Part shown: one piece after another, positions 1-37,392 of the stretch
Layout: each line of letters begins with the position of its first letter
Position numbering within the stretch: the stretch's first letter is position 1
From: Bacillota bacterium
Lineage (GTDB): Bacteria > Bacillota > Clostridia > Lachnospirales > Anaerotignaceae
Length of the DNA stretch: 37,392 nt
Direction: 5' to 3'
Assembly: GCA_023413275.1 (NCBI GenBank)
Contig: JAEZPX010000010.1
Span: forward strand, 1-37,392
Notes under the pieces: model-generated
Seen by the model: the letters and a program-made list of their open reading frames with translations, nothing else
Database searches by the model: none
What the model was told of the DNA's origin: nothing
Made by a program: the position numbers and the translations under genes

Positions 1-51
1 GTCATCAACAACCATAACGGTATATTTTGCATCACTATCTTTAGTATTCAT
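1..51 (-). CDS. Probable response regulator, N-terminal 17 codons only; the gene continues beyond the window start
   Basis: Reverse complement of 1..51 reads ATG AAT ACT AAA ... = MNTKDSDAKYTVMVVDD, a typical receiver-domain N-terminus (hydrophobic strand followed by DD). A GGAGGG SD (complement of 58..63) sits 6 nt upstream. It overlaps the kinase stop by 11 nt, consistent with operon coupling. Not in the ORF track because it is truncated. Confidence 0.4.
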   Translation of the reverse strand, partial: MNTKDSDAKYTVMVVDD

Positions 52-3000
52 TTGTTTCCCTCCATTTCCCAAGTGCAACCTCGGCCTCATCAAATTCATA
101 TCGTGCGATATAGGCATCCATTGTTTGAAATAGACCTTCTCCTAATATGTTTTTTAGGGCAGGGCGTATTTTGTTAAAATAGGCTATCCCTTCTACATCA
201 CCTTTTTTCAACAGTTCTGCTAGCTTAACAATCATCTCATCAATGTTTTCGTTATTTTCTACTTCATAAGATATGGTTTGTTGTTTATTGGTTACCATTA
301 ACACGATTTCAGTGGAAACTTTTTGGAATTCTTGCACCATATCTTCTGCGATTGCTTTTAATTCACGCAGAGGGGATTTGAGTTCTGCCATTTTTTCAAG
401 CTCACCAGAAAGCTGATATACCTGTGTGGCCCCTATATTACCAGCAACTCCTTTTAAAAGATGGGCTTGGTTTTGAAGCAGTTCATAATCTTCTAAATTA
501 TTTTTTATTTTTTCAGCAATTTCAATCTGTTCTGTTGCGAATTTATAGAGAAGTGTTTCATAAAGCTCCATATTGCCTGACAAACGGTGAATACCCATCG
601 TGGTGTCTATTCCATATATGGTTGGGAAGGACTTTTCTATGCTTTCTGCTGATTTTTCAGGCAAGATTCTCGAAAAGTTTTCCGAATTTGATGTATTCTT
701 TGCCCATTTTGAAACCGTTTCCATTAGAAGTTCCGGATCAATAGGTTTGGCAATATGGTCGTTCATGCCCACTTGATAGCACTTCTCCTTTTCATCGTAC
801 ATATTTCTGGCAGTCATTGCAATGATAGGTATTTCGGTGTCTATTTTACGTATCTGTTTTGTGGCTTCAAATCCATCCATCTCAGGCATTTGAATATCCA
901 TGAAAATTAAGTCATAGGTTTCAATTCTACTTTTAAAACGTTGCACTGCCTGCAATCCGTTATTTGAGATTGTTACTTTGCATCCTTGACTTTCCAAGAG
1001 CTCGCAGGCAATTTGCTGATTTACTTCGTTGTCTTCCACCAAAAGAATATTAACTCCATGTAAAGATAGGGTTGTTTCATATGGAGGGACTTCTTTTTGG
1101 GATATGGAGATGTCTTTGGCAAAAATATTTACAATGGTATCATACAAACTCGATTGTGAAATAGGCTTGGTTAAGAAAGCAGCTATGCCTAAATTTTGTG
1201 CGGTTTTTTTCATTTCCTCCAAATCATAAGCAGTAACCAATATTACCAAAGGCTTAATTTTGATTTCAGATAATGTATTTATGCATTTTACTGTCTCCAT
1301 TCCATCTAGGTCTGGCATATTCCAATCAATCAAGAGCAGTTGATATGGTGATTCAAAGCCATTTTTTTGTATCAACTCGATTGCCTGTCTTCCAGATGCA
1401 GCCAATTCCACTGTGGCACCTAAATTCTCCATGTACTCTTTCATGATTTCTCCTGCCATAGGATTATCATCTACAACAAGCGTTTTAATTCTTTTAATAT
1501 CTTGTAGAGTAATACATTTTTTGGAGGGTAGTGTTTCTCCGATATCAAACCATGCTGTAAAAGAAAATGTGCTACCAACATTTTCTTCACTTTCCAGCCA
1601 CAACCTTCCATTCATCATTTCAGCCAGAGTCTTACTAATTGTAAGACCAAGCCCCGTTCCGCCATATTGTCTTGTGATTGTATTGTCAGATTGCGTAAAC
1701 GCCTCAAATAATTTTTCCTGATTTTCTTTTGATATGCCAATACCGGTATCAGATACACGAAACTTTAAACAAACTTTCTTTTCTTTTTGATCTTCTTGAG
1801 TTACATCAATACGAATTTCGCCGGTATGAGTGAACTTAATAGCGTTGCTCATCAGATTCGTAATGATTTGCCCCAAGCGTAAGGGATCCCCAATGATTTG
1901 TACTGGTATATTACAAGGAAGGTGATAAATGACTTCTAAATTTTTCTCTCTCGCTTTCGGTATCAAAAGTTCAATGGATTTTGAAAGCACTTCATCCAGA
2001 TTAAATTCCAGATTTTCCATTTTTAGCTTTCCAGCCTCTATCTTTGAAAAATCCAAAATATCATTGACAATACGAAGTAGGGAAGTTGCCGCATTGTTTA
2101 TTTTGGAAAGATAGTCTCTTTGTTTATCGGTTAACTGAGTTTGTAATGCCAAATACGACATTCCTATTACCGCATTCATAGGAGTTCTGATTTCATGGCT
2201 CATGTTTGCTAGAAACATAGATTTTGCTTCTGTAGCAGCATTTGCCTGAATGAATGCATTTTGTAGTTCAATTTCCTTCTCCTTTAGCTCTGAGATATCA
2301 GTCAGAATGCCAATATAGCCACCAATGTCTCCATTGGAAGTATAATAAGCATTCACACAATATAACAGCGCTGTATCTTTTCCATTTATATTTGAGACAA
2401 TTTGCCGAATGGTAGGTTTTCCGGTTTTTACTGACTCCTGTCGCATCTCAGTAAACCTCTGGTATTTAGATGCATCCATCCAAGGGGTATCTCTAAGATT
2501 TAATCCATGATGTAGATTGGTATCTGTTTGATATACCCTTGTAAATTCTGAATTTGCCCCAAGGAAAATATCATCTTTGTCAACATAAAAAATAGAACTT
2601 GGAATTACGTCAATCAACTGGCGGATGAAACGGCTTTGATCGTCAAGGGTACTTTTTAAAAGCAATGCTTCAGTGATATTTTCTTTGATACTCACATAGT
2701 AGGATGTTTCGCCTTTCTCCCCAATAATTGGGGAAATTACTGCACGTTCATAGAATTCATTTCCGTTTTTATCTATATTTGTGAATTCGCCAATCCATTT
2801 TTCGCCTCGAGTTATGTTTTGCCACAGGGTTTTATATGTATCAGGCTGATTTTTATTTGATTTCAGAATACGGGTATGCTTTCCGATTACTTCATCCAAA
2901 GTATATCCTGTTACTTCTGTGAAATAAGGGTTTACATATTTAATATTTCCCTGCTCATCTGTTATTACAATCGATAGAGGAGATTGTTCAATCACACTGG

Positions 3001-3463
3001 AATACAAACGAAGCTGTTCATTTTCTTCTTTTTTCAGATGAAGCTTTAATTCGGAGATGCTCAGCTGTTTCATTCTTTTTGTATATTTCTCCATCATCCA
3101 AAGAATGAAATGAATAGTCAAGGCAACTACAAAGCCCAATATTCCATCTTCTTTGTGATTGATGAAGACTGAAAAAGCAGTTAAAATTAAAAGAAGTATA
3201 TTTCCCATATAGGCGATGAGAAATCTTTTTCGTGTATCATCGCAAGTTATAAATCCAATCATCGTCAAAAACTGAATCTGGACAAGGATTCCGTTGAGTA
3301 TCACTGTGTTTATCTGCATTTTTCCTATGCTAAAGGTCTCATGATATAAAATATAGACCATCAATAATAAAGAACATAAATAAAGAGATAGATAGATACC
3401 TGTTGTGAATTTCTTAGAAATATTTTTTTCTTTTCTTTCATTTGTATGATTACTTTCATTCAT
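41..3463 (-). CDS. Hybrid sensor histidine kinase: N-terminal multi-TM domain, PAS/PAC repeats, HisKA (HEIRTPMN), HATPase_c (GTGLGL), two REC domains and a C-terminal HPt domain
   Basis: 1140-aa ORF. H-box SHEIRTPMNAVIGMS, then N/G1/G2 boxes (DTGIGI, GGTGLGLTIS). Two receiver domains (LVVDDNPMAGEI...LIDWNMPDLDG and ILLVEDNEVNQ...IFMDIQMPEMDG). HPt signature near the C-terminus (HLLKGVAGNIGA). SD AAGGGAG lies 10 nt upstream of the ATG at 3463. Confidence 0.9.
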   Translation of the reverse strand: MNESNHTNERKEKNISKKFTTGIYLSLYLCSLLLMVYILYHETFSIGKMQINTVILNGILVQIQFLTMIGFITCDDTRKRFLIAYMGNILLLILTAFSVFINHKEDGILGFVVALTIHFILWMMEKYTKRMKQLSISELKLHLKKEENEQLRLYSSVIEQSPLSIVITDEQGNIKYVNPYFTEVTGYTLDEVIGKHTRILKSNKNQPDTYKTLWQNITRGEKWIGEFTNIDKNGNEFYERAVISPIIGEKGETSYYVSIKENITEALLLKSTLDDQSRFIRQLIDVIPSSIFYVDKDDIFLGANSEFTRVYQTDTNLHHGLNLRDTPWMDASKYQRFTEMRQESVKTGKPTIRQIVSNINGKDTALLYCVNAYYTSNGDIGGYIGILTDISELKEKEIELQNAFIQANAATEAKSMFLANMSHEIRTPMNAVIGMSYLALQTQLTDKQRDYLSKINNAATSLLRIVNDILDFSKIEAGKLKMENLEFNLDEVLSKSIELLIPKAREKNLEVIYHLPCNIPVQIIGDPLRLGQIITNLMSNAIKFTHTGEIRIDVTQEDQKEKKVCLKFRVSDTGIGISKENQEKLFEAFTQSDNTITRQYGGTGLGLTISKTLAEMMNGRLWLESEENVGSTFSFTAWFDIGETLPSKKCITLQDIKRIKTLVVDDNPMAGEIMKEYMENLGATVELAASGRQAIELIQKNGFESPYQLLLIDWNMPDLDGMETVKCINTLSEIKIKPLVILVTAYDLEEMKKTAQNLGIAAFLTKPISQSSLYDTIVNIFAKDISISQKEVPPYETTLSLHGVNILLVEDNEVNQQIACELLESQGCKVTISNNGLQAVQRFKSRIETYDLIFMDIQMPEMDGFEATKQIRKIDTEIPIIAMTARNMYDEKEKCYQVGMNDHIAKPIDPELLMETVSKWAKNTSNSENFSRILPEKSAESIEKSFPTIYGIDTTMGIHRLSGNMELYETLLYKFATEQIEIAEKIKNNLEDYELLQNQAHLLKGVAGNIGATQVYQLSGELEKMAELKSPLRELKAIAEDMVQEFQKVSTEIVLMVTNKQQTISYEVENNENIDEMIVKLAELLKKGDVEGIAYFNKIRPALKNILGEGLFQTMDAYIARYEFDEAEVALGKWRETNEY

Positions 3464-3844
3464 AGTGTTCTGACTCCCTTCTAAGTACTAGATGATTTTA
3501 AACCTGATTAACGTTAAATAGCATTTTTTTATATATTACTTTGAATGAAAGCATCTCAAAAGGCATTGATTGAGAGTGTCTCATAGTTTTGTGGAGGCTC
3601 TGAGCTTTCCATGAGTAATTGTTATGTCAAATCATATAGCATTTTGGTATGATTTGGTCTTGTAGATTAATTTTACCAAATACTTATTGTCCTTGTCTAT
3701 TTATTATGCAAATGATTTTAATAAAATAAGATAGTACATAGTAAACAGAGGGTGGGAAGTTTTTTTACAGCATATGAATGGTTGATGGTTACATTGTTTC
3801 AAAAGTATATACTTTGGTATCATTTAAGAAAGTTATATTTTAAT

Positions 3845-3878
3845 AAAAAAAAGTAGGCAAAGGGGATTCCCTGCCTAC
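3845..3878 (-). terminator. Rho-independent terminator of the SLH-CAP gene
   Basis: Hairpin GTAGGCA..(GGG/CCC inner stem)..TGCCTAC at 3853..3878. On the minus strand it is followed by 8 U (A-run 3845..3852), 14 nt after the stop at 3893. Confidence 0.6.
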
Positions 3879-3892
3879 TGAAGTACTATTAT

Positions 3893-5440
3893 TTATTTTT
3901 CTTTATATCCACCGCAAAAATCAACAGTGACATAAAGATCTTTCCCTTTTTGTCTAACGCCCACACCTACAGAATCAAAAGTGGGATCAAGCAAGCTTTG
4001 AAATTGTGCCGCTGTTCTAATCCATTGGCGATAGACATTGGTAATATCACCCCTTTGTTTTGCAATGATCTCAGATGCGCTGGTAAAAGAGATATTTTCG
4101 TTTGAAATTCTTGCAAATGGGGTGCTGCCATTGGTTCCTGTATAGCCAAGATAATTATTATCCACCATATCCTTACTATGAGCCAATGCAACACTTGAAA
4201 GTTTTGGTGCTTTTGTCAAAAGCGGCAGACCTTGCTCCTTACGTTTTACCTGAATCAAATCTAACAACTGGGTTTCTAGGGTCTCACGTTCTGAAATGGT
4301 TAAGCCGCTTTTCTCATTGTTGCCTAAAGTAAATGCTCTTTCTTGTAACAAAATACCTCGAATGGTACCCTCATAATCCAAGGGGATGCTGGCATATGTT
4401 GTGCTTGTTTCAACGATTCCACTGTGCTCGACCATGCTGATATAATTCAGCTGCTTAATGTTTGCCGAGGTACCCTCTCCATTGGTGCCCAGATAAGAGA
4501 AATATTTTGTTGGGACAAAAATTTCTACAACCTTATCATCTTTTAATGTTACGAAAAAATAATTCTCATAGTCATTGATATAAACATATCTTTTTAAAGC
4601 ATAAACGGTGGTATCAATTCTACTGGGTTCCCCCAAACTTTCTTTCAATTGATTGGTGGTTTCGCCAAGAAAAACAACCTTATCTTTAATATAGACTGTT
4701 TCATAAATGTTTAAAGTCTTTTGGTCAATTTCTGAGGTAGGGTCTTTATTTTCAGGTGTCTTTTCTACAACGTCTTTTAAAGGCTGTTTATTTTCATCAG
4801 TTGTTTCGTTTTTGATATCAGCTGGTTGTGTTTTATCTTCTGCATAATGGCATATCTTTACCAAACCAATGACTGCTTCCTGAAAGGTTAAGCCTCTCAT
4901 AGGATAAAATTTTCCGTCATCGTCTCCCACCAAGATACCAGCATTCTTGATTTTGCCAATGACTTCAATTGAAGGCTTTTCCAAGATAGAAATATCAGAG
5001 AAAGCGTATTTTTCTGTTCCTGGGGTTAATGAGATTCCCCAAACTTTTAAAATTCGATGGAGCAGTATAGCCAACTGCTCACGTGTTAAGTTATCATTTG
5101 GCTTAAACTTCGTTGGTTCTGTACCGCTGATGATTCCTGCTTCATAGGCTGCGATAACCGATGGATTATTACAATCTGTAAAGGGGCTTTCGTTTTTCGG
5201 AATTAATTTTTCTCCTTTACTTTTTTCGTATAGAAGTACTACGATTTTACAAAATTCAAGTCTTGTGATTTCTCTTTTGGCATCCAGAAGGTTCTCTTCT
5301 GTAATCAATCCCTGATTATATGCAAATTCCATGGATGTTTCTGCCCATGGATCAGCATTTGTCACGATTGCCCCAAAGACGGGCATGGTGCCACTCATTG
5401 CCATAAGCAGCATCATGATTACTGCGACAAACCGCTTCAT
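3893..5440 (-). CDS. Secreted cell-surface protein with three N-terminal SLH domains and a C-terminal CAP (SCP/PR-1, YkwD-like) domain
   Basis: Signal peptide MKRFVAVIMMLLMAMSGTMPVFGA. SLH-type repeats (F.D....V..A...GI..G......F.P...LTREQ.A.LL) appear three times. The C-terminus carries CAP motifs (AHSKDM ... ENISF ... WIRTAAQFQSLLDPTFDSVGVGV ... YVTVDF). Confidence 0.8.
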   Translation of the reverse strand: MKRFVAVIMMLLMAMSGTMPVFGAIVTNADPWAETSMEFAYNQGLITEENLLDAKREITRLEFCKIVVLLYEKSKGEKLIPKNESPFTDCNNPSVIAAYEAGIISGTEPTKFKPNDNLTREQLAILLHRILKVWGISLTPGTEKYAFSDISILEKPSIEVIGKIKNAGILVGDDDGKFYPMRGLTFQEAVIGLVKICHYAEDKTQPADIKNETTDENKQPLKDVVEKTPENKDPTSEIDQKTLNIYETVYIKDKVVFLGETTNQLKESLGEPSRIDTTVYALKRYVYINDYENYFFVTLKDDKVVEIFVPTKYFSYLGTNGEGTSANIKQLNYISMVEHSGIVETSTTYASIPLDYEGTIRGILLQERAFTLGNNEKSGLTISERETLETQLLDLIQVKRKEQGLPLLTKAPKLSSVALAHSKDMVDNNYLGYTGTNGSTPFARISNENISFTSASEIIAKQRGDITNVYRQWIRTAAQFQSLLDPTFDSVGVGVRQKGKDLYVTVDFCGGYKEK

Positions 5441-5914
5441 GCTATCATCCTTTCTGTTTTTAATATCAAACTTTTTTTGAGCTATATAAATTGGAGGAAG
5501 TGGATTGTTCCTTCAAAAGGCCCTACTGTACAAATTTTTGCTTAGAAGGATTGGTCATATTCTTATCTGAATGATAGAAAAATATTCCTAAAATACAAAA
5601 AAACGGTATAATTATGATGAAAATTCGAATATTTCTGCATCATATTTGATTATTTTGTTTGAGAGGGGCTTGTGGTAAGCGTACATATCATTTTCCCTAT
5701 GGAAGAATAAATGAACCCATATTAGTGCTGGTACTTCCTAAATCCAGGCTTTGCCTGTTTCAGTTTGTAAGGCAAGACATCCCTATAAATCACTTTATAA
5801 CAAAAAAATCGTCAAAATCTATGAATATTATACCATATTATCCAAAAAACGCAAAAAAAAATAAATGGTAACTTTTCCCTATGTAAGAAATCAATTAAGA
5901 CGGTAAAACAAATA

Positions 5915-5939
5915 AGGATGGAAATTTTTATCCCATCCT
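5915..5939 (-). terminator. Weak candidate terminator hairpin after the cydDC-ygbA-ybaN operon
   Basis: AGGATGG / CCATCCT stem with an ~11-nt loop, followed on the minus strand by CTTATTTGTTTTACC. It lies 70 nt past the ybaN stop. Weak (long loop, interrupted U-tract). Confidence 0.3.
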
Positions 5940-6006
5940 AATTGTTAAGAGAAAATGCAGTAGCCAATTTGATATTGCAAAAATTTTTGAAAGAACAAGG
6001 AAAACA

Positions 6007-6423
6007 TTAATCAAGGTAAGGGCTTTTGGTTTTTCCATTCTGCTCCAAAACGGTGGTGGGAATTGTTCTAATTTTAAAAATAAAATAGTAATACTTGAAT
6101 AAAATCAAAAAAACAATAAAACCTCTGCCGTAGGTATTTCGCATCATAAGAAAAGCAAGTATAAGCATACAAGATACAGGAATTAAGATACAGAGTTTAG
6201 TTTTTAATGTCATTGAACGATTCTTTTCAAAGCTTTCCAAGTTGTTTTTATAAAGTTTGGTTGATTTAAACCATCTGTTGAAACGTTCTGAGCCCTTTGC
6301 GAAGCAAAACGATGCCAAAAGCAAAAAGGGGGTTGTGGGCAGAAGGGGAACAACAACACCAACTGCGCCAATGCCAAAACATAAAAAACCCAAACCAATA
6401 TATATGTACTTCAGATTAATCAT
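6007..6423 (-). CDS. ybaN: DUF454 (YbaN-like) inner-membrane protein
   Basis: 138 aa. The N-terminal GIGAVGVVVPLLPTTPFLLLASFCFAKGSERF signature is recalled as typical of the DUF454/YbaN family. Multiple TM helices. The start overlaps the upstream stop in an ATGA arrangement. Confidence 0.6.
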   Translation of the reverse strand: MINLKYIYIGLGFLCFGIGAVGVVVPLLPTTPFLLLASFCFAKGSERFNRWFKSTKLYKNNLESFEKNRSMTLKTKLCILIPVSCMLILAFLMMRNTYGRGFIVFLILFKYYYFIFKIRTIPTTVLEQNGKTKSPYLD

Positions 6424-6737
6424 CTCCTTAAAATTTTAGAATGGATCAAATGACTTAGGGCGGCAAAGGGATGGTATAAAAGCATCCTTGGACCAGAGAA
6501 AATCATTACTTCCTTTATTTTATCACGCATGGAAGGGTTGTAGCAATGTACAGTACAACTACTGCAAAAGGTCTTTGTTTCCAGAAATGGACACTGCTCA
6601 ATTCTTTGATAGGCATAGGAAAGAAGATTATTACAATCTTCACACAAACTTACTGATGTTTTATGTTTTTTAACACAGAACAATTTGATCATGAAAAGGA
6701 CCATTTGTTTTTCTTTATTACTTTTGAAATGATTCAT
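6420..6737 (-). CDS. ygbA: YgbA-like 'nitrous-oxide-stimulated promoter' family small Cys-rich protein
   Basis: 105 aa with clustered cysteines (CEDC ... CPFLETKTFCSSCTVHC), matching the size and Cys pattern I recall for the YgbA_NO family. Translationally coupled to ybaN (ATGA overlap). Confidence 0.5.
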   Translation of the reverse strand: MNHFKSNKEKQMVLFMIKLFCVKKHKTSVSLCEDCNNLLSYAYQRIEQCPFLETKTFCSSCTVHCYNPSMRDKIKEVMIFSGPRMLLYHPFAALSHLIHSKILRR

Positions 6738-6863
6738 AGCATTCTAGGAAGCAGAGTTGTGAAAAAAGCAACAGAAATATTTATTTCACTTTTTCTAAAC
6801 CCCTCTAATAAAATCCAGTGCTTTTTCAATTATATTGATATTTGGAAACTGCAATCTGCAATC

Positions 6864-8516
6864 CTAGCTGAGTCGCCCCCTTTCGGCTGAATAAATTTTT
6901 GAAGCAATACCTAAAGTTGATTTTCTATGGGAAACCAAAAGGATTGTGACATTTTCGGCTTCATAAAGAGATTTTAAAATAATTCCCTCATTTAAACTAT
7001 CAAGATTACTGGTGGGTTCATCCAAAAGCATAAAAGGTGCCCCTGAGAGAAATGCTCTCGCCAGACCAATGCGTTGTTTTTCCCCACCCGAAAGCTTATC
7101 CCCCAATTCTCCGATGGAGGTTTCATAACCCTTAGGAAGTGTTTCCACAAATTCATGGAGGGAGGCCTTTTTTGCAGCCGCTATTATTTCCTCTTCGGTG
7201 GAATTAGCTTTTGCAAGGCGAATATTATTTCCAATGGTATCATGAAAGAGGTATGTTTCCTGTGTACAGTAGCTTTCGCTGTTACGCAGAGACTTGGTAT
7301 TGATTTCTTCTATCTCGGTACCGGAAAGAGTGATGCTTCCAGAATTTTTATCCCAAAAACGCATAAGCAATTTTAGTAGGGTGGATTTTCCACAACCACT
7401 TTTTCCGTGAATTCCAATAATGCGTCCATTTGGTATGTCAATGGAGAGATTTTCTAATATTTTTTCTTCGTTGTAACCAAAGGTTAAGTTTTGGCATTGG
7501 GCGTTTTGAAAGACAATGTTTTGACCATCTGTTTTTTCTAGAACTTCAGGGGTTTCCTCCAAAAGGGAAAGAACACGTTCTCCGCTTGCCAGGGTATGGG
7601 CTAGATTATTGGAGAGATTACTTAAAGCAACAACAGGTCCAAAGGAGCTCATTAGGGCTACTGTCGATAGTAAGGCCTTTTCAAACGAAAGAATCCCATT
7701 AGAAAATAGCGTCATTGACGAAAACAGCATGATTGCTGTAAATGCAAGGATTGTGATTTCCGTGATTGCTTTTGTAAAGCCTTCCGCTTCTTTTAGTTTC
7801 TTCTGCTTTTCAGACAAGCCATTTGTTAGGTCATTGATTTCATTCAGGCGCGTAATAGTATGATCATATTGTATAAGCTCATCTAGACCACGTAGGCTTT
7901 CCAAAAAGGAAGAATTTAGATTGCCAACAGTATTGCGATACTCCATCCCATAGGCTTTTATTTTTTTCCCATTTAAAATGGGGATGACAGCACCAATGCA
8001 AATATAGGAGATTGCGGCGATGACCCCAAGCATGAGGGAAAAGCTGCCAATAAAAAATACAAAAAGTAGAGAGGTAATTACGCCGATTGCAATTGGTGAA
8101 ATGGTATGGGCATAAAAAACCTCTAACAGTTCAATATCTTCTGTGATAATAGAAATCAGATTTCCTTTGTTTCTTCCTTCCAGCTTTGCTGGACATAGGC
8201 GGCGCAATGTAGAAAATACTTTATCCCGTATAATGGCTAATAGCTTAAAAGCAATGTAGTGATTACAACTTTGTTCACCGTAGCGAAAAAAACCACGTAA
8301 TACAGCGAAAAGAATCAGCAGGGTGAAAATGGTATTTAGGCTGAAATAAACTTCGAAGCCAAGGAGTTTCAGTGCTGCACTTGTTCCTAGAATGGTTAAG
8401 GAAATAGAGCAGAGAAAGCCAAGTACCCCTAAAAAGATTGCCAAGAGCATGAAGTGAAGCAGAGGCCGAATAAGCCCAATGAGACCAGCCATAATTTTAA
8501 TCCCGCTTCTACGCAT
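6864..8516 (-). CDS. cydC: ABC exporter, fused TMD-NBD, CydC-like (thiol reductant exporter subunit)
   Basis: Six-TM N-terminal domain followed by Walker A GKSGCGKST, signature LSGGEKQRIGLARA and Walker B FMLLDEPTS. Paired directly with a CydD-like gene. Start chosen at ATG 8514-8516 (SD AAGGGTGG 8 nt upstream, 2 nt after the cydD stop). In-frame alternatives are 8537 and 8576. Confidence 0.75.
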   Translation of the reverse strand: MRRSGIKIMAGLIGLIRPLLHFMLLAIFLGVLGFLCSISLTILGTSAALKLLGFEVYFSLNTIFTLLILFAVLRGFFRYGEQSCNHYIAFKLLAIIRDKVFSTLRRLCPAKLEGRNKGNLISIITEDIELLEVFYAHTISPIAIGVITSLLFVFFIGSFSLMLGVIAAISYICIGAVIPILNGKKIKAYGMEYRNTVGNLNSSFLESLRGLDELIQYDHTITRLNEINDLTNGLSEKQKKLKEAEGFTKAITEITILAFTAIMLFSSMTLFSNGILSFEKALLSTVALMSSFGPVVALSNLSNNLAHTLASGERVLSLLEETPEVLEKTDGQNIVFQNAQCQNLTFGYNEEKILENLSIDIPNGRIIGIHGKSGCGKSTLLKLLMRFWDKNSGSITLSGTEIEEINTKSLRNSESYCTQETYLFHDTIGNNIRLAKANSTEEEIIAAAKKASLHEFVETLPKGYETSIGELGDKLSGGEKQRIGLARAFLSGAPFMLLDEPTSNLDSLNEGIILKSLYEAENVTILLVSHRKSTLGIASKIYSAERGRLS

Positions 8517-10248
8517 ATTGAGCACCACCCTTCCCATATTCCTCCAGGTTTTTCTGCTGATTGAACAGTTGGGCATAGAGAGAATGGGTTTCCATTAGTG
8601 CATGATGGTTGCCATTTTGGAGAATGCGCCCTTCATCCAAAACATAAATACAATTGGCATTTACAACATTGGCAAGGCGATGAGAGATTAAAATCACTGT
8701 TTTTGTTTTTGTCAGCTGCTCAATTGCTTTCATGATATAGGCTTCACTCTCTGCATCAATGTTTGAAGTGGCTTCATCAAAGATATATATTGGAGTATTG
8801 TGAAGCAATGCCCGTGCCAAAGCCAGACGTTGCCTCTGACCGCCAGATAGATTGCTTCCTTGTTCAGCAATAGGAGTTTCTAGCCCTTTCTCATTTTGAA
8901 TAAAGTCTAAGAAATTGACACGGTGGAGAACTGAATAAAGCTCTTCATCTGTTGCTTCTGGGTTTGCCATTCTTAAATTATAAGCAATTGTTCCTTGAAA
9001 CAGATAGCTGTTATGGTTCACGAAAGTAATGTTTTCCATCAGGCTTTTTTCACTTAGTGTTTTTAACTCGATTCCACCAATTTGAATACTACCCATATAA
9101 TCCTTTAAAGCACCTTTCAAAAGCCCTGCCAATGTAGATTTACCACAGCCGCTTTTACCCACCAACGAAATAAAGGTGTTCTTGGGTATTTTTAAAGAGA
9201 TATTCTGAAGAATTTTTTTTTCATTATCATATTGAAAGGATACATCTTCCAAAAGAATATCAAGACCCTCAACTTTTGCATTACCCTTTTCAGAAACGGG
9301 GGTGTCTAAAATTGCAAATATTTTGTCTGCGGCTGTCATCCCATTCATTGCGATATGAAAGAAAGAGCCCAAAAGTCTGAGGGGAATAAAAAATTCTGCG
9401 GATAGAAAAATCATTGCCATTGTTTGAAATAAGCCAATATTACCATGGGAAAATTCTAAAACAGCAAGAAGAATTCCCATTGCTGCACCACCATAGGCAA
9501 CCAAATCCATTACGGAGATTGAGTTTAGCTGCATGGAGAGGACTTTCATTGTAATTTTGCGAAAAGTTTCTGCATTCCCATTCATCTCTTTTTGTTTCAT
9601 CTCGTCCGCTTGATATATTTTCAAAGTAGTCATTCCCTGTAAGTTTTCTAAAAAAGAATCTCCCAAGTCAGTGTATGCAGTCCAGTATTTGCTTAATAAT
9701 TTTTTTGCAAACTTTTGAACAGCAATAATCGAAAGAGGAATAAAAGGAACACATAGAAGCAGAACAACAGATGCTTTGAAACAGATGGTGGAGAGAACAA
9801 AAAACAAGGTAATTGGAGCAATCAGGCTATAAAAAAGTTGAGGCAAATATTGCGAAAAATAAGTCTCAAGCTGATTTACCCCTTCGGTGCACATTTGCAC
9901 AACCTCTGCTGTGGATATTTTATTCTTATAGCTAGTGCCAATGTGGGTAAGTTTTGTATAAATCTTTTCTCTCAAAAGGCTTTTCACATTTTTTGAAGAT
10001 TGAAAGGCGGTTTTTGAAGAGAATATACTGGCAAAAAAACGAAGGATACCAAAAAATATTATTATAACACCTGTTCTCTGTGCCAAGGCCATATCGAAAG
10101 TTCTATTTTGATAGGTTGAATCTATTAAAACGCAAATGGAAAGCATGATAAAAATATTGCAAATCAGACTAAACCATTGTAAAAGAACTGTTGCCACAAT
10201 ATATTTTTTTATATTTGGGGCAAGTTCCAAAAGACGCCTGTGAAACAT
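8509..10248 (-). CDS. cydD: ABC exporter, fused TMD-NBD, CydD-like
   Basis: 579 aa. TMD followed by Walker A GKSGCGKST, signature LSGGQRQRLALARAL and Walker B IYIFDEATS. Strong SD AGGAGGG 6 nt upstream of the ATG at 10248. Confidence 0.75.
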   Translation of the reverse strand: MFHRRLLELAPNIKKYIVATVLLQWFSLICNIFIMLSICVLIDSTYQNRTFDMALAQRTGVIIIFFGILRFFASIFSSKTAFQSSKNVKSLLREKIYTKLTHIGTSYKNKISTAEVVQMCTEGVNQLETYFSQYLPQLFYSLIAPITLFFVLSTICFKASVVLLLCVPFIPLSIIAVQKFAKKLLSKYWTAYTDLGDSFLENLQGMTTLKIYQADEMKQKEMNGNAETFRKITMKVLSMQLNSISVMDLVAYGGAAMGILLAVLEFSHGNIGLFQTMAMIFLSAEFFIPLRLLGSFFHIAMNGMTAADKIFAILDTPVSEKGNAKVEGLDILLEDVSFQYDNEKKILQNISLKIPKNTFISLVGKSGCGKSTLAGLLKGALKDYMGSIQIGGIELKTLSEKSLMENITFVNHNSYLFQGTIAYNLRMANPEATDEELYSVLHRVNFLDFIQNEKGLETPIAEQGSNLSGGQRQRLALARALLHNTPIYIFDEATSNIDAESEAYIMKAIEQLTKTKTVILISHRLANVVNANCIYVLDEGRILQNGNHHALMETHSLYAQLFNQQKNLEEYGKGGAQYA

Positions 10249-10391
10249 AAAAAAGCCCTCCTAAATAAAAAGTAGATACGCTAGTTTGTGCGTACTTCTT
10301 AAAATTTAAACGGGCGAGGTTTATGGCAAGACTATAGCATATTCATAGTTTGATGTCAATTTAAAAAAGGATGATTTTGCTTTGAGAGGTG

Positions 10392-10420
10392 TTGACAAAA
10401 GAAACAAGGAATGTTATTTT
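10392..10420 (+). promoter_or_regulatory. Candidate sigma-A promoter for the DtxR-like regulator gene
   Basis: TTGACA (10392-10397), 17-nt spacer, TATTTT (10415-10420). The -10 is weak. Confidence 0.3.
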
Positions 10421-10567
10421 CAAAACATAAATAGTTAGCATAGGAAAACTTTTGAAAAATAAGAAATAGTCTTAAAAGTTTGCAAGTGATTAATAAATTT
10501 TGAAGGTTTAGCTGTCACCAAATGAAGGTGTAAGAAATGAAAATAACAAAAAGAGAGGAGATTGAAA

Positions 10568-11311
10568 ATGAAAGAAACAACGGTTTTAGATGGTTTTACA
10601 GAAGCGCAACTCAAGTATATTTTAATCATAAGTGCACTGCAGGATTCCTACGCCACGCTGACTGGAATTGCGGAGAATTTGGGTGTGAAAAAGCCCAGTG
10701 CTTGTCGGATGATTTACCAACTAAAAGATATGGGTGTACTAAAAACAGATGAAAGCAACCGATTTAAAAAAGTTTTTTTAACTCAATTTGGCAATAGTAT
10801 TGCGGCAATGCTGGAGCACCAGCAATATATGATATACAGACTGTTAATCCAGCAATTAGGGACAGACCCAGAGACGGCTCAGCGTCAGGCTGAGAAGCTT
10901 CTTGGGAAGCTAGAGCCAGAGGTGGTGTCTCTTTTGGAGGTAAAATTTAATGAGTTTTGTGAAGAGGATGGTTTACGTGAAGAAACCTATGATGCAAAGC
11001 AATGGGAGAGTCCGGGCGATGGCAGTTATTTCATTCCTTTTAAAATTTTAAAGGCGGATAGTGATATGATTTCCATGGGGAATAAAGGATTTGAACATCC
11101 TTGTATTTTGGTGTTAAATAACGAAAAACAAGAGGTAGTATTAAAATCAAGGGATATATTTTACAAATCTATTTTAGGAAAATGCCTTTATGGAAAATTA
11201 AGCTCTATGAAGTTTAAAAATAGGGAGACAGATACATATCAACTTGCGGAGTGTACCCATTCTATATACAGATTACCGTTAAGTGAAATGAAATGCAAAT
11301 ATGATTCTTAA
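10568..11311 (+). CDS. DtxR/MntR-family (iron-dependent-repressor fold) transcriptional regulator with an additional ~120-aa C-terminal domain of unknown function
   Basis: The N-terminal 125 aa align by eye with DtxR: HTH TGIAENLGVKKPSACRMIYQLKDMGVL ~ [27 protein letters not shown], and dimerisation helices TQFGNSIAAMLEHQQYMIYRLL ~ [22 protein letters not shown]. Most DtxR metal ligands (E83, H98, C102, E105, H106) are not conserved. The track ORF begins at TTG 10562. The ATG at 10568 with SD AGAGGAG 8 nt upstream is preferred. Confidence 0.6.
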   Translation: MKETTVLDGFTEAQLKYILIISALQDSYATLTGIAENLGVKKPSACRMIYQLKDMGVLKTDESNRFKKVFLTQFGNSIAAMLEHQQYMIYRLLIQQLGTDPETAQRQAEKLLGKLEPEVVSLLEVKFNEFCEEDGLREETYDAKQWESPGDGSYFIPFKILKADSDMISMGNKGFEHPCILVLNNEKQEVVLKSRDIFYKSILGKCLYGKLSSMKFKNRETDTYQLAECTHSIYRLPLSEMKCKYDS

Positions 11312-11534
11312 GGAAAAATCGTGACTGGTGTAATCAGAATTATGGCAAGAGCAACTGTGGGCGTTTTTCATATGGCAGAAGCAAAAGCTGATTTGGTACT
11401 TGACTTAACAGCTATTGAAATAAACAGTAGATAGAACATGTAACTTGGTAAAATGTGCATCTATTTTTACGAGTTTAGAGTTTCATTTACATAAAAAAAC
11501 TGGCAAATTCATAGGAAAAAATTTGAAAATAGGT

Positions 11535-11563
11535 TTGACAACAATCTTTAGGTGTGATATAGT
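11535..11563 (+). promoter_or_regulatory. Sigma-A-type promoter (TTGACA-17-TATAGT) for the heme-uptake operon leader
   Basis: TTGACA 11535-11540, exactly 17 nt, TATAGT 11558-11563. GTG at -15 gives partial extended -10 character. Confidence 0.5.
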
Positions 11564-11573
11564 TTACCTGTAA

Positions 11574-11589
11574 GTTAGTTATAACTAAC
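11574..11589 (+). promoter_or_regulatory. Perfect 16-bp palindrome GTTAGTTA.TAACTAAC at about +5 to +20 of the promoter; candidate repressor operator, loosely DtxR iron-box-like
   Basis: GTTAGTTATAACTAAC is its own reverse complement. It sits immediately downstream of the -10. The half-site resembles the DtxR/IdeR box TTAGGTTAGCCTAACCTAA. Confidence 0.4.
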
Positions 11590-11677
11590 AAATTGGAATA
11601 TCATGCTTACACATTGATGAAAAACGGGCGAGGTTTTACATCAAGTATAACATTGTTGCCATAAAAAACGTAATTTT

Positions 11678-11716
11678 CAAGGAATGACCTTTGTGTCGTT
11701 CCTTGTACTATTTTTA
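11678..11716 (+). terminator. Intrinsic-terminator-like hairpin inside the operon leader (attenuator, or 3' end of a ~145-nt leader RNA)
   Basis: 11-bp stem CAAGGAATGAC / GTCGTTCCTTG (one U.G pair), 6-nt loop, followed by UACUAUUUUUAC. It lies ~110 nt downstream of the predicted TSS and ~355 nt upstream of the first start codon. Confidence 0.4.
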
Positions 11717-12070
11717 CGGGAAATTAGCCTAGTCTAATGCTTGATGGCCTAGGGAAATAAAAGTAGGTATGATAAACTTACAAATGCAGTAAGCGAGCGG
11801 ATTTTGTATGACACATGAAAGTTAGCTAGTGCTAACAAAAAAGTTTGCGTACGAAAATCAAGTTGTAGATTGTTTATAATGGCCGAAGTGAACCCTGTTG
11901 AAACAATTCAAGTACTTCGGTTTGATTATAAAAATAGAATATAAAGGAGGTATAAAAGAAAAAAACAGAAAAAATCGTATCAAACCAGAGCAACAAAGCA
12001 AAAACCGGTTTTTGCCCCAAAAAGGGCAGTAAGATAACTTAATATTTACTTATAAAAGGGAGGAATAGTT

Positions 12071-12565
12071 ATGAGAAATTTATTAAAGAAAATTACAGGT
12101 TTGGGTATGGCAACAATGATGGCTTTGAGCATGGGAGTGGTAGCGTTTGCCCAAGAGGCACCCGGATATGTGACGTTCTTCAAAAGTGGCAGCAGTACTG
12201 CAGTTTCAATGACACAAAAAGCTCTTGCTGACTATTCCAGCAAGGTTCAGGTAGGTGACAACTATGTTTACACCATCAATCTACAAACCTTTGAAATGAC
12301 AAAAATGGGGGTATCGGGCGAGGGCTATATGACAGGTATTACATTAGGCTCCACAGCCAAGAATGCAGGTATTACTGCCTCAGTAACCAATGGCGGGGAC
12401 ACGTTAATTGTATCTGTTCCAACAAATCTTGTAATCAACGGTAATTCTGCCAAATATGATGCAAAGATAGAAGCACAGGTCGAACTATTATGGGGAATCA
12501 AATTTGATATGCCTTCATCAGTAAATTTAGCTATTACAGATTCACAATTGACATATTCTGAATAA
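12071..12565 (+). CDS. Small secreted single-NEAT-domain protein (IsdX1-like hemophore candidate)
   Basis: Signal peptide MRNLLKKITGLGMATMMALSMGVVAFA. VSMTQKALADYSSKVQVGDNYVYTINLQT matches the NEAT lip/strand pattern (S-x-M ... KV-x5-N-x2-Y-x3-L, cf. IsdA [26 protein letters not shown]). C-terminal AKYDAKIEAQVEL matches the NEAT Y-x3-Y/LEF strand, with Y-x3-I here. SD GGGAGG lies 8 nt upstream. Confidence 0.5.
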   Translation: MRNLLKKITGLGMATMMALSMGVVAFAQEAPGYVTFFKSGSSTAVSMTQKALADYSSKVQVGDNYVYTINLQTFEMTKMGVSGEGYMTGITLGSTAKNAGITASVTNGGDTLIVSVPTNLVINGNSAKYDAKIEAQVELLWGIKFDMPSSVNLAITDSQLTYSE

Positions 12566-12595
12566 CTAATGCATCCTTTTCACTAAATTATTTTG

Positions 12596-12625
12596 AGAGC
12601 CGAAGGCTTAGCGGCTTTTGGCTCT
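12596..12625 (+). terminator. Hairpin after the NEAT hemophore gene (partial terminator / processing site)
   Basis: AGAGCCGAAGGC / GCTTTTGGCTCT 12-bp stem (2 G.U), followed by a T-rich but interrupted tract ATTATTTATTATATA. Confidence 0.35.
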
Positions 12626-12726
12626 ATTATTTATTATATATTGAAATACTTAAAGCAAGGTATTCGTAAGGAACTTATTGTTAAAAAAGTTCTTGAGGAA
12701 ACTCAATATAGGGGGAGTGAACCAAA

Positions 12727-15700
12727 TTGAAATATAAAAAGTATTTGACAATGTTTTTGGCGGGTACATTGGTAATTTCATCATCGCCGACGAAAATTTT
12801 TGCAGATTCAAACGAACAACAGGTTGAACAGCAGGATGGTTCTGGGGAAAAAGATACTGACATATCAGTAGTAGAAAAAACAGATGAAGGGGAATTCGGT
12901 AAAACCGAGACTAAAGCAGAATCAGAGGGCGTAGAGACAGGTGAGGAAGACAGCGGGGAACTAGAAACGGGGGATACAGAAACTAATGAAGCAGAAACAA
13001 GCAATACAGAAACAGGTAATTCAGAAATTGTCGAGAAAGAAACTGGAGAAATAGAAGCGGGAAACACAGAAACAGGCAACCCAGAGAATGAGGAAACAGG
13101 GGAAACACAAACAACAGAAGGTGCGGAAAATACGGAGGAATCCGAAAATATAAAAGAGGGCGAGGAAGCCCCTATACAAGCGAGTGTGCTTGATGCAAGT
13201 TTAGTATCCAGTACTGATACTGTAGAGGCACCGGCTATTACAGCTCGTGATGACAATGATATCAGTCAAACCTACTATGCAAATAATGCTACAGTAAAGG
13301 TTGAGATAGCAGTACCCGAGGATACCCAGGTATATTATACAATAGACGGTACAGACCCAACAGAGAGTGGAACGAGACAGCTTTATAGTGGGGCATTTAT
13401 TTTGACTGCATCGGGCACAGAGGCAGAAGCGTTGACAATAAAAGCTGTTGCTACCCAGGAGGTAACGGGAGGAGAAAACACCACAACGCAATATTCAGAA
13501 CTGATTACTAAGGAGATATGCTTTATTGCAGAAGTTGATGTGTCGGAACCTGTGATCAAAACATGTGACAGCAGCGGAGATTCTCAGGACAGCTATTCTT
13601 ATTTGTCGCCAGTAACGGTTGAGATTGATGCACCTTTTAATACAGAGGTATTGTTTACAACAGATGGTACTGACCCAATTCAAAGTGACACAAAACAGCT
13701 TTATAAAGGTTCGTTTACAGTTTCACTTCCTATGGCACAATATACGTCGGGAGGAACAACTGAAATAAAAGCGGTGGTAAAAACAGGGGTTGAGTGTGGC
13801 AATGGAGAAATGATCTATGTTTATTCTGATTTAGTGAGTAGTTCCATTGTATTTCGAGCTGCGACAACATTAAAGAACCCGACAATAAAAGCTACGCAGA
13901 AAATAAGCGGTGCAGTTACAACAACATCATCACTGCAGAAGAGTATTTCTAATATAGCTAACAATGAAACGGTTGAGATTGAGATCACCCATCCAAACGA
14001 TGCTTCAAGTAGAATATTGTATACCTTAGATGATACCGATCCAAGGGAGAGCGATACAGCATTAGTTTATACGGATGAATTTTCAATAACTGCTAGCGGT
14101 CTAGCAGCTGAGGCTGTGGTTGTTAGAGTCACTGTTGAAGTAATGGATGGTACACAAAAAACATATACCTCTCCCAGAAAACTTACTCTGAATTTTTTGC
14201 AGGAAGAGATTGCTGCACCTGAGCTTTCTTTCACCCCTTTGGAAAATGGTGAATCAAAATATAAGAATACGGCAGAGGTTACTGCCAATATTACAAATTA
14301 TGATGCACAGCTGGGATATGTTTATACCCTTGATGGAACAGATCCAACCTTGGAAAGCAACGCTTATGATAACAGCATAGGAATTGCGGGAATTAAAGCT
14401 CCTTCCCAGGCAGGAGGTAAGGTAACCATTAAGGTTGCGTCTGTGAAAGAAGGTAAATATTTATCTTCTATAACCACTAAAGAAATTTATTTTAAATCAA
14501 ATGAGGATTTGATACTAACGCAAGGGAATTATATAGCTGATTTTGTAATAAAATGCAATGATGGAAATAATGCATGGTTGAAGGATTACATAGACACCAA
14601 GGATGTTGAGATTAATTTAGATAGTGACGGTAAAATGAGCCTTACAATACGTTTTGTTGAGAAGACAACCGATAATGTGGGAGTTGAAGCTTACAAGTTC
14701 AAGTCCGCAAAAATAGTGAGTTATGAGGGAGAAGAAACAGAACTTGCTTTTGAAGAACCAACTGAGATAAATTCTTATTTGTATAGTTCAAACAGCACTT
14801 ATGTCATAAAAACGGTTACGCTACCTATGGAATCCCTATCCGCTGATGTTCCGGTGCAATTTGAAAATAACAGTGGTGTATGGGTGGATTTTGTTCTTAC
14901 CCTAAATTCGCAGCCAAAGCCAGCATCAGAAAGAAAAATAGATAATTCTGTTATGGGTTACTCTATCATTGCCGGTTCTCAAAATTTAACTTACGATGGT
15001 TATAGACAATATAAAAACCCCATTACAATTACTTTAGACAGCAAGGGATATTCGGTAACAAGACCTATGGTGTATTATTTTACCACAGATGATACAGAGG
15101 AGATAGGTTTGGAATCCAGATCAATGAATTTACCTGTTGTAAATTCTTTATCGGTTGCTACAAATTACGAAGGGGCCGTTGAGGATGCATATGAAATATT
15201 TACCAAGAACAAAGATCCTCATGCTCTTAATATAAGAGTTAAAGGTTATGTTGAAGGTTTAGGTTGGACAGACGAAATTTCTATTCCCTTAAAGTTCAAT
15301 GCAAGGGCTTTGTCAAGTGAAATTGTAGATGCCAATGGAACGGGTACAAAGATGACGACAACAGGAACGTTTCATGATGGGAAAAGCGACTTAGGATATA
15401 CCATTCCGTATGATACAGCTTTTAAAGTAGACACCGAAGAGGATAAAACGAAGATAGAGATTTATTCTAACTTGATTTCACAGGTAAATGCGGAACATGG
15501 CAGTAGCAAAAAAAAGGTGCTAAATATTACTTTGGCAACACCTAGCGGTGGACAAGTGAAAGTTTTGGATGCTTTTGGAGAATTTAAAGAGTCTTTTCTA
15601 AGTATTCCACAAACCGAAGGGTTTTCTGTAGAAGCGGTTTCAGTGTATCACATCAATAAATCCGGAACGGAAGCCATACTGCTTCCTCGTTACGCTGGAA

Positions 15701-18700
15701 GTAACGAAATGGGCTATGGTATGTATAGAATAACAAATGAATATCCCGATGGGGTTTATGTGTTGGTTGCAGGAGAGAATGCTGACATGCCCGCTCTGGC
15801 AAACGGATACTATTATGCAACTGCAAGACTAAAAGACAGTAATAATAAGTTTGAAGCCAATGAATATGCGGATATGATAGACAACAAGTATCAGCAGGGA
15901 TATGCAATGCTTGACATTAGAACTTATTCAAAATATTTGTATCTTCCCCTTGCTAACAAAAATGGGGAGTATGTAAAGGAATTTTATTACTATGATTATA
16001 CAAAGAATGAATATGTGAAAGCAGCGGCTGAGGAAACCTATACAGTGAACGGTGAAAAATATGTAAAACTCGCTAAAATGCCCATAACTACAAAAAAGGC
16101 TTACTTAAATGTATATTTTACAACCTCAGCAGGAAAAAACCAATACGGAATCATGGAAATGGATTATAGCAGTGTTAGTTCAGCAACAGGGATACCTACC
16201 CAAGCGCCGAAAATGACAACTGCAACAGGGGCCACCTCTTATGTGAATGATGGTGAGGCCGTCGTATCTCTAGCCACTGCATCGGAAAATGCAAAGATTT
16301 ACTATACCTGTACCAGTGGAAATACAGGTGTGGATCCTGATACAACAAAGGCAAGCCAAATTTATAAGAATACCTTTGAATTATCCACAGAAAACAAAGA
16401 AGGAGAGATATTTACCATTCGTGCGGTTACGGTGAAAAGTGGATATATCACCTCAGACATGATGGAATTTAAGATTTCCTTTCACAAAGAGGGGATGGCT
16501 GCAATAACCGCAGAAAAACCTACTATTTTTGCAAAATACAAAAGTGGGGATACAGCTACAAATGGTATTTACACTGTGAACATATCAAATGCAACTGATG
16601 AAACATCGGTTTATTATACTACGGATGGTTCTCTGCCTTCGGAACAAAATGGAGCATTATATACAACAAGCTTTGAGGTGCCTGCCCTTACCAATGGTAC
16701 CCCCACAGTCATTCAGGCTATTGCTGTAGGCGCTAATGTTAATGCTTCTGAGATTGCAAAGAAAACCATTGTGTTTTCATCAAATTGGTGGGATAACATG
16801 GAGCCAGGTTATGGCTATGAAGTGCAGATTAAGATGTTGAATTTTGCCAATAATAGCCTTCTATCCATGGGAAATGGAGCATTAACGGGCAAGGCGGTCT
16901 TAACGGTGGATTCAGAGGGCAACCACTTTTTAACAGTGCCTTTTCAGGGCATTAATATGGGTGCCGGTTTGGGTTACTTGATAGATATGTGGTATTTTGA
17001 GAATGAAGATGCAACAGGAGAAGATATATGGAAAGATACAAGGATACAAGGTACCTATACATATTCCGTCTCAGGCAAGATTGCAACGGTAACCATACCT
17101 TTATTTAACAATCATTCCAAGGTGTCTGTTGGGATTGAATCGGATTTTCAAGCCATGGGTAAGCAAAGGGCTACTTTATCTTTGGATTATTCCAAGGTCA
17201 TAGAAGCTGTTACAGGCGATGTTGTTGTGGTGGAAAAGCAAGTTGAGTCACCTATCATTGATGGAGTCTTAAATGCAAAAGGCGATGCCATGACAATTAG
17301 CATTGCTTTGCCATCAGCCAGTGAAGTGAAGGATGCTGACATTTACTATATTGTTAGTGGAAAAGATGATGCCGTTGTTGATAAGATAACTAAAAACAAG
17401 TATACTGGGGCATTTACAATTAGTAAATCTGAGGCGGCTGCGTTTGGGGGGATAGATGATACAGTAAATGTACTTGCAGTGGCCGTAAAGAACGGATACA
17501 TTGATTCTCTTATCAATGTGAAAAAGTTCACTTTTAATACATCAGCTATAGATCCTACCAAGCCGATTGAGGGGGAAGTTGATGTTACAAAGGATGGAAA
17601 ATATTGGGTATATGTAAGCCTTTATAAAGCCAATGATAATGAGCTTTCTATGGGCAATGTAGCATTTGAGAATAATTCCAAGGCTCTTATTGTAACAAGT
17701 GGTGGAAAGTCAGTGATGCAGATGGGTTCAAATCCTGTTAAGATTCCTCCTTATTATTCGGCTCTACAAGAGTTTCAGTTTAAAAATGCTGGAGGAACAT
17801 ATCAGCTTGCCACGGCTTTGGACACAAAGGAGATCAAAACAACCTATAACGGTGTTAACTATTCCTTTGATTATTTGAAAAAGTTTGAATTTACCTTACC
17901 AAGTGTTACAGATAGTTTTATAGATGTAAAGGTGAAGGTACCCTATACCATTATGGATTCTGCAGTGGGGGATAATGCAATTCCAGCAAGACTGAAAATT
18001 GATTGGAGCGGTATTACTGCCGCCAAGGATTCTGATGAGCTTCGTGCCAGTGATTCTGTAGCGGAAAGTACAATTACCATTAAGAGTAGCCCTATTGATG
18101 CAACAGACCCTAAAACTGGAATCCGACTTGTGGCTCCGGCTGATATTTTAATGGAAGGTACAACGCTTGCCGCCGCAGAAATCAAGACGGGTGTCCAGTT
18201 TAAGCTGGTTCAGAAAGCCATCGGGGATGAATTTACAAAGTTTACTGCATTTAGCATCCTTGCAATGCTGGATGAAAAAGAAACAACACCATTAGGAAAT
18301 GTAAAAATCTATATTCCCATTCCTGAGGGCTTTGATGAACAAAGGGTTGCTTTATACAGAGTAAATGAGGATGGAACAAAAACACTAGTTCGTGGAACTG
18401 TGAATCATGGTGGATTAATTCCTGTGGCAAGTGGAGGGGAACCAATTTATTTTGAATTTGAAACTGACAAACTTGGCTTATTTGTGATAGTTGAAACGGA
18501 TGAGGTTTTAAATGTTCCTGTTGTTGCCGAGGTGGTTGAAGAAAAAGAGTTGTTTGATGATATTTCTGGGCACTGGGCTAAGGAATATATTAAAAAAGCT
18601 GTTGAAATGGGGATTTTCCTTGGGACTAGCGAATCAAACTTTGAACCTAATGTAAAAATGACAAGAGGGATGTTTGTCACAGTTCTAGGAAAAATGGAAG

Positions 18701-19125
18701 GAATCACTTCAAAAACCTATAGAGGAGAAAAATTCAATGACGTTAAGGATGGGGATTATTATTCATCCTTTGTGCTTTGGGCATCTGATACGGGTATTGC
18801 AAGGGGGATTGATGAGAATCATTTTGCTCCTAACGAAACAATTACCAGAGAGCAGGTGGCTGCTATGCTTTCAAAGTATGCCCAGATGAAAGGGCTAGAG
18901 CTGAAAAGTGACAGAAATCACGACTTTGCTGATGGTACTGACGTCAGTGATTGGGCAAAGGATAGTGTAGAGGCTCTTGCAAAGGCAGGTGTTCTCAGTG
19001 GACGTGAGAATAGAACCTTTGCACCAAAGGATTCTGCTTCCAGAGCGGAAGTAGCAGTTATTCTTGTGAAGTTTATGGAGGAATATATGCCTTCTGAGAA
19101 CACGCTGGAGACGGAAAAAATCTAA
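12727..19125 (+). CDS. Giant (2132-aa) SLH-anchored cell-surface protein with three NEAT domains and about seven chitobiase/Big-like (CHB_HEX_C-type) repeats; IsdX2/BslK-like heme or hemoprotein receptor
   Basis: TTG start with SD AGGGGGAG 7 nt upstream. Signal peptide MKYKKYLTMFLAGTLVISSSPTKIFA. An acidic E/T/G-rich tandem-repeat region spans about nt 12850-13150. Repeats of the form vYYTtDGTDPt.S...Y...F start at about 13285, 13600, 13970, 14270, 16250, 16560 and 17290. NEAT-like domains at about 14505-14920, 16786-17200 (LSMGNGALTGKAVL) and 17596-18010 (LSMGNVAF ... NYSFDYLKKFEF). Three SLH domains at about 18550-19110 (HWAKEYI ... MTRGMFVTVL ...). Confidence 0.85.
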   Translation: MKYKKYLTMFLAGTLVISSSPTKIFADSNEQQVEQQDGSGEKDTDISVVEKTDEGEFGKTETKAESEGVETGEEDSGELETGDTETNEAETSNTETGNSEIVEKETGEIEAGNTETGNPENEETGETQTTEGAENTEESENIKEGEEAPIQASVLDASLVSSTDTVEAPAITARDDNDISQTYYANNATVKVEIAVPEDTQVYYTIDGTDPTESGTRQLYSGAFILTASGTEAEALTIKAVATQEVTGGENTTTQYSELITKEICFIAEVDVSEPVIKTCDSSGDSQDSYSYLSPVTVEIDAPFNTEVLFTTDGTDPIQSDTKQLYKGSFTVSLPMAQYTSGGTTEIKAVVKTGVECGNGEMIYVYSDLVSSSIVFRAATTLKNPTIKATQKISGAVTTTSSLQKSISNIANNETVEIEITHPNDASSRILYTLDDTDPRESDTALVYTDEFSITASGLAAEAVVVRVTVEVMDGTQKTYTSPRKLTLNFLQEEIAAPELSFTPLENGESKYKNTAEVTANITNYDAQLGYVYTLDGTDPTLESNAYDNSIGIAGIKAPSQAGGKVTIKVASVKEGKYLSSITTKEIYFKSNEDLILTQGNYIADFVIKCNDGNNAWLKDYIDTKDVEINLDSDGKMSLTIRFVEKTTDNVGVEAYKFKSAKIVSYEGEETELAFEEPTEINSYLYSSNSTYVIKTVTLPMESLSADVPVQFENNSGVWVDFVLTLNSQPKPASERKIDNSVMGYSIIAGSQNLTYDGYRQYKNPITITLDSKGYSVTRPMVYYFTTDDTEEIGLESRSMNLPVVNSLSVATNYEGAVEDAYEIFTKNKDPHALNIRVKGYVEGLGWTDEISIPLKFNARALSSEIVDANGTGTKMTTTGTFHDGKSDLGYTIPYDTAFKVDTEEDKTKIEIYSNLISQVNAEHGSSKKKVLNITLATPSGGQVKVLDAFGEFKESFLSIPQTEGFSVEAVSVYHINKSGTEAILLPRYAGSNEMGYGMYRITNEYPDGVYVLVAGENADMPALANGYYYATARLKDSNNKFEANEYADMIDNKYQQGYAMLDIRTYSKYLYLPLANKNGEYVKEFYYYDYTKNEYVKAAAEETYTVNGEKYVKLAKMPITTKKAYLNVYFTTSAGKNQYGIMEMDYSSVSSATGIPTQAPKMTTATGATSYVNDGEAVVSLATASENAKIYYTCTSGNTGVDPDTTKASQIYKNTFELSTENKEGEIFTIRAVTVKSGYITSDMMEFKISFHKEGMAAITAEKPTIFAKYKSGDTATNGIYTVNISNATDETSVYYTTDGSLPSEQNGALYTTSFEVPALTNGTPTVIQAIAVGANVNASEIAKKTIVFSSNWWDNMEPGYGYEVQIKMLNFANNSLLSMGNGALTGKAVLTVDSEGNHFLTVPFQGINMGAGLGYLIDMWYFENEDATGEDIWKDTRIQGTYTYSVSGKIATVTIPLFNNHSKVSVGIESDFQAMGKQRATLSLDYSKVIEAVTGDVVVVEKQVESPIIDGVLNAKGDAMTISIALPSASEVKDADIYYIVSGKDDAVVDKITKNKYTGAFTISKSEAAAFGGIDDTVNVLAVAVKNGYIDSLINVKKFTFNTSAIDPTKPIEGEVDVTKDGKYWVYVSLYKANDNELSMGNVAFENNSKALIVTSGGKSVMQMGSNPVKIPPYYSALQEFQFKNAGGTYQLATALDTKEIKTTYNGVNYSFDYLKKFEFTLPSVTDSFIDVKVKVPYTIMDSAVGDNAIPARLKIDWSGITAAKDSDELRASDSVAESTITIKSSPIDATDPKTGIRLVAPADILMEGTTLAAAEIKTGVQFKLVQKAIGDEFTKFTAFSILAMLDEKETTPLGNVKIYIPIPEGFDEQRVALYRVNEDGTKTLVRGTVNHGGLIPVASGGEPIYFEFETDKLGLFVIVETDEVLNVPVVAEVVEEKELFDDISGHWAKEYIKKAVEMGIFLGTSESNFEPNVKMTRGMFVTVLGKMEGITSKTYRGEKFNDVKDGDYYSSFVLWASDTGIARGIDENHFAPNETITREQVAAMLSKYAQMKGLELKSDRNHDFADGTDVSDWAKDSVEALAKAGVLSGRENRTFAPKDSASRAEVAVILVKFMEEYMPSENTLETEKI
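12850..13150 (+). repeat. Imperfect tandem DNA and peptide repeats encoding an acidic ETG(N)TE low-complexity spacer at the N-terminus of the giant protein
   Basis: Repeated GAAACAGG(C/T)AA(T/C)ACAGAAACAGG-like units. Protein ETGEEDSGELETGDTETNEAETSNTETGNSE.... The antisense frame gives a spurious S/V/P-rich ORF (12681..13256). Confidence 0.6.
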
Positions 19126-19221
19126 AAAATGTGGTGTTTTGTCCTCTTTTGTTTCACACAATAAAATAGACAGTGCCCTCCCTTTGGGGGGGCTGTCTGC
19201 CAATACGAGCGGAGGTAAAAA

Positions 19222-20313
19222 ATGAAGAGAATAGGTTTGAAAAGAATAACTTCTATCATAATGGCCGTAATTTTTTGCAACTGTATGCAGCTAAACGTAT
19301 TCGCCTTAAGTGATGGTATTTATACGGCGGATACACTTACCTATTATATCAATCCTGATACAGGAAAGACTGATGACGGCGGAACGGGGAACGCAGAAAT
19401 CGGCGAGGGAATGTGCAGAAGTGCTGTATATGAAAAGGCATTGGTTGAGCAACAAGATGGAAAGATATGGGTAAGTTTAAGAATGCTTTTATACAGCCAT
19501 ATATCTAATATCAAAATCTATACCCAGAATACACCAAAAGGAGAGTACACGGAGGTCAAGTATTCTGTTATGGCGGAGAACTCCACAAATGATAGTGGAG
19601 ATATGCGCTTTGAGGTGCCTTCAGCAGATTGCTTTGTGAAAACAAAAATGTATGTTGCACCAATGGGCAGAGATGTCTGTTTTTATTGGAAGATAGATGT
19701 AGCAACAGCCCAAAATGGAAATGGTGATTTTGTTAAAACAATTAAATTGGGAACAAAAACAACAAAGCAAGAGGAATTTACAGATGTTACTTCCCACTGG
19801 GCCAAAGCTGATATTGAGAGTGTCGTTTCAAAGAAACTCTTCAGTGGAACAAGCGATTCTACCTTTAGCCCTGATACTGCAATGACAAGAGGAATGTTTG
19901 TAACCGTATTAGGCAGATTGAGCGGAGATGATGTTTCTAAATACAACAGCGGAAAATTTCGGGATGTAGGTGTAAATCAGTATTATGCAAAATATATTGG
20001 ATGGGCAAATGCAAAGGGAATTGTTTCCGGTGTGACAGAGACAACATTTCAGGCTGATTCACCAGTGGCGTGCGAACAGGCTACGGCAATTTTGGTAAAG
20101 TATATGGAATACAAGGGAATTCCCTTTAAAACTAACGGTTCTGTGGCAAAAATGGATACAGTGAGTTCTTGGGCGAAGAAGAGCGTGGAAAAGGCAGGAC
20201 TGGCAGGGATAATTTCAAGTCAAAATACAAATGGATTTCAATTTAAATCCTCAGCCACCAGAGCTGATGTGGCATCTATGGTTATGAATATGATTAACGG
20301 AGCTGAAAAATAG
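19222..20313 (+). CDS. SLH-anchored surface protein with an N-terminal divergent NEAT-like domain and three C-terminal SLH domains (BslK-like)
   Basis: Signal peptide MKRIGLKRITSIIMAVIFCNCMQLNVFA. The N-terminal ~140 aa (IGEGMCRSAVYEKALVEQQDGKIWVSL ... TKMYVAPMGRDVCFYWKIDV) align loosely to the NEAT lip and final strands. SLH repeats: FTDVTSHWAKADIESVV ... AMTRGMFVTVLGRL, then two more. SD GGAGGT lies 7 nt upstream. Confidence 0.7.
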   Translation: MKRIGLKRITSIIMAVIFCNCMQLNVFALSDGIYTADTLTYYINPDTGKTDDGGTGNAEIGEGMCRSAVYEKALVEQQDGKIWVSLRMLLYSHISNIKIYTQNTPKGEYTEVKYSVMAENSTNDSGDMRFEVPSADCFVKTKMYVAPMGRDVCFYWKIDVATAQNGNGDFVKTIKLGTKTTKQEEFTDVTSHWAKADIESVVSKKLFSGTSDSTFSPDTAMTRGMFVTVLGRLSGDDVSKYNSGKFRDVGVNQYYAKYIGWANAKGIVSGVTETTFQADSPVACEQATAILVKYMEYKGIPFKTNGSVAKMDTVSSWAKKSVEKAGLAGIISSQNTNGFQFKSSATRADVASMVMNMINGAEK

Positions 20314-20476
20314 AGCAGTTTTTAAGCTAAAACAAATACCAGGGTGATGGAGAATAGGGACTATGAACGAATTTATGAAGTTTAGAAAAAACGAATGTTC
20401 AGGACAATTACAAATCGGTTTTTAATCCTAAACTTCCAAGCACAACAGCTTGAAATGTTGGGGAAAGGGGAAGAAC

Positions 20477-21556
20477 ATGAAAAGATTGAAGCAAAGGATG
20501 CTAATTCTAATCCTTGGACTTATGATGTTTTCTGCTACAGCTTGTGTGGATCAAAGCGGAGCGAATGCAGAAGAAACGAAGACAGTTACAAAAACAATGT
20601 CAGCGGAAATTGTAGCAGGAAAACAGATAGAAGAAAACACAGAAAAAGAGACCGAAACTAGTAAAGAGGACGATGAGAAACAGAGCGCAGATGGTTCACT
20701 GGATGTGAAAACAGAACAGACCAAGAAATTAGATGCCAAGACTCAGACGCAGGCTGGTAACAAGAAACCTGAGACGGAAGAAGTACGTATTATTGCAACA
20801 TCGGCAGCAACCTGCGAGATAATGAGCCGATTGGGGATTGAATTAATTGGTGTGCCAAATACCACTGTTTCTACAATTCCCTCTCGATATGACAATGCAA
20901 CTCGCATTGGTACGCCTATGGCTCCGGATTTGGAAATCATCAAATCTTTGAATCCTACTGATGTAATAGGACCGGATACGCTAAAAGAGGATTTAAAAAT
21001 AAAATACGATAACATTGGGGTTACAGCTACATTTATCGATTTAAAAAGCGTGAAAGGTTTATATGACAGCATAACTTTGATAGGGAATAAGTATGGGAAA
21101 GCAGAAGAGGCAAAGGCCTTGGTTGAGGACTACAATACCTTCATAAAGGATTATACGTCAAAGCATGTAGTGACAGAAAAACCTAAGGTACTGGTACTTA
21201 TGGGCCTTCCCGGCAGTTATCTTGTGGCGACAAATAAATCTTATGCAGGGTCGTTGGTAGAGCTTGCTGGAGGGGTGAATGTATTTTCCAGTAATGAGAA
21301 GGATTTTCTTAATGTGAACCCAGAAGAAATTTTAAAGACAGATCCTGATATTATCATTCGCACAGCCCATGGACTGCCGAAAGAAGCACTAAAAATGTTT
21401 GCAAAGGAATTTTCAGAAAATGATATTTGGAAGCATTTTAGAGCGGTGCAGGATGGAAAGGTTTTCGATGTGGACTATATGGTTTTTGGCATGAGTGCAA
21501 CCTTTGACTATCCTCAAGCCCTTTCTGATTTAGAGCCTATGCTTTTTGGTGAATGA
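20477..21556 (+). CDS. isdE: Heme-binding substrate-binding lipoprotein, IsdE/HmuT-like (TroA/FecB-type class III SBP)
   Basis: Lipoprotein signal MKRLKQRMLILILGLMMFSATAC. From memory, a strong match to S. aureus IsdE: KPKVLVLMGLPGSYLVATNKSYAGSLVELAGG ~ HPKVLILMGVPGSYLVATDKSYIGDLVKIAGG, and NDIWKHFRAVQDGKVFDV ~ NDIWKHFKAVKNNHVYDL. IsdE heme ligands are conserved (IGTPMAP Met, TAHGLP His). Start moved from the track's 20450 to ATG 20477 (SD AAGGGGAAG). Confidence 0.75.
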   Translation: MKRLKQRMLILILGLMMFSATACVDQSGANAEETKTVTKTMSAEIVAGKQIEENTEKETETSKEDDEKQSADGSLDVKTEQTKKLDAKTQTQAGNKKPETEEVRIIATSAATCEIMSRLGIELIGVPNTTVSTIPSRYDNATRIGTPMAPDLEIIKSLNPTDVIGPDTLKEDLKIKYDNIGVTATFIDLKSVKGLYDSITLIGNKYGKAEEAKALVEDYNTFIKDYTSKHVVTEKPKVLVLMGLPGSYLVATNKSYAGSLVELAGGVNVFSSNEKDFLNVNPEEILKTDPDIIIRTAHGLPKEALKMFAKEFSENDIWKHFRAVQDGKVFDVDYMVFGMSATFDYPQALSDLEPMLFGE

Positions 21557-21557
21557 A

Positions 21558-22544
21558 ATGAGAAAAAGAAAAATATCTGCTTTTTTTATACTGACAATTT
21601 TGCTTTTTGGACTTTTTATGATGTCGGTCAACTTGGGAAGCATCAAGGTTACTTATGGAGAACTTTTCAGGGGGTTATTTATAGAATATAACGAAAATGT
21701 AGCGACCATTTATGATTTAAGATTTCCTAGAATTATAATTGCGATGGTGACGGGGGCCGGACTGGCAGTTTCCGGAGTGCTTTTTCAGGCAGTGCTGAAA
21801 AACCCATTGGCAGACCCAGGTATTATTGGCATTTCCGCAGGGTCAGCCTTTGTTTCTGTATTAATTGTGGCCTTTTTCCCTATGTGGTACTTTTTTACGC
21901 CGTTATTTTCTTTTCTGGGAGGAATCCTTGCTTGTGTATTGGTATATTCTCTTTCTTGGAAAGCGGGGTTTTCGCCCCTTAGAATTATTTTGGTGGGTGT
22001 CGCTATAAATGCAGTATTTACGGGACTCATGGAATCCTTTGGATCAATGAGTGGGCAAAATTATTCCGGTGCTGCTGCAATTGTGAATGCAAATATCTCC
22101 ATGAAAACATGGAAGGATGTACGCCTATTGACAGGATATGTTACCCTAGGACTTATTCTTGCCTTATTTGCAGCCACAAGGTGCAATCTTCTTGCCCTAG
22201 AGGATAAAACCATTCGGAGCCTTGGGGTGAATGTGAATGCTTTAAGAGCGGTTATTTCTATAATTGCCGTACTGCTTGCTTCAATTACTACGGCAGTTGC
22301 CGGTTCGATTAGTTTTATAGGATTAATTGTCCCACATATTGGCAGGCTTATGGTAGGGAGCGACCATAAATATTTAATCCCTTTTTCAATGCTTTTTGGA
22401 GCTTTTACCATGCTTTTGGCGGACACGGTGGGTCGTTTAATTGCCTATCCTTATGAAATTTCTGCTGCGATTATTATGTCGGTCATAGGCGGGCCGTTCT
22501 TTATTGTATTGCTGAAAAGGAGTGACAGGACCTATGGAGGTTAG
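21558..22544 (+). CDS. FecCD-family ABC permease (IsdF-like heme permease)
   Basis: About 9 TM segments with typical FecCD motifs (RIIIAMVTGAGLAVSGVLFQ ... LVGVAINAVFTG ... FIGLIVPHIGRL). ATG at 21558 lies 2 nt after the SBP stop. The track's TTG 21546 is less likely. Confidence 0.8.
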   Translation: MRKRKISAFFILTILLFGLFMMSVNLGSIKVTYGELFRGLFIEYNENVATIYDLRFPRIIIAMVTGAGLAVSGVLFQAVLKNPLADPGIIGISAGSAFVSVLIVAFFPMWYFFTPLFSFLGGILACVLVYSLSWKAGFSPLRIILVGVAINAVFTGLMESFGSMSGQNYSGAAAIVNANISMKTWKDVRLLTGYVTLGLILALFAATRCNLLALEDKTIRSLGVNVNALRAVISIIAVLLASITTAVAGSISFIGLIVPHIGRLMVGSDHKYLIPFSMLFGAFTMLLADTVGRLIAYPYEISAAIIMSVIGGPFFIVLLKRSDRTYGG

Positions 22545-23292
22545 AGAACTGGATTTTTCCTATGGAAAGAATAAAGTTTTAAATGAAATTTCTTTTCAAA
22601 TTCCAAAAGGAAAAATAACAACGCTGATTGGAGCAAATGGCTGTGGAAAATCAACATTATTTCATGTGATGACAAAGAATTTAAGGGCGCAACAAGGTAC
22701 GATTTTTCTTGATGGGAAAAACATAAACGACATCCCTTTAAAGCAGTTTGCAAAGGAGGTTTCTATTGTACACCAATACAATGTTTCTCCCAATGATTTG
22801 ACTGTGAAGAAGCTCATTGGTTATGGGAGAATTGCTCACGGTGGTTTTGGTAAAAAAAACAAGGAACAGGATGATAAATTCATTCATTGGGCAATGGAAA
22901 TTACCGGTTTAAAGGAGTTGCAAGACAGGCAGATTTCTGATTTATCTGGGGGACAGAGACAAAGAGTATGGATTGCCATGGCACTGGCACAAAATACAAA
23001 GATACTATTTTTAGATGAACCCACTACATATTTGGATATACGGTATCAAATTGAGATATTGAAGCTGCTAAAGCGGCTGAATACAGAGCTGGGAATGACA
23101 ATGCTTGTTGTGCTCCATGATATTAATCAGGCAATACAATACAGCGACGAAATAATAGCAATGAGGGATGGAAAAATTATTGCTCAAGGGAGCCCAAGAG
23201 ATGTTGCCACGGAAAAAATATTAAAGTCAGTGTATGATGTAGATTTAAGAGTGGAGAATGTGAATGGAAATATTTTTGTTCTTACAATTTAA
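22534..23292 (+). CDS. ABC transporter ATP-binding protein (FecE/FhuC-like) of the heme importer
   Basis: Walker A GANGCGKST, signature LSGGQRQRVWIAMAL, Walker B ILFLDEPTTYLD, H-loop VLHD. ATG 22534 with SD AAAGGAGTGA, overlapping the permease stop. Confidence 0.85.
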   Translation: MEVRELDFSYGKNKVLNEISFQIPKGKITTLIGANGCGKSTLFHVMTKNLRAQQGTIFLDGKNINDIPLKQFAKEVSIVHQYNVSPNDLTVKKLIGYGRIAHGGFGKKNKEQDDKFIHWAMEITGLKELQDRQISDLSGGQRQRVWIAMALAQNTKILFLDEPTTYLDIRYQIEILKLLKRLNTELGMTMLVVLHDINQAIQYSDEIIAMRDGKIIAQGSPRDVATEKILKSVYDVDLRVENVNGNIFVLTI

Positions 23293-23607
23293 GCGTTTTA
23301 TAGTTGCGGAATGTGCAAATTTGAAATTTGATGATTATTTATATAAATATATTTAGTCATAAGGACTCCTCAGAGAAAAGATGTTAAGCTCTAAGTTTGT
23401 ATAAGTATGATTGATTAAGAAAAACTGCTTTTTAAGATTAGATTAGAATTACTGGAAGACCTCTTGTGTAATTGTGTCTTAATGGACACGATTTAATATA
23501 GCACAGGAGGTTCTTTTTATTTTAAGCAGAGAGAAGTAGGGGTGGTTCTTTAGGTATATGATGAATAGATTCATATACGATTATTTTATAGGAATACGTG
23601 AAGAGAG

Positions 23608-23636
23608 TTGAAAAATTTTGTTAAAAATTGTATAAT
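23608..23636 (+). promoter_or_regulatory. Strong sigma-A promoter with extended -10 (TTGAAA-17-TGTATAAT) upstream of the SPFH module
   Basis: TTGAAA 23608-23613, 17-nt spacer ending in TG, TATAAT 23631-23636. It lies ~185 nt upstream of the ydjI-like start. Confidence 0.45.
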
Positions 23637-23821
23637 TATGAATTAGAATGTTCATTTTCATATATGCAAATGAGTGGATGTCGTTGTGAAGATAATTGAA
23701 AAAAATAACACTGGATAGATGATTTAATATATCATTCTATAAAAGAATATATTAGTGCAGCTTAAGTAAATAAGCATGTAGGGATAATTTTAGAAGTTTG
23801 ATATTAGAAAGGTGAGAAAAA

Positions 23822-25126
23822 ATGGCAATTGTAGAGGTTATAAAATATAATGGTGGACCAGACGTTTTTGCTTGGAAATATCCTAGTGAAGAGTTAGGAA
23901 CCTGGACACAGTTGATTGTAAATGAATCACAAGAAGCTGTTTTTATTAAAAGTGGGAAAGTATTGGATATTTTTGGGAGCGGAAGGCACACTCTAGAAAC
24001 TGCCAATATTCCTTTATTGAATAATATCATTAACTTGCCCTTTGGTGGAAGATCTCCTTTTACTGCTGAGGTCTGGTATATTAATAAAGCATTCAATTTA
24101 GATATCAAGTGGGGAACGCCCACGCCAATTCAAATTCAAGACCCCAAATATGGAATTTTTGCCCCTGTTCGCTCTAATGGTACTTTTGGCATTCAAATTG
24201 TGGATTCTAAAAAATTCTTGGTTAAATTAGTTGGTACCATGCAGGTATTCGATAAAATGTCAGTAACCAAGTACTTCAGAGGGATTTATGTTGCAAAAGT
24301 GAAGGATGCAATTTCCACTTACTTGATACATAATAAGATTAGCATATTGGAAATCAATGCATATATTGATGAGCTATCGACATTTATGAAAGAAAACATA
24401 CAGCCAACCATGGAAGAATTCGGTATTCAACTAGTGAATTTCTATGTCAATGAAATTAGTGTTCCAGAAGAGGATTCTGCAGTGCGAAAGCTAAAAGATG
24501 CTCTATCAAAGAGAGCAGAAATGAACATTATTGGCTACAGCTATCAGCAGGAGCGCTCTTTTAATACACTAGAAGGTGCAGCCAAAAACCAACATTCTAC
24601 AGCTGCTCCCCTTATGGGAGCGGGAATGGGCTTAGGTATGGGACTGGGTATGGGAAAAACCGTGGGAGCAGGATTTGGGGGAATGGCCGAGGAAATACAA
24701 ATTACCAACCATGCAGGTGAAAAAGAATGCCCTGAGTGTCATGGGAAGATGCCAGCACAACAACGATTTTGTGGTATTTGTGGCTTTGACACGAATACAG
24801 AGGGAAGCAAAAAGGAAGAGCGACGCAAATTATGTTGTTCTGAATGTGGATCACCTCTTTCAGACAGCATCAAATTCTGCACTGAGTGTGGTAGAAAAAT
24901 AAACCTCTGTCCCAAATGCGGAATAGATTTGCCTGATGGTACCAAAGTGTGTTCAGAATGTGGATATGAAATCCCCACAGCTTGTCCAGGGTGTGGTTTT
25001 TCCATATCTCCCAAAGCGAAATTTTGCCCTGAGTGTGGTCAGGTACTATTGAAGAAATGTCCGAAGTGTGATGTGGCCTTTGAAGGTACACCAAAATTTT
25101 GCCCTGAATGTGGCGAGAAGCTATAG
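23822..25126 (+). CDS. SPFH/Band-7 (Band_7_1, B. subtilis YdjI-like) protein with a Gly/Met-rich linker and five C-terminal CxxC-CxxC zinc-ribbon repeats
   Basis: N-terminus MAIVEVIKYNGGPDVFAWKYPSEELGTWTQLIVNESQEAVFIKSGK is the pattern I recall for the 'virion core protein / SPFH' Band_7_1 family. GAGMGLGMGLGMG linker. Ten CxxC motifs (CPEC..CGIC, CSEC..CTEC, CPKC..CSEC, CPGC..CPEC, CPKC..CPEC) in nt ~24726-25126. Confidence 0.7.
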   Translation: MAIVEVIKYNGGPDVFAWKYPSEELGTWTQLIVNESQEAVFIKSGKVLDIFGSGRHTLETANIPLLNNIINLPFGGRSPFTAEVWYINKAFNLDIKWGTPTPIQIQDPKYGIFAPVRSNGTFGIQIVDSKKFLVKLVGTMQVFDKMSVTKYFRGIYVAKVKDAISTYLIHNKISILEINAYIDELSTFMKENIQPTMEEFGIQLVNFYVNEISVPEEDSAVRKLKDALSKRAEMNIIGYSYQQERSFNTLEGAAKNQHSTAAPLMGAGMGLGMGLGMGKTVGAGFGGMAEEIQITNHAGEKECPECHGKMPAQQRFCGICGFDTNTEGSKKEERRKLCCSECGSPLSDSIKFCTECGRKINLCPKCGIDLPDGTKVCSECGYEIPTACPGCGFSISPKAKFCPECGQVLLKKCPKCDVAFEGTPKFCPECGEKL

Positions 25127-25140
25127 AGGAGGGAAAATGT

Positions 25141-25845
25141 ATGAATAGATACAGTAAAGCTTTGCTGATTTCGGGCATTATCACCGTTGTTATTTCTGCC
25201 ATTGTTTTGCTACTGTGTATCAATGACTGGAGCGGTCTTACGACTCTTGCGGCAATGTTTTTTATTTGGGCAGAAATTGTATTTTTCGGAGGCTTGATTT
25301 TTCAACAGAAAATCAGATCTCAGACAGAGCAGGTGGTGTTATATGCTTCCTTTATCCCGCTACTTACAATTTACTCCTTAGTTTGTGGGGGATTATCAGT
25401 TCTTTTTCTTATTAAATTTAAACCTGAATGGAAATTCTTTGTTAGCATTCAACTAGTTTTAGCTGGAATTACTGCAATTTTACTGATTGCTCTTTACTCA
25501 GCGAGTAGAGCTATTCGTTCCTCCAATCAGAATACAATGCACGATATTATACAGATAAATTCATATATCAGTCGGATCAATACTCTTGCAGTATCTGCGG
25601 GTGAAGAAGAGAGTTATGGACTTAATTTGAAAGCAATTTCTGAGGCATTACGCTTTACTGATGTATCTGCTGTGGTTTCTGTGGATGAGGAGATAAACCA
25701 TATCATTTCTGAATTAGAGTTAGAGTTTGAAAAAGAAACTATATTTAGGTCAGCAAAATTAATTCAAGAAAGATGCATCAAATTAGCTAAATTGATTGAA
25801 ATAAGAAAGATACAATCTAAGACCATTAAGGAAGGAATCATTTAG
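25141..25845 (+). CDS. Four-TM membrane protein with a ~110-aa C-terminal soluble (coiled-coil-like) domain; YdjH-like position in the module
   Basis: Four hydrophobic segments in aa 8-130, then a charged helical tail. ATG 25141 with SD GAGGAGGG 8 nt upstream. The track's earlier start overlaps the upstream gene. Confidence 0.55.
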   Translation: MNRYSKALLISGIITVVISAIVLLLCINDWSGLTTLAAMFFIWAEIVFFGGLIFQQKIRSQTEQVVLYASFIPLLTIYSLVCGGLSVLFLIKFKPEWKFFVSIQLVLAGITAILLIALYSASRAIRSSNQNTMHDIIQINSYISRINTLAVSAGEEESYGLNLKAISEALRFTDVSAVVSVDEEINHIISELELEFEKETIFRSAKLIQERCIKLAKLIEIRKIQSKTIKEGII

Positions 25846-25847
25846 AT

Positions 25848-26414
25848 ATGAAAAATTCGTATTCAGCAATTGTTATGAGTATCATTATTGAAAAGATACA
25901 ATTTATTGCAGGAATTATATTTCTATTAGTGTTTGGGTTGTGCACCGTGGTGTCGTTGGCAGATGCAGAACTAGCGTCTGATGGATTTCTTGCGTTTTGC
26001 CTTGTAGTGGACGGCTTATGTATTCTGTTAATTTACTTTAGCAGAAAGAGACATAAATTAAATACTGATTTTAAGAAATATGTATCCGCACTATCGGATG
26101 ATCCTACCGGTTCTATTTTAAACTTAGCAAATGCCATGGGGACTTCAGAAGATGTGGTCTCGGTGAATTTGAATAAGATGATAGAAAAAAAATATTTTTC
26201 AAATGCATATATAGACAAAAGGAAAAATTGTATTGTTTTATATAACCAAGGAGAGACAATGGGCGTTGCACCCACTGCAGGAAATGTGAGCTCCTTTACA
26301 GGAGTCTCTCAAGAAATGGTTACAGTGCGTTGTAAAGGTTGCGGCGGTGTAAACGCAATTCCAAAAGGACAATCGGCAGAGTGTGAATACTGTGGCTCCT
26401 TGCTTCAGGGGTGA
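25848..26414 (+). CDS. Membrane protein with two N-terminal TM helices, a small winged-helix-like segment and a C-terminal CxxC-x16-CxxC zinc ribbon (paralog A)
   Basis: TMs IVMSIIIEKIQFIAGIIFLLVFGLCTVVSL and FLAFCLVVDGLCILLIYF. C-terminus VRCKGCGGVNAI ... AECEYCGSLL. Paralogous to the next gene. Confidence 0.55.
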   Translation: MKNSYSAIVMSIIIEKIQFIAGIIFLLVFGLCTVVSLADAELASDGFLAFCLVVDGLCILLIYFSRKRHKLNTDFKKYVSALSDDPTGSILNLANAMGTSEDVVSVNLNKMIEKKYFSNAYIDKRKNCIVLYNQGETMGVAPTAGNVSSFTGVSQEMVTVRCKGCGGVNAIPKGQSAECEYCGSLLQG

Positions 26415-26476
26415 GCACTTAAATAAATTGGGCAATCATTAACATTTTAAGCAACAATGAAAGTGAGGGCAAAGTA

Positions 26477-27130
26477 ATGAAAAGTAAGGGAGCCCCATGG
26501 GCGTTTATTATCATACTTTTATTTCTTTTTTTCCCAGCAGGGATTATTGTTATGTTACTTAAGCTTCATAAAGATCCATTTCACTATACATCCAATGGAA
26601 ATGGTACAATAATTGTTGGTTGGATACTATTTGTGTTCGGTATTTTTTACTTGATTATTTACCTATCTGATAGTGCCACAAACAGTGGTGTCGGTCCACT
26701 ACTCAGTGGGGTGGCTTTTTGCTGTGGAGGTGGCTTTGCTCTGGTTCGACACGGAAGAAAGTACAAACAAAGAGGAATGTTATTTTCAAGATATCTCACA
26801 TGTATTATGAATAGCGAGGATGGGTCAATAGGGGACATGGCAGCATCCTTAGGGTTTACCTATGATAAAGCTTATAGGGATATTGTAGAATTGATTCAAT
26901 GTGGCGCATTGCCTAACAGCTATATTGATGAGTCAACAAATTGTGTTGTATCTCCATATATTAAAAAAGGAGTTATTGATTATACAAACAGAACACAGAT
27001 GAAAAAAGAACCTGAAAAATTTATATCTAGGACAGTGAAATGCTCCAATTGCGGTGGTATGAATAGTATCACAGGAAATAACAATGAGTGTGAATACTGT
27101 GGCTCACCTCTTGCTTATGAATATAATTAG
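26477..27130 (+). CDS. Membrane protein, TM + winged-helix-like + C-terminal zinc ribbon (paralog B)
   Basis: Same layout as the previous gene. DMAASLGFTYDKAYRDIVELIQCGALPNSYIDESTNCVV ~ NLANAMGTSEDVVSVNLNKMIEKKYFSNAYIDKRKNCIV. VKCSNCGGMNSI ... NECEYCGSPL ~ VRCKGCGGVNAI ... AECEYCGSLL. Confidence 0.55.
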   Translation: MKSKGAPWAFIIILLFLFFPAGIIVMLLKLHKDPFHYTSNGNGTIIVGWILFVFGIFYLIIYLSDSATNSGVGPLLSGVAFCCGGGFALVRHGRKYKQRGMLFSRYLTCIMNSEDGSIGDMAASLGFTYDKAYRDIVELIQCGALPNSYIDESTNCVVSPYIKKGVIDYTNRTQMKKEPEKFISRTVKCSNCGGMNSITGNNNECEYCGSPLAYEYN

Positions 27131-27163
27131 GGCTGAATTCGAGGCAAGAGACCTCCTTATATT

Positions 27164-27200
27164 AGACTGTTTGCAAAATATGCAAACGGTCTTTTTTTTG
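27164..27200 (+). terminator. Strong rho-independent terminator closing the SPFH module, immediately upstream of the tail cluster
   Basis: 12-bp stem AGACTGTTTGCA / TGCAAACGGTCT (one U.G), 5-nt loop AAATA, followed by T8 (27193-27200). Confidence 0.8.
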
Positions 27201-27598
27201 TTATTTTTTTGGTCTAGAAGTGATTAAAAAAACAAGCATAAATAAATAGTATTAAGGGAGGGTAAACAGAAAAATAAGAGCCTTTAAATTAGAGTGTGAT
27301 TGCAAATGTCCGAGCTACTTTACAAATATTAGCAAAAGGGTAACTAAGGGGACATACTTTAATGATATTATCCTACCATAGATATTTGCAAACAAGCTCA
27401 TAGAGGCATTTTATATACCAATGATTTAATATTTGTAAAAATATAAATCAAAAGAGAGCATTGTTTATTGATATCTTGTTTCTGTAGACAGGCCTGCACA
27501 GATACTTATTCCAAAATTCAATTAGGGAGGGGATTTTTCAGGAAAAATGAAGAACAGAAGGTGGAGGGAAGGTATATTTCAAAGGTTAGGTGGGCGAA

Positions 27599-28012
27599 AT
27601 GGCAAAATGGGCTAAGGTAGACTATAAACAGTTGACCAAACTGCGAGATGAAGTGAACAAACTCTCTAAGGAGGAATTTCCCAAGTTCCAAGAGAAAATG
27701 GTATTAGAGATGGCCACCAGACTAGTACTAAAGGCGTTAAAGCACACCCCTACAGACCCTAAGGATTCCCCTGGGATAAGAGCGGGTTGGTGCATTGGCG
27801 ACGTGAGTTACGATGGCGGAGCCTACAGCATTGAAGTATACAATAGCTGCATCTATGCAAATTCCGTTGAATGGGGGTATTTAGCGGAGGACGGGAAGAC
27901 TTTGATACCCGGACGCTTTATGCTGCATCTTTCGGAAGAGGAGCTGCGCAAAGATGCTGACAAAGCAATAGAAGAAAAGCTGATGGAAGTTTTAAGGAGG
28001 GGTTTCCCATGA
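27599..28012 (+). CDS. Phage tail-completion / HK97 gp10-family-like protein (XkdI position)
   Basis: About 138 aa. Size and position match the XkdI/gp10-like gene that precedes XkdJ-XkdK in PBSX-type clusters. Family call from memory only. ATG 27599 with SD AGGTGGG. GTG 27590 is an alternative. Confidence 0.45.
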   Translation: MAKWAKVDYKQLTKLRDEVNKLSKEEFPKFQEKMVLEMATRLVLKALKHTPTDPKDSPGIRAGWCIGDVSYDGGAYSIEVYNSCIYANSVEWGYLAEDGKTLIPGRFMLHLSEEELRKDADKAIEEKLMEVLRRGFP

Positions 28013-28434
28013 TTTCCAAATTGATGACAGGGATTGAACAAGCTATACGAAAGGAATTCCCTGAAACTACCTATAAAATTTATATGGAGGCAACAGAGCG
28101 AGTTTCCCCTTGTTTCATTATTCTTTGTATTAGCCAAAGCCGCAATGCAAAGCTTGGAGATAGATTTATTCTGAACACCTCCTTTGAGGTGCAATATTGC
28201 TCAGGCAGTGGCAATAACGAATGCTGGGAAGTGGCAGAAAAGCTGAGGGAACTTTTAGATGTAATCTCCCTTGGGGAGGATTTGGTGCAGGGGCGAAACA
28301 ACAATTACAGGGTGGAAAACGGTGTGTTGCATTTTGTAATGGATTATAACATACCCATGATGCGAGAGCAGGATGCAGTAGATTTTATGGAAGAGGTGAC
28401 GGTGTATGGCAAAACAAGGGAAGCAGGAAAATAA
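28009..28434 (+). CDS. Phage tail protein (XkdJ position; tail terminator / sheath initiator-like)
   Basis: 141 aa. ATGA-overlapped start. SD AGGAGGGG 7 nt upstream. Sits between the completion protein and the sheath. Confidence 0.45.
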   Translation: MISKLMTGIEQAIRKEFPETTYKIYMEATERVSPCFIILCISQSRNAKLGDRFILNTSFEVQYCSGSGNNECWEVAEKLRELLDVISLGEDLVQGRNNNYRVENGVLHFVMDYNIPMMREQDAVDFMEEVTVYGKTREAGK

Positions 28435-28594
28435 AAAAGAGGAAAAATATTTTTCTAAGGAGGCAATTTTGCATAGTCAGAAATACGGAGAACACAGCGA
28501 TTTACTTTTCGCAGTATTGGCTGACGAGAAAGTATATACCTCTATGGAGATTGATAACACGATTGATGAATTTCAGAAAGGAAAGGTGAAATAA
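28406..28594 (+). CDS. Small phage-cluster protein (62 aa), hypothetical
   Basis: Fills the gap before the sheath gene. Lys/Glu-rich. Overlaps the upstream gene by 29 nt. Weak support. Confidence 0.3.
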   Translation: MAKQGKQENKKEEKYFSKEAILHSQKYGEHSDLLFAVLADEKVYTSMEIDNTIDEFQKGKVK

Positions 28595-29893
28595 ATGGGA
28601 TTAGGCGGCGGTACATATTTGGTACAAAACAAGACCCTTCCGGGGGCATACATTAACTTTATTTCTGCGGCAAGAGCTTCTGCCACACTCTCGGACAGAG
28701 GGTATGCAGCAATGGCTTTAGAATTGGACTGGGGTGTTGACGGTGAAATGTTTACCATTGAGAATGGAGATTTTCAAAAAGAATCTTTAAAAATTCTTGG
28801 TTACGAATACAGCCATGAAAAGCTAAAGGGTCTGCGAGATTTATTTTGCAATGCCAAAACATTATACGCTTATCGCTTAAACAGCGGCAATAAGGCGGTA
28901 AATCCCTTTGCAACAGCATGTTATAGTGGTATTCGTGGCAATGATATTAAAATTGCCATTTCTGCCAATGTGGACGAGCCCACAAAATTTGATGTGATTA
29001 CGTTATTGGAAAACACAAAAGTAGATATACAGACTGTGGCTGAGGTGTCAGAATTAAAGGACAATGATTTCGTTGTATTTAAAAAGGATTGGGTTTTAGA
29101 AGAAACAGCGGCAATTCCGTTGGCAGGCGGTACAAACGGTCAAACAACAGGTTCATCTTACCAGGCGTTTTTGGATAAGGCGGAAGCCTATAATTTTAAT
29201 ACATTGGGTTGTCTTTCCAAGGAGGAGAGCATCAAAGGACTCTTTGTTGCCTTTACCAAGCGATTAAGAGATGAAATGGGTATTAAATTTCAGACTGTTA
29301 TGTTTAACAAGGCGGCAGATTACGAAGGTATCATCAATTTGAAAAATAAGGTGACAGATGGTGAAGAGACTAGTCTTGTTTATTGGCTGACAGGAGCATC
29401 CGCAGGCTGTGCTGTAAATAAATCCATTGCCAATAAGGAGTACGACGGCGAGTTTTTGGTAGATACAGCCTACAAACAGAGCCAATATGCAGCCGCTTTG
29501 GATGCGGGTGAATTTGTATTCCATAAAATTGGTGACGATGTAAGGGTATTAGATGATATTAACAGCTTTGTTTCCGTTACCACAGATAAAAACGAAGATT
29601 TTACAAGTAATCAGGTTATCAGAGTCATTGACCAAATTGGCAACGATATTGCTGTGCTTTTTAATACCCGTTATATGGGGAAAGTACAGAACAATGAATC
29701 GGGCAGAATCGCTTTTTGGAGCGAGTTGGTTTCCTACAATAAGCAGATGGAACAAATTCAGGCAATTGAAAACTTTGTTTCTGATGAATTGATTGTAAAA
29801 AAAGGCAATGATAAAAAATCTGTAGTTGTGGTGAATCCTGTGACACCAGTTTGCGCCATGACGAAACTGTATATGACCGTTGTTGTTGAATAA
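28595..29893 (+). CDS. xkdK: Phage tail sheath protein (XkdK family)
   Basis: 432 aa. MGLGGGTYLVQNKTLPGAYINFISAARASATLSDRGYAAMALELDWG... resembles the XkdK/PBSX sheath N-terminus as I recall it. SD AAAGGTGA. Followed by the tube gene. Confidence 0.8.
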   Translation: MGLGGGTYLVQNKTLPGAYINFISAARASATLSDRGYAAMALELDWGVDGEMFTIENGDFQKESLKILGYEYSHEKLKGLRDLFCNAKTLYAYRLNSGNKAVNPFATACYSGIRGNDIKIAISANVDEPTKFDVITLLENTKVDIQTVAEVSELKDNDFVVFKKDWVLEETAAIPLAGGTNGQTTGSSYQAFLDKAEAYNFNTLGCLSKEESIKGLFVAFTKRLRDEMGIKFQTVMFNKAADYEGIINLKNKVTDGEETSLVYWLTGASAGCAVNKSIANKEYDGEFLVDTAYKQSQYAAALDAGEFVFHKIGDDVRVLDDINSFVSVTTDKNEDFTSNQVIRVIDQIGNDIAVLFNTRYMGKVQNNESGRIAFWSELVSYNKQMEQIQAIENFVSDELIVKKGNDKKSVVVVNPVTPVCAMTKLYMTVVVE

Positions 29894-29910
29894 GAGAGGG
29901 GGCAGAAAGA

Positions 29911-30380
29911 TGAGTAATATTACAATGCTGAGCAAGGATGCTATTTCTGCAAAAAAAGCAGAGTGCTTCATTACCATTGAAGGGAACCGTTACAACTTCA
30001 TGAGTGCCATTTCCGTAGAGGCTAAGATGGAGAAAACAAAGGCAGAAGTTCCTATTTTAGGAAGAATGAACAAGGGTCATAAGGCAGTGGGGGCAAATGG
30101 TACAGGCAGTGCCACCTTCCACTATAACACATCTATTTTCCGTGAATTGATGAAGCGTTATCAAGATACTGGAGAGGATGTTTACTTTGATATGCAGATT
30201 ACTAACGAAGACCCTACCTCTAACGTTGGTCGACAGACAATCATTCTTCGTGATTGTAACATTGACAGTATGGTGATTGCCAAGTTTGACGCTGACGGCG
30301 AATATTTAGACGAGGAAATGGAGTTTACATATGAAAGTTTTGAAATGCCCGAAACATTTCAAATGCTAAGCGGAATGTAA
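29911..30380 (+). CDS. xkdM: Phage tail tube protein (XkdM family)
   Basis: EVPILGRMNKGHKAVGANGTGSATFHYNTSIF ... YFDMQITNEDPTSNVGRQTIILRDCNIDSMVIAKFDADGEYLDEEMEFTYESFEMPETF closely parallels XkdM as I recall it (EVNIMGRRMTGHKTTGANGTGTATFYKVTS ... ). ATG 29911 with SD GAGGGGG. Confidence 0.8.
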
Positions 30381-30400
30381 AAAAAGAGGAGGAATGATAT

Positions 30401-30820
30401 ATGAGTTTATCAGCATTTTTGAATCCTGTAAAGGAAGAAACCTGCAAGGTTGTAGCTAGCAAGCGTTTTATTGGTGAGGACGGAAAGCCTGTTGAATGGG
30501 AATTGAGAACCATTACGGCAGATGAGGATGAGGCAATCCGCAAAGCCTGCACCAAAAGGATGCCCATTCCCGGAAGAAAAGGCCAGTTTAGCCAAGAAAC
30601 GGATTTAAACAAATACTTGGGTTTATTGGCGGTTTCTTGTACTGTTTTTCCCAACCTGAACGACGTAGAGCTGCAAAATGGATATGGTGTGATGGGGGCG
30701 GACAATTTGTTGAAGACTATGCTTCATGCAGGGGAGTATACCCAATATGTTTCCAAGGTTCAAGAATTAAATGGATATGATTCCTCCATGGACGAATTGG
30801 TGGATGAGGCAAAAAACTAA
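30401..30820 (+). CDS. xkdN: Phage tail assembly chaperone (XkdN-like, gpG equivalent)
   Basis: MSLSAFLNPVKEETCKVVASKRFIGEDGKPVEWELRTITADEDEAIRKACTK is XkdN-family-like. Ends at a slippery heptamer. Immediately upstream of the tape measure gene. Confidence 0.75.
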   Translation: MSLSAFLNPVKEETCKVVASKRFIGEDGKPVEWELRTITADEDEAIRKACTKRMPIPGRKGQFSQETDLNKYLGLLAVSCTVFPNLNDVELQNGYGVMGADNLLKTMLHAGEYTQYVSKVQELNGYDSSMDELVDEAKN

Positions 30821-30993
30821 TTGACGGGGGCGATGGAGACAGCAACTATGCATATTACTGCCTGCATCAGCTGCACCTATTACCCTCACAATTTTTGAAA
30901 CTTCCAAGAGAAGAAAAGGCTTTTCTAATTGCTTCTATTCAGTTAAAGGCGGAGAAAGAAAAGAGAGAGTCCAAAAAAATGAAGAAAAGGTAA
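30811..30993 (+). other. -1 programmed-frameshift extension of the tail assembly chaperone (gpGT-like product): slippery site A_AAA_AAC 30811-30817, then a 58-codon -1 ORF ending at 30993
   Basis: Zero-frame codons GCA AAA AAC TAA. The X_XXY_YYZ heptamer A AAA AAC abuts the stop. The -1 frame is open from the slip site to TAA 30991-30993 and encodes ...KK LIDGGDGDSNYAYYCLHQLHLLPSQFLKLPREEKAFLIASIQLKAEKEKRESKKMKKR, 108 nt before the tape measure start. No other ORF covers 30821-31101. Confidence 0.55.
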
Positions 30994-31101
30994 ATTAGAT
31001 TAAATATTTTGGAAAAATTTCTTGGGAAATAAATACTAACACTGGAAAAGCATTCGACATTTAGCGGATACTTTTCTGGTGTTTGGAAAGAAGGTGAAAA
31101 A

Positions 31102-32787
31102 ATGGGAACGATTAAAACCTCGATTCAATTGTTTGACGGGGCCACGCCAGGGCTTTTGGATATTGCCAATGCTTTAAATCGAGCAGTTCTTGGTTTTGAA
31201 GCCCTAGAACGGGCATCTTCCAATTGCATTGATACCAATTCTTTGAGAGAAGGCAGGGAAGAGTTGGATATGACAAAGTCATCATTTCAACAAATACAAG
31301 ATTCTATCAAAGCGGCAGGGGAACAACAGAAAAAATTCAATAAAACTATAAGTGCAAGTGCGGAGATTTCGGAAGGTATTTTTTCTAATCAAGAAAAGGC
31401 AAACGGTATAGCGAATAGTAGCAGTGGAGCAAATCTTTCGGAAATGGGACAGAAAACCCTTGGAAGTGCCAGCATTACATCTGGGATGGAGGGTAGTGGA
31501 GGAAATTTAAGCCTTGGTACAGGAGAAGAATTTCCTGAGGAAACGGCAAAGCCGACAAAGAACGATAAAGTTAACGCTGCTGTTGATACATTAAGCAGTG
31601 TGATACCGCAAGGCTATACTTCTACCGATGAGATGAAAAATTCAATGTTTGCTGCGGCGGATGAAATAGATACAAAATTCAGCGGGCTTTCTCAAGTTCT
31701 AGGTTCTGTCTGGTCTGGTGTGACAGGAGAACAAGTGGAGGCCATAAAGGTTACTGATCTTTTAGCAAATAGCTGGAGCAGCTTTGCACCTGTTGTGACG
31801 GGAGCGGCAGCAGCAATGAATTTGTACAATCTTGCTATGGATGCAGGTAAGGTGGCCCAAGTGCTACAAGCTGGCGCAACGCTAATCGGTACAGCGTTTA
31901 ATGGAGCATGGACAACTTCTGTATTTGCACAAACTGCTGCTCAAGAAGGACTGAATACTGCGCTTTTAACATGTCCAATAACATGGATTATTGTTGCAAT
32001 CATTCTTTTAGTTGCCATAATTTATGGGGCAGTGGCGGCAATTAACAAACTTACGGGGTCGAGTATTTCAGCAACGGGGATTATTGCAGGTGCGTTTGGT
32101 GTTCTGGGTGCGAGTATTTTTAATAGCTTTGCTTTTTTGTGGAATATAATTTCAATTTTCGTAAATTTTTTACACAATGCTTTTCAAGACCCTATTGCAG
32201 CTATCAAAGTATTGTTTTATGATTTAGCAACTTGTGTTTTAAAGAAACTGAAAACAATTGCAGATGCAATTGGTGAAGTTTTTCATAAGATTACCGGTAA
32301 AGATTTGCAGCTTTTTAGCGGTCTGGATACTTTAATAAGTGATCTAGAGAGTAAATCACAGGGTATAAAAGATGAAGCTGGTTTTAAGGATGTAATGCAT
32401 ACCCTTGACTACAAGGATTATAGTGGTGTATTTAGTAATATGTATGACAAGGGTGAAGGGTTAGAGAATTCATCAAGCATATTTGACAGGGACAAAGCTG
32501 GGGACGGCGGCATGGATCAGCTTTTACAAAACACGGCAAATACTGCCGCAAATACAGGGGCTATGACAGATAACATGGAAATTTCACAAGAGGATATAAG
32601 GTATCTTCGAGATATTTCCGAAAGAGATGCCATCAATCGCTTTACCACGGCTCAGGTCAGTGTGGATTTTAAAAATGAAGCAACGATAAATTCTGATATG
32701 GATATTGACGGCGTGATGAATAAGTTCACAGATGTGCTCCGTGAGGCAATCTTTACCCAGGCAGAGGAGGTGCATGCCATTGTATAA
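31102..32787 (+). CDS. Tail tape measure protein (short, 561 aa; XkdO position)
   Basis: Position right after the chaperone/frameshift pair. Coiled N-terminal third, Gly/Ala-rich hydrophobic central segments (AAAAMNLYNLAMDAG ... ITWIIVAIILLVAIIYGAVAAINKL ... IIAGAFGVLGASIFNSF). SD GAAGGTGA. Confidence 0.65.
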   Translation: MGTIKTSIQLFDGATPGLLDIANALNRAVLGFEALERASSNCIDTNSLREGREELDMTKSSFQQIQDSIKAAGEQQKKFNKTISASAEISEGIFSNQEKANGIANSSSGANLSEMGQKTLGSASITSGMEGSGGNLSLGTGEEFPEETAKPTKNDKVNAAVDTLSSVIPQGYTSTDEMKNSMFAAADEIDTKFSGLSQVLGSVWSGVTGEQVEAIKVTDLLANSWSSFAPVVTGAAAAMNLYNLAMDAGKVAQVLQAGATLIGTAFNGAWTTSVFAQTAAQEGLNTALLTCPITWIIVAIILLVAIIYGAVAAINKLTGSSISATGIIAGAFGVLGASIFNSFAFLWNIISIFVNFLHNAFQDPIAAIKVLFYDLATCVLKKLKTIADAIGEVFHKITGKDLQLFSGLDTLISDLESKSQGIKDEAGFKDVMHTLDYKDYSGVFSNMYDKGEGLENSSSIFDRDKAGDGGMDQLLQNTANTAANTGAMTDNMEISQEDIRYLRDISERDAINRFTTAQVSVDFKNEATINSDMDIDGVMNKFTDVLREAIFTQAEEVHAIV

Positions 32788-33439
32788 GGTTAGTTTTGGG
32801 GATGTTTCCCTTCCTGTAGCTCCAAGTAAAATCACTATGAAGACAAAAAATAACAACAAAACAATGGAATTGATTGATGGAAGTGAAATCAATTTCATAA
32901 GAACACCGGGACTAACAGAATTTAACTTTGAGTTTTTAATTCCCCATGTGAAGTACCCCTTTGCCTATTATCCTGACGGATTTCAGTCTGCACAGTTGTA
33001 TATTGATGCGCTAGAATTGATGAAAACAGATAGAAAGTGGTTTCAATTTAATATCCAACGACAACTGCCCAATGGGAAAACAGAATTTGAAACTAGTGAA
33101 ACAGTAACATTGGAGGACTATTCTATTACCGAGGATACAGGCAACGGTCTGGATTTTATTGCTAATGTAACACTAAAGAAATATAACGAGCATAAAATTA
33201 CCCACGTCGAACCTGTGCAAGCGACAGAAGAAGGCGTTGTAGTAAAAGAAGTAACAGAGCGTAAGAGCGACAAAAAGGCAAGTAATGTATATACAGTAAA
33301 AAAAGGGGATAGCCTTTGGAAAATTTGCAAGGCGCAATTAGGGGATGGTGCAAAATTTAAGGAAATCGCAAAGCTAAATGGCATTTCTAATCCCAATCTC
33401 ATTTATCCGGGGCAGGTGATTCAGCTTGGTAATGCTTAA
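32774..33439 (+). CDS. xkdP: LysM-domain tail protein (XkdP-like)
   Basis: C-terminal LysM YTVKKGDSLWKICKAQLGDGAKFKEIAKLNGISNPNLIYPGQVIQLG. Overlaps the tape measure end. The start is ATG 32774 (SD AGGAGG only 3 nt upstream), or possibly TTG 32780. Confidence 0.7.
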   Translation: MPLYKVSFGDVSLPVAPSKITMKTKNNNKTMELIDGSEINFIRTPGLTEFNFEFLIPHVKYPFAYYPDGFQSAQLYIDALELMKTDRKWFQFNIQRQLPNGKTEFETSETVTLEDYSITEDTGNGLDFIANVTLKKYNEHKITHVEPVQATEEGVVVKEVTERKSDKKASNVYTVKKGDSLWKICKAQLGDGAKFKEIAKLNGISNPNLIYPGQVIQLGNA

Positions 33440-34385
33440 AATTGTAAATGGTGACAAGGAATATACCCCCATTATAACAGGGGATATCAAATGGTCAACA
33501 GAGCGAGCGGGTGTACCGGGAAGCTTAACTTTTGACGTGGTAAAGGAGGGGGAGCTGAATTTTCATGAAGGGAATTTAGTAAAGCTTTGTGTTGGCGAAA
33601 CTCCAGTTTTTTTGGGCTATGTCTTTCAGAAAAAAAGAAGCAAAGGGGAAATAATTAGCGTCACTGCTTATGACCAGCTGAGGTATCTGAAAAATAAGGA
33701 CAGCTTTATCTTTGAGAAGTTGACCGCAACGGAATTTATTGACAGAGTTGCAATGCATTTTTCACTAAAGAAGGGCGAAATTGCGGATACTCAATACGTC
33801 ATTGAGAAAGGGGTTCTGGATAATAAAACCTTATTTGATATGATTCAAGAAGTATTGGATACTACATTGATGAATACCAAAACACTCTATGTTTTGTATG
33901 ACGATTTTGGCAAGCTGGCACTAAAAAATATTGAGGATATGAAGCTGGATATTTTACTGGATGAGAAAACAGCGGAGAATTTTGATTATGTCAGCAGCAT
34001 TGACGGGGAAACTTATAACCAGATTAAGATCGCTTTTGATAGCAAGGAGAAAAAAGGGCTTCAAGATGGATTCACGGTTCAGGACGAGGAAAATATTAAA
34101 AAATGGGGCGTTTTGCAGTATTATGAAAAATCAAAAACAGATGTGGGAGTAAAGGAGAAGGCGAATGCCCTTTTAGACCTTTACAACCGTAAAACAAGAA
34201 CGCTAAGCATCAAAAATGCCTTCGGCTCGCCCAATGTACGGGCGGGATGCAGCCTACGGGTAGCGTTAAAGCTGGGTGATATTAATGTAAACCATTACTT
34301 TGTCTGCGAGAAGGTGACCCATACCTTTCGAGAGGATATGCATTTGATGGACCTTACGTTGAGAGGAGGAGATATTCTTGTCTGA
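33432..34385 (+). CDS. xkdQ: XkdQ/YqbQ-like tail protein (baseplate hub / late-control-D-like position)
   Basis: About 317 aa. Position and size match the XkdQ family. ATG 33432 lies just before the upstream stop 33437-39. Confidence 0.6.
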   Translation: MLKIVNGDKEYTPIITGDIKWSTERAGVPGSLTFDVVKEGELNFHEGNLVKLCVGETPVFLGYVFQKKRSKGEIISVTAYDQLRYLKNKDSFIFEKLTATEFIDRVAMHFSLKKGEIADTQYVIEKGVLDNKTLFDMIQEVLDTTLMNTKTLYVLYDDFGKLALKNIEDMKLDILLDEKTAENFDYVSSIDGETYNQIKIAFDSKEKKGLQDGFTVQDEENIKKWGVLQYYEKSKTDVGVKEKANALLDLYNRKTRTLSIKNAFGSPNVRAGCSLRVALKLGDINVNHYFVCEKVTHTFREDMHLMDLTLRGGDILV

Positions 34386-34788
34386 GTTGGCACAATTGAT
34401 TAAAAAGGCGGCAAAGGATCAGATGGATTCCTCTAAGCCTATGGATATTATCATTGGAGAGGTAGTTTCTGGGGCACCTCTTAAGATTAAATTGGACTCC
34501 AAGATTACTTTGACGGAGTCCTTTTTGATTCTAACAAAGGCGGTGGTAGACTATTCGGTCAATATGACGGTGAACCATACCACAGAAACCCATACTCACA
34601 GTCACACCTATCAGGATGACAGCACCACTAGGACGACCCAGCCCCATACCCATAACCATGCTTATGTAGGAACAAAAAGCTTTACCATACACAACAAGCT
34701 GAAGGTTGGGGATTATGTTATTTTACTACGGGCTCATGGGGGACAAAAATTTATTGTACTTGATATTGTAGGAGGTGGCACATTATGA
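34378..34788 (+). CDS. xkdR: XkdR-like (DUF2577-type) small baseplate/spike protein carrying an HxHxH-rich insert
   Basis: TTG start with strong SD GAGAGGAGGAG 6 nt upstream. Conserved XkdR-like blocks PLKIKLDSKITLTESFLILTKAVVDY and LKVGDYVILLRAHGGQKFIVLDIV flank NHTTETHTHSHTYQDDSTTRTTQPHTHNHAY. Confidence 0.6.
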   Translation: MSELAQLIKKAAKDQMDSSKPMDIIIGEVVSGAPLKIKLDSKITLTESFLILTKAVVDYSVNMTVNHTTETHTHSHTYQDDSTTRTTQPHTHNHAYVGTKSFTIHNKLKVGDYVILLRAHGGQKFIVLDIVGGGTL

Positions 34789-35186
34789 CACCCAAAGTAA
34801 ACGAAGAATTGGCAAATACCTTTGTAAGGCTGTCATTACCCTCAAAAACCTATCGTTTTGACAGAGAAAAAAATCGAATCTATGGATACTGTGACGGAGT
34901 GGAGGCAGTGAAGCAGGCTGTGTATAAGGCATTGCTTACGGAACGGTATGCTTGGGTAATTTATTCATGGAACTATGGCTCAGAGCTTAACGGGCTGTTT
35001 GGAAAGCAAATGACTACTGTCTATCCTGAGGTGAAAAGAAGAATTGAAGAGGCTTTGTTGCAGGATGACCGCATTAAAAATGTTAAGGATTTTTCTTTTG
35101 AAAAAACAAGGAATACCCTACATGTAACTTTTACAGTGGAGTCTACAGTGGGGATTTTTGAAAGTGAGGTGAACTTAAATGTATGA
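34785..35186 (+). CDS. xkdS: XkdS-like baseplate protein (gp25/GPW-like wedge position)
   Basis: 133 aa. ATGA overlap with the upstream gene. SD GGAGGTGG. Position between the XkdR-like gene and baseplate J. Confidence 0.6.
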   Translation: MTPKVNEELANTFVRLSLPSKTYRFDREKNRIYGYCDGVEAVKQAVYKALLTERYAWVIYSWNYGSELNGLFGKQMTTVYPEVKRRIEEALLQDDRIKNVKDFSFEKTRNTLHVTFTVESTVGIFESEVNLNV

Positions 35187-36240
35187 AGAAATGACTTTTG
35201 AGACGGTACTGGATCGTATGCTGAGTCGGGTTTCCTCTGATATAGATAAGCGGGAAGGGAGCATTATTTATGATGCCCTTGCCCCTGCAGCGGCGGAGCT
35301 TTGTCAGATGTATATTGACCTAGATATTGTTCTAAATGAAACTTTTGCAGATACGGCAAGCAGAGATTATTTAATTCTTAGAGCAAAGGAAAGAGGGATA
35401 ACACCCTACGAAGCCACAAAAGCCATTGGAAAGGCAGTTTTTAATTGCTCTGTTCCTGTAGGCAGTCGGTTTAATCTGGAAAATTTCAACTATAAAGTGA
35501 CGGAGGTAATTTCTTCTCAGACCTTTACTTATAAAGTTATCTGCGAAACGGTTGGAAGTGATGCAAATCATAACTTAGGTACGTTGATTCCTATACAGTA
35601 TATTCAAGGGTTGACCATGGCTGAATTGGTGGAGGTATTGACTCCTGGGGAGGATGCAGAAAGCACACAAAGCCTGAGGAAGCGCTATTTAAATAGCTTT
35701 GATAGGCAGGCATTTGGAGGAAATCGGGCAGATTATATGGAAAAAATCAATGCCATATCCGGCATAGGGGGCTGTAAGGTATACCGTGCATGGAATGGCG
35801 GGGGAACGGTGAAATGTGTGGTACTGAATTCTCAGTATCAAAAACCCAGCCAAAGCCTGATTGACGATGTGCAGACTACCGTTGATCCTACCCAGAATGC
35901 AGGGGGCGGCTTAGGTATCGCCCCAATTGACCATGTGGTGACTATTGAAGGGGTGACGGAAACTCCTATTGCCATTGCAAGCACCATAACTTATGAAAGT
36001 GGATGGAACTTTGCAGAGTGTAAACCTTATATCGAGGAGATTTTAGATCGATATTTTATGGAATTAAGCAAAGGCTGGGCAGATAGCGGAAATCTTGTGG
36101 TACGAATTTCTCAGATTGAATCCAGATTGTTGGATATGGATGGGATTTTGGATATTGGGAATACAACCATTAACGGAGAAGCTAAAAACCTGATGCTGGA
36201 TGAAAATTGCATCCCCATAAGGGGTGAGTTCTATGGCTGA
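35179..36240 (+). CDS. xkdT: Baseplate J family protein (XkdT-like, gp6 analogue)
   Basis: 353 aa. N-terminus MYEEMTFETVLDRMLSRVSSDIDKREGSIIYDALAPAAAELCQMYIDLDIV is baseplate-J-like. Overlapping start. SD GAGGTG. Confidence 0.8.
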   Translation: MYEEMTFETVLDRMLSRVSSDIDKREGSIIYDALAPAAAELCQMYIDLDIVLNETFADTASRDYLILRAKERGITPYEATKAIGKAVFNCSVPVGSRFNLENFNYKVTEVISSQTFTYKVICETVGSDANHNLGTLIPIQYIQGLTMAELVEVLTPGEDAESTQSLRKRYLNSFDRQAFGGNRADYMEKINAISGIGGCKVYRAWNGGGTVKCVVLNSQYQKPSQSLIDDVQTTVDPTQNAGGGLGIAPIDHVVTIEGVTETPIAIASTITYESGWNFAECKPYIEEILDRYFMELSKGWADSGNLVVRISQIESRLLDMDGILDIGNTTINGEAKNLMLDENCIPIRGEFYG

Positions 36241-36778
36241 AATTCAGAATTATTTTCCTGACCTGTTGAAAGAAGTGAGGGAGTTTCAAAAGCTGGCAAT
36301 AGCTGAGAATCCTGAGCTTCTTTTTTTATGGAATGAGCTGGCTCAGGTTTTGGATAACCAATTTATTGATACGGCGACCAAAACAGGGGTAGCAAGGCGA
36401 GAGCGTATGTTAAAAATCACCCCGAAAGCCACGGAAACTTTAGAGGAGAGAAAGTTTCGCTTATTGGCAAGGTACAACGAGAATTTGCCTTATACATTAC
36501 GGACGCTACAAAGTCAGCTTTCAATTCTTTGTGGAGAAAAGGGGTATCGGCTGGAAATCAATTACGGTGCCTTCAGCCTAAAGGCGAAGCTGGAGTTGAC
36601 AAACAAAAAAAATGTGGAAGCTGTGGAGGAAATGCTGGAGAGAATTGTGCCTATGAATATGTTACTTACTGTGGAATTGCTGTACAACCAACATCAAGAA
36701 CTAAGGAAGTTAACCCATGGTGCAATGAGGGCATACACCCATGATGGTCTAAGAGAGGAGGCATTTGGAAATGGCTGA
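36233..36778 (+). CDS. xkdU: XkdU-like (DUF2313/YmfQ-type) tail protein
   Basis: ATG 36233 overlaps the upstream stop. SD AAGGGGTGAG. Position after baseplate J. Contains FSLKAKLELTNKKNVEAVEEMLERIVPMNMLL. Confidence 0.6.
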   Translation: MAEIQNYFPDLLKEVREFQKLAIAENPELLFLWNELAQVLDNQFIDTATKTGVARRERMLKITPKATETLEERKFRLLARYNENLPYTLRTLQSQLSILCGEKGYRLEINYGAFSLKAKLELTNKKNVEAVEEMLERIVPMNMLLTVELLYNQHQELRKLTHGAMRAYTHDGLREEAFGNG

Positions 36779-36962
36779 TTTTACGGCAAATTATAATTTG
36801 GAAAAGCCTGCCCAGAGTGATTTTTATAATGTAGAAGTGCAGAATAAGAACATGGATAAAATTGATGGAGCTTTGGCAGGGGCGAAATACATTATTTCCC
36901 CTTCGGGAGAGAAGTACAAATGGGGAATGGATACAGACGGTTTGTTTTTAGAGGAGGTGTAA
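36771..36962 (+). CDS. Small tail-associated protein (about 63 aa), hypothetical
   Basis: MADFTANYNLEKPAQSDFYNVEVQNKNMDKIDGALAG... The motif (NY.L.KP...D.Y.V...N.NMDKID) resembles N-termini of Firmicute phage tail-fibre proteins. It may be a separate small gene or an N-terminal module. Overlaps the xkdU-like end. Confidence 0.35.
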   Translation: MADFTANYNLEKPAQSDFYNVEVQNKNMDKIDGALAGAKYIISPSGEKYKWGMDTDGLFLEEV

Positions 36963-36965
36963 GCT

Positions 36966-37392
36966 ATGGCAAGTGGTGACAAGTTTTATTTAGCGGATAA
37001 GGAAACGCTGAATGAGGTGGACGAAAAGATTGGCAGTACCAAGGATACAGGGGGGAGCAGTACCGCAGGAAGTGTCTTTGGGAAAATCAATTATTTGGTT
37101 TCTCAGGTGAGTAGTTATTTGGCTACGATTTACTCGTGGGTTAATACACTCATGGGTAAGATTGGTAATACCAATGATAGCGAAGGCACAGCAACCACAG
37201 GAACAGTAATGGGGAAGTTGAATTTTTTGGTTACAAGGATGGGTAGCGTTTATTCATGGGCTAATAATATCTTCAGCAGAGTGGGTACTACAACAGATAC
37301 AGGTGGAACCACGACAGCGGGGACAGTCATGGCAAAGGAAAATGCTATTTTGACTGAGGTGAATAAACTTGGTGATGCAAATGATACGGGTG
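36966..37392 (+). CDS. Tail fibre / receptor-binding protein with ~42-aa tandem repeats; 5' partial, open to the window end
   Basis: ATG 36966, open through 37392 with no stop, so it is absent from the ORF track. Three diverging repeats: IG(S/N)T(K/N)D..G..T.G(S/T)V(F/M)GK(I/L)N(Y/F)LV ... (V/I)YSW(V/A)N. Confidence 0.55.
   Translation, partial: MASGDKFYLADKETLNEVDEKIGSTKDTGGSSTAGSVFGKINYLVSQVSSYLATIYSWVNTLMGKIGNTNDSEGTATTGTVMGKLNFLVTRMGSVYSWANNIFSRVGTTTDTGGTTTAGTVMAKENAILTEVNKLGDANDTG

Follow-up and report, generated by a model that had tools for sequence, protein, structure and literature searches.

Regulators of the DtxR family bind metal through well-defined ligands, namely M10, H79, E83, H98, C102, E105 and H106 in DtxR and D8, E11, H77, E99, E102 and H103 in MntR. 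In Streptococcus pyogenes, the DtxR-family protein MtsR controls the shr-shp-htsABC (sia) heme-uptake operon. NEAT domains are the textbook extracellular heme chaperones of Gram-positive pathogens; for some of them, IsdH-N1 and IsdB-N1 among these, the ligand is a protein and not heme. The one-component heme sensors HrtR, PefR, HsmR and FhtR are released from DNA by heme. In the 2025 structures of Shr NEAT1, Met390 and Met475 are the heme ligands and a propionate is bonded by Ser389 (PMC12796733), and according to the Shr authors the same bis-Met chemistry is found in Shp (PMC12796733). NEAT reviews and surveys deal with surface or secreted proteins only. The literature that we searched, with most subscription journals outside its scope, gave no precedent for a DtxR-NEAT regulator or for a cytoplasmic NEAT regulator.

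The window analysed here is a stretch of 37,392 nucleotides from an Anaerotignaceae bacterium, and the regulator ORF lies at 10568-11311 on the plus strand. It starts with the ATG at 10568, has a GGAG ribosome-binding site on its 5' side and ends with the TAA at 11309-11311. The 247 codons give a product of 247 aa, which is short for a family of 288 aa. Residues 1-127 (10568-10948, plus strand) make up a DtxR/MntR-fold winged helix-turn-helix and a helical dimerisation domain. Pfam places the DtxR DNA-binding domain (PF01325) at residues 11-60 with 28.0 bits, above the gathering cutoff of 26, and the dimerisation domain (PF02742) matches weakly at residues 72-125, where the helical fold of that family is present after the winged helix. 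The MntR models of NCBIfam match the regulator as well, and a sequence search of the PDB matched E. coli MntR with an E value of 2.5e-5. Within the family, PF01325 is matched by 34 of 112 members at E<0.01. The DtxR/MntR helix-turn-helix and dimerisation helices that an earlier sequence-only reading had recognised by eye are thereby confirmed by profile search.

To locate the metal sites, DtxR, IdeR and B. subtilis MntR were aligned to the family profile; the IdeR reference sequence was consistent with the one returned among the family-profile matches. All seven DtxR ligand positions are replaced in the window protein, with M10 becoming K16, H79 becoming Q86, E83 becoming Y90, H98 becoming Q105, C102 becoming E109, E105 becoming L112 and H106 becoming G113. 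E109 is the sole replacement able to ligate, and most of the wider family has R, L or I at this position. Across the 112 members the ligand columns are variable and mostly non-liganding, and in this alignment the DtxR metal sites have been lost in the whole family. The earlier reading was right that the sites are degenerate, and the loss extends to all seven. It went astray in keeping the H84 of LEHQQ as the equivalent of H79, since H84 stands two residues before that column, which holds Q86. Where it read Y, Q, A, G and K at the positions of E83, H98, C102, E105 and H106, the Y and Q are correct and the A, G and K are shifted by one.

What follows the DtxR-like module is a NEAT-like sensor domain, of which the window ORF retains the N-terminal two-thirds, residues 150-247 with strands β1 to β6 (11015-11308, plus strand). 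The Pfam NEAT model (PF05031) aligns with residues 151-193 at an E value of 2e-4 and 22.1 bits, below its gathering cutoff of 32.8, and it is matched by 53 of the 112 family members at E<0.01, the best of them reaching 2e-8. The IsdC and IsdX2 NEAT models of NCBIfam fall on the same C-terminal stretch. The PDB sequence search matched the anthrax hemophore IsdX1 (E 3.5e-4), and the family profile matched IsdX2-N5 with an E value of 2e-8 over the first half of the domain only; the second half gave no sequence alignment to solved NEAT domains. An AlphaFold model was made for the full-length homolog P0001, the 288-aa protein of A. propionicum. The alignment of 112 sequences resulted in a pLDDT of 91.2, whereas the alignment of the 15 close homologs alone gave 52.8 and was unusable. 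The full-length family model contains the eight-stranded β-sandwich of the NEAT fold, a Foldseek search with it agrees with both domain assignments, identifying the C-terminal domain as NEAT, and PefR and HsmR are among the fold neighbours. On the predicted structure both assignments are secure, and the C-terminal domain is not SH3-like. The pTM of 0.63 leaves the relative placement of the two domains uncertain, and no allosteric path can therefore be proposed. The family architecture is a DtxR/MntR-type module with a cytoplasmic NEAT domain replacing the SH3-like tail. An extra C-terminal domain unlike the usual DtxR tail had been noticed from the letters, and it is real, matching NEAT by sequence and by fold; its identity had been missed. 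Its length of about 120 aa had been underestimated, as the domain in the family spans about 140-160 aa and the window ORF stops prematurely.

On the lip of the NEAT domain, S169 is present in 112 of 112 family members and M170 in 107 of 112. Their codons occupy 11072-11077 on the plus strand, and the pair aligns with the lip of known NEAT domains, EISMMN in IsdX2-N5, SSRMN in IsdX1 and SSMQN in Hbp2-N2. In the P0001 model a predicted short helix at 170-174 holds the lip region. S169 is the proposed hydrogen-bond donor to a heme propionate, and M170 the proposed first axial ligand. The YxxxY heme motif on β8 was not found in the family, which has (H)MPESxA instead. M269 of this HMPESxA motif (codon 11372-11374, plus strand, 3' of the premature stop) is kept in 107 of the 112 members, lies in a hairpin just before the predicted β8, where canonical NEAT domains carry YxxxY, and is the proposed second axial ligand. 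From M170 to M269 there are 99 residues. Their placement rests on sequence position and predicted secondary structure, from which M170 and M269 would sit around one pocket; by analogy with Shr, we infer heme binding through S169, M170 and M269. Cysteine-based heme sensing is ruled out. The HPC, KC and EC dipeptides singled out in the sequence-only reading are not conserved family-wide, 62 of the 112 members having Ala in place of C179, and the residues stand in the order Pro-Cys as opposed to the Cys-Pro of the heme-regulatory motif. Neither a signal peptide nor an anchor domain (LPXTG, SLH) was found in the regulator, the N-terminus of which is the winged helix-turn-helix itself.

The family is sizeable. 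A profile search of 1.84 billion cluster representatives (50% identity) at E<=1e-3 returned 227 related representatives; among 150 matches listed of these 227, 110 are 250-310 aa long, and most were matched over nearly the whole length. The named sources are Anaerotignaceae, Lachnospiraceae and Clostridiaceae genomes, and the database labels read 'Mn-dependent DtxR family transcriptional regulator' or 'hypothetical'. Conservation was counted over 112 members, the same set as in the AlphaFold alignment. The near-invariant columns are G152, Y154, F158, S169, M170, G174, F175, P178, G209, Y216 and P237, together with M269, P270, E271, S272 and A274, and they fall almost wholly in the NEAT domain. 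In one member of 414 aa (P0025) the DtxR-like module is followed by two NEAT-like sensor domains in tandem, both of which have their own SM/MPES-type motifs. At distant loci the gene occurs as a tandem pair, in which an upstream paralog of 270-283 aa keeps the metal motif DACRxEH (L014 7141-7983; L016 2972-3808; L017 7182-7994; L018 7134-7985). The tail of this paralog is NEAT-like and lacks the Ser-Met and MPES motifs, and the paralog may be a metal-sensing partner or an evolutionary intermediate. Anaerotignaceae have the heme-type copy only, with no tandem paralog.

The presumed target of the regulator is an operon for heme uptake at 12071-23292 on the plus strand, encoding a 164-aa secreted protein, a 2132-aa SLH protein, a Shp/NEAT SLH protein, a binding protein, a FecCD permease and an ABC ATPase. 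The binding protein is an IsdE equivalog, with 352 bits where the cutoff is 299. On the other side, at 6007-10248 on the minus strand, lie the divergent genes for CydD-like and CydC-like ABC exporter subunits, YgbA_NO and DUF454, which co-occur with the family. The regulator sits between the divergent exporter set and the uptake operon in the window and in every Anaerotignaceae locus with readable flanks other than L010, and in the Anaerotignaceae loci the surface protein has roughly 2130 aa. Its position between cydDC and a heme-uptake operon had been read correctly from the window. Members at 22-30% identity also adjoin a giant NEAT/FIVAR protein, Shp, Peripla_BP_2 and FecCD, as well as DUF454, YgbA_NO and an ABC exporter pair. 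In distant Clostridia (L017 and L018), DUF454 and YgbA_NO, the latter of the 'nitrous oxide-stimulated promoter' family, travel with the exporter and the heme importer, which suggests a role in heme handling for these two uncharacterised families. For the 2132-aa SLH protein (12727-19125) Pfam gives only Fn3_assoc and SLH domains. Two divergent NEAT-like segments in it (residues 1357-1401 and 1622-1661) carry an LSMGN lip like that of the sensor, which suggests that the sensor domain was captured from the very system it would regulate. The 164-aa secreted protein of the window gave no match to the sensor-domain profile, whereas its counterparts in distant loci do match it. No other DtxR-type gene was found in the window.

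The same region contains a conserved palindrome. A promoter-like site for the heme-uptake operon lies at 11535-11563 on the plus strand (TTGACA-17-TATAGT, 11 of 12 consensus positions, TG-extended), and the operator O1, GTTAGTTATAACTAAC, at 11574-11589 (plus strand) begins 11 bp past the -10 hexamer. The palindrome that the earlier reading had placed at these coordinates does exist and is a conserved operator at the uptake promoter. Two further sites lie in the leader and are kept in relatives, an operator-like site with a TTAG-N6-CTAA core, ATTAGCCTAGTCTAAT, at 11723-11738 (plus strand) and the operator O3, GTTAGCTAGTGCTAAC, with the exact GTTAG-N6-CTAAC at 11821-11836 (plus strand). The exact form occurs twice in the window against 0.04 expected, and the three TTAG-N6-CTAA sites of the 37-kb window all fall within 11575-11835. 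Over seven syntenic loci the GTTAG and CTAAC arms are kept and the 6-bp spacer is variable. With 11 bp between the centres of its half-sites, the site suits a single winged-helix dimer. The regulator gene has a promoter-like site of its own at 10392-10420 (plus strand; TTGACA-17-TATTTT with a TG-extended -10), kept in relatives, and just 3' of it lies a degenerate operator, GTTAGCATAGGAAAAC, at 10434-10449 (plus strand), the left arm of which is invariant across loci. This site is an exact GTTAG-N6-CTAAC in L011 and has one mismatch in L010 and L012; we infer autoregulation through it. Among distant loci, L016 has four exact operators and L014 one, and none was found in L017 and L018. The exact site of L014, at 5753-5768, stands about 35 bp 5' of an AhpC/peroxiredoxin gene, so that the regulon may extend to oxidative-stress genes.

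Other conserved elements are found around these sites. An identical 15-nt motif, AAACGGGCGAGGTTT, occurs at 10308-10322 and 11622-11636, the first copy just 3' of the exporter promoter and the second some 50 nt inside the leader of the uptake operon. At no more than two mismatches it has three matches, a number reached by 0 of 100 shuffles of the window, and it is invariant in relatives with aligned sequence covering the site. The two copies face opposite ways with respect to transcription, which points to the DNA site of a second factor and not to an RNA element. A conserved terminator-like hairpin at 11678-11715, CAAGGAATGAC...GTCGTTCCTTG followed by a T-run, lies between the operators in the 480-nt leader; it may act as an attenuator or represent a leader RNA not yet described. 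No Rfam family was matched in the window at gathering thresholds, which rules out a cobalamin or other known riboswitch in the leader.

Then, how might a full-length member control uptake? Its NEAT domain would bind heme as in Shr and Shp, with S169 bonding to a propionate and M170 and M269 as axial ligands. The dimer, judging from conservation, would bind GTTAG-N6-CTAAC, with one operator overlapping the start of the uptake-operon transcript, two in the leader and a weaker one at the regulator promoter, so that both the uptake operon and the regulator's own gene would be repressed. Heme would be the co-repressor, sufficient heme shutting off uptake in the way of metal-loaded DtxR; this is a guess by analogy, and we lean modestly toward heme as co-repressor rather than inducer. 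The same protein and operator could also work by the opposite logic, with the heme-free form repressing and heme releasing it from the DNA to induce uptake. Substrate induction would suit the 2132-aa surface protein, which is very costly to make, and release by heme has its precedent in HrtR, PefR, HsmR and FhtR. Those sensors, however, govern efflux or detoxification and not uptake. Feedback repression is the usual control on import when a surplus of the nutrient is toxic, positive feedback on heme import would be risky, and in DtxR-fold regulators the ligand-loaded state is the DNA-binding state. We regard induction by heme as a serious minority possibility.

Whether the window copy can act in this way is a separate matter. 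The close homologs (n=15, 70-93% identity), from Anaerotignum, Anaerotignaceae and Lachnospiraceae assemblies with A. propionicum among them, are all 287-288 aa long, and in their alignment the window protein is matched end to end and followed by 40 further residues. In place of codon 248, the premature TAA at 11309-11311 on the plus strand, seven of the eight related loci carry CAA (Gln) and the eighth carries AAT. Past it, outside the ORF and in frame, a remnant at 11312-11434 (plus strand) holds the last 40 codons, strands β7-β8, and the family stop; translated past the TAA, 11312-11431 gives 40 conserved codons, GKIVTGVIRIMARATVGVFHMAEAKADLVLDLTAIEINSR, and the family stop stands at 11432-11434. 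Compared with A. propionicum the remnant shows 6-7 synonymous and 4-5 non-synonymous differences, and the upstream part 33 versus 22-24. The remnant has diverged like the rest of the gene, which means that the stop is either recent or a sequencing error. A C-to-T change would have turned Gln248 from CAA to TAA, with the loss of β7-β8 and M269. The truncated product, if stable, should keep the DNA-binding half and be heme-blind or misfolded. Stop-codon reassignment or readthrough at 11309 is ruled out, as TAA is an ordinary stop here: it closes 10 of the 22 ORFs in the window, being the commonest genuine stop, and their lengths agree with those of homologs.

A sequencing or assembly error at 11309 in an organism with an intact 288-aa gene would explain why only one C-to-T difference separates the TAA from the CAA that relatives have, why the 40 downstream codons are conserved as well as the remainder of the gene, and why an exact look-up of the 247-aa and 249-aa products found the truncated allele in no other assembly checked. 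A recent nonsense mutation would give the identical picture, and the other ORFs, having the lengths of their homologs, give no sign of poor sequence quality in the window. Past the stop, moreover, the window copy has a change at a subfamily-invariant residue, E273K, which also speaks against an intact gene. We think an error unlikely. The nonsense codon suggests a natural regulator-defective variant, in which the uptake operon of the window may be mis-regulated. For the window copy, sensing by the gene product cannot be assumed, and the family reading is uncertain for it.

Two further explanations concern the ligand and the DNA site. The NEAT-like domain might not bind heme at all, serving as a dimerisation or protein-interaction module or sensing protoporphyrin, a corrinoid, a metal or redox state. 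The missing YxxxY motif and the NEAT Pfam score under the gathering threshold are in its favour, as are the protein-binding precedents IsdH-N1 and IsdB-N1, and the tail of the tandem paralog, NEAT-like without SM and MPES, indicates that the fold can persist without the pocket. Over the 112 diverse members, however, conservation is strongest at the Ser-Met lip and the distal Met, which are the heme-binding residues of Shr; the family is consistently linked to an IsdE- and Shp-type heme importer, and the Rfam search found no riboswitch or B12 signal in the window. A domain that does not bind heme is in our view improbable. That GTTAG-N6-CTAAC is bound by another regulator, for example a metal-sensing DtxR/MntR or Fur homolog, is equally hard to credit: the TTAG/CTAA half-site, which resembles the DtxR box TTAGGTTAGCCTAACCTAA, the extra DtxR-type genes that adjoin the family member at distant loci, including the paralog with the metal motif, and the conserved AAACGGGCGAGGTTT, which shows at least one further factor or element acting at the locus, are set against the joint presence of operator and regulator gene at all Anaerotignaceae loci, with the regulator promoter among the operator positions, a window without a second DtxR-type gene and a half-site spacing compatible with a single winged-helix dimer.

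The preferred reading is that of a one-component heme-sensing repressor, in which a metal-blind DtxR module with a cytoplasmic NEAT domain acts on GTTAG-N6-CTAAC operators and of which the window holds a truncated copy; we consider it reasonably probable. The proposal made from the letters, a repurposed DtxR sensor responding to heme or another ligand through its extra domain, holds for the family, with the NEAT domain, the lost metal sites and the conserved operator on its side, and is uncertain for the truncated copy. With slightly less assurance, and still somewhat better than an even chance, we put forward a wider version, in which a Clostridia-wide cytoplasmic NEAT-DtxR family took its NEAT domain from the heme-uptake operon and uses it as a bis-Met heme sensor to feedback-control Shp/IsdE-type import and perhaps the CydDC-like exporter. 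Gut Clostridia probably switch the heme-uptake operon by direct heme sensing with a DtxR-NEAT fusion. One-component regulators as such are known, and it is the combination of sensor domain and regulator that appears to be new. If the reading is true, coupling a NEAT domain in the cytoplasm to a DNA-binding module would give bacteria a new way of sensing heme, and a metalloregulator scaffold would have been switched from a metal to a metal-porphyrin complex. In the groups where the family occurs, the acquisition of heme and its regulation have hardly been studied. The heme-sensor hypothesis can be put to a direct test, since it names an operator, ligand residues and a target operon, and the DtxR-NEAT module could find use as a compact heme biosensor.

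In function, MtsR of S. pyogenes comes closest. Like MtsR, the regulator would be a DtxR-fold repressor at an uptake operon of the Shp and IsdE/HtsA type, with an operator that overlaps the promoter. The family profile has SloR and ScaR among its best sequence matches. Whereas MtsR, SloR and ScaR sense Mn2+ or Fe2+ via intact ligand sites and have the usual C-terminal domain, the regulator has all seven ligand positions replaced and a NEAT tail, and its signal would be heme. It differs likewise from DtxR, IdeR and MntR in having neither the metal ligands nor the SH3-like domain, and its operator is TTAG-N6-CTAA in contrast to the 19-bp DtxR box. With Shr and Shp the full-length family shares the NEAT β-sandwich and, as a sequence pattern, the Ser-Met lip and a second Met downstream, with no YxxxY; the distance from Ser-Met to the second Met is 85-110 residues in the Shr/Shp type (PMC12796733) and 99 in the family. 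The presumed target operon itself codes for Shp-type and NEAT-like proteins whose lip is likewise LSMGN. Shr and Shp, however, form a secreted, wall- or S-layer-anchored heme relay, whereas the NEAT domain of the regulator lacks a signal peptide and is joined to a DNA-binding module, and it must therefore act in the cytoplasm. The direct heme binding proposed here for a cytoplasmic DNA-binding protein resembles that of HrtR (TetR), PefR and HsmR (MarR), FhtR and HatR. The DNA-binding folds of these sensors are unrelated or distantly related to that of the regulator, they take up heme within their own helical domain and not in an appended NEAT domain, and they govern efflux or detoxification, whereas the presumed target of the regulator is uptake.

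What the first reader, a model, noticed from the sequence alone, without database searches (positions are those of the whole stretch)
12071..23292. Sortase-independent, SLH-anchored Isd-like heme-acquisition locus
The gene order is: a secreted single-NEAT protein, a 2132-aa triple-NEAT SLH protein, a second SLH/NEAT-like protein, an IsdE-like lipoprotein with conserved Met and His heme ligands, a FecCD permease and an ATPase. This reproduces the staphylococcal Isd and B. anthracis IsdX/BslK logic, but all wall-bound components use SLH domains instead of LPXTG/sortase. No IsdG-type heme oxygenase or sortase is present in the locus. The locus is controlled from a promoter carrying an iron-box-like palindrome next to a DtxR-like regulator gene.
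Basis: partly seen in the sequence, partly recalled or inferred. Interest (0 to 1): 0.6.

Follow-up and report, generated by a model that had tools for sequence, protein, structure and literature searches.

The report
SLH-anchored NEAT heme-uptake locus, Anaerotignum
This is a heme-import gene cluster of a strictly anaerobic Anaerotignum bacterium, built like the streptococcal Shr-Shp-HtsABC relay but fixed to the wall by S-layer-homology domains; its most unusual feature is the neighbouring regulator, which carries a cytoplasmic NEAT-like (heme-binding type) domain.

Summary
On the + strand, in the stated order, lie:
- a secreted 164-aa protein whose predicted fold is NEAT;
- a 2132-aa SLH protein with three supportable NEAT domains, two of them Shr-type with both axial Met positions, plus a fourth unproven candidate;
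- a 363-aa Shp-type NEAT protein with SLH domains and both Shp Met ligands;
- an IsdE-equivalog lipoprotein with the Met/His ligands, a FecCD permease and an ATPase.

No sortase signal, sortase, IsdG or Fur box was found.

The interpretation needs three corrections.
1. The closest model is streptococcal Shr-Shp-HtsABC and C. perfringens Cht, not staphylococcal Isd.
2. SLH anchoring is common in this NEAT subfamily: 67 of 108 recovered cluster representatives carry SLH.
3. The "DtxR-like" regulator is a fusion of an MntR/DtxR-like wHTH to a NEAT-like domain. It is restricted to Anaerotignaceae and always sits next to a CydDC-like exporter pair. In this window a C-to-T nonsense codon truncates it.

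Three RTTAG-N6-CTAAY boxes, conserved in all 17 related loci, lie upstream of the operon.

Verdict: a new variant of a known kind, of moderate interest. The regulator is the part worth following.

The parts
12071..12565 (+). Secreted 164-aa hemophore-like protein: signal peptide aa 1-28, then one predicted NEAT-fold domain and no anchor
12596..12625 (+). Terminator-like hairpin after the 164-aa gene (13 pairs plus a T-rich tail). It may raise hemophore transcript levels relative to downstream genes.
   Evidence: Function is inferred.
12727..19125 (+). 2132-aa SLH-anchored multi-NEAT receptor (Shr-like role): signal peptide, acidic linker, Fn3_assoc repeats, N1 candidate, two unknown domains, N2, Fn3_assoc, N3, Fn3_assoc, N4, unknown domain, 3 SLH
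14494..14931 (+). N1 (aa 590-735): NEAT-like candidate, unproven
   Evidence: hhalign gives 49-90% over only 50 columns. No Pfam or PDB match.
15778..16182 (+). N2 (aa 1018-1152): divergent NEAT-family domain without the Ser-Met / Met ligand motifs; possibly a hemoprotein-binding or structural domain
   Evidence: hhalign against the N3/N4 family gives 97.6-98.1%, and 93.6% over 122 columns after shared sequences were removed. Three bridging sequences are recognised by both profiles. No direct Pfam or PDB hit.
16774..17202 (+). N3 (aa 1350-1492): Shr-type NEAT domain with LLSMGN and AMGKQ motifs at the two axial-Met positions
   Evidence: The profile hits Shr NEAT2 9W5Y at E 7.8e-4. It converges with N4 on iteration.
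17560..18021 (+). N4 (aa 1612-1765): Shr-type NEAT domain with ELSMGN and TIMDS motifs; the most conserved and most widespread domain of the protein
   Evidence: Pfam NEAT E 6e-5, below the cut-off. The family profile hits Shr NEAT2 at 1e-27, and columns S28 and M130 are nearly invariant. The Shr ligands Met997 and Met1107 are taken from PMC12796733.
18553..19125 (+). Three C-terminal SLH domains: non-covalent wall anchor
   Evidence: Pfam SLH 109 bits, 3 stretches. PDB Sap SLH at E 5e-10.
19222..20313 (+). 363-aa Shp-type heme shuttle: signal peptide, Shp/NEAT domain (aa 31-174, nt 19312-19743), SLH domains (aa 186 onward)
   Evidence: PF11545 166 bits, NEAT 37.6 bits (above the 32.8 cut-off), SLH 63.8 bits. 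PDB Shp 2Q7A at E 1.5e-14; M64 and M148 align with Shp Met66 and Met153.
20450..21556 (+). IsdE/HtsA-type heme-binding protein, a probable lipoprotein (FSATAC)
   Evidence: TIGR03659 IsdE, 352 bits against a cut-off of 298.65. PDB Lmo2184 at 6.7e-67 and IsdE at 7e-64. Met157 and His307 align with IsdE Met78 and His229.
21546..22544 (+). FecCD-family permease
   Evidence: PF01032, 284.6 bits.
22522..23292 (+). ABC ATPase of the iron/heme-complex type
   Evidence: PF00005, 124 bits. FecE and heme ATPase models score below their cut-offs.
10562..11434 (+). Regulator: MntR/DtxR-like wHTH plus a C-terminal NEAT-like domain. It is 288 aa in all relatives. Here TAA at 11309-11311 interrupts it, and the last 39-40 codons (11312-11431) are still conserved.
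11535..11563 (+). Promoter P1 (TTGACA, 17 nt, TATAGT, with a TG extension)
   Evidence: 11 of 12 matches. Conserved in all aligned loci.
11574..11589 (.). Operator box O1, GTTAG-N6-CTAAC, overlapping the expected transcription start of P1
   Evidence: Half-sites are conserved and the spacer varies across loci. Present in 17 of 17 loci.
11678..11715 (+). Conserved hairpin plus T-run in the leader (terminator or attenuator-like)
   Evidence: The stem is invariant and the loop varies in six loci.
11723..11738 (.). Operator box O2, ATTAG-N6-CTAAT
11821..11836 (.). Operator box O3, GTTAG-N6-CTAAC, about 45 nt upstream of a TATAAT (11875-11880) that has a weak -35
10434..10449 (.). Degenerate box (GTTAGCATAGGAAAAC) just downstream of the regulator's own promoter (10392-10420). 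It is a perfect box in some relatives.
   Evidence: extra matches in L005, L006, L008, L015.
6864..10248 (-). Divergently transcribed CydD-like (8509-10248) and CydC-like (6864-8576) ABC exporter pair, always adjacent to the regulator
   Evidence: CydD 398 bits (cut-off 435) and CydC 303 bits (cut-off 329).

Best explanation
The locus encodes a wall-spanning heme relay of the Shr-Shp-HtsABC type, adapted to a bacterium whose surface proteins attach by S-layer-homology domains.

Proposed pathway (inferred from homology):
1. A small secreted NEAT-fold protein acts as a hemophore. The outer part of the 2132-aa SLH-anchored receptor also captures heme or a hemoprotein.
2. The receptor's two Shr-type NEAT domains, N3 and N4, hold heme between a Ser-Met motif and a second Met.
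3. Heme passes to the SLH-anchored Shp-type protein (Met64/Met148), then to the IsdE/HtsA-type lipoprotein (Met157/His307).
4. The FecCD permease and the ATPase import it.

No oxygen-dependent heme oxygenase is encoded nearby. That fits a strict anaerobe, which may use heme intact or degrade it by an enzyme encoded elsewhere.

Regulation (inferred): transcription starts at a strong promoter whose start site is covered by a GTTAG-N6-CTAAC box, and two more boxes lie in the long conserved leader. The likely binding protein is the adjacent regulator, an MntR/DtxR-like wHTH fused to a cytoplasmic NEAT-like domain that keeps both Met ligand positions. The simplest model is that it senses cytoplasmic heme and feeds back on import.

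What is shown: domain identities, ligand-position conservation, synteny and operator conservation. What is inferred: heme binding, the direction of transfer, and which protein binds the boxes and with what sign.
For: Gene order and domain content:
- Gene order and domains.
- The Shp domain scores 166 bits, and both Shp Met ligands align.
- The binding protein passes the IsdE equivalog cut-off, with the Met/His ligands aligned.

NEAT domains of the large protein and the 164-aa protein:
- The N3/N4 family profile hits Shr NEAT2 at E 1e-27, followed only by other NEAT structures. The nearly invariant Ser and Met columns coincide with Shr Ser996/Met997 and Met1107.
- N2 relates to that family at 93.6-98%.
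- SLH domains score above the cut-off in both wall proteins. No sorting signal was found.

Synteny and cis-elements:
- The whole arrangement is conserved in Anaerotignum genomes, down to 70% regulator identity.
- RTTAG-N6-CTAAY occurs three times in the window, all within 11574-11836. 0.15 are expected, and 1 of 100 shuffles reaches 3.
- The same triplet is present in nearly all of the 17 related loci, and two of the three boxes in the remaining two. It moves with the hemophore operon in the rearranged locus L007.

Regulator NEAT-like domain:
- All 16 homologs hit Pfam NEAT at E<=0.01.
- The best PDB sequence hit is IsdX1 NEAT at 8.5e-5.
- The global profile alignment gives 95.7% and places ISMGN and FHM on the two Met columns.
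Against: - No experiment exists for any of these proteins.
- Pfam NEAT does not reach its gathering score on the 164-aa protein, on the 2132-aa protein or on the regulator.
- The NEAT assignment of the 164-aa protein rests on a predicted structure. Four of its five models had pLDDT below 67, and Foldseek found no hit at E<=1e-3.
- The binding of the regulator to the boxes is inferred from adjacency and from the resemblance of the half-sites to DtxR-type boxes.
- A terminator-like hairpin between P1 and the first gene shows the control is more complex than one repressor at one promoter.
- In the rearranged locus L007 the regulator stays with the exporter pair, not with the uptake genes.
- In this window the regulator is truncated.
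Confidence: 0.75

Rival explanations
1. The regulator is an ordinary metal-sensing (Mn or Fe) MntR/DtxR-type repressor. Its C-terminal beta-sandwich is only a structural appendage, like the SH3-like third domain of DtxR. The operon then responds to metal status and not to heme.
For: Pfam Fe_dep_repress scores above its cut-off (28 against 26). There is a partial match to the MntR models (E 5.7e-11) and a weak Fe_dep_repr_C match. The half-sites GTTAG/CTAAC resemble DtxR/IdeR boxes (my own knowledge). Streptococcal shr-shp-hts is controlled by the DtxR-family MtsR (my own knowledge).
Against: The dimerisation and metal-binding domain matches only below its cut-off, and in 7 of 16 members. The C-terminal domain keeps the Ser-Met and second Met positions invariant across the family, together with His177, Cys179 and His268. 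That conservation is not expected of a passive appendage. The N-terminal domain matches MarR-type zinc regulators about as well as it matches MntR.
Confidence: 0.3
2. The system takes up heme as a cofactor for a heme auxotroph, or buffers heme at the surface, rather than using it as an iron source. The CydDC-like exporter and the importer together set cellular heme levels.
For: No heme-degrading enzyme is present in the locus or the window. The organism is a strict anaerobe (my own knowledge of Anaerotignum propionicum; taxon). No Fur box was found. The neighbouring exporter is CydDC-like, and CydDC is a heme transporter (PMC10374445).
Against: Nothing in the window shows heme auxotrophy. A heme-degrading enzyme could be encoded elsewhere. 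The exporter pair scores just below both CydD and CydC equivalog cut-offs.
Confidence: 0.35
3. The transported ligand is another tetrapyrrole or an iron chelate (corrinoid, siderophore). The NEAT-like domains would then serve in adhesion or S-layer architecture.
For: The binding protein also gives weak matches to BtuF and siderophore binders. N1, N2 and three other domains of the large protein have no recognisable heme ligands. Fn3_assoc and CHB_HEX_C_1 repeats are typical of glycan-active surface proteins.
Against: The IsdE equivalog score lies above its curated cut-off, about 300 bits above the next family. Both IsdE ligands and both Shp ligands are conserved. The N3/N4 ligand columns are conserved across 40 diverse members.
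Confidence: 0.07

Closest known systems
Streptococcus pyogenes Shr-Shp-HtsABC (sia) heme relay
   Same: The gene order is the same: large multi-NEAT receptor, Shp, lipoprotein, permease, ATPase. The Shp family domain PF11545 is present with both axial Met residues. The receptor NEAT domains are closest to Shr NEAT2 and share its Ser-Met and Met ligand positions. The binding protein has Met/His ligands, as HtsA does. Neither system uses sortase.
   Different: Anchoring is by SLH domains, not by a C-terminal membrane segment. There are no detectable DUF1533/HID hemoglobin-binding domains or leucine-rich repeats. Instead there are Fn3_assoc repeats and several unknown domains. There is an extra secreted NEAT-fold protein upstream. 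The regulator carries a NEAT-like domain. The host is a non-pathogenic strict anaerobe.
Clostridium perfringens Cht locus (ChtD, ChtE, ChtABC, sortase)
   Same: It is a clostridial locus with a multi-NEAT receptor, a single-NEAT Shp-like protein and an HtsA-like transporter. Its NEAT domains lack YXXXY and have conserved Met positions (PMC5026354).
   Different: Cht proteins carry an LPQTG-type signal, and the locus encodes a sortase and has a Fur box. Here there is no sorting signal, no sortase and no Fur box.
Bacillus anthracis BslK and IsdX1/IsdX2
   Same: BslK is the characterised precedent for an SLH-anchored heme-binding NEAT protein (PMC4143258). IsdX1 is the precedent for a secreted single-NEAT hemophore. 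The regulator's NEAT-like domain is closest in sequence to IsdX1.
   Different: BslK hands heme to sortase-anchored IsdC within an Isd locus that encodes sortase B and IsdG (my own knowledge). Here every wall component uses SLH, and the ligands are of the Met type rather than Tyr.
Staphylococcus aureus Isd system
   Same: The binding protein meets the IsdE equivalog model with the Met78/His229 equivalents. The cascade follows the same NEAT relay logic.
   Different: There are no LPXTG or NPQTN signals, no SrtB, no IsdG/IsdI, no YXXXY tyrosine ligands and no Fur box.
Heme-responsive regulators and exporters (HrtR-HrtBA, PefR-PefCD, CydDC)
   Same: A cytoplasmic regulator sits next to an ABC exporter with a heme connection.
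   Different: To my knowledge, known heme sensors are TetR, MarR or two-component types. None is reported with a NEAT domain. A survey of 343 NEAT domains found no cytosolic proteins (PMC4143258).

Membership tests
NEAT domain (PF05031) | Sequence match at or above the Pfam gathering score (32.8 bits) | tested here: inconclusive
   Met for the 363-aa protein (37.6 bits). Not met for the 164-aa protein (no hit), for the 2132-aa protein (17-24 bits) or for the regulator (22-24 bits). A 40-member profile containing N3 and N4 hits solved NEAT domains at E 1e-27 to 3e-4, and 23 of the 40 members hit PF05031 at E<=1e-3.
NEAT domain (PF05031) | Eight-stranded beta-sandwich NEAT fold | tested here: met
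NEAT domain (PF05031) | Heme-ligand motifs: canonical SXXXXY and YXXXY, or Shr/Shp-type Ser-Met plus a second Met | tested here: met
   The Shr/Shp-type positions are present in N3, N4, the Shp-like protein and the regulator. They are absent from N2. In the 164-aa protein only the first motif (SM) aligns. Canonical YXXXY was not seen.
Shp family (PF11545) | Match above the gathering score, with Met66 and Met153 equivalents | tested here: met
   166 bits against a cut-off of 26.4. PDB 2Q7A at E 1.5e-14, with M64 and M148 aligned to the two ligands.
IsdE / HtsA heme-binding protein (TIGR03659) | Score above the equivalog cut-off, with Met and His axial ligands | tested here: met
   352.3 bits against 298.65. 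Met157 and His307 align with IsdE Met78 and His229.
Staphylococcal Isd system | Sortase-dependent anchoring (LPXTG/NPQTN signals, SrtB in the locus) | tested here: not met
   None of the four exported proteins has a C-terminal sorting signal. No sortase domain is present in any scanned ORF of the window.
Staphylococcal Isd system | IsdG/IsdI heme oxygenase and Fur-box control | tested here: not met
   No such domain is present in the window. There is no Fur-box-like site near the locus with up to 3 mismatches.
Streptococcal Shr-Shp-HtsABC | Gene order: receptor, Shp, binding protein, permease, ATPase | tested here: met
Streptococcal Shr-Shp-HtsABC | Shr architecture (N-terminal DUF1533/HID domains, NEAT1, LRR, NEAT2, membrane anchor) | tested here: not met
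   Only the NEAT2-type domains are shared. Pfam finds Fn3_assoc, CHB_HEX_C_1 and SLH instead.
SLH-anchored surface proteins | SLH repeats above the gathering score | tested here: met
   109 bits with 3 stretches in the 2132-aa protein, and 63.8 bits with 2 stretches in the 363-aa protein. PDB Sap SLH matches.
DtxR/MntR family regulators | N-terminal wHTH (PF01325) plus a metal-binding dimerisation domain (PF02742) with conserved metal ligands | tested here: inconclusive
   PF01325 scores 28 bits against a cut-off of 26. PF02742 scores 18 bits against 27. MntR equivalog models score far below their cut-offs. The N-terminal half matches MarR-type AdcR and SlyA about as well as it matches MntR. 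Metal ligands were not mapped reliably.
CydDC heme/thiol exporter | Scores above the CydD and CydC equivalog cut-offs | tested here: not met
   These are the best-scoring families, but both fall just below their cut-offs (398 against 435; 303 against 329). I call the pair CydDC-like only.

The most novel reading that the evidence does not exclude
The 288-aa regulator family (truncated in this window) is a heme-sensing transcription factor that uses a cytoplasmic NEAT domain as its ligand-binding module. This would be the first NEAT domain working inside the cell. It was probably captured from the neighbouring receptor's N4-type domain and fused to an MntR/DtxR-like DNA-binding domain. Through the RTTAG-N6-CTAAY boxes it would couple heme import to cytoplasmic heme. 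Together with a second conserved element shared with the CydDC-like exporter promoter, it would form a self-contained heme homeostasis module.
Probability: 0.45. Interest if true: 0.75.

Novelty: new variant of a known kind. Interest (0 to 1): 0.5.

Why it matters
NEAT-based heme capture has been studied almost only in aerobic or facultative pathogens that use sortase-anchored proteins. Here a complete Shr/Shp/IsdE-type relay sits in a strictly anaerobic fermenter of gut and bioreactor habitats, and it is anchored entirely by SLH domains. In the data retrieved here, SLH anchoring is the commonest architecture of this NEAT subfamily (67 of 108 representatives). Non-covalent, S-layer-linked heme relays may therefore be widespread and unstudied.

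The more consequential point is the regulator. If a NEAT domain serves as a cytoplasmic heme sensor fused to a DNA-binding domain, that extends the known roles of the fold. It would also offer a compact heme-responsive switch with a defined operator.

Tried and rejected
- Self-BLAST of the 2132-aa protein found no internal repeats.
- Pfam at E<=10 on nine cut-out segments recovered only the N4 and regulator matches, both below the cut-off.
- The first profile-profile comparisons, with 4-18 close orthologs, were mostly uninformative. They became informative only after the representative-library search and local iteration.
- The word-indexed homolog search with the 1191-aa middle region returned only 3 proteins, because of its candidate cap.
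- N1 and N2 profiles gave no direct PDB or Pfam support. N2 is accepted on profile-profile evidence with shared sequences removed. N1 is left open.
- The three other unknown domains (aa 738-860, 862-1015, 1785-1925) are not NEAT-like. The latter two are related to each other.
- The AlphaFold model of the regulator was of low confidence, so its fold search counts only as weak support.
- Rfam found nothing in the window at gathering scores, and nothing credible in the leader at E<=1.
- No Fur box was found.
- I considered and rejected the idea that SLH anchoring is what makes this locus unusual.
- I considered and rejected filing the locus as a member of the staphylococcal Isd system, because its defining sortase and IsdG features are not met.

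Full report
**Observation**

A 249-aa regulator ORF lies upstream at 10562-11311. GC skew and strand bias change at about 10.2 kb, which fits a divergent gene pair there.

**The clear-cut components**

- The 363-aa protein matches HemeBinding_Shp (PF11545) at 166 bits, NEAT at 37.6 bits (cut-off 32.8) and SLH at 63.8 bits.
  - Against solved structures its best hit is S. pyogenes Shp (2Q7A, E 1.5e-14).
  - Counting along that alignment, its Met64 and Met148 fall on Shp Met66 and Met153, the two axial heme ligands (ligand identities from PMC5026354).
- The 368-aa protein passes the curated IsdE equivalog model (352 bits against 298.65). The next family scores about 300 bits lower.
  - Its best structural relatives are Listeria Lmo2184 and S. 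aureus IsdE.
  - Met157 and His307 align with IsdE Met78 and His229.
  - It has a lipoprotein-like FSATAC signal.
- The permease is FecCD (285 bits) and the last gene encodes an ABC ATPase.

**The large protein**

Pfam finds four Fn3_assoc/CHB_HEX_C_1 repeats, three C-terminal SLH domains, and one NEAT match below threshold at aa 1621-1705. By eye there are four NEAT-like stretches, which I call N1 to N4.

A search of 1.84 billion cluster representatives with aa 585-1775 gave 252 relatives. Most of them match only the N4 region.

- **N3 and N4.** Iterating domain profiles locally on the retrieved proteins made the N3 and N4 profiles converge on the same 223-229 domains in 108 proteins. The N3 profile then hits N4 at 4.7e-40.
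  - A 40-member, less-than-50%-identical sample that includes the window's N3 and N4 (alignment A7) hits Shr NEAT2 (9W5Y) at E 1e-27. Below it come only other NEAT structures: IsdX2-N5, IsdX1, Hbp2-N2, Shr NEAT1 and IsdC.
  - 23 of the 40 members match Pfam NEAT at E<=1e-3, the best at 2e-17.
  - The nearly invariant columns are a Tyr, the Ser of a Ser-Met motif and a C-terminal Met. In the alignment to 9W5Y they coincide with Ser996-Met997 and Met1107, the axial ligands described in PMC12796733.
  - The window's N4 has ELSMGN and TIMDS at these positions. N3 has LLSMGN and AMGKQ.
- **N2.** It lacks these motifs but aligns with the N3/N4 family over its full length: 97.6-98.1%, and 93.6% (E 2e-7, 122 columns) after I removed three sequences that both profiles had recruited. 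It has no direct Pfam or PDB hit.
- **N1.** It has only a 50-column partial match and no PDB hit.

"Triple-NEAT" is therefore defensible, with two probable heme binders. The other three domains (aa 738-860, 862-1015, 1785-1925) remain unknown.

**The 164-aa protein**

It has a signal peptide and no anchor. It has no Pfam, NCBIfam or PDB sequence match. Its family comprises 18 clusters, all from Anaerotignum and its relatives; one source names one member "NEAT domain-containing".

An invariant SMTQ sits on the short helix where NEAT domains carry their lip motif, and there is an invariant MPS near the last strand. Only the first of these aligns by profile.

I accept "secreted single-NEAT protein" at the level of a predicted fold. 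A strong terminator-like hairpin follows the gene.

**What is absent**

None of the exported proteins has a C-terminal sorting signal. Every ORF of 100 aa or more on a plausible strand was scanned, and none is a sortase or an IsdG-type enzyme. There is no Fur-box-like site near the locus. Downstream of the ATPase come an SPFH/zinc-ribbon protein and a PBSX-like phage tail module, so the locus ends at 23292.

**Origin and conservation**

Close relatives of the regulator and of the 164-aa protein come only from:
- Anaerotignum propionicum (strain DFI.7.94);
- other Anaerotignum species;
- "Tyzzerella sp. UBA1042";
- Anaerotignaceae and Lachnospiraceae MAGs.

The arrangement is: DUF454, ABC exporter pair, then (divergently) regulator, 164-aa gene, roughly 2137-aa SLH protein, Shp-SLH, IsdE-like protein, FecCD and ATPase. 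It is kept in all of them. In one rearranged genome the hemophore and receptor genes lie on the other side of the exporter pair while the regulator stays beside the exporter.

**The regulator**

The window's ORF is 249 aa, but all 15 homologs are 287-288 aa. Translating past the stop shows 39-40 further conserved codons.

The near-identical contig L010 and all other relatives have CAA where the window has TAA at 11309-11311. This is either a recent nonsense mutation or a sequencing error.

The N-terminal half matches Fe_dep_repress just above its cut-off, and MntR models only partially.

The C-terminal half is NEAT-like:
- All 16 members match Pfam NEAT at E<=0.01, the best at 1.4e-6.
- The best PDB sequence hit of the whole protein is the IsdX1 NEAT domain at 8.5e-5.
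- The profile comparison with the N3/N4 family gives 95-96%. In global mode it places the invariant ISMGN and FHM on the two Met ligand columns.

A DNA-binding protein without a signal peptide must be cytoplasmic. A survey of 343 NEAT domains reported no cytosolic proteins (PMC4143258). The truncation in this window removes the strand that carries His268-Met269.

**Cis-elements**

Three promoters stand out:
- one for the exporter pair, on the minus strand (10359-10331);
- one for the regulator (10392-10420);
- P1 (11535-11563).

Generalised to RTTAG-N6-CTAAY it occurs three times in the window, all between 11574 and 11836. 0.15 are expected, and 1 of 100 shuffles reaches three.

Across loci the half-sites are conserved while the 6-nt spacers vary. 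The triplet, with similar spacing, is present in nearly all of the 17 related loci, and two of the three boxes in the remaining two. Several loci have a fourth box at the regulator's own promoter. The triplet also travels with the hemophore operon in the rearranged genome.

Between P1 and the first gene lies about 500 nt of conserved leader. It contains a terminator-like hairpin whose stem is invariant and whose loop varies.

A second 15-nt element, AAACGGGCGAGGTTT, occurs exactly twice: once just downstream of the exporter promoter and once in this leader. It is invariant in all loci. I cannot explain it.

**The neighbouring exporter**

The two half-transporters score best against CydD (398 bits, cut-off 435) and CydC (303 bits, cut-off 329). 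CydDC is now regarded as a heme transporter (PMC10374445, PMC10691846). The neighbourhood therefore looks heme-centred on both sides of the regulator, but I call the pair CydDC-like only.

**Mechanism proposed**

Shown:
- domain identities;
- conservation of the ligand positions;
- SLH anchors and the absence of sortase signals;
- synteny;
- a conserved set of operators.

Inferred:
- Heme is captured by the secreted NEAT protein and by the receptor. It is held by N3/N4 through Met ligation, passed to the Shp-like protein and then to the Met/His lipoprotein, and imported.
- The regulator binds the RTTAG boxes and responds to cytoplasmic heme through its NEAT-like domain.

The sign of regulation cannot be deduced. 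O1 at the start site suggests repression at P1. O3, about 58 nt upstream of a possible second start site with a weak -35, could equally be an activator site.

**Comparison and novelty**

The system works like streptococcal Shr-Shp-HtsABC and C. perfringens Cht, and shares the IsdE-type receptor with Isd systems. It is not a member of the staphylococcal Isd system, whose sortase, IsdG and Fur features are not met here.

SLH-anchored NEAT proteins have one characterised precedent, BslK. In my sample they are the majority architecture of this NEAT subfamily: 67 of 108 have SLH and 6 have a sortase signal. The anchoring is therefore a common but unstudied variant, not a singular feature.

The wHTH-NEAT regulator is the element without a described counterpart.

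Overall this is a new variant of a known kind, with interest 0.5. The regulator hypothesis has a probability of about 0.45 and would deserve about 0.75 if true.

Noticed in passing
window 11309-11311 (and 11312-11434): The regulator gene carries an in-frame TAA where a near-identical contig (L010) and all other relatives have CAA (Gln250). The 39-40 codons after it are still conserved. This is either a recent nonsense allele, which would remove the strand bearing His268-Met269 of the NEAT-like domain, or a sequencing error.
   Followed up: yes
window 10308-10322 and 11622-11636: An exact 15-nt element, AAACGGGCGAGGTTT, occurs twice: just downstream of the CydD-like gene's promoter and in the leader of the heme operon. 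Both copies are on the + strand although the two units are transcribed in opposite directions. It is invariant in all aligned relatives and is not an RTTAG box. Its function is unknown; it may be the site of a second regulator.
   Followed up: partly
window 11564-12070: The leader is about 500 nt long and highly conserved. It has a terminator-like hairpin plus T-run (11678-11715), a possible second promoter (TATAAT at 11875-11880, weak -35) and further conserved hairpins (about 11883-11925 and 12000-12030). No Rfam family matches it.
   Followed up: partly
window 6864-10248 (- strand): A heterodimeric ABC exporter pair scores best against CydD and CydC, just below both equivalog cut-offs. It is always adjacent and divergent to the NEAT-like regulator, even in the genome where the uptake genes have moved.
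   Followed up: partly
window 6007-6737 (- strand): DUF454 (YbaN-like) and YgbA_NO family genes lie downstream of the exporter pair. DUF454 is conserved at this position in relatives.
   Followed up: no
window 27590-36778: A PBSX/XkdN-like contractile phage-tail module: HK97-gp10-like protein, tail terminator, sheath, tube, XkdN chaperone, LysM protein, YqbQ-like protein, sheath initiator, baseplate J and Gp48-like protein. It is a prophage or tailocin region unrelated to the finding.
   Followed up: partly
window 23822-25126: An SPFH/Band-7 protein with several C-terminal zinc-ribbon domains lies directly after the heme operon. Three ORFs with no family match follow it (25108-27130).
   Followed up: no
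window 41-5440 (- strand): A hybrid PAS/HisKA/receiver/Hpt sensor kinase (41-3463) and an SLH plus CAP-domain surface protein (3893-5440). The latter confirms that SLH anchoring is the general surface-display mode of this organism.
   Followed up: no
2132-aa protein, aa 862-1015 and 1785-1925 (window 15310-15771 and 18079-18501): Two domains of unknown family are related to each other (hhalign 92%). The second type occurs in 82 of the retrieved relatives, typically between the last NEAT domain and the SLH domains.
   Followed up: partly

What the first reader, a model, noticed from the sequence alone, without database searches (positions are those of the whole stretch)
27164..37392. Headless PBSX-type contractile tail cluster that starts abruptly after a terminator: tailocin (diffocin-like R-type bacteriocin) or defective-prophage candidate
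From 27599 to the window end there are at least 15 co-directional, overlapping genes in the canonical XkdI-J-K-M-N-O-P-Q-R-S-T-U-V order: completion, sheath, tube, chaperone with frameshift, tape measure, LysM, hub, spike, wedge, baseplate J and fibre. The 4.3 kb immediately upstream encodes a cellular SPFH/zinc-ribbon membrane module, not terminase, portal or capsid genes. A strong terminator (27164-27200) and a 400-nt AT-rich gap precede the first tail gene. In PBSX-like phages the head genes always lie directly upstream in the same orientation, so this unit appears to be a stand-alone contractile tail, like C. difficile diffocins. Regulator, holin and lysin genes presumably lie beyond the window.
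Basis: partly seen in the sequence, partly recalled or inferred. Interest (0 to 1): 0.75.

Follow-up and report, generated by a model that had tools for sequence, protein, structure and literature searches.

The report
Headless contractile phage-tail operon in Anaerotignum
A gut/anaerobe bacterium (Anaerotignum propionicum group) carries an intact, evolutionarily conserved set of phage tail genes with no head genes, most likely a tail-shaped weapon against related strains ("tailocin"). This kind of element is known, but not in this bacterial group, and this one has no cell-lysis enzyme of its own.

Summary
Window 27599-37392 encodes 15 co-directional PBSX-type contractile-tail genes, from an HK97-gp10-like neck protein to a truncated fibre. 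A real terminator and a 468-nt gap precede them.

The whole 27 kb upstream is cellular. Orthologous loci from other Anaerotignum genomes show the cluster ends about 3 kb past the window: a variable fibre cassette, then two small membrane proteins, then 10 kb of cellular genes. There is no terminase, portal, capsid, integrase or endolysin.

The same headless unit sits at the same chromosomal site in at least six diverged lineages. Every gene is intact, with dN/dS 0.00-0.27 at dS up to 0.76. The -1 frameshift chaperone is conserved, and the fibre cassette is swapped between strains.

Its nearest relatives (75-79% sheath identity) are complete head-bearing phages, one of them 100 kb away on the same A. 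propionicum contig.

The best reading is a domesticated R-type tailocin that arose independently of diffocin. Open points: no regulator was found, there is an unexplained conserved 283-nt leader, and only half of the ancestral lysis cassette remains, so release and induction may depend on other loci. It is a new member of a known kind, of moderate interest.

The parts
27164..27200 (+). Intrinsic terminator that closes the upstream SPFH/membrane-protein operon. It is not part of the tail unit but insulates it.
   Evidence: 12-bp stem with 5 GC pairs followed by a T-run. Remnants of it persist in lineages that have lost the SPFH module.
27316..27598 (+). Conserved non-coding leader and left boundary of the unit. 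It opens with a -35-like box (TTTACA here, TTGACA in the L012/L022 lineage). It is the presumed promoter and long 5' UTR.
   Evidence: In every orthologous locus, homology resumes exactly at 27316 whatever lies upstream. No Rfam match, no LexA box, and no similarity to the related prophage. Only 2 compensatory pairs among 5 sequences.
27599..28012 (+). HK97-gp10-like neck / tail-completion protein (XkdI position); first gene of the cluster.
   Evidence: PF04883, E 6.5e-9. dN/dS 0.13-0.27. Only 49-51% identical to the phage counterparts, although those are 77% identical to each other.
28009..28434 (+). Tail terminator (collar; XkdJ position).
   Evidence: PF20765, E 3e-24. dN/dS 0.17-0.19.
28406..28594 (+). 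62-aa conserved small tail protein.
   Evidence: phrog_966, E 2e-15. Homologue of phage CDMH1 gp13 at the same position.
28595..29893 (+). Contractile tail sheath (XkdK-like).
   Evidence: Four sheath Pfam domains. PDB 3hxl, E 1e-94. dN/dS 0.05-0.08.
29910..30380 (+). Tail tube (XkdM-like).
   Evidence: PF09393, E 1e-52. PBSX XkdM 2guj, E 5e-29. dN/dS about 0.00-0.01.
30401..30993 (+). Tail assembly chaperone (XkdN-like, 30401-30820) with a programmed -1 frameshift. The slippery A_AAA_AAC lies at 30811-30817 and the 58-codon extension ends about 30993.
   Evidence: PF08890, E 1e-46. Slippery site and extension are conserved in 6 headless loci and 3 phages.
31102..32787 (+). Tape measure protein, 561 aa.
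   Evidence: Assigned by position and by 36-43% identity to phage tape measures carrying PF20155. dN/dS 0.10-0.18. No Pfam hit of its own.
32780..33439 (+). LysM baseplate protein (XkdP-like).
   Evidence: PF01476, E 9e-15. dN/dS 0.10-0.19.
33426..34385 (+). Baseplate hub (XkdQ/YqbQ-like). It lacks the C40 peptidase extension found in phage CDMH1 gp24.
   Evidence: PF24032, E 9e-107. Matches only the N-terminal ~315 aa of the 629-aa CDMH1 C40 peptidase.
34378..34788 (+). DUF2577 spike-position protein (XkdR-like).
   Evidence: PF10844, E 9e-29. dN/dS 0.02-0.05.
34785..35186 (+). Sheath initiator (gp25 / XkdS-like).
   Evidence: PF10934, E 8e-35.
35179..36240 (+). Baseplate J wedge/triplex protein (XkdT-like).
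   Evidence: PF04865, E 4e-55. PDB phiCD508 gp65, E 3e-23, and diffocin CD1371, E 7e-21.
36233..36778 (+). Mu gp48 / XkdU-like baseplate protein.
   Evidence: PF10076, E 2.5e-27.
36771..36962 (+). 63-aa protein resembling the N-terminus of long tail fibres (a fibre adaptor piece).
   Evidence: phrog_37900 positions 1-37. Fused to a longer XkdV_N-like protein in phage L033.
36966..37392 (+). Tail fibre / receptor-binding protein: conserved N-terminus with ~33-aa repeats, cut by the window end. The rest of the cassette differs between strains.
   Evidence: Translation. Only the first ~160-220 nt are shared among lineages; the following 1.3-2.1 kb is non-homologous.

Best explanation
This is a chromosomally fixed, domesticated, head-less contractile-tail operon of about 11 kb in the Anaerotignum propionicum group: an R-type phage tail-like bacteriocin (tailocin) locus. 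It derives from a temperate Anaerotignum myophage lineage and arose independently of C. difficile diffocin.

**Shown here:**
- The locus is the exact tail module of that phage lineage, from the gp10-like neck protein to the second gene of the phage lysis cassette.
- Everything to the left is missing (terminase, portal, protease/MuF, scaffold, capsid, two adaptors). Everything to the right is missing too (a third membrane protein, the peptidase-type endolysin and the rest of the prophage).
- It is flanked by cellular genes and inherited with the chromosome.
- Every gene is kept intact under purifying selection.
- The receptor-binding cassette is exchanged between strains.

**Inferred mechanism:**
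1. An unknown signal activates a promoter at about 27320, ahead of a conserved 283-nt leader.
2. The hub (XkdQ-like), LysM protein, DUF2577 spike, gp25-like initiator, Baseplate-J/gp48-like wedge and the fibre form a baseplate.
3. The 561-aa tape measure, with the TAC and its frameshifted form, sets the length of the XkdM-type tube. At roughly 0.15 nm per residue this is about 80-85 nm.
4. The sheath polymerises around the tube and is capped by the terminator and the gp10-like protein.
5. Particles leave the cell with the help of the retained 2-TM holin-like protein (98 aa) and its 103-aa partner, plus a lysin encoded elsewhere.
6. The fibre binds a strain-specific surface receptor on related cells, the sheath contracts, and the tube punctures and depolarises the target.
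For: **Gene set.** The tail gene set is complete by Pfam, PHROGs and PDB. The programmed -1 frameshift site and its extension are conserved.

**No head genes.** No head, packaging, integrase or tRNA gene lies in 27 kb upstream or 10 kb downstream.

**Same unit in many genomes.** The same unit, with the same left junction at 27316, occurs in the window, L001/L002, L011, L012, L019-21, L022-24, L029 and L034-36. The upstream gene arrangement differs in four ways among these loci.

**Selection.** For the 14 complete tail genes in the window, dN/dS is 0.00-0.27 at dS 0.06-0.76, with no stops in 4 diverged lineages. This is similar to the flanking cellular genes (0.03-0.25, one pair at 0.51). The two lysis-cassette genes have dN/dS 0.06-0.19.

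**Contrast with real decay.** A truly decaying relative (L017) has split sheath, baseplate J and tape measure genes.

**Nearest relatives are full phages.** L033 has 79% sheath identity, and L027/L028 have 75-76%. L027 lies on the same A. propionicum contig, 100 kb away.

**Head-proximal proteins.** These are the most diverged from the phages. gp10 is 49-51% identical to the phage versions, against 77% between the two phages. This fits release from head docking.

**Fibre cassette.** It is non-homologous between strains, while the flanks are 82-96% identical.

**Lysis-cassette origin of the small proteins.** The order 103 aa - ~105 aa - ~70-85 aa - peptidase is conserved in both sipho- and myo-type Anaerotignum prophages. 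The Faecalibacterium phage Lagaffe homologue lies two genes before its endolysin.
Against: - No particle, induction or killing data exist for this organism; two literature searches found nothing on Anaerotignum phage tails or on tailocins in Lachnospiraceae.
- There is no endolysin and no regulator gene in the cluster.
- There is no sigma-70 consensus promoter on the + strand of the leader and no LexA box. Expression and release are therefore unexplained.
- The gp10-like neck protein is retained under purifying selection, which would also fit continued docking to a head.
- A related complete prophage is present in at least two of the genomes. A role dependent on it cannot be excluded.
- Whole genomes were not scanned for unlinked head genes.
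Confidence: 0.62

Rival explanations
1. A dependent tail module. The cluster is functional but not autonomous. It is switched on by, and released through the lysis genes of, a co-resident related prophage. Its tails may even join that prophage's DNA-filled heads, giving them a different fibre and host range. Alternatively it is one half of a split PBSX/GTA-like element whose head genes lie elsewhere.
For: - The cluster has no regulator and no endolysin of its own.
- It keeps the gp10-like neck protein and the terminator under purifying selection.
- A complete related prophage sits on the same contig in two independent assemblies.
- That prophage carries the full 4-gene lysis cassette.
Against: - The neck proteins are only 48-56% identical to the phage versions, while the rest of the tail is 67-87% identical. 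This argues against a shared head interface.
- The leader has no similarity to any part of the prophage locus held, which runs from just upstream of the terminase genes to the lysis genes.
- Prophage presence in the window's own strain and in most other strains is unknown.
- Tail terminator and completion proteins are needed to cap headless tails too. Diffocin keeps its collar protein CD1362 (PMC10996793).
Confidence: 0.17
2. An inert prophage remnant: a leftover tail module with no present function that has not yet decayed.
For: - It lacks head, lysis-enzyme, regulatory and integration genes.
- One MAG (L012) has a 25-nt gap that breaks the hub gene.
- IMG/VR lists it simply as an 11-14 kb provirus fragment.
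Against: - All 16 genes are intact in several lineages separated by dS up to 0.76, with dN/dS 0.00-0.27, matching the neighbouring cellular genes.
- The frameshift signal is conserved.
- The non-coding leader is conserved.
- A genuinely decaying relative looks quite different (L017).
Confidence: 0.08
3. A contractile injection system with a non-bacteriocin role, for example payload delivery like Afp/PVC/MAC-type eCIS, or a role in vesicle or DNA release.
For: Headless contractile particles have several known uses. No killing data exist here.
Against: - The gene set is of the phage PBSX type, with an XkdN chaperone and frameshift, a LysM XkdP and an XkdM tube.
- There is no AAA+ ATPase, no Afp-type duplicated tube/sheath genes and no toxin or payload gene between the baseplate and fibre genes or after them.
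- Strain-level fibre swapping is the signature of intraspecific targeting.
Confidence: 0.05

Closest known systems
Diffocin (R-type bacteriocin of Clostridioides difficile, CD1359-CD1379)
   Same: - A headless chromosomal cluster of PBSX-type tail genes in a Gram-positive anaerobe.
- The same part list: collar/terminator, sheath, tube, tape measure, LysM, hub, spike, sheath initiator, Baseplate-J triplex and a variable receptor-binding protein (PMC10996793; PMC12713668).
- Baseplate J matches CD1371 at E 7e-21.
   Different: - Only remote sequence kinship. The sheath matches CD1363 at E 5e-11 over residues 189-396, and the tube matches CD1364 at E 2.5e-6.
- The sheath is the long 432-aa type, against 354 aa in diffocin.
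- The cluster is about 11 kb with 17-18 genes, against 21.8 kb and about 21-25 genes.
- The diffocin locus is drawn with regulatory and lysis-associated genes (PMC12713668). Here there is no endolysin or regulator.
- Different order (Lachnospirales) and independent origin.
Anaerotignum temperate myophages (L027/L030 in A. propionicum DFI.7.94; L028; L033), and more distantly C. difficile phages phiCDMH1/phiC2
   Same: Gene-for-gene collinear from the gp10-like gene to the 98/105-aa membrane protein. Amino-acid identity is 36-87% (sheath 74-79%, tube 75-87%). The TAC slippery site is identical. The CDMH1 sheath is 57% identical.
   Different: The phages also have terminase small and large subunits, SPP1-type portal, MuF, scaffold, capsid, two adaptors, an extra gene between TAC and tape measure, XkdX, a third small membrane protein and a peptidase endolysin. 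None of these is present here.
PBSX of Bacillus subtilis and the 'R-type tailocin prophages' of solventogenic clostridia (clostocin O, C. beijerinckii)
   Same: The same tail-gene family and order (XkdI to XkdV). The tube's best solved homologue is PBSX XkdM. These elements are reported to kill as tail-like particles (PMC10538166).
   Different: Those elements are about 28-40 kb and, according to PMC10538166, retain the full set of head and lysis genes. This locus has physically lost them.
R-type pyocins of Pseudomonas aeruginosa
   Same: The concept is the same: a domesticated headless contractile tail fixed at one chromosomal site, with strain-specific fibres.
   Different: P2-like ancestry in a Gram-negative host. 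From general knowledge, the pyocin locus carries its own regulators (PrtN/PrtR) and a full holin/lysin cassette. No such genes are found here.

Membership tests
R-type phage tail-like bacteriocin (tailocin) | Complete contractile-tail gene set (sheath, tube, chaperone, tape measure, baseplate, fibre, terminator) | tested here: met
   Pfam, PHROGs and PDB hits. Frameshift chaperone.
R-type phage tail-like bacteriocin (tailocin) | No capsid, portal or terminase genes in the locus | tested here: met
   27 kb upstream in the window and 10 kb downstream in L011/L029 are cellular. All 13+ orthologous loci are headless. Whole genomes were not scanned.
R-type phage tail-like bacteriocin (tailocin) | Maintained by selection at a fixed chromosomal site (domesticated, not decaying) | tested here: met
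   dN/dS 0.00-0.27 at dS up to 0.76 with intact ORFs. Shared junction at 27316.
R-type phage tail-like bacteriocin (tailocin) | Strain-variable receptor-binding protein | tested here: met
   The fibre cassette (1.3-2.1 kb) is non-homologous among 4 lineages, with conserved flanks.
R-type phage tail-like bacteriocin (tailocin) | Own lysis cassette (holin plus endolysin) | tested here: not met
   A 98-aa 2-TM holin-like gene and a 103-aa partner are present. The third membrane protein and the NlpC/P60- or C39_2-type peptidase of related phages are absent.
R-type phage tail-like bacteriocin (tailocin) | Dedicated regulator(s) or stress (SOS) inducibility | tested here: inconclusive
   No regulator gene inside the cluster. 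No LexA box. A conserved leader of unknown function. An orphan BlaI-family gene lies 0.5 kb downstream.
R-type phage tail-like bacteriocin (tailocin) | Headless particles that kill related strains | not testable with these tools
   Needs induction, EM and killing assays.
Diffocin (orthologous group of C. difficile CD1359-1379) | Close sequence kinship to CD1363/CD1364/CD1371 and so on | tested here: not met
   E-values are only 5e-11 (partial), 2.5e-6 and 7e-21. Phage and PBSX proteins score better. The hub, terminator and gp10 find no PDB chain.
PBSX-like defective prophage / complete temperate myophage | Head and packaging module upstream of the tail genes | tested here: not met
   This module is absent here but present in all related phages examined.
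Afp/PVC-type extracellular contractile injection system | AAA+ ATPase, Afp-type duplicated tube/sheath genes and payload genes | tested here: not met
   None were found among the cluster ORFs. The architecture is of the phage XkdK-V type.

The most novel reading that the evidence does not exclude
The cluster is a non-autonomous 'tail satellite'. Having lost its own regulator and endolysin, it relies on a co-resident related prophage for induction and lysis. It either rides out of the cell as a tailocin during that phage's burst or caps the phage's capsids with an alternative tail and fibre, altering host range. This would be a domesticated tail module that depends on a helper phage, the mirror image of capsid-forming satellites that steal tails.
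Probability: 0.12. Interest if true: 0.8.

Novelty: new member of a known kind. Interest (0 to 1): 0.45.

Why it matters
Diffocin is the only Gram-positive R-type tailocin found in this work whose gene cluster has physically lost its head genes. Other clostridial 'tailocin prophages' keep their head genes (PMC10538166).

A second, independently derived and strongly conserved example would show that this kind of domestication recurs in anaerobic Bacillota. This one is in Lachnospirales, a group of gut and digester bacteria.

It also offers a compact (~11 kb) scaffold with naturally swappable fibre cassettes, which could be used for engineering narrow-spectrum killers.

The missing endolysin and regulator, together with a complete sister prophage in the same genome, make it a tractable case for asking how domesticated tails are induced and released.

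Tried and rejected
- **Exact-sequence look-up of Baseplate J:** not on record. The sheath and initiator look-ups worked.
- **81-aa ORF overlapping the first gene in L012/L022:** rejected as spurious. It runs across the non-coding leader, is broken in the window, and has an unprotein-like sequence.
- **Leader as a relic of a head or adaptor gene:** no blastn or tblastx similarity to the sister prophage.
- **Leader as a known RNA:** no Rfam hit at gathering score or at E<=1, apart from chance hits on the upstream terminator. The RNAalifold structure has only 2 compensatory pairs among 5 sequences, which is not enough.
- **LexA/Cheo box and CopY/BlaI-type TACAnnTGTA box:** none in the leader.
- **Sigma-70 promoter scan:** no + strand site in the leader.
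- **SPFH module as phage cargo or a defence system:** no PADLOC hit and almost no phage hits. It is a strain-variable neighbour, not part of the unit.
- **PDB sequence searches** for gp10, terminator and hub: no hits.
- **98-aa protein against phage records:** no tblastn hit.
- **tRNA or att-site search:** no tRNA in the window.
- **Literature:** nothing on Anaerotignum phage tails or on tailocins in Lachnospiraceae.
- **Not used:** structure prediction and the large representative-protein search. Family assignments were already unambiguous.

Full report
**1. Observation**

The window is about 38% GC, with a strand switch near 10.4 kb.

From 27599 to the window end there are 15 co-directional, mostly overlapping ORFs. 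Pfam identifies eleven of them far above the gathering thresholds:
- HK97-gp10-like
- tail terminator (PF20765)
- sheath (four domains)
- tube (DUF2001)
- XkdN-like chaperone
- LysM protein
- YQBQ hub
- DUF2577
- sheath initiator
- Baseplate_J
- Mu gp48-like

The remaining ORFs fit by position and by homology to phage proteins. These are the 561-aa tape measure, a 62-aa protein (phrog_966), a 63-aa protein resembling a fibre N-terminus, and a truncated repeat-rich fibre.

The chaperone gene ends in the classical slippery heptamer A_AAA_AAC. A 58-codon -1 extension follows. Both are conserved in six orthologous loci and three related phages.

The terminator at 27164-27192 is real. The gap before the first tail gene is 468 nt at 33% GC.

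Everything from 1 to 27130 is cellular:
- a hybrid histidine kinase
- an SLH/CAP protein
- two ABC exporters
- a DtxR-like regulator
- a 2132-aa SLH surface protein
- a NEAT/Shp/FecCD/ABC haem-uptake operon
- an SPFH (Band_7_1) double-zinc-ribbon protein followed by three membrane proteins

**2. Source and the part beyond the window**

The Baseplate J protein is 94% identical to that of Anaerotignum propionicum DFI.7.94 and 93% identical to that of an Anaerotignum MAG. Metagenome contigs 99% identical to the window also exist.

These loci show what follows the window:
- the fibre gene or genes
- a 103-aa protein with an N-terminal TM segment and a coiled coil (phrog_9428)
- a 98-aa protein with two TM helices and a highly charged C-terminus, which is holin-like

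After these come an orphan BlaI-family repressor, homocysteine S-methyltransferase, a BlaR1/BlaI pair and hydrogenase maturation genes (HycI, HypF, HypC, HypD).

So the unit is about 11 kb. It has no terminase, portal, capsid, integrase, tRNA or endolysin within -27 kb or +10 kb.

**3. The same headless unit in many genomes, in changing surroundings**

Four upstream arrangements occur:
- haem operon + SPFH module + tail (window, L001, L002)
- SPFH module + tail without the haem operon and exporters (L019-21)
- exporter fragments + SPFH + tail (L035)
- haem operon + tail, with only remnants of the SPFH module's end (L012, L022-24, L036)

In all of them, homology resumes at exactly window position 27316. 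This is the start of a 283-nt non-coding leader that is 80-100% conserved. The SPFH module is therefore a variable neighbour and not part of the unit.

IMG/VR holds three copies as 11-14 kb 'viral' fragments. All are headless and have cellular flanks.

**4. Is it decaying?**

No. I compared the window with four diverged lineages (L011, L012, L019, L022).
- All 14 complete tail genes are full-length and free of stops.
- dN/dS is 0.00-0.27 at dS 0.06-0.76.
- The flanking haem-uptake and SPFH-module genes give 0.03-0.25 (one pair at 0.51) at dS 0.13-0.98, which is similar.
- The two small lysis-type genes give dN/dS 0.06-0.19.

The only defect seen is a 25-nt gap in the hub gene of one MAG (L012).

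A related prophage in a Catonella MAG (L017) shows what real decay looks like. Its sheath, Baseplate J and tape measure genes are all split.

**5. Origin**

More distant relatives all have head-tail adaptor homologues immediately upstream of the gp10-like gene. These come from Fumia, Catonella, Roseburia and a Clostridiales MAG, at 47-55% Baseplate J identity. Phage CDMH1 (57% sheath identity) has the full order from terminase to capsid, then adaptors, gp10 and tail.

The sheath search revealed closer relatives.
- A 79% identical sheath lies in a head-bearing phage contig, L033.
- A 75-76% identical paralogue lies in a complete prophage on the same A. propionicum contig, 100 kb from the headless locus. 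The same pairing occurs in a second assembly (L027/L030, L028).

The headless unit is collinear with that prophage from gp10 to the 98/105-aa gene. Amino-acid identity is 36-79% for the tail proteins and 79% and 86% for the two small genes, and nucleotide identity is about 70%.

The prophage continues with an 84-aa membrane protein and a 207-aa protein. The latter has weak NlpC/P60 and Cu_amine_oxidN1 (cell-wall-binding) matches.

In Anaerotignum sp. MB30-C6, both a sipho-type and a myo-type prophage carry the same order: 103 aa, 105-108 aa, 68-85 aa, then a Peptidase_C39_2 protein. In Faecalibacterium phage Lagaffe, the 103-aa homologue lies two genes before the endolysin.

The two small genes are therefore the first half of a conserved lysis cassette. 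The headless unit has lost the second half, including the lysin.

**6. Signs of adaptation to life without a head**

Among the window, L027 and L033, the sheath, tube, chaperone and baseplate proteins are about equally diverged (67-87%). The head-proximal proteins behave differently:

| Protein | Window vs either phage | L027 vs L033 |
|---|---|---|
| gp10-like | 49-51% | 77% |
| Terminator | 48-56% | 66% |
| Tape measure | 36-43% | 59% |

The tape measure is also shorter (553-583 aa against 591-655 aa).

Compared with CDMH1 gp24, the hub lacks the C-terminal C40 peptidase domain.

The 1.3-2.1 kb between the 63-aa gene and the 103-aa gene is essentially non-homologous among four headless lineages. 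Only the first ~160-220 nt and the last ~50 nt are shared. That is a swapped receptor-binding cassette, as in other tailocins.

**7. What remains unexplained**

- The leader opens with a TTTACA box (TTGACA in one lineage) but has no consensus -10 on the + strand.
- It has no LexA box and no BlaI/CopY-type box.
- It has no Rfam match.
- It has no similarity to the prophage, and too little covariation to support a structure.
- No regulator gene lies inside the unit. The nearest candidate is the orphan BlaI-family gene 0.5 kb downstream, which is conserved in all loci. Its involvement is speculation.
- How particles would be released without a lysin is unknown.

**8. Comparison with known systems**

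In function and architecture this is like diffocin. Diffocin has a collar (CD1362), sheath, tube, tape measure, LysM protein, hub, spike, initiator, triplex and receptor-binding protein (PMC10996793).

Sequence kinship with diffocin is remote:
- sheath: E 5e-11, partial match
- tube: E 2.5e-6
- Baseplate J: E 7e-21

PBSX XkdM and prophage sheaths from Desulfitobacterium and Listeria score far better.

A review of solventogenic clostridia reports that their R-type 'tailocin prophages' keep the full set of structural genes, heads included (PMC10538166). That makes physically headless clusters such as diffocin and this one the exception among Gram-positives.

No paper on Anaerotignum phage tails, or on tailocins in Lachnospiraceae, was found.

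It is not an Afp/PVC-type eCIS. There is no AAA+ ATPase or payload gene, and the architecture is the phage XkdK-V type.

**9. Verdict**

This is a stand-alone, selectively maintained, headless contractile-tail operon, most likely an R-type tailocin.

It is a new member of a known kind that arose independently in Lachnospirales. Its particular features are the loss of the endolysin and of any recognisable regulator, a conserved leader of unknown function, and a complete sister prophage in the same genome.

That last point leaves room for a helper-dependent 'tail satellite' reading, at about 0.12 probability. Interest is 0.45.

Noticed in passing
window 23822-27130: The SPFH (Band_7_1) + triple double-zinc-ribbon protein and its three membrane-protein genes form a four-gene operon. 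It is present in some Anaerotignum lineages and deleted in others, where only remnants of its last gene and terminator survive. It has no PADLOC hit and almost no phage hits. From memory, it resembles the B. subtilis YdjG/H/I membrane-stress module.
   Followed up: partly
window 6864-23292: The ABC-exporter pair and the whole haem-uptake region are absent from the A. propionicum lineage of L019-21. That region includes a DtxR-like regulator with a NEAT fragment, a 2132-aa SLH/Fn3 surface protein, Shp/NEAT-SLH, and the binding protein, FecCD and ATPase genes. In L035 the exporter genes are reduced to fragments. This is a strain-variable 16-kb island.
   Followed up: partly
window 27316-27598: A 283-nt non-coding leader is conserved as strongly as coding sequence. 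It contains a conserved hairpin (CTGTG...CACAG, around 27472-27495). No known RNA family matches it and no operator was recognised.
   Followed up: partly
L027/L030 (A. propionicum JANGAD010000001.1, 225-256 kb) and L028: A complete myophage-type prophage is related to the headless cluster. It is 92-93% identical between two assemblies, except for the tape measure and fibre. It is followed by a Kelch/Big_2 surface protein and Cu_amine_oxidN1 proteins.
   Followed up: partly
L012 8273-9207: In one Anaerotignum MAG, the hub gene of the headless cluster carries a 25-nt gap that splits it into 90-aa and 221-aa ORFs. This is either an assembly error or a lineage-specific inactivation.
   Followed up: no
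L017 (Catonella MAG CAKAGD010000002.1): A related prophage has split sheath, terminator, tape measure and Baseplate J genes. It is an example of genuine decay.
   Followed up: no
L033 3617-5176: The MuF-like head protein of the closest phage relative carries a C-terminal Ntox50 toxin domain.
   Followed up: no
L031 12717-19224 (Anaerotignum sp. MB30-C6, CP133078.1): A siphophage-type prophage is followed directly by TIR_2, ThsA_Macro, ThsB_TIR and HamA + helicase genes. These look like Thoeris- and Hachiman-like defence genes at the prophage end.
   Followed up: no
P0130, P0138, P0142 (homologues of the 103-aa protein): NCBI and UniRef name this small TM/coiled-coil lysis-cassette protein 'serine/threonine protein kinase'. 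This looks like a propagated misannotation.
   Followed up: no
L011 14154-14561; L029 11129-11536: An orphan BlaI/Penicillinase_R-family repressor gene lies 0.5 kb downstream of the tail unit, on the same strand, in every locus. A separate BlaR1/BlaI pair lies 2-3 kb further on, on the other strand.
   Followed up: no

Follow-up and report, generated by a model that had tools for sequence, protein, structure and literature searches.

An Anaerotignum genome carries, in a contractile tail cluster, an XkdN-family chaperone gene that is probably read through a programmed -1 ribosomal frameshift of the lambda G/GT type; we put the probability of this reading, which is built on sequence comparison, at roughly 85%. 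The gene lies in what we call the window, that is, the whole stretch of DNA analysed (37,392 nucleotides). According to the proposed mechanism, most ribosomes would stop at the TAA at 30818-30820 and release a chaperone of 139 aa, while a minority would slip back one base on the heptamer A_AAA_AAC at 30811-30817 and read 58 more codons in the -1 frame, giving a fusion of 197 aa. Both products would come from one mRNA. An earlier note on this DNA had proposed a gpG/gpGT-like frameshift at this place. This proposal is supported by the membership of the gene in the XkdN family, by its position between the tube and tape measure genes, by the conservation of the heptamer and of the -1 ORF, by a switch of codon periodicity and by the lack of a usable start codon for the extension. 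The features on which the analysis rests are the following:

28595-29893, + strand: tail sheath gene (XkdK-like), part of the contractile tail module
29910-30380, + strand: tail tube protein gene (DUF2001, XkdM-like; PF09393, E=1e-52)
30401-30820, + strand: G-type ORF, XkdN-like tail assembly chaperone of 139 aa ending in ...DEAKN (PF08890 Phage_TAC_5, PHROG 389, PDB 3KLU)
30805-30807, + strand: TGA stop of the -1 frame, one codon 5' of the heptamer, from the translation of 30778-30993
30811-30817, + strand: canonical slippery heptamer A_AAA_AAC, in X_XXY_YYZ phase as GC[A AAA AAC]
30818-30820, + strand: TAA stop of frame 0, directly abutting the heptamer and a possible pause element
30817-30993, + strand: T-type extension from the -1-frame translation, 58 codons (LIDGGDGDSNYAYYCLHQLHLLPSQFLKLPREEKAFLIASIQLKAEKEKRESKKMKKR) and TAA; the predicted fusion has 197 aa
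30819-30893, + strand: candidate 3' stimulatory stem-loop, an interrupted hairpin in which helix 30826-30837 pairs with 30876-30887
31102-32787, + strand: tape measure gene with a product of 561 aa, assigned by its match to PHROG 1068 (tail length tape measure protein; E=5e-94)

Judged by homology, the ORF at 30401-30820 is an XkdN-family (PF08890) tail assembly chaperone gene. A Shine-Dalgarno sequence (GAGGAGG) lies just 5' of it, and its product matches the PF08890 profile over the full length (E=1.2e-46; 158.4 bits, with the gathering cut-off at 27; residues 3-138 align with profile positions 1-135 out of 135). PHROG 389 is matched too (E=3e-47), and the product is homologous to B. subtilis YqbN (PDB 3KLU, E=5e-14), a protein that likewise ends in ..AAKN. 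Proteins of the XkdN family are often mislabelled 'phage portal protein'. In the window, the gene sits between the tube and tape measure genes of a PBSX-type contractile tail module, whose order is HK97 gp10-like, tail terminator, sheath, tube, chaperone, tape measure, LysM, YqbQ-like, DUF2577, sheath initiator, baseplate J and Mu gp48-like. Pfam gave no match for the tape measure protein or the T extension; in NCBIfam, these two as well as G and the fusion were without a match.

The closest genomes belong to Anaerotignum (95% and 91% identity). Upstream of position 27590 no head genes were seen, and the genes found there are only of host type (NEAT/Shp heme binding, an FecCD-type ABC transporter and an SPFH zinc-ribbon protein). 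Since head genes are missing upstream, the cluster may be a headless, tailocin-like element (R-type, PBSX- or diffocin-like); the tail module is cut by the window's end at 37392, and the absence of head genes therefore covers the upstream side only. L085, a relative with 79% identity, does have head genes and is a complete phage.

The chaperone ORF closes with GAG GCA AAA AAC TAA, both in the sequence read and in the ORF listing. The earlier note had given this end, the place of the heptamer and the -1-frame stop TAA at 30991-30993, and these agree to the base with the sequence read, the ORF listing and the translation. The -1 frame is open from 30808 and runs for 58 codons from CTA (30817) to that stop; translation confirms that it is free of stops from the heptamer onward, as had been claimed. 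Because the TGA at 30805-30807 closes this frame upstream and the opening begins at 30808, a shift is confined to 30808-30817, i.e., to the heptamer itself. The overlap between frame 0 and frame -1 is limited to 30808-30820, and the canonical heptamer lies in phase inside it. Between the chaperone gene and the start of the tape measure gene at 31102 there is a gap of 281 nt. Besides the last 32 codons of the -1 ORF (counted from TTG 30895), this gap holds only ORFs of at most 32 aa; the earlier note had called the -1 ORF its only coding potential. No promoter-like or terminator-like sites were found on the + strand between the chaperone and tape measure genes, and an Rfam search of the whole window matched no family.

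The bare heptamer is unremarkable in this A+T-rich window, where 27 copies occur vs 22 expected. Canonical heptamers in phase number 51 in the 24 genes of the window, and only two of them (at 30811 and 28000) lead into a -1 frame that outruns the 0-frame stop. Among the -1-frame positions inside the genes of the window, only 2.5% have at least 58 open codons ahead. It is the setting of the heptamer, and not the heptamer alone, that stands out.

The peptide encoded by the -1 ORF matches PHROG families 20560 (E=3e-13), 10943 (E=1.6e-8) and also 5646, which are small families of unknown function. Over 32 diverse loci, the T peptide follows the consensus LIxxGDxEANIAYYCLHKLHxxPSxxLxLxxxEKAFIIASIxIK, after which comes a tail rich in Lys, Arg and Glu. 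The earlier note had called the extension Lys/Glu-rich; this description fits the last third (KAEKEKRESKKMKKR), but the first 40 residues form a conserved aromatic and hydrophobic motif. In the protein database the T ORF is represented by 231 small 'hypothetical' proteins, none with a Pfam domain. The T domain has no Pfam family and is unannotated or 'hypothetical' in every record and database match examined; in other genomes, gene callers list 'hypothetical proteins' of 50-80 aa for the T ORF.

A genome scan yielded 80 related loci with 51-95% identity. One of the two peptide patterns used for retrieval ends in EAKN, so that the conservation of the protein C-terminus within this set is partly circular; the circularity does not touch the invariance of synonymous sites, the pattern-independent protein search or the phage records. 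Every related locus that was read (about 80) retains GCAAAAAAC. In these loci the heptamer runs straight into a stop codon (TAA or TGA), with three exceptions that have one extra codon and read TCA TAA. The -1 ORF has a length of 57-69 codons in these loci, while the +1 frame is mostly open for 1-2 codons only.

Codon periodicity changes at the same point. Upstream of the heptamer, the mean column entropies of codon positions 1, 2 and 3 in frame 0 were 0.79, 0.57 and 1.50; downstream, the corresponding values in frame -1 were 0.65, 0.49 and 1.35. The variability of third positions thus passes from frame 0 to frame -1 exactly at the heptamer. The three third positions of the heptamer itself had zero entropy in 78 unique sequences, vs 0.8-1.95 at neighbouring third positions. 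The -1 ORF is under protein-level selection in the shifted frame.

The pattern-independent protein search found the ...EAKN end throughout the XkdN family. A megablast of 28595-32787 against the phage collection gave no match, and phage homologues were found by tblastn. Both A_AAA_AAC and the -1 ORF are kept in five phages of other genera at 35-51% identity, namely phiC2, MismyG, phiAQ113, phiOH2 and Jimmer1. The last of these has GTA (Val) and not GCA (Ala) as the codon before the run, yet the slippery A is kept. Taken as a whole, the comparative evidence strongly supports a putative programmed -1 ribosomal frameshift in the XkdN-type chaperone. A Shine-Dalgarno-like stimulator upstream of the heptamer, of the kind known from dnaX, was considered and dropped: the GAGG of the window is not conserved, and 80% of relatives have GAA there.

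Next, we considered RNA structure 3' of the heptamer, where the earlier note had suggested a search for a stimulatory structure in 30820-30900. The structure is present, and it is significant in relatives but not in the window alone. The main helix of the window stem-loop begins 8 nt 3' of the heptamer and is weakened by mismatches, for example C30831/A30882, where relatives have U-G or C-G. The energy is -21 to -23 kcal/mol. Compared with dinucleotide shuffles, the stem-loop reached z = -1.46 and was not significantly more stable than the controls; nor was it significant against a synonymous-codon null that kept the peptide and took its codon usage from about 200 codons per locus (z = -0.5 to -1.2). 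Evidence for the strength of the stem-loop in the window's own copy is weak.

RNAalifold, run on 32 diverse sequences, returned no family-wide consensus structure; after this result, named helices were tested and the synonymous-codon null was built. In 10 close relatives the same architecture as in the window was found, with energies of -22.8 to -32.2 kcal/mol, and the five of them that were compared with the synonymous-codon null scored z = -2.5 to -3.3. Four helix pairs changed on both sides among the close relatives, and these compensatory changes fall at synonymous sites. In one example, the third positions of an Asp codon and a Leu codon covary, with C-G in four sequences, U-A in four and U-G in two. 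Across most of the wider family, this G-rich 5' arm has its partner in a 3' arm that lies closer (GRAGGYGAU with AUUGCCUYC), forming hairpins of 9-20 bp that start 6-8 nt 3' of the heptamer. There, the median z against the synonymous null was -2.6, and 64% of the loci lay below -2. Paired cells made up 91.6% of the alignment of the 10 relatives, vs 40-52% with the partner slid, and 78% in the wider-family helix, vs 39-57% slid; the helices tested were derived from the same sequences, which inflates the paired percentages. From these comparisons, the evidence for selection on a 3' stem-loop in the XkdN family is good.

A fused product could also stem from an event before translation, if RNA polymerase added one A at the A6 run in some transcripts, whose normal translation would give ...EAKK-LIDGG.... 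The site is indeed a homopolymer, and two database variants of a related phage, one with A7 (P0011) and one with a run two bases shorter (P0124, inferred from the protein), fuse the frames. Run length is thus labile at some level, though the sequencing origin of those runs is uncertain, and in P0124 another homopolymer, located farther along, has changed in length as well, a sign of sequencing error. The run in the window is only A6, and it is exactly A6 in all but one of the related loci read (A7 in the fused L001). Known bacterial sites of transcriptional slippage are runs of about 8-9 or more. Moreover, neither the C at position 7 nor the phase of the run varies, and the stem-loop, conserved in relatives, stands at a spacing typical of ribosomal -1 frameshifting; its conservation favours ribosomal over transcriptional slippage. 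Given these observations, we regard slippage by RNA polymerase as improbable.

The fused variants deserve a closer description. P0011 (204 aa) aligns across the predicted junction, reading DEAKK-LINGGD vs DEAKN-LIDGGD, and its DNA has A7 vs A6 in the window. It was rejected as a natural in-frame fusion, for four mates in its cluster (at least 90% identity) end in ...DEAKN*. P0124 was likewise rejected as a natural fusion, because its homopolymers have changed in length at two separate places. For P0011 and P0124 alike, an error or variant in the length of the A run is the best reading. ORF55 of EJ-1, too, was set aside as proof of a natural fusion: an additional A right before the run makes it a single fused ORF, and its close relative MismyG is split. 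The fused variants still mark where the two frames join.

If no fusion were made, the T ORF could be translated on its own, starting at TTG 30895 or at the non-canonical ATT 30820, or through reinitiation after termination at the UAAUU overlap. The 'hypothetical proteins' of 50-80 aa that gene callers list in other genomes are compatible with this, as is the GAGG located 10 nt 5' of ATT 30820 in the window. In 17 of 79 relatives, an ATG stands at codon 7 of the -1 ORF after GGAGG, and separate initiation is possible there. The first ATG, GTG or TTG in the window, however, is TTG 30895 at codon 27; it has no Shine-Dalgarno sequence, and the 26 conserved codons lie upstream of it. With no start before codon 27, the conserved first half of the T peptide can be reached in the window only by recoding. 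The GAGG is replaced by GAA in most relatives, as noted above, and Ile is often encoded by ATA, which does not serve as a start. Independent translation would also leave unexplained the three invariant synonymous positions of the heptamer and the stem-loop at 6-8 nt, and we think it very improbable. Nor do we give much weight to a reading without recoding, in which the open -1 frame would be accidental or a relic and the 139-aa protein the sole product. Bare copies of the heptamer are frequent in this A+T-rich DNA (27 vs 22) and a -1 frame this long is open at 2.5% of positions, but chance or decay does not account for an ORF that has stayed at 57-69 codons, its peptide conserved and its third positions variable, in about 80 loci and several phage genera, or for its match to PHROG families at E=3e-13. 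We consider this the least credible of the explanations, with hardly any probability left to it.

Tandem slippage would insert Asn and give the junction EAKN-LIDGG; the junction would read EAKK-LIDGG if slippage took place in the P site only or if the mRNA carried an extra A. The earlier note had proposed the second junction, EAKK-LIDGG; this holds for P-site-only or transcriptional slippage and does not hold for tandem slippage. The abutting stop codon and the weak stem-loop might serve as pause elements. The occurrence and the rate of the shift are inferred, and the rate would be expected to be low, because A_AAA_AAC is a comparatively weak site in E. coli, where A_AAA_AAG shifts more readily, and because the lambda G:GT ratio, which is required for tail assembly, is about 30:1 (PMC5009743). 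In lambda, the tape measure protein is bound by the G part, which both products contain, and the partner of the T part is the major tail (tube) protein (PMC5009743). The earlier note had this reversed in describing a T domain that binds the tape measure. By analogy with the lambda model, the G part would coat the tape measure protein (31102-32787) and the T part would recruit the tube protein (29910-30380).

The findings also suggest a composite signal, for which we see about even odds. The XkdN family may combine an invariant A_AAA_AAC, usually abutting the stop codon, with a stem-loop whose G-rich 5' arm stands at a fixed 6-8 nt and whose 3' arm is clade-specific, being mostly the proximal AUUGCCUYC and, in the Anaerotignum clade, the distal CCURUUGCCCUC. 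Such a signal would drive expression of the conserved T domain, and the window would hold a slightly decayed copy of it in a possible tailocin. In the literature searched, no description of such a composite recoding signal in the XkdN family was found.

In kind, this is a textbook G/GT arrangement, real but ordinary, and this member of it is unannotated. The main weight of the finding falls on annotation. The 197-aa fusion product is missing from six of the six phage records inspected, with a slippage join annotated in none of them (phiC2, EJ-1, MismyG, phiAQ113, Jimmer1 and phiOH2), and the T ORF is unannotated in the phiC2 record. The gene calls of contigs L085-L090 omit the -1 ORF, which is listed elsewhere as a truncated 'hypothetical protein'. 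The invariance of the site across the family offers a simple rule for re-annotating Bacillota prophages and tailocins. Any engineering or expression of the tail cluster, e.g., in the form of a tailocin, must leave the heptamer and the overlap untouched. The understanding of tail assembly or of frameshifting is unchanged.

The XkdN protein has already been named a tail assembly chaperone, by Pfam (PF08890) and in PMC9406221, where Pell 2013 is cited. AAAAAAC has been proposed as the shift site of the chaperone in Paenibacillus phage Dragolir (PMC6003738) and in the archaeal virus HCTV-2 (PMC5009743). Among the papers searched on XkdN, xkzB, PBSX and tailocin chaperone frameshifting, none was found that describes a site in the XkdN family.

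The nearest relatives of the site are found in phages and phage-like elements of the same family. B. subtilis PBSX XkdN and YqbN of the skin element (PDB 3KLU) belong to PF08890 as well, YqbN also ends in ...AKN, and the neighbours in PBSX are the same: an XkdK-like sheath, an XkdM-like tube, an XkdO-like tape measure and XkdP-, Q-, R-, S- and T-like genes. Identity between XkdN or YqbN and the chaperone of the window is about 30%, and the heptamer and -1 ORF of B. subtilis are inferred from the protein C-terminus only. In PBSX-like regions, the T ORF may correspond to xkzB. This small ORF lies next to xkdO (PMC9406221). In the C. difficile myophages (phiC2, phiMMP01/03 and CDMH1), Streptococcus EJ-1 and MismyG, Lactobacillus phiAQ113, Brevibacillus Jimmer1 and Geobacillus phiOH2, the heptamer is identical and the -1 ORF, of about 58-64 codons, encodes a homologous peptide. 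Those XkdN-carrying phages are complete, whereas the window has no head genes upstream.

The lambda gpG/gpGT system, and the conserved tail-assembly frameshift of long-tailed dsDNA phages, were described by Levin 1993 and by Xu, Hendrix and Duda 2004, 2013 and 2014, as these are cited in PMC5009743 (Levin and Xu 2004 also in PMC3711429). As in the window, lambda has two overlapping ORFs between the major tail (tube) and tape measure genes, with a -1 heptamer at the very end of the first ORF, and one mRNA yields a short and a C-terminally extended product, as is predicted here. Unlike lambda, the window shows no detectable sequence similarity to G or T, its heptamer is A_AAA_AAC vs G_GGA_AAG, its 0-frame stop abuts the heptamer and its tail is contractile. 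Outside phage tails, E. coli dnaX (A_AAA_AAG) resembles the window in having a slippery run of Lys codons and a downstream stem-loop, and the heptamer of IS1 is A_AAA_AAC. IS1 frameshifting is listed in PMC5009743. Compared with dnaX, no conserved upstream Shine-Dalgarno-like stimulator was seen in the window, and its Z base is C, so that the A-site tRNA would be that for Asn. The purpose differs as well: the shift would serve virion assembly in the window, whereas it serves a polymerase subunit in dnaX and a transposase in IS1.

The -1 ORF that follows the A_AAA_AAC site (T ORF, 30817-30993) is separated from the ribosome-binding site of the tape measure gene by a spacer of 108 nt. The spacer has a folding energy of -21.7 kcal/mol (z = -3.6) and contains a stable hairpin, at which there is no clear U-tract. 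In the window the T ORF and the tape measure gene have only this spacer between them; close relatives carry an additional gene of 162-266 aa at the same place. The products of the inserted genes in these related loci (L085-L089) have zinc-ribbon, double-zinc-ribbon or PH_gly_zipper matches. This interval resembles a moron insertion site. The features of the interval are:

31038-31083, stable hairpin, AACACUGGAAAAG ... CUUUUCUGGUGUU
L085 6665-7465, inserted gene
L086 1024-1617, inserted gene
L087 and L088 1662-2150, inserted gene
L089 1299-2054, inserted gene

Zinc ribbons are also encoded just 5' of the tail cluster, by a pair of adjacent paralogues (29% identity, E=6e-19) preceded by an SPFH gene:

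23822-25126, SPFH double-zinc-ribbon protein
25848-26414, membrane protein with a C-terminal CxxC...CxxC zinc ribbon, no Pfam family
26477-27130, membrane protein with a C-terminal CxxC...CxxC zinc ribbon, no Pfam family

The paralogous pair (25848-27130) has the zinc ribbon in common with the inserted gene of L085 and is otherwise unrelated to it.

Within the tail cluster, the gp10-like gene (27590-28012) holds a second heptamer in phase, one codon ahead of its stop:

28000-28006, G_GGT_TTC heptamer

Its -1 frame is the one in which the tail terminator gene, next in order, is read; this gene starts with ATG at 28009, and its start and the gp10-like stop overlap as ATGA. The overlap between the two genes is 4 nt in the window, as compared to 11 nt in L001 (the A7 fused-variant locus) and L085, and because of this difference the heptamer is probably coincidental.

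Among the chaperone relatives, many PF08890 (XkdN-like) proteins are labeled "phage portal protein" in NCBI sources (e.g., P0014, P0018, P0019, and P0118), apparently a propagated misannotation. ORF55 of Streptococcus phage EJ-1 (L083 1501-2097) is annotated as one protein of 198 aa, in which the chaperone and T frames are fused by one extra A (GAAGAAAGCAAAAAAC, versus GAAGAAGCAAAAAAC in its close relative MismyG). The extra A in the 2004 record of EJ-1 likely reflects either a mistake in sequencing or a genuine mutation.

The contractile tail module begins at 27590 and continues to the end of the window (37392), directly 3' of the host-type genes of window 1-27589, which include a hybrid histidine kinase, ABC transporters, NEAT/Shp heme-binding S-layer proteins, a FecCD-type transporter, and the SPFH zinc-ribbon protein. 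Terminase, portal, and capsid genes are absent from 1-27589, and the cluster looks like a tail-only, tailocin-like one. The tape measure protein (31102-32787, 561 aa) matches PHROG 1068 (5e-94) but nothing in Pfam at E<=0.01. PF20155 TMP_3 is found in the tape measure genes of relatives. Head genes are present in L085, a relative with 79% identity.
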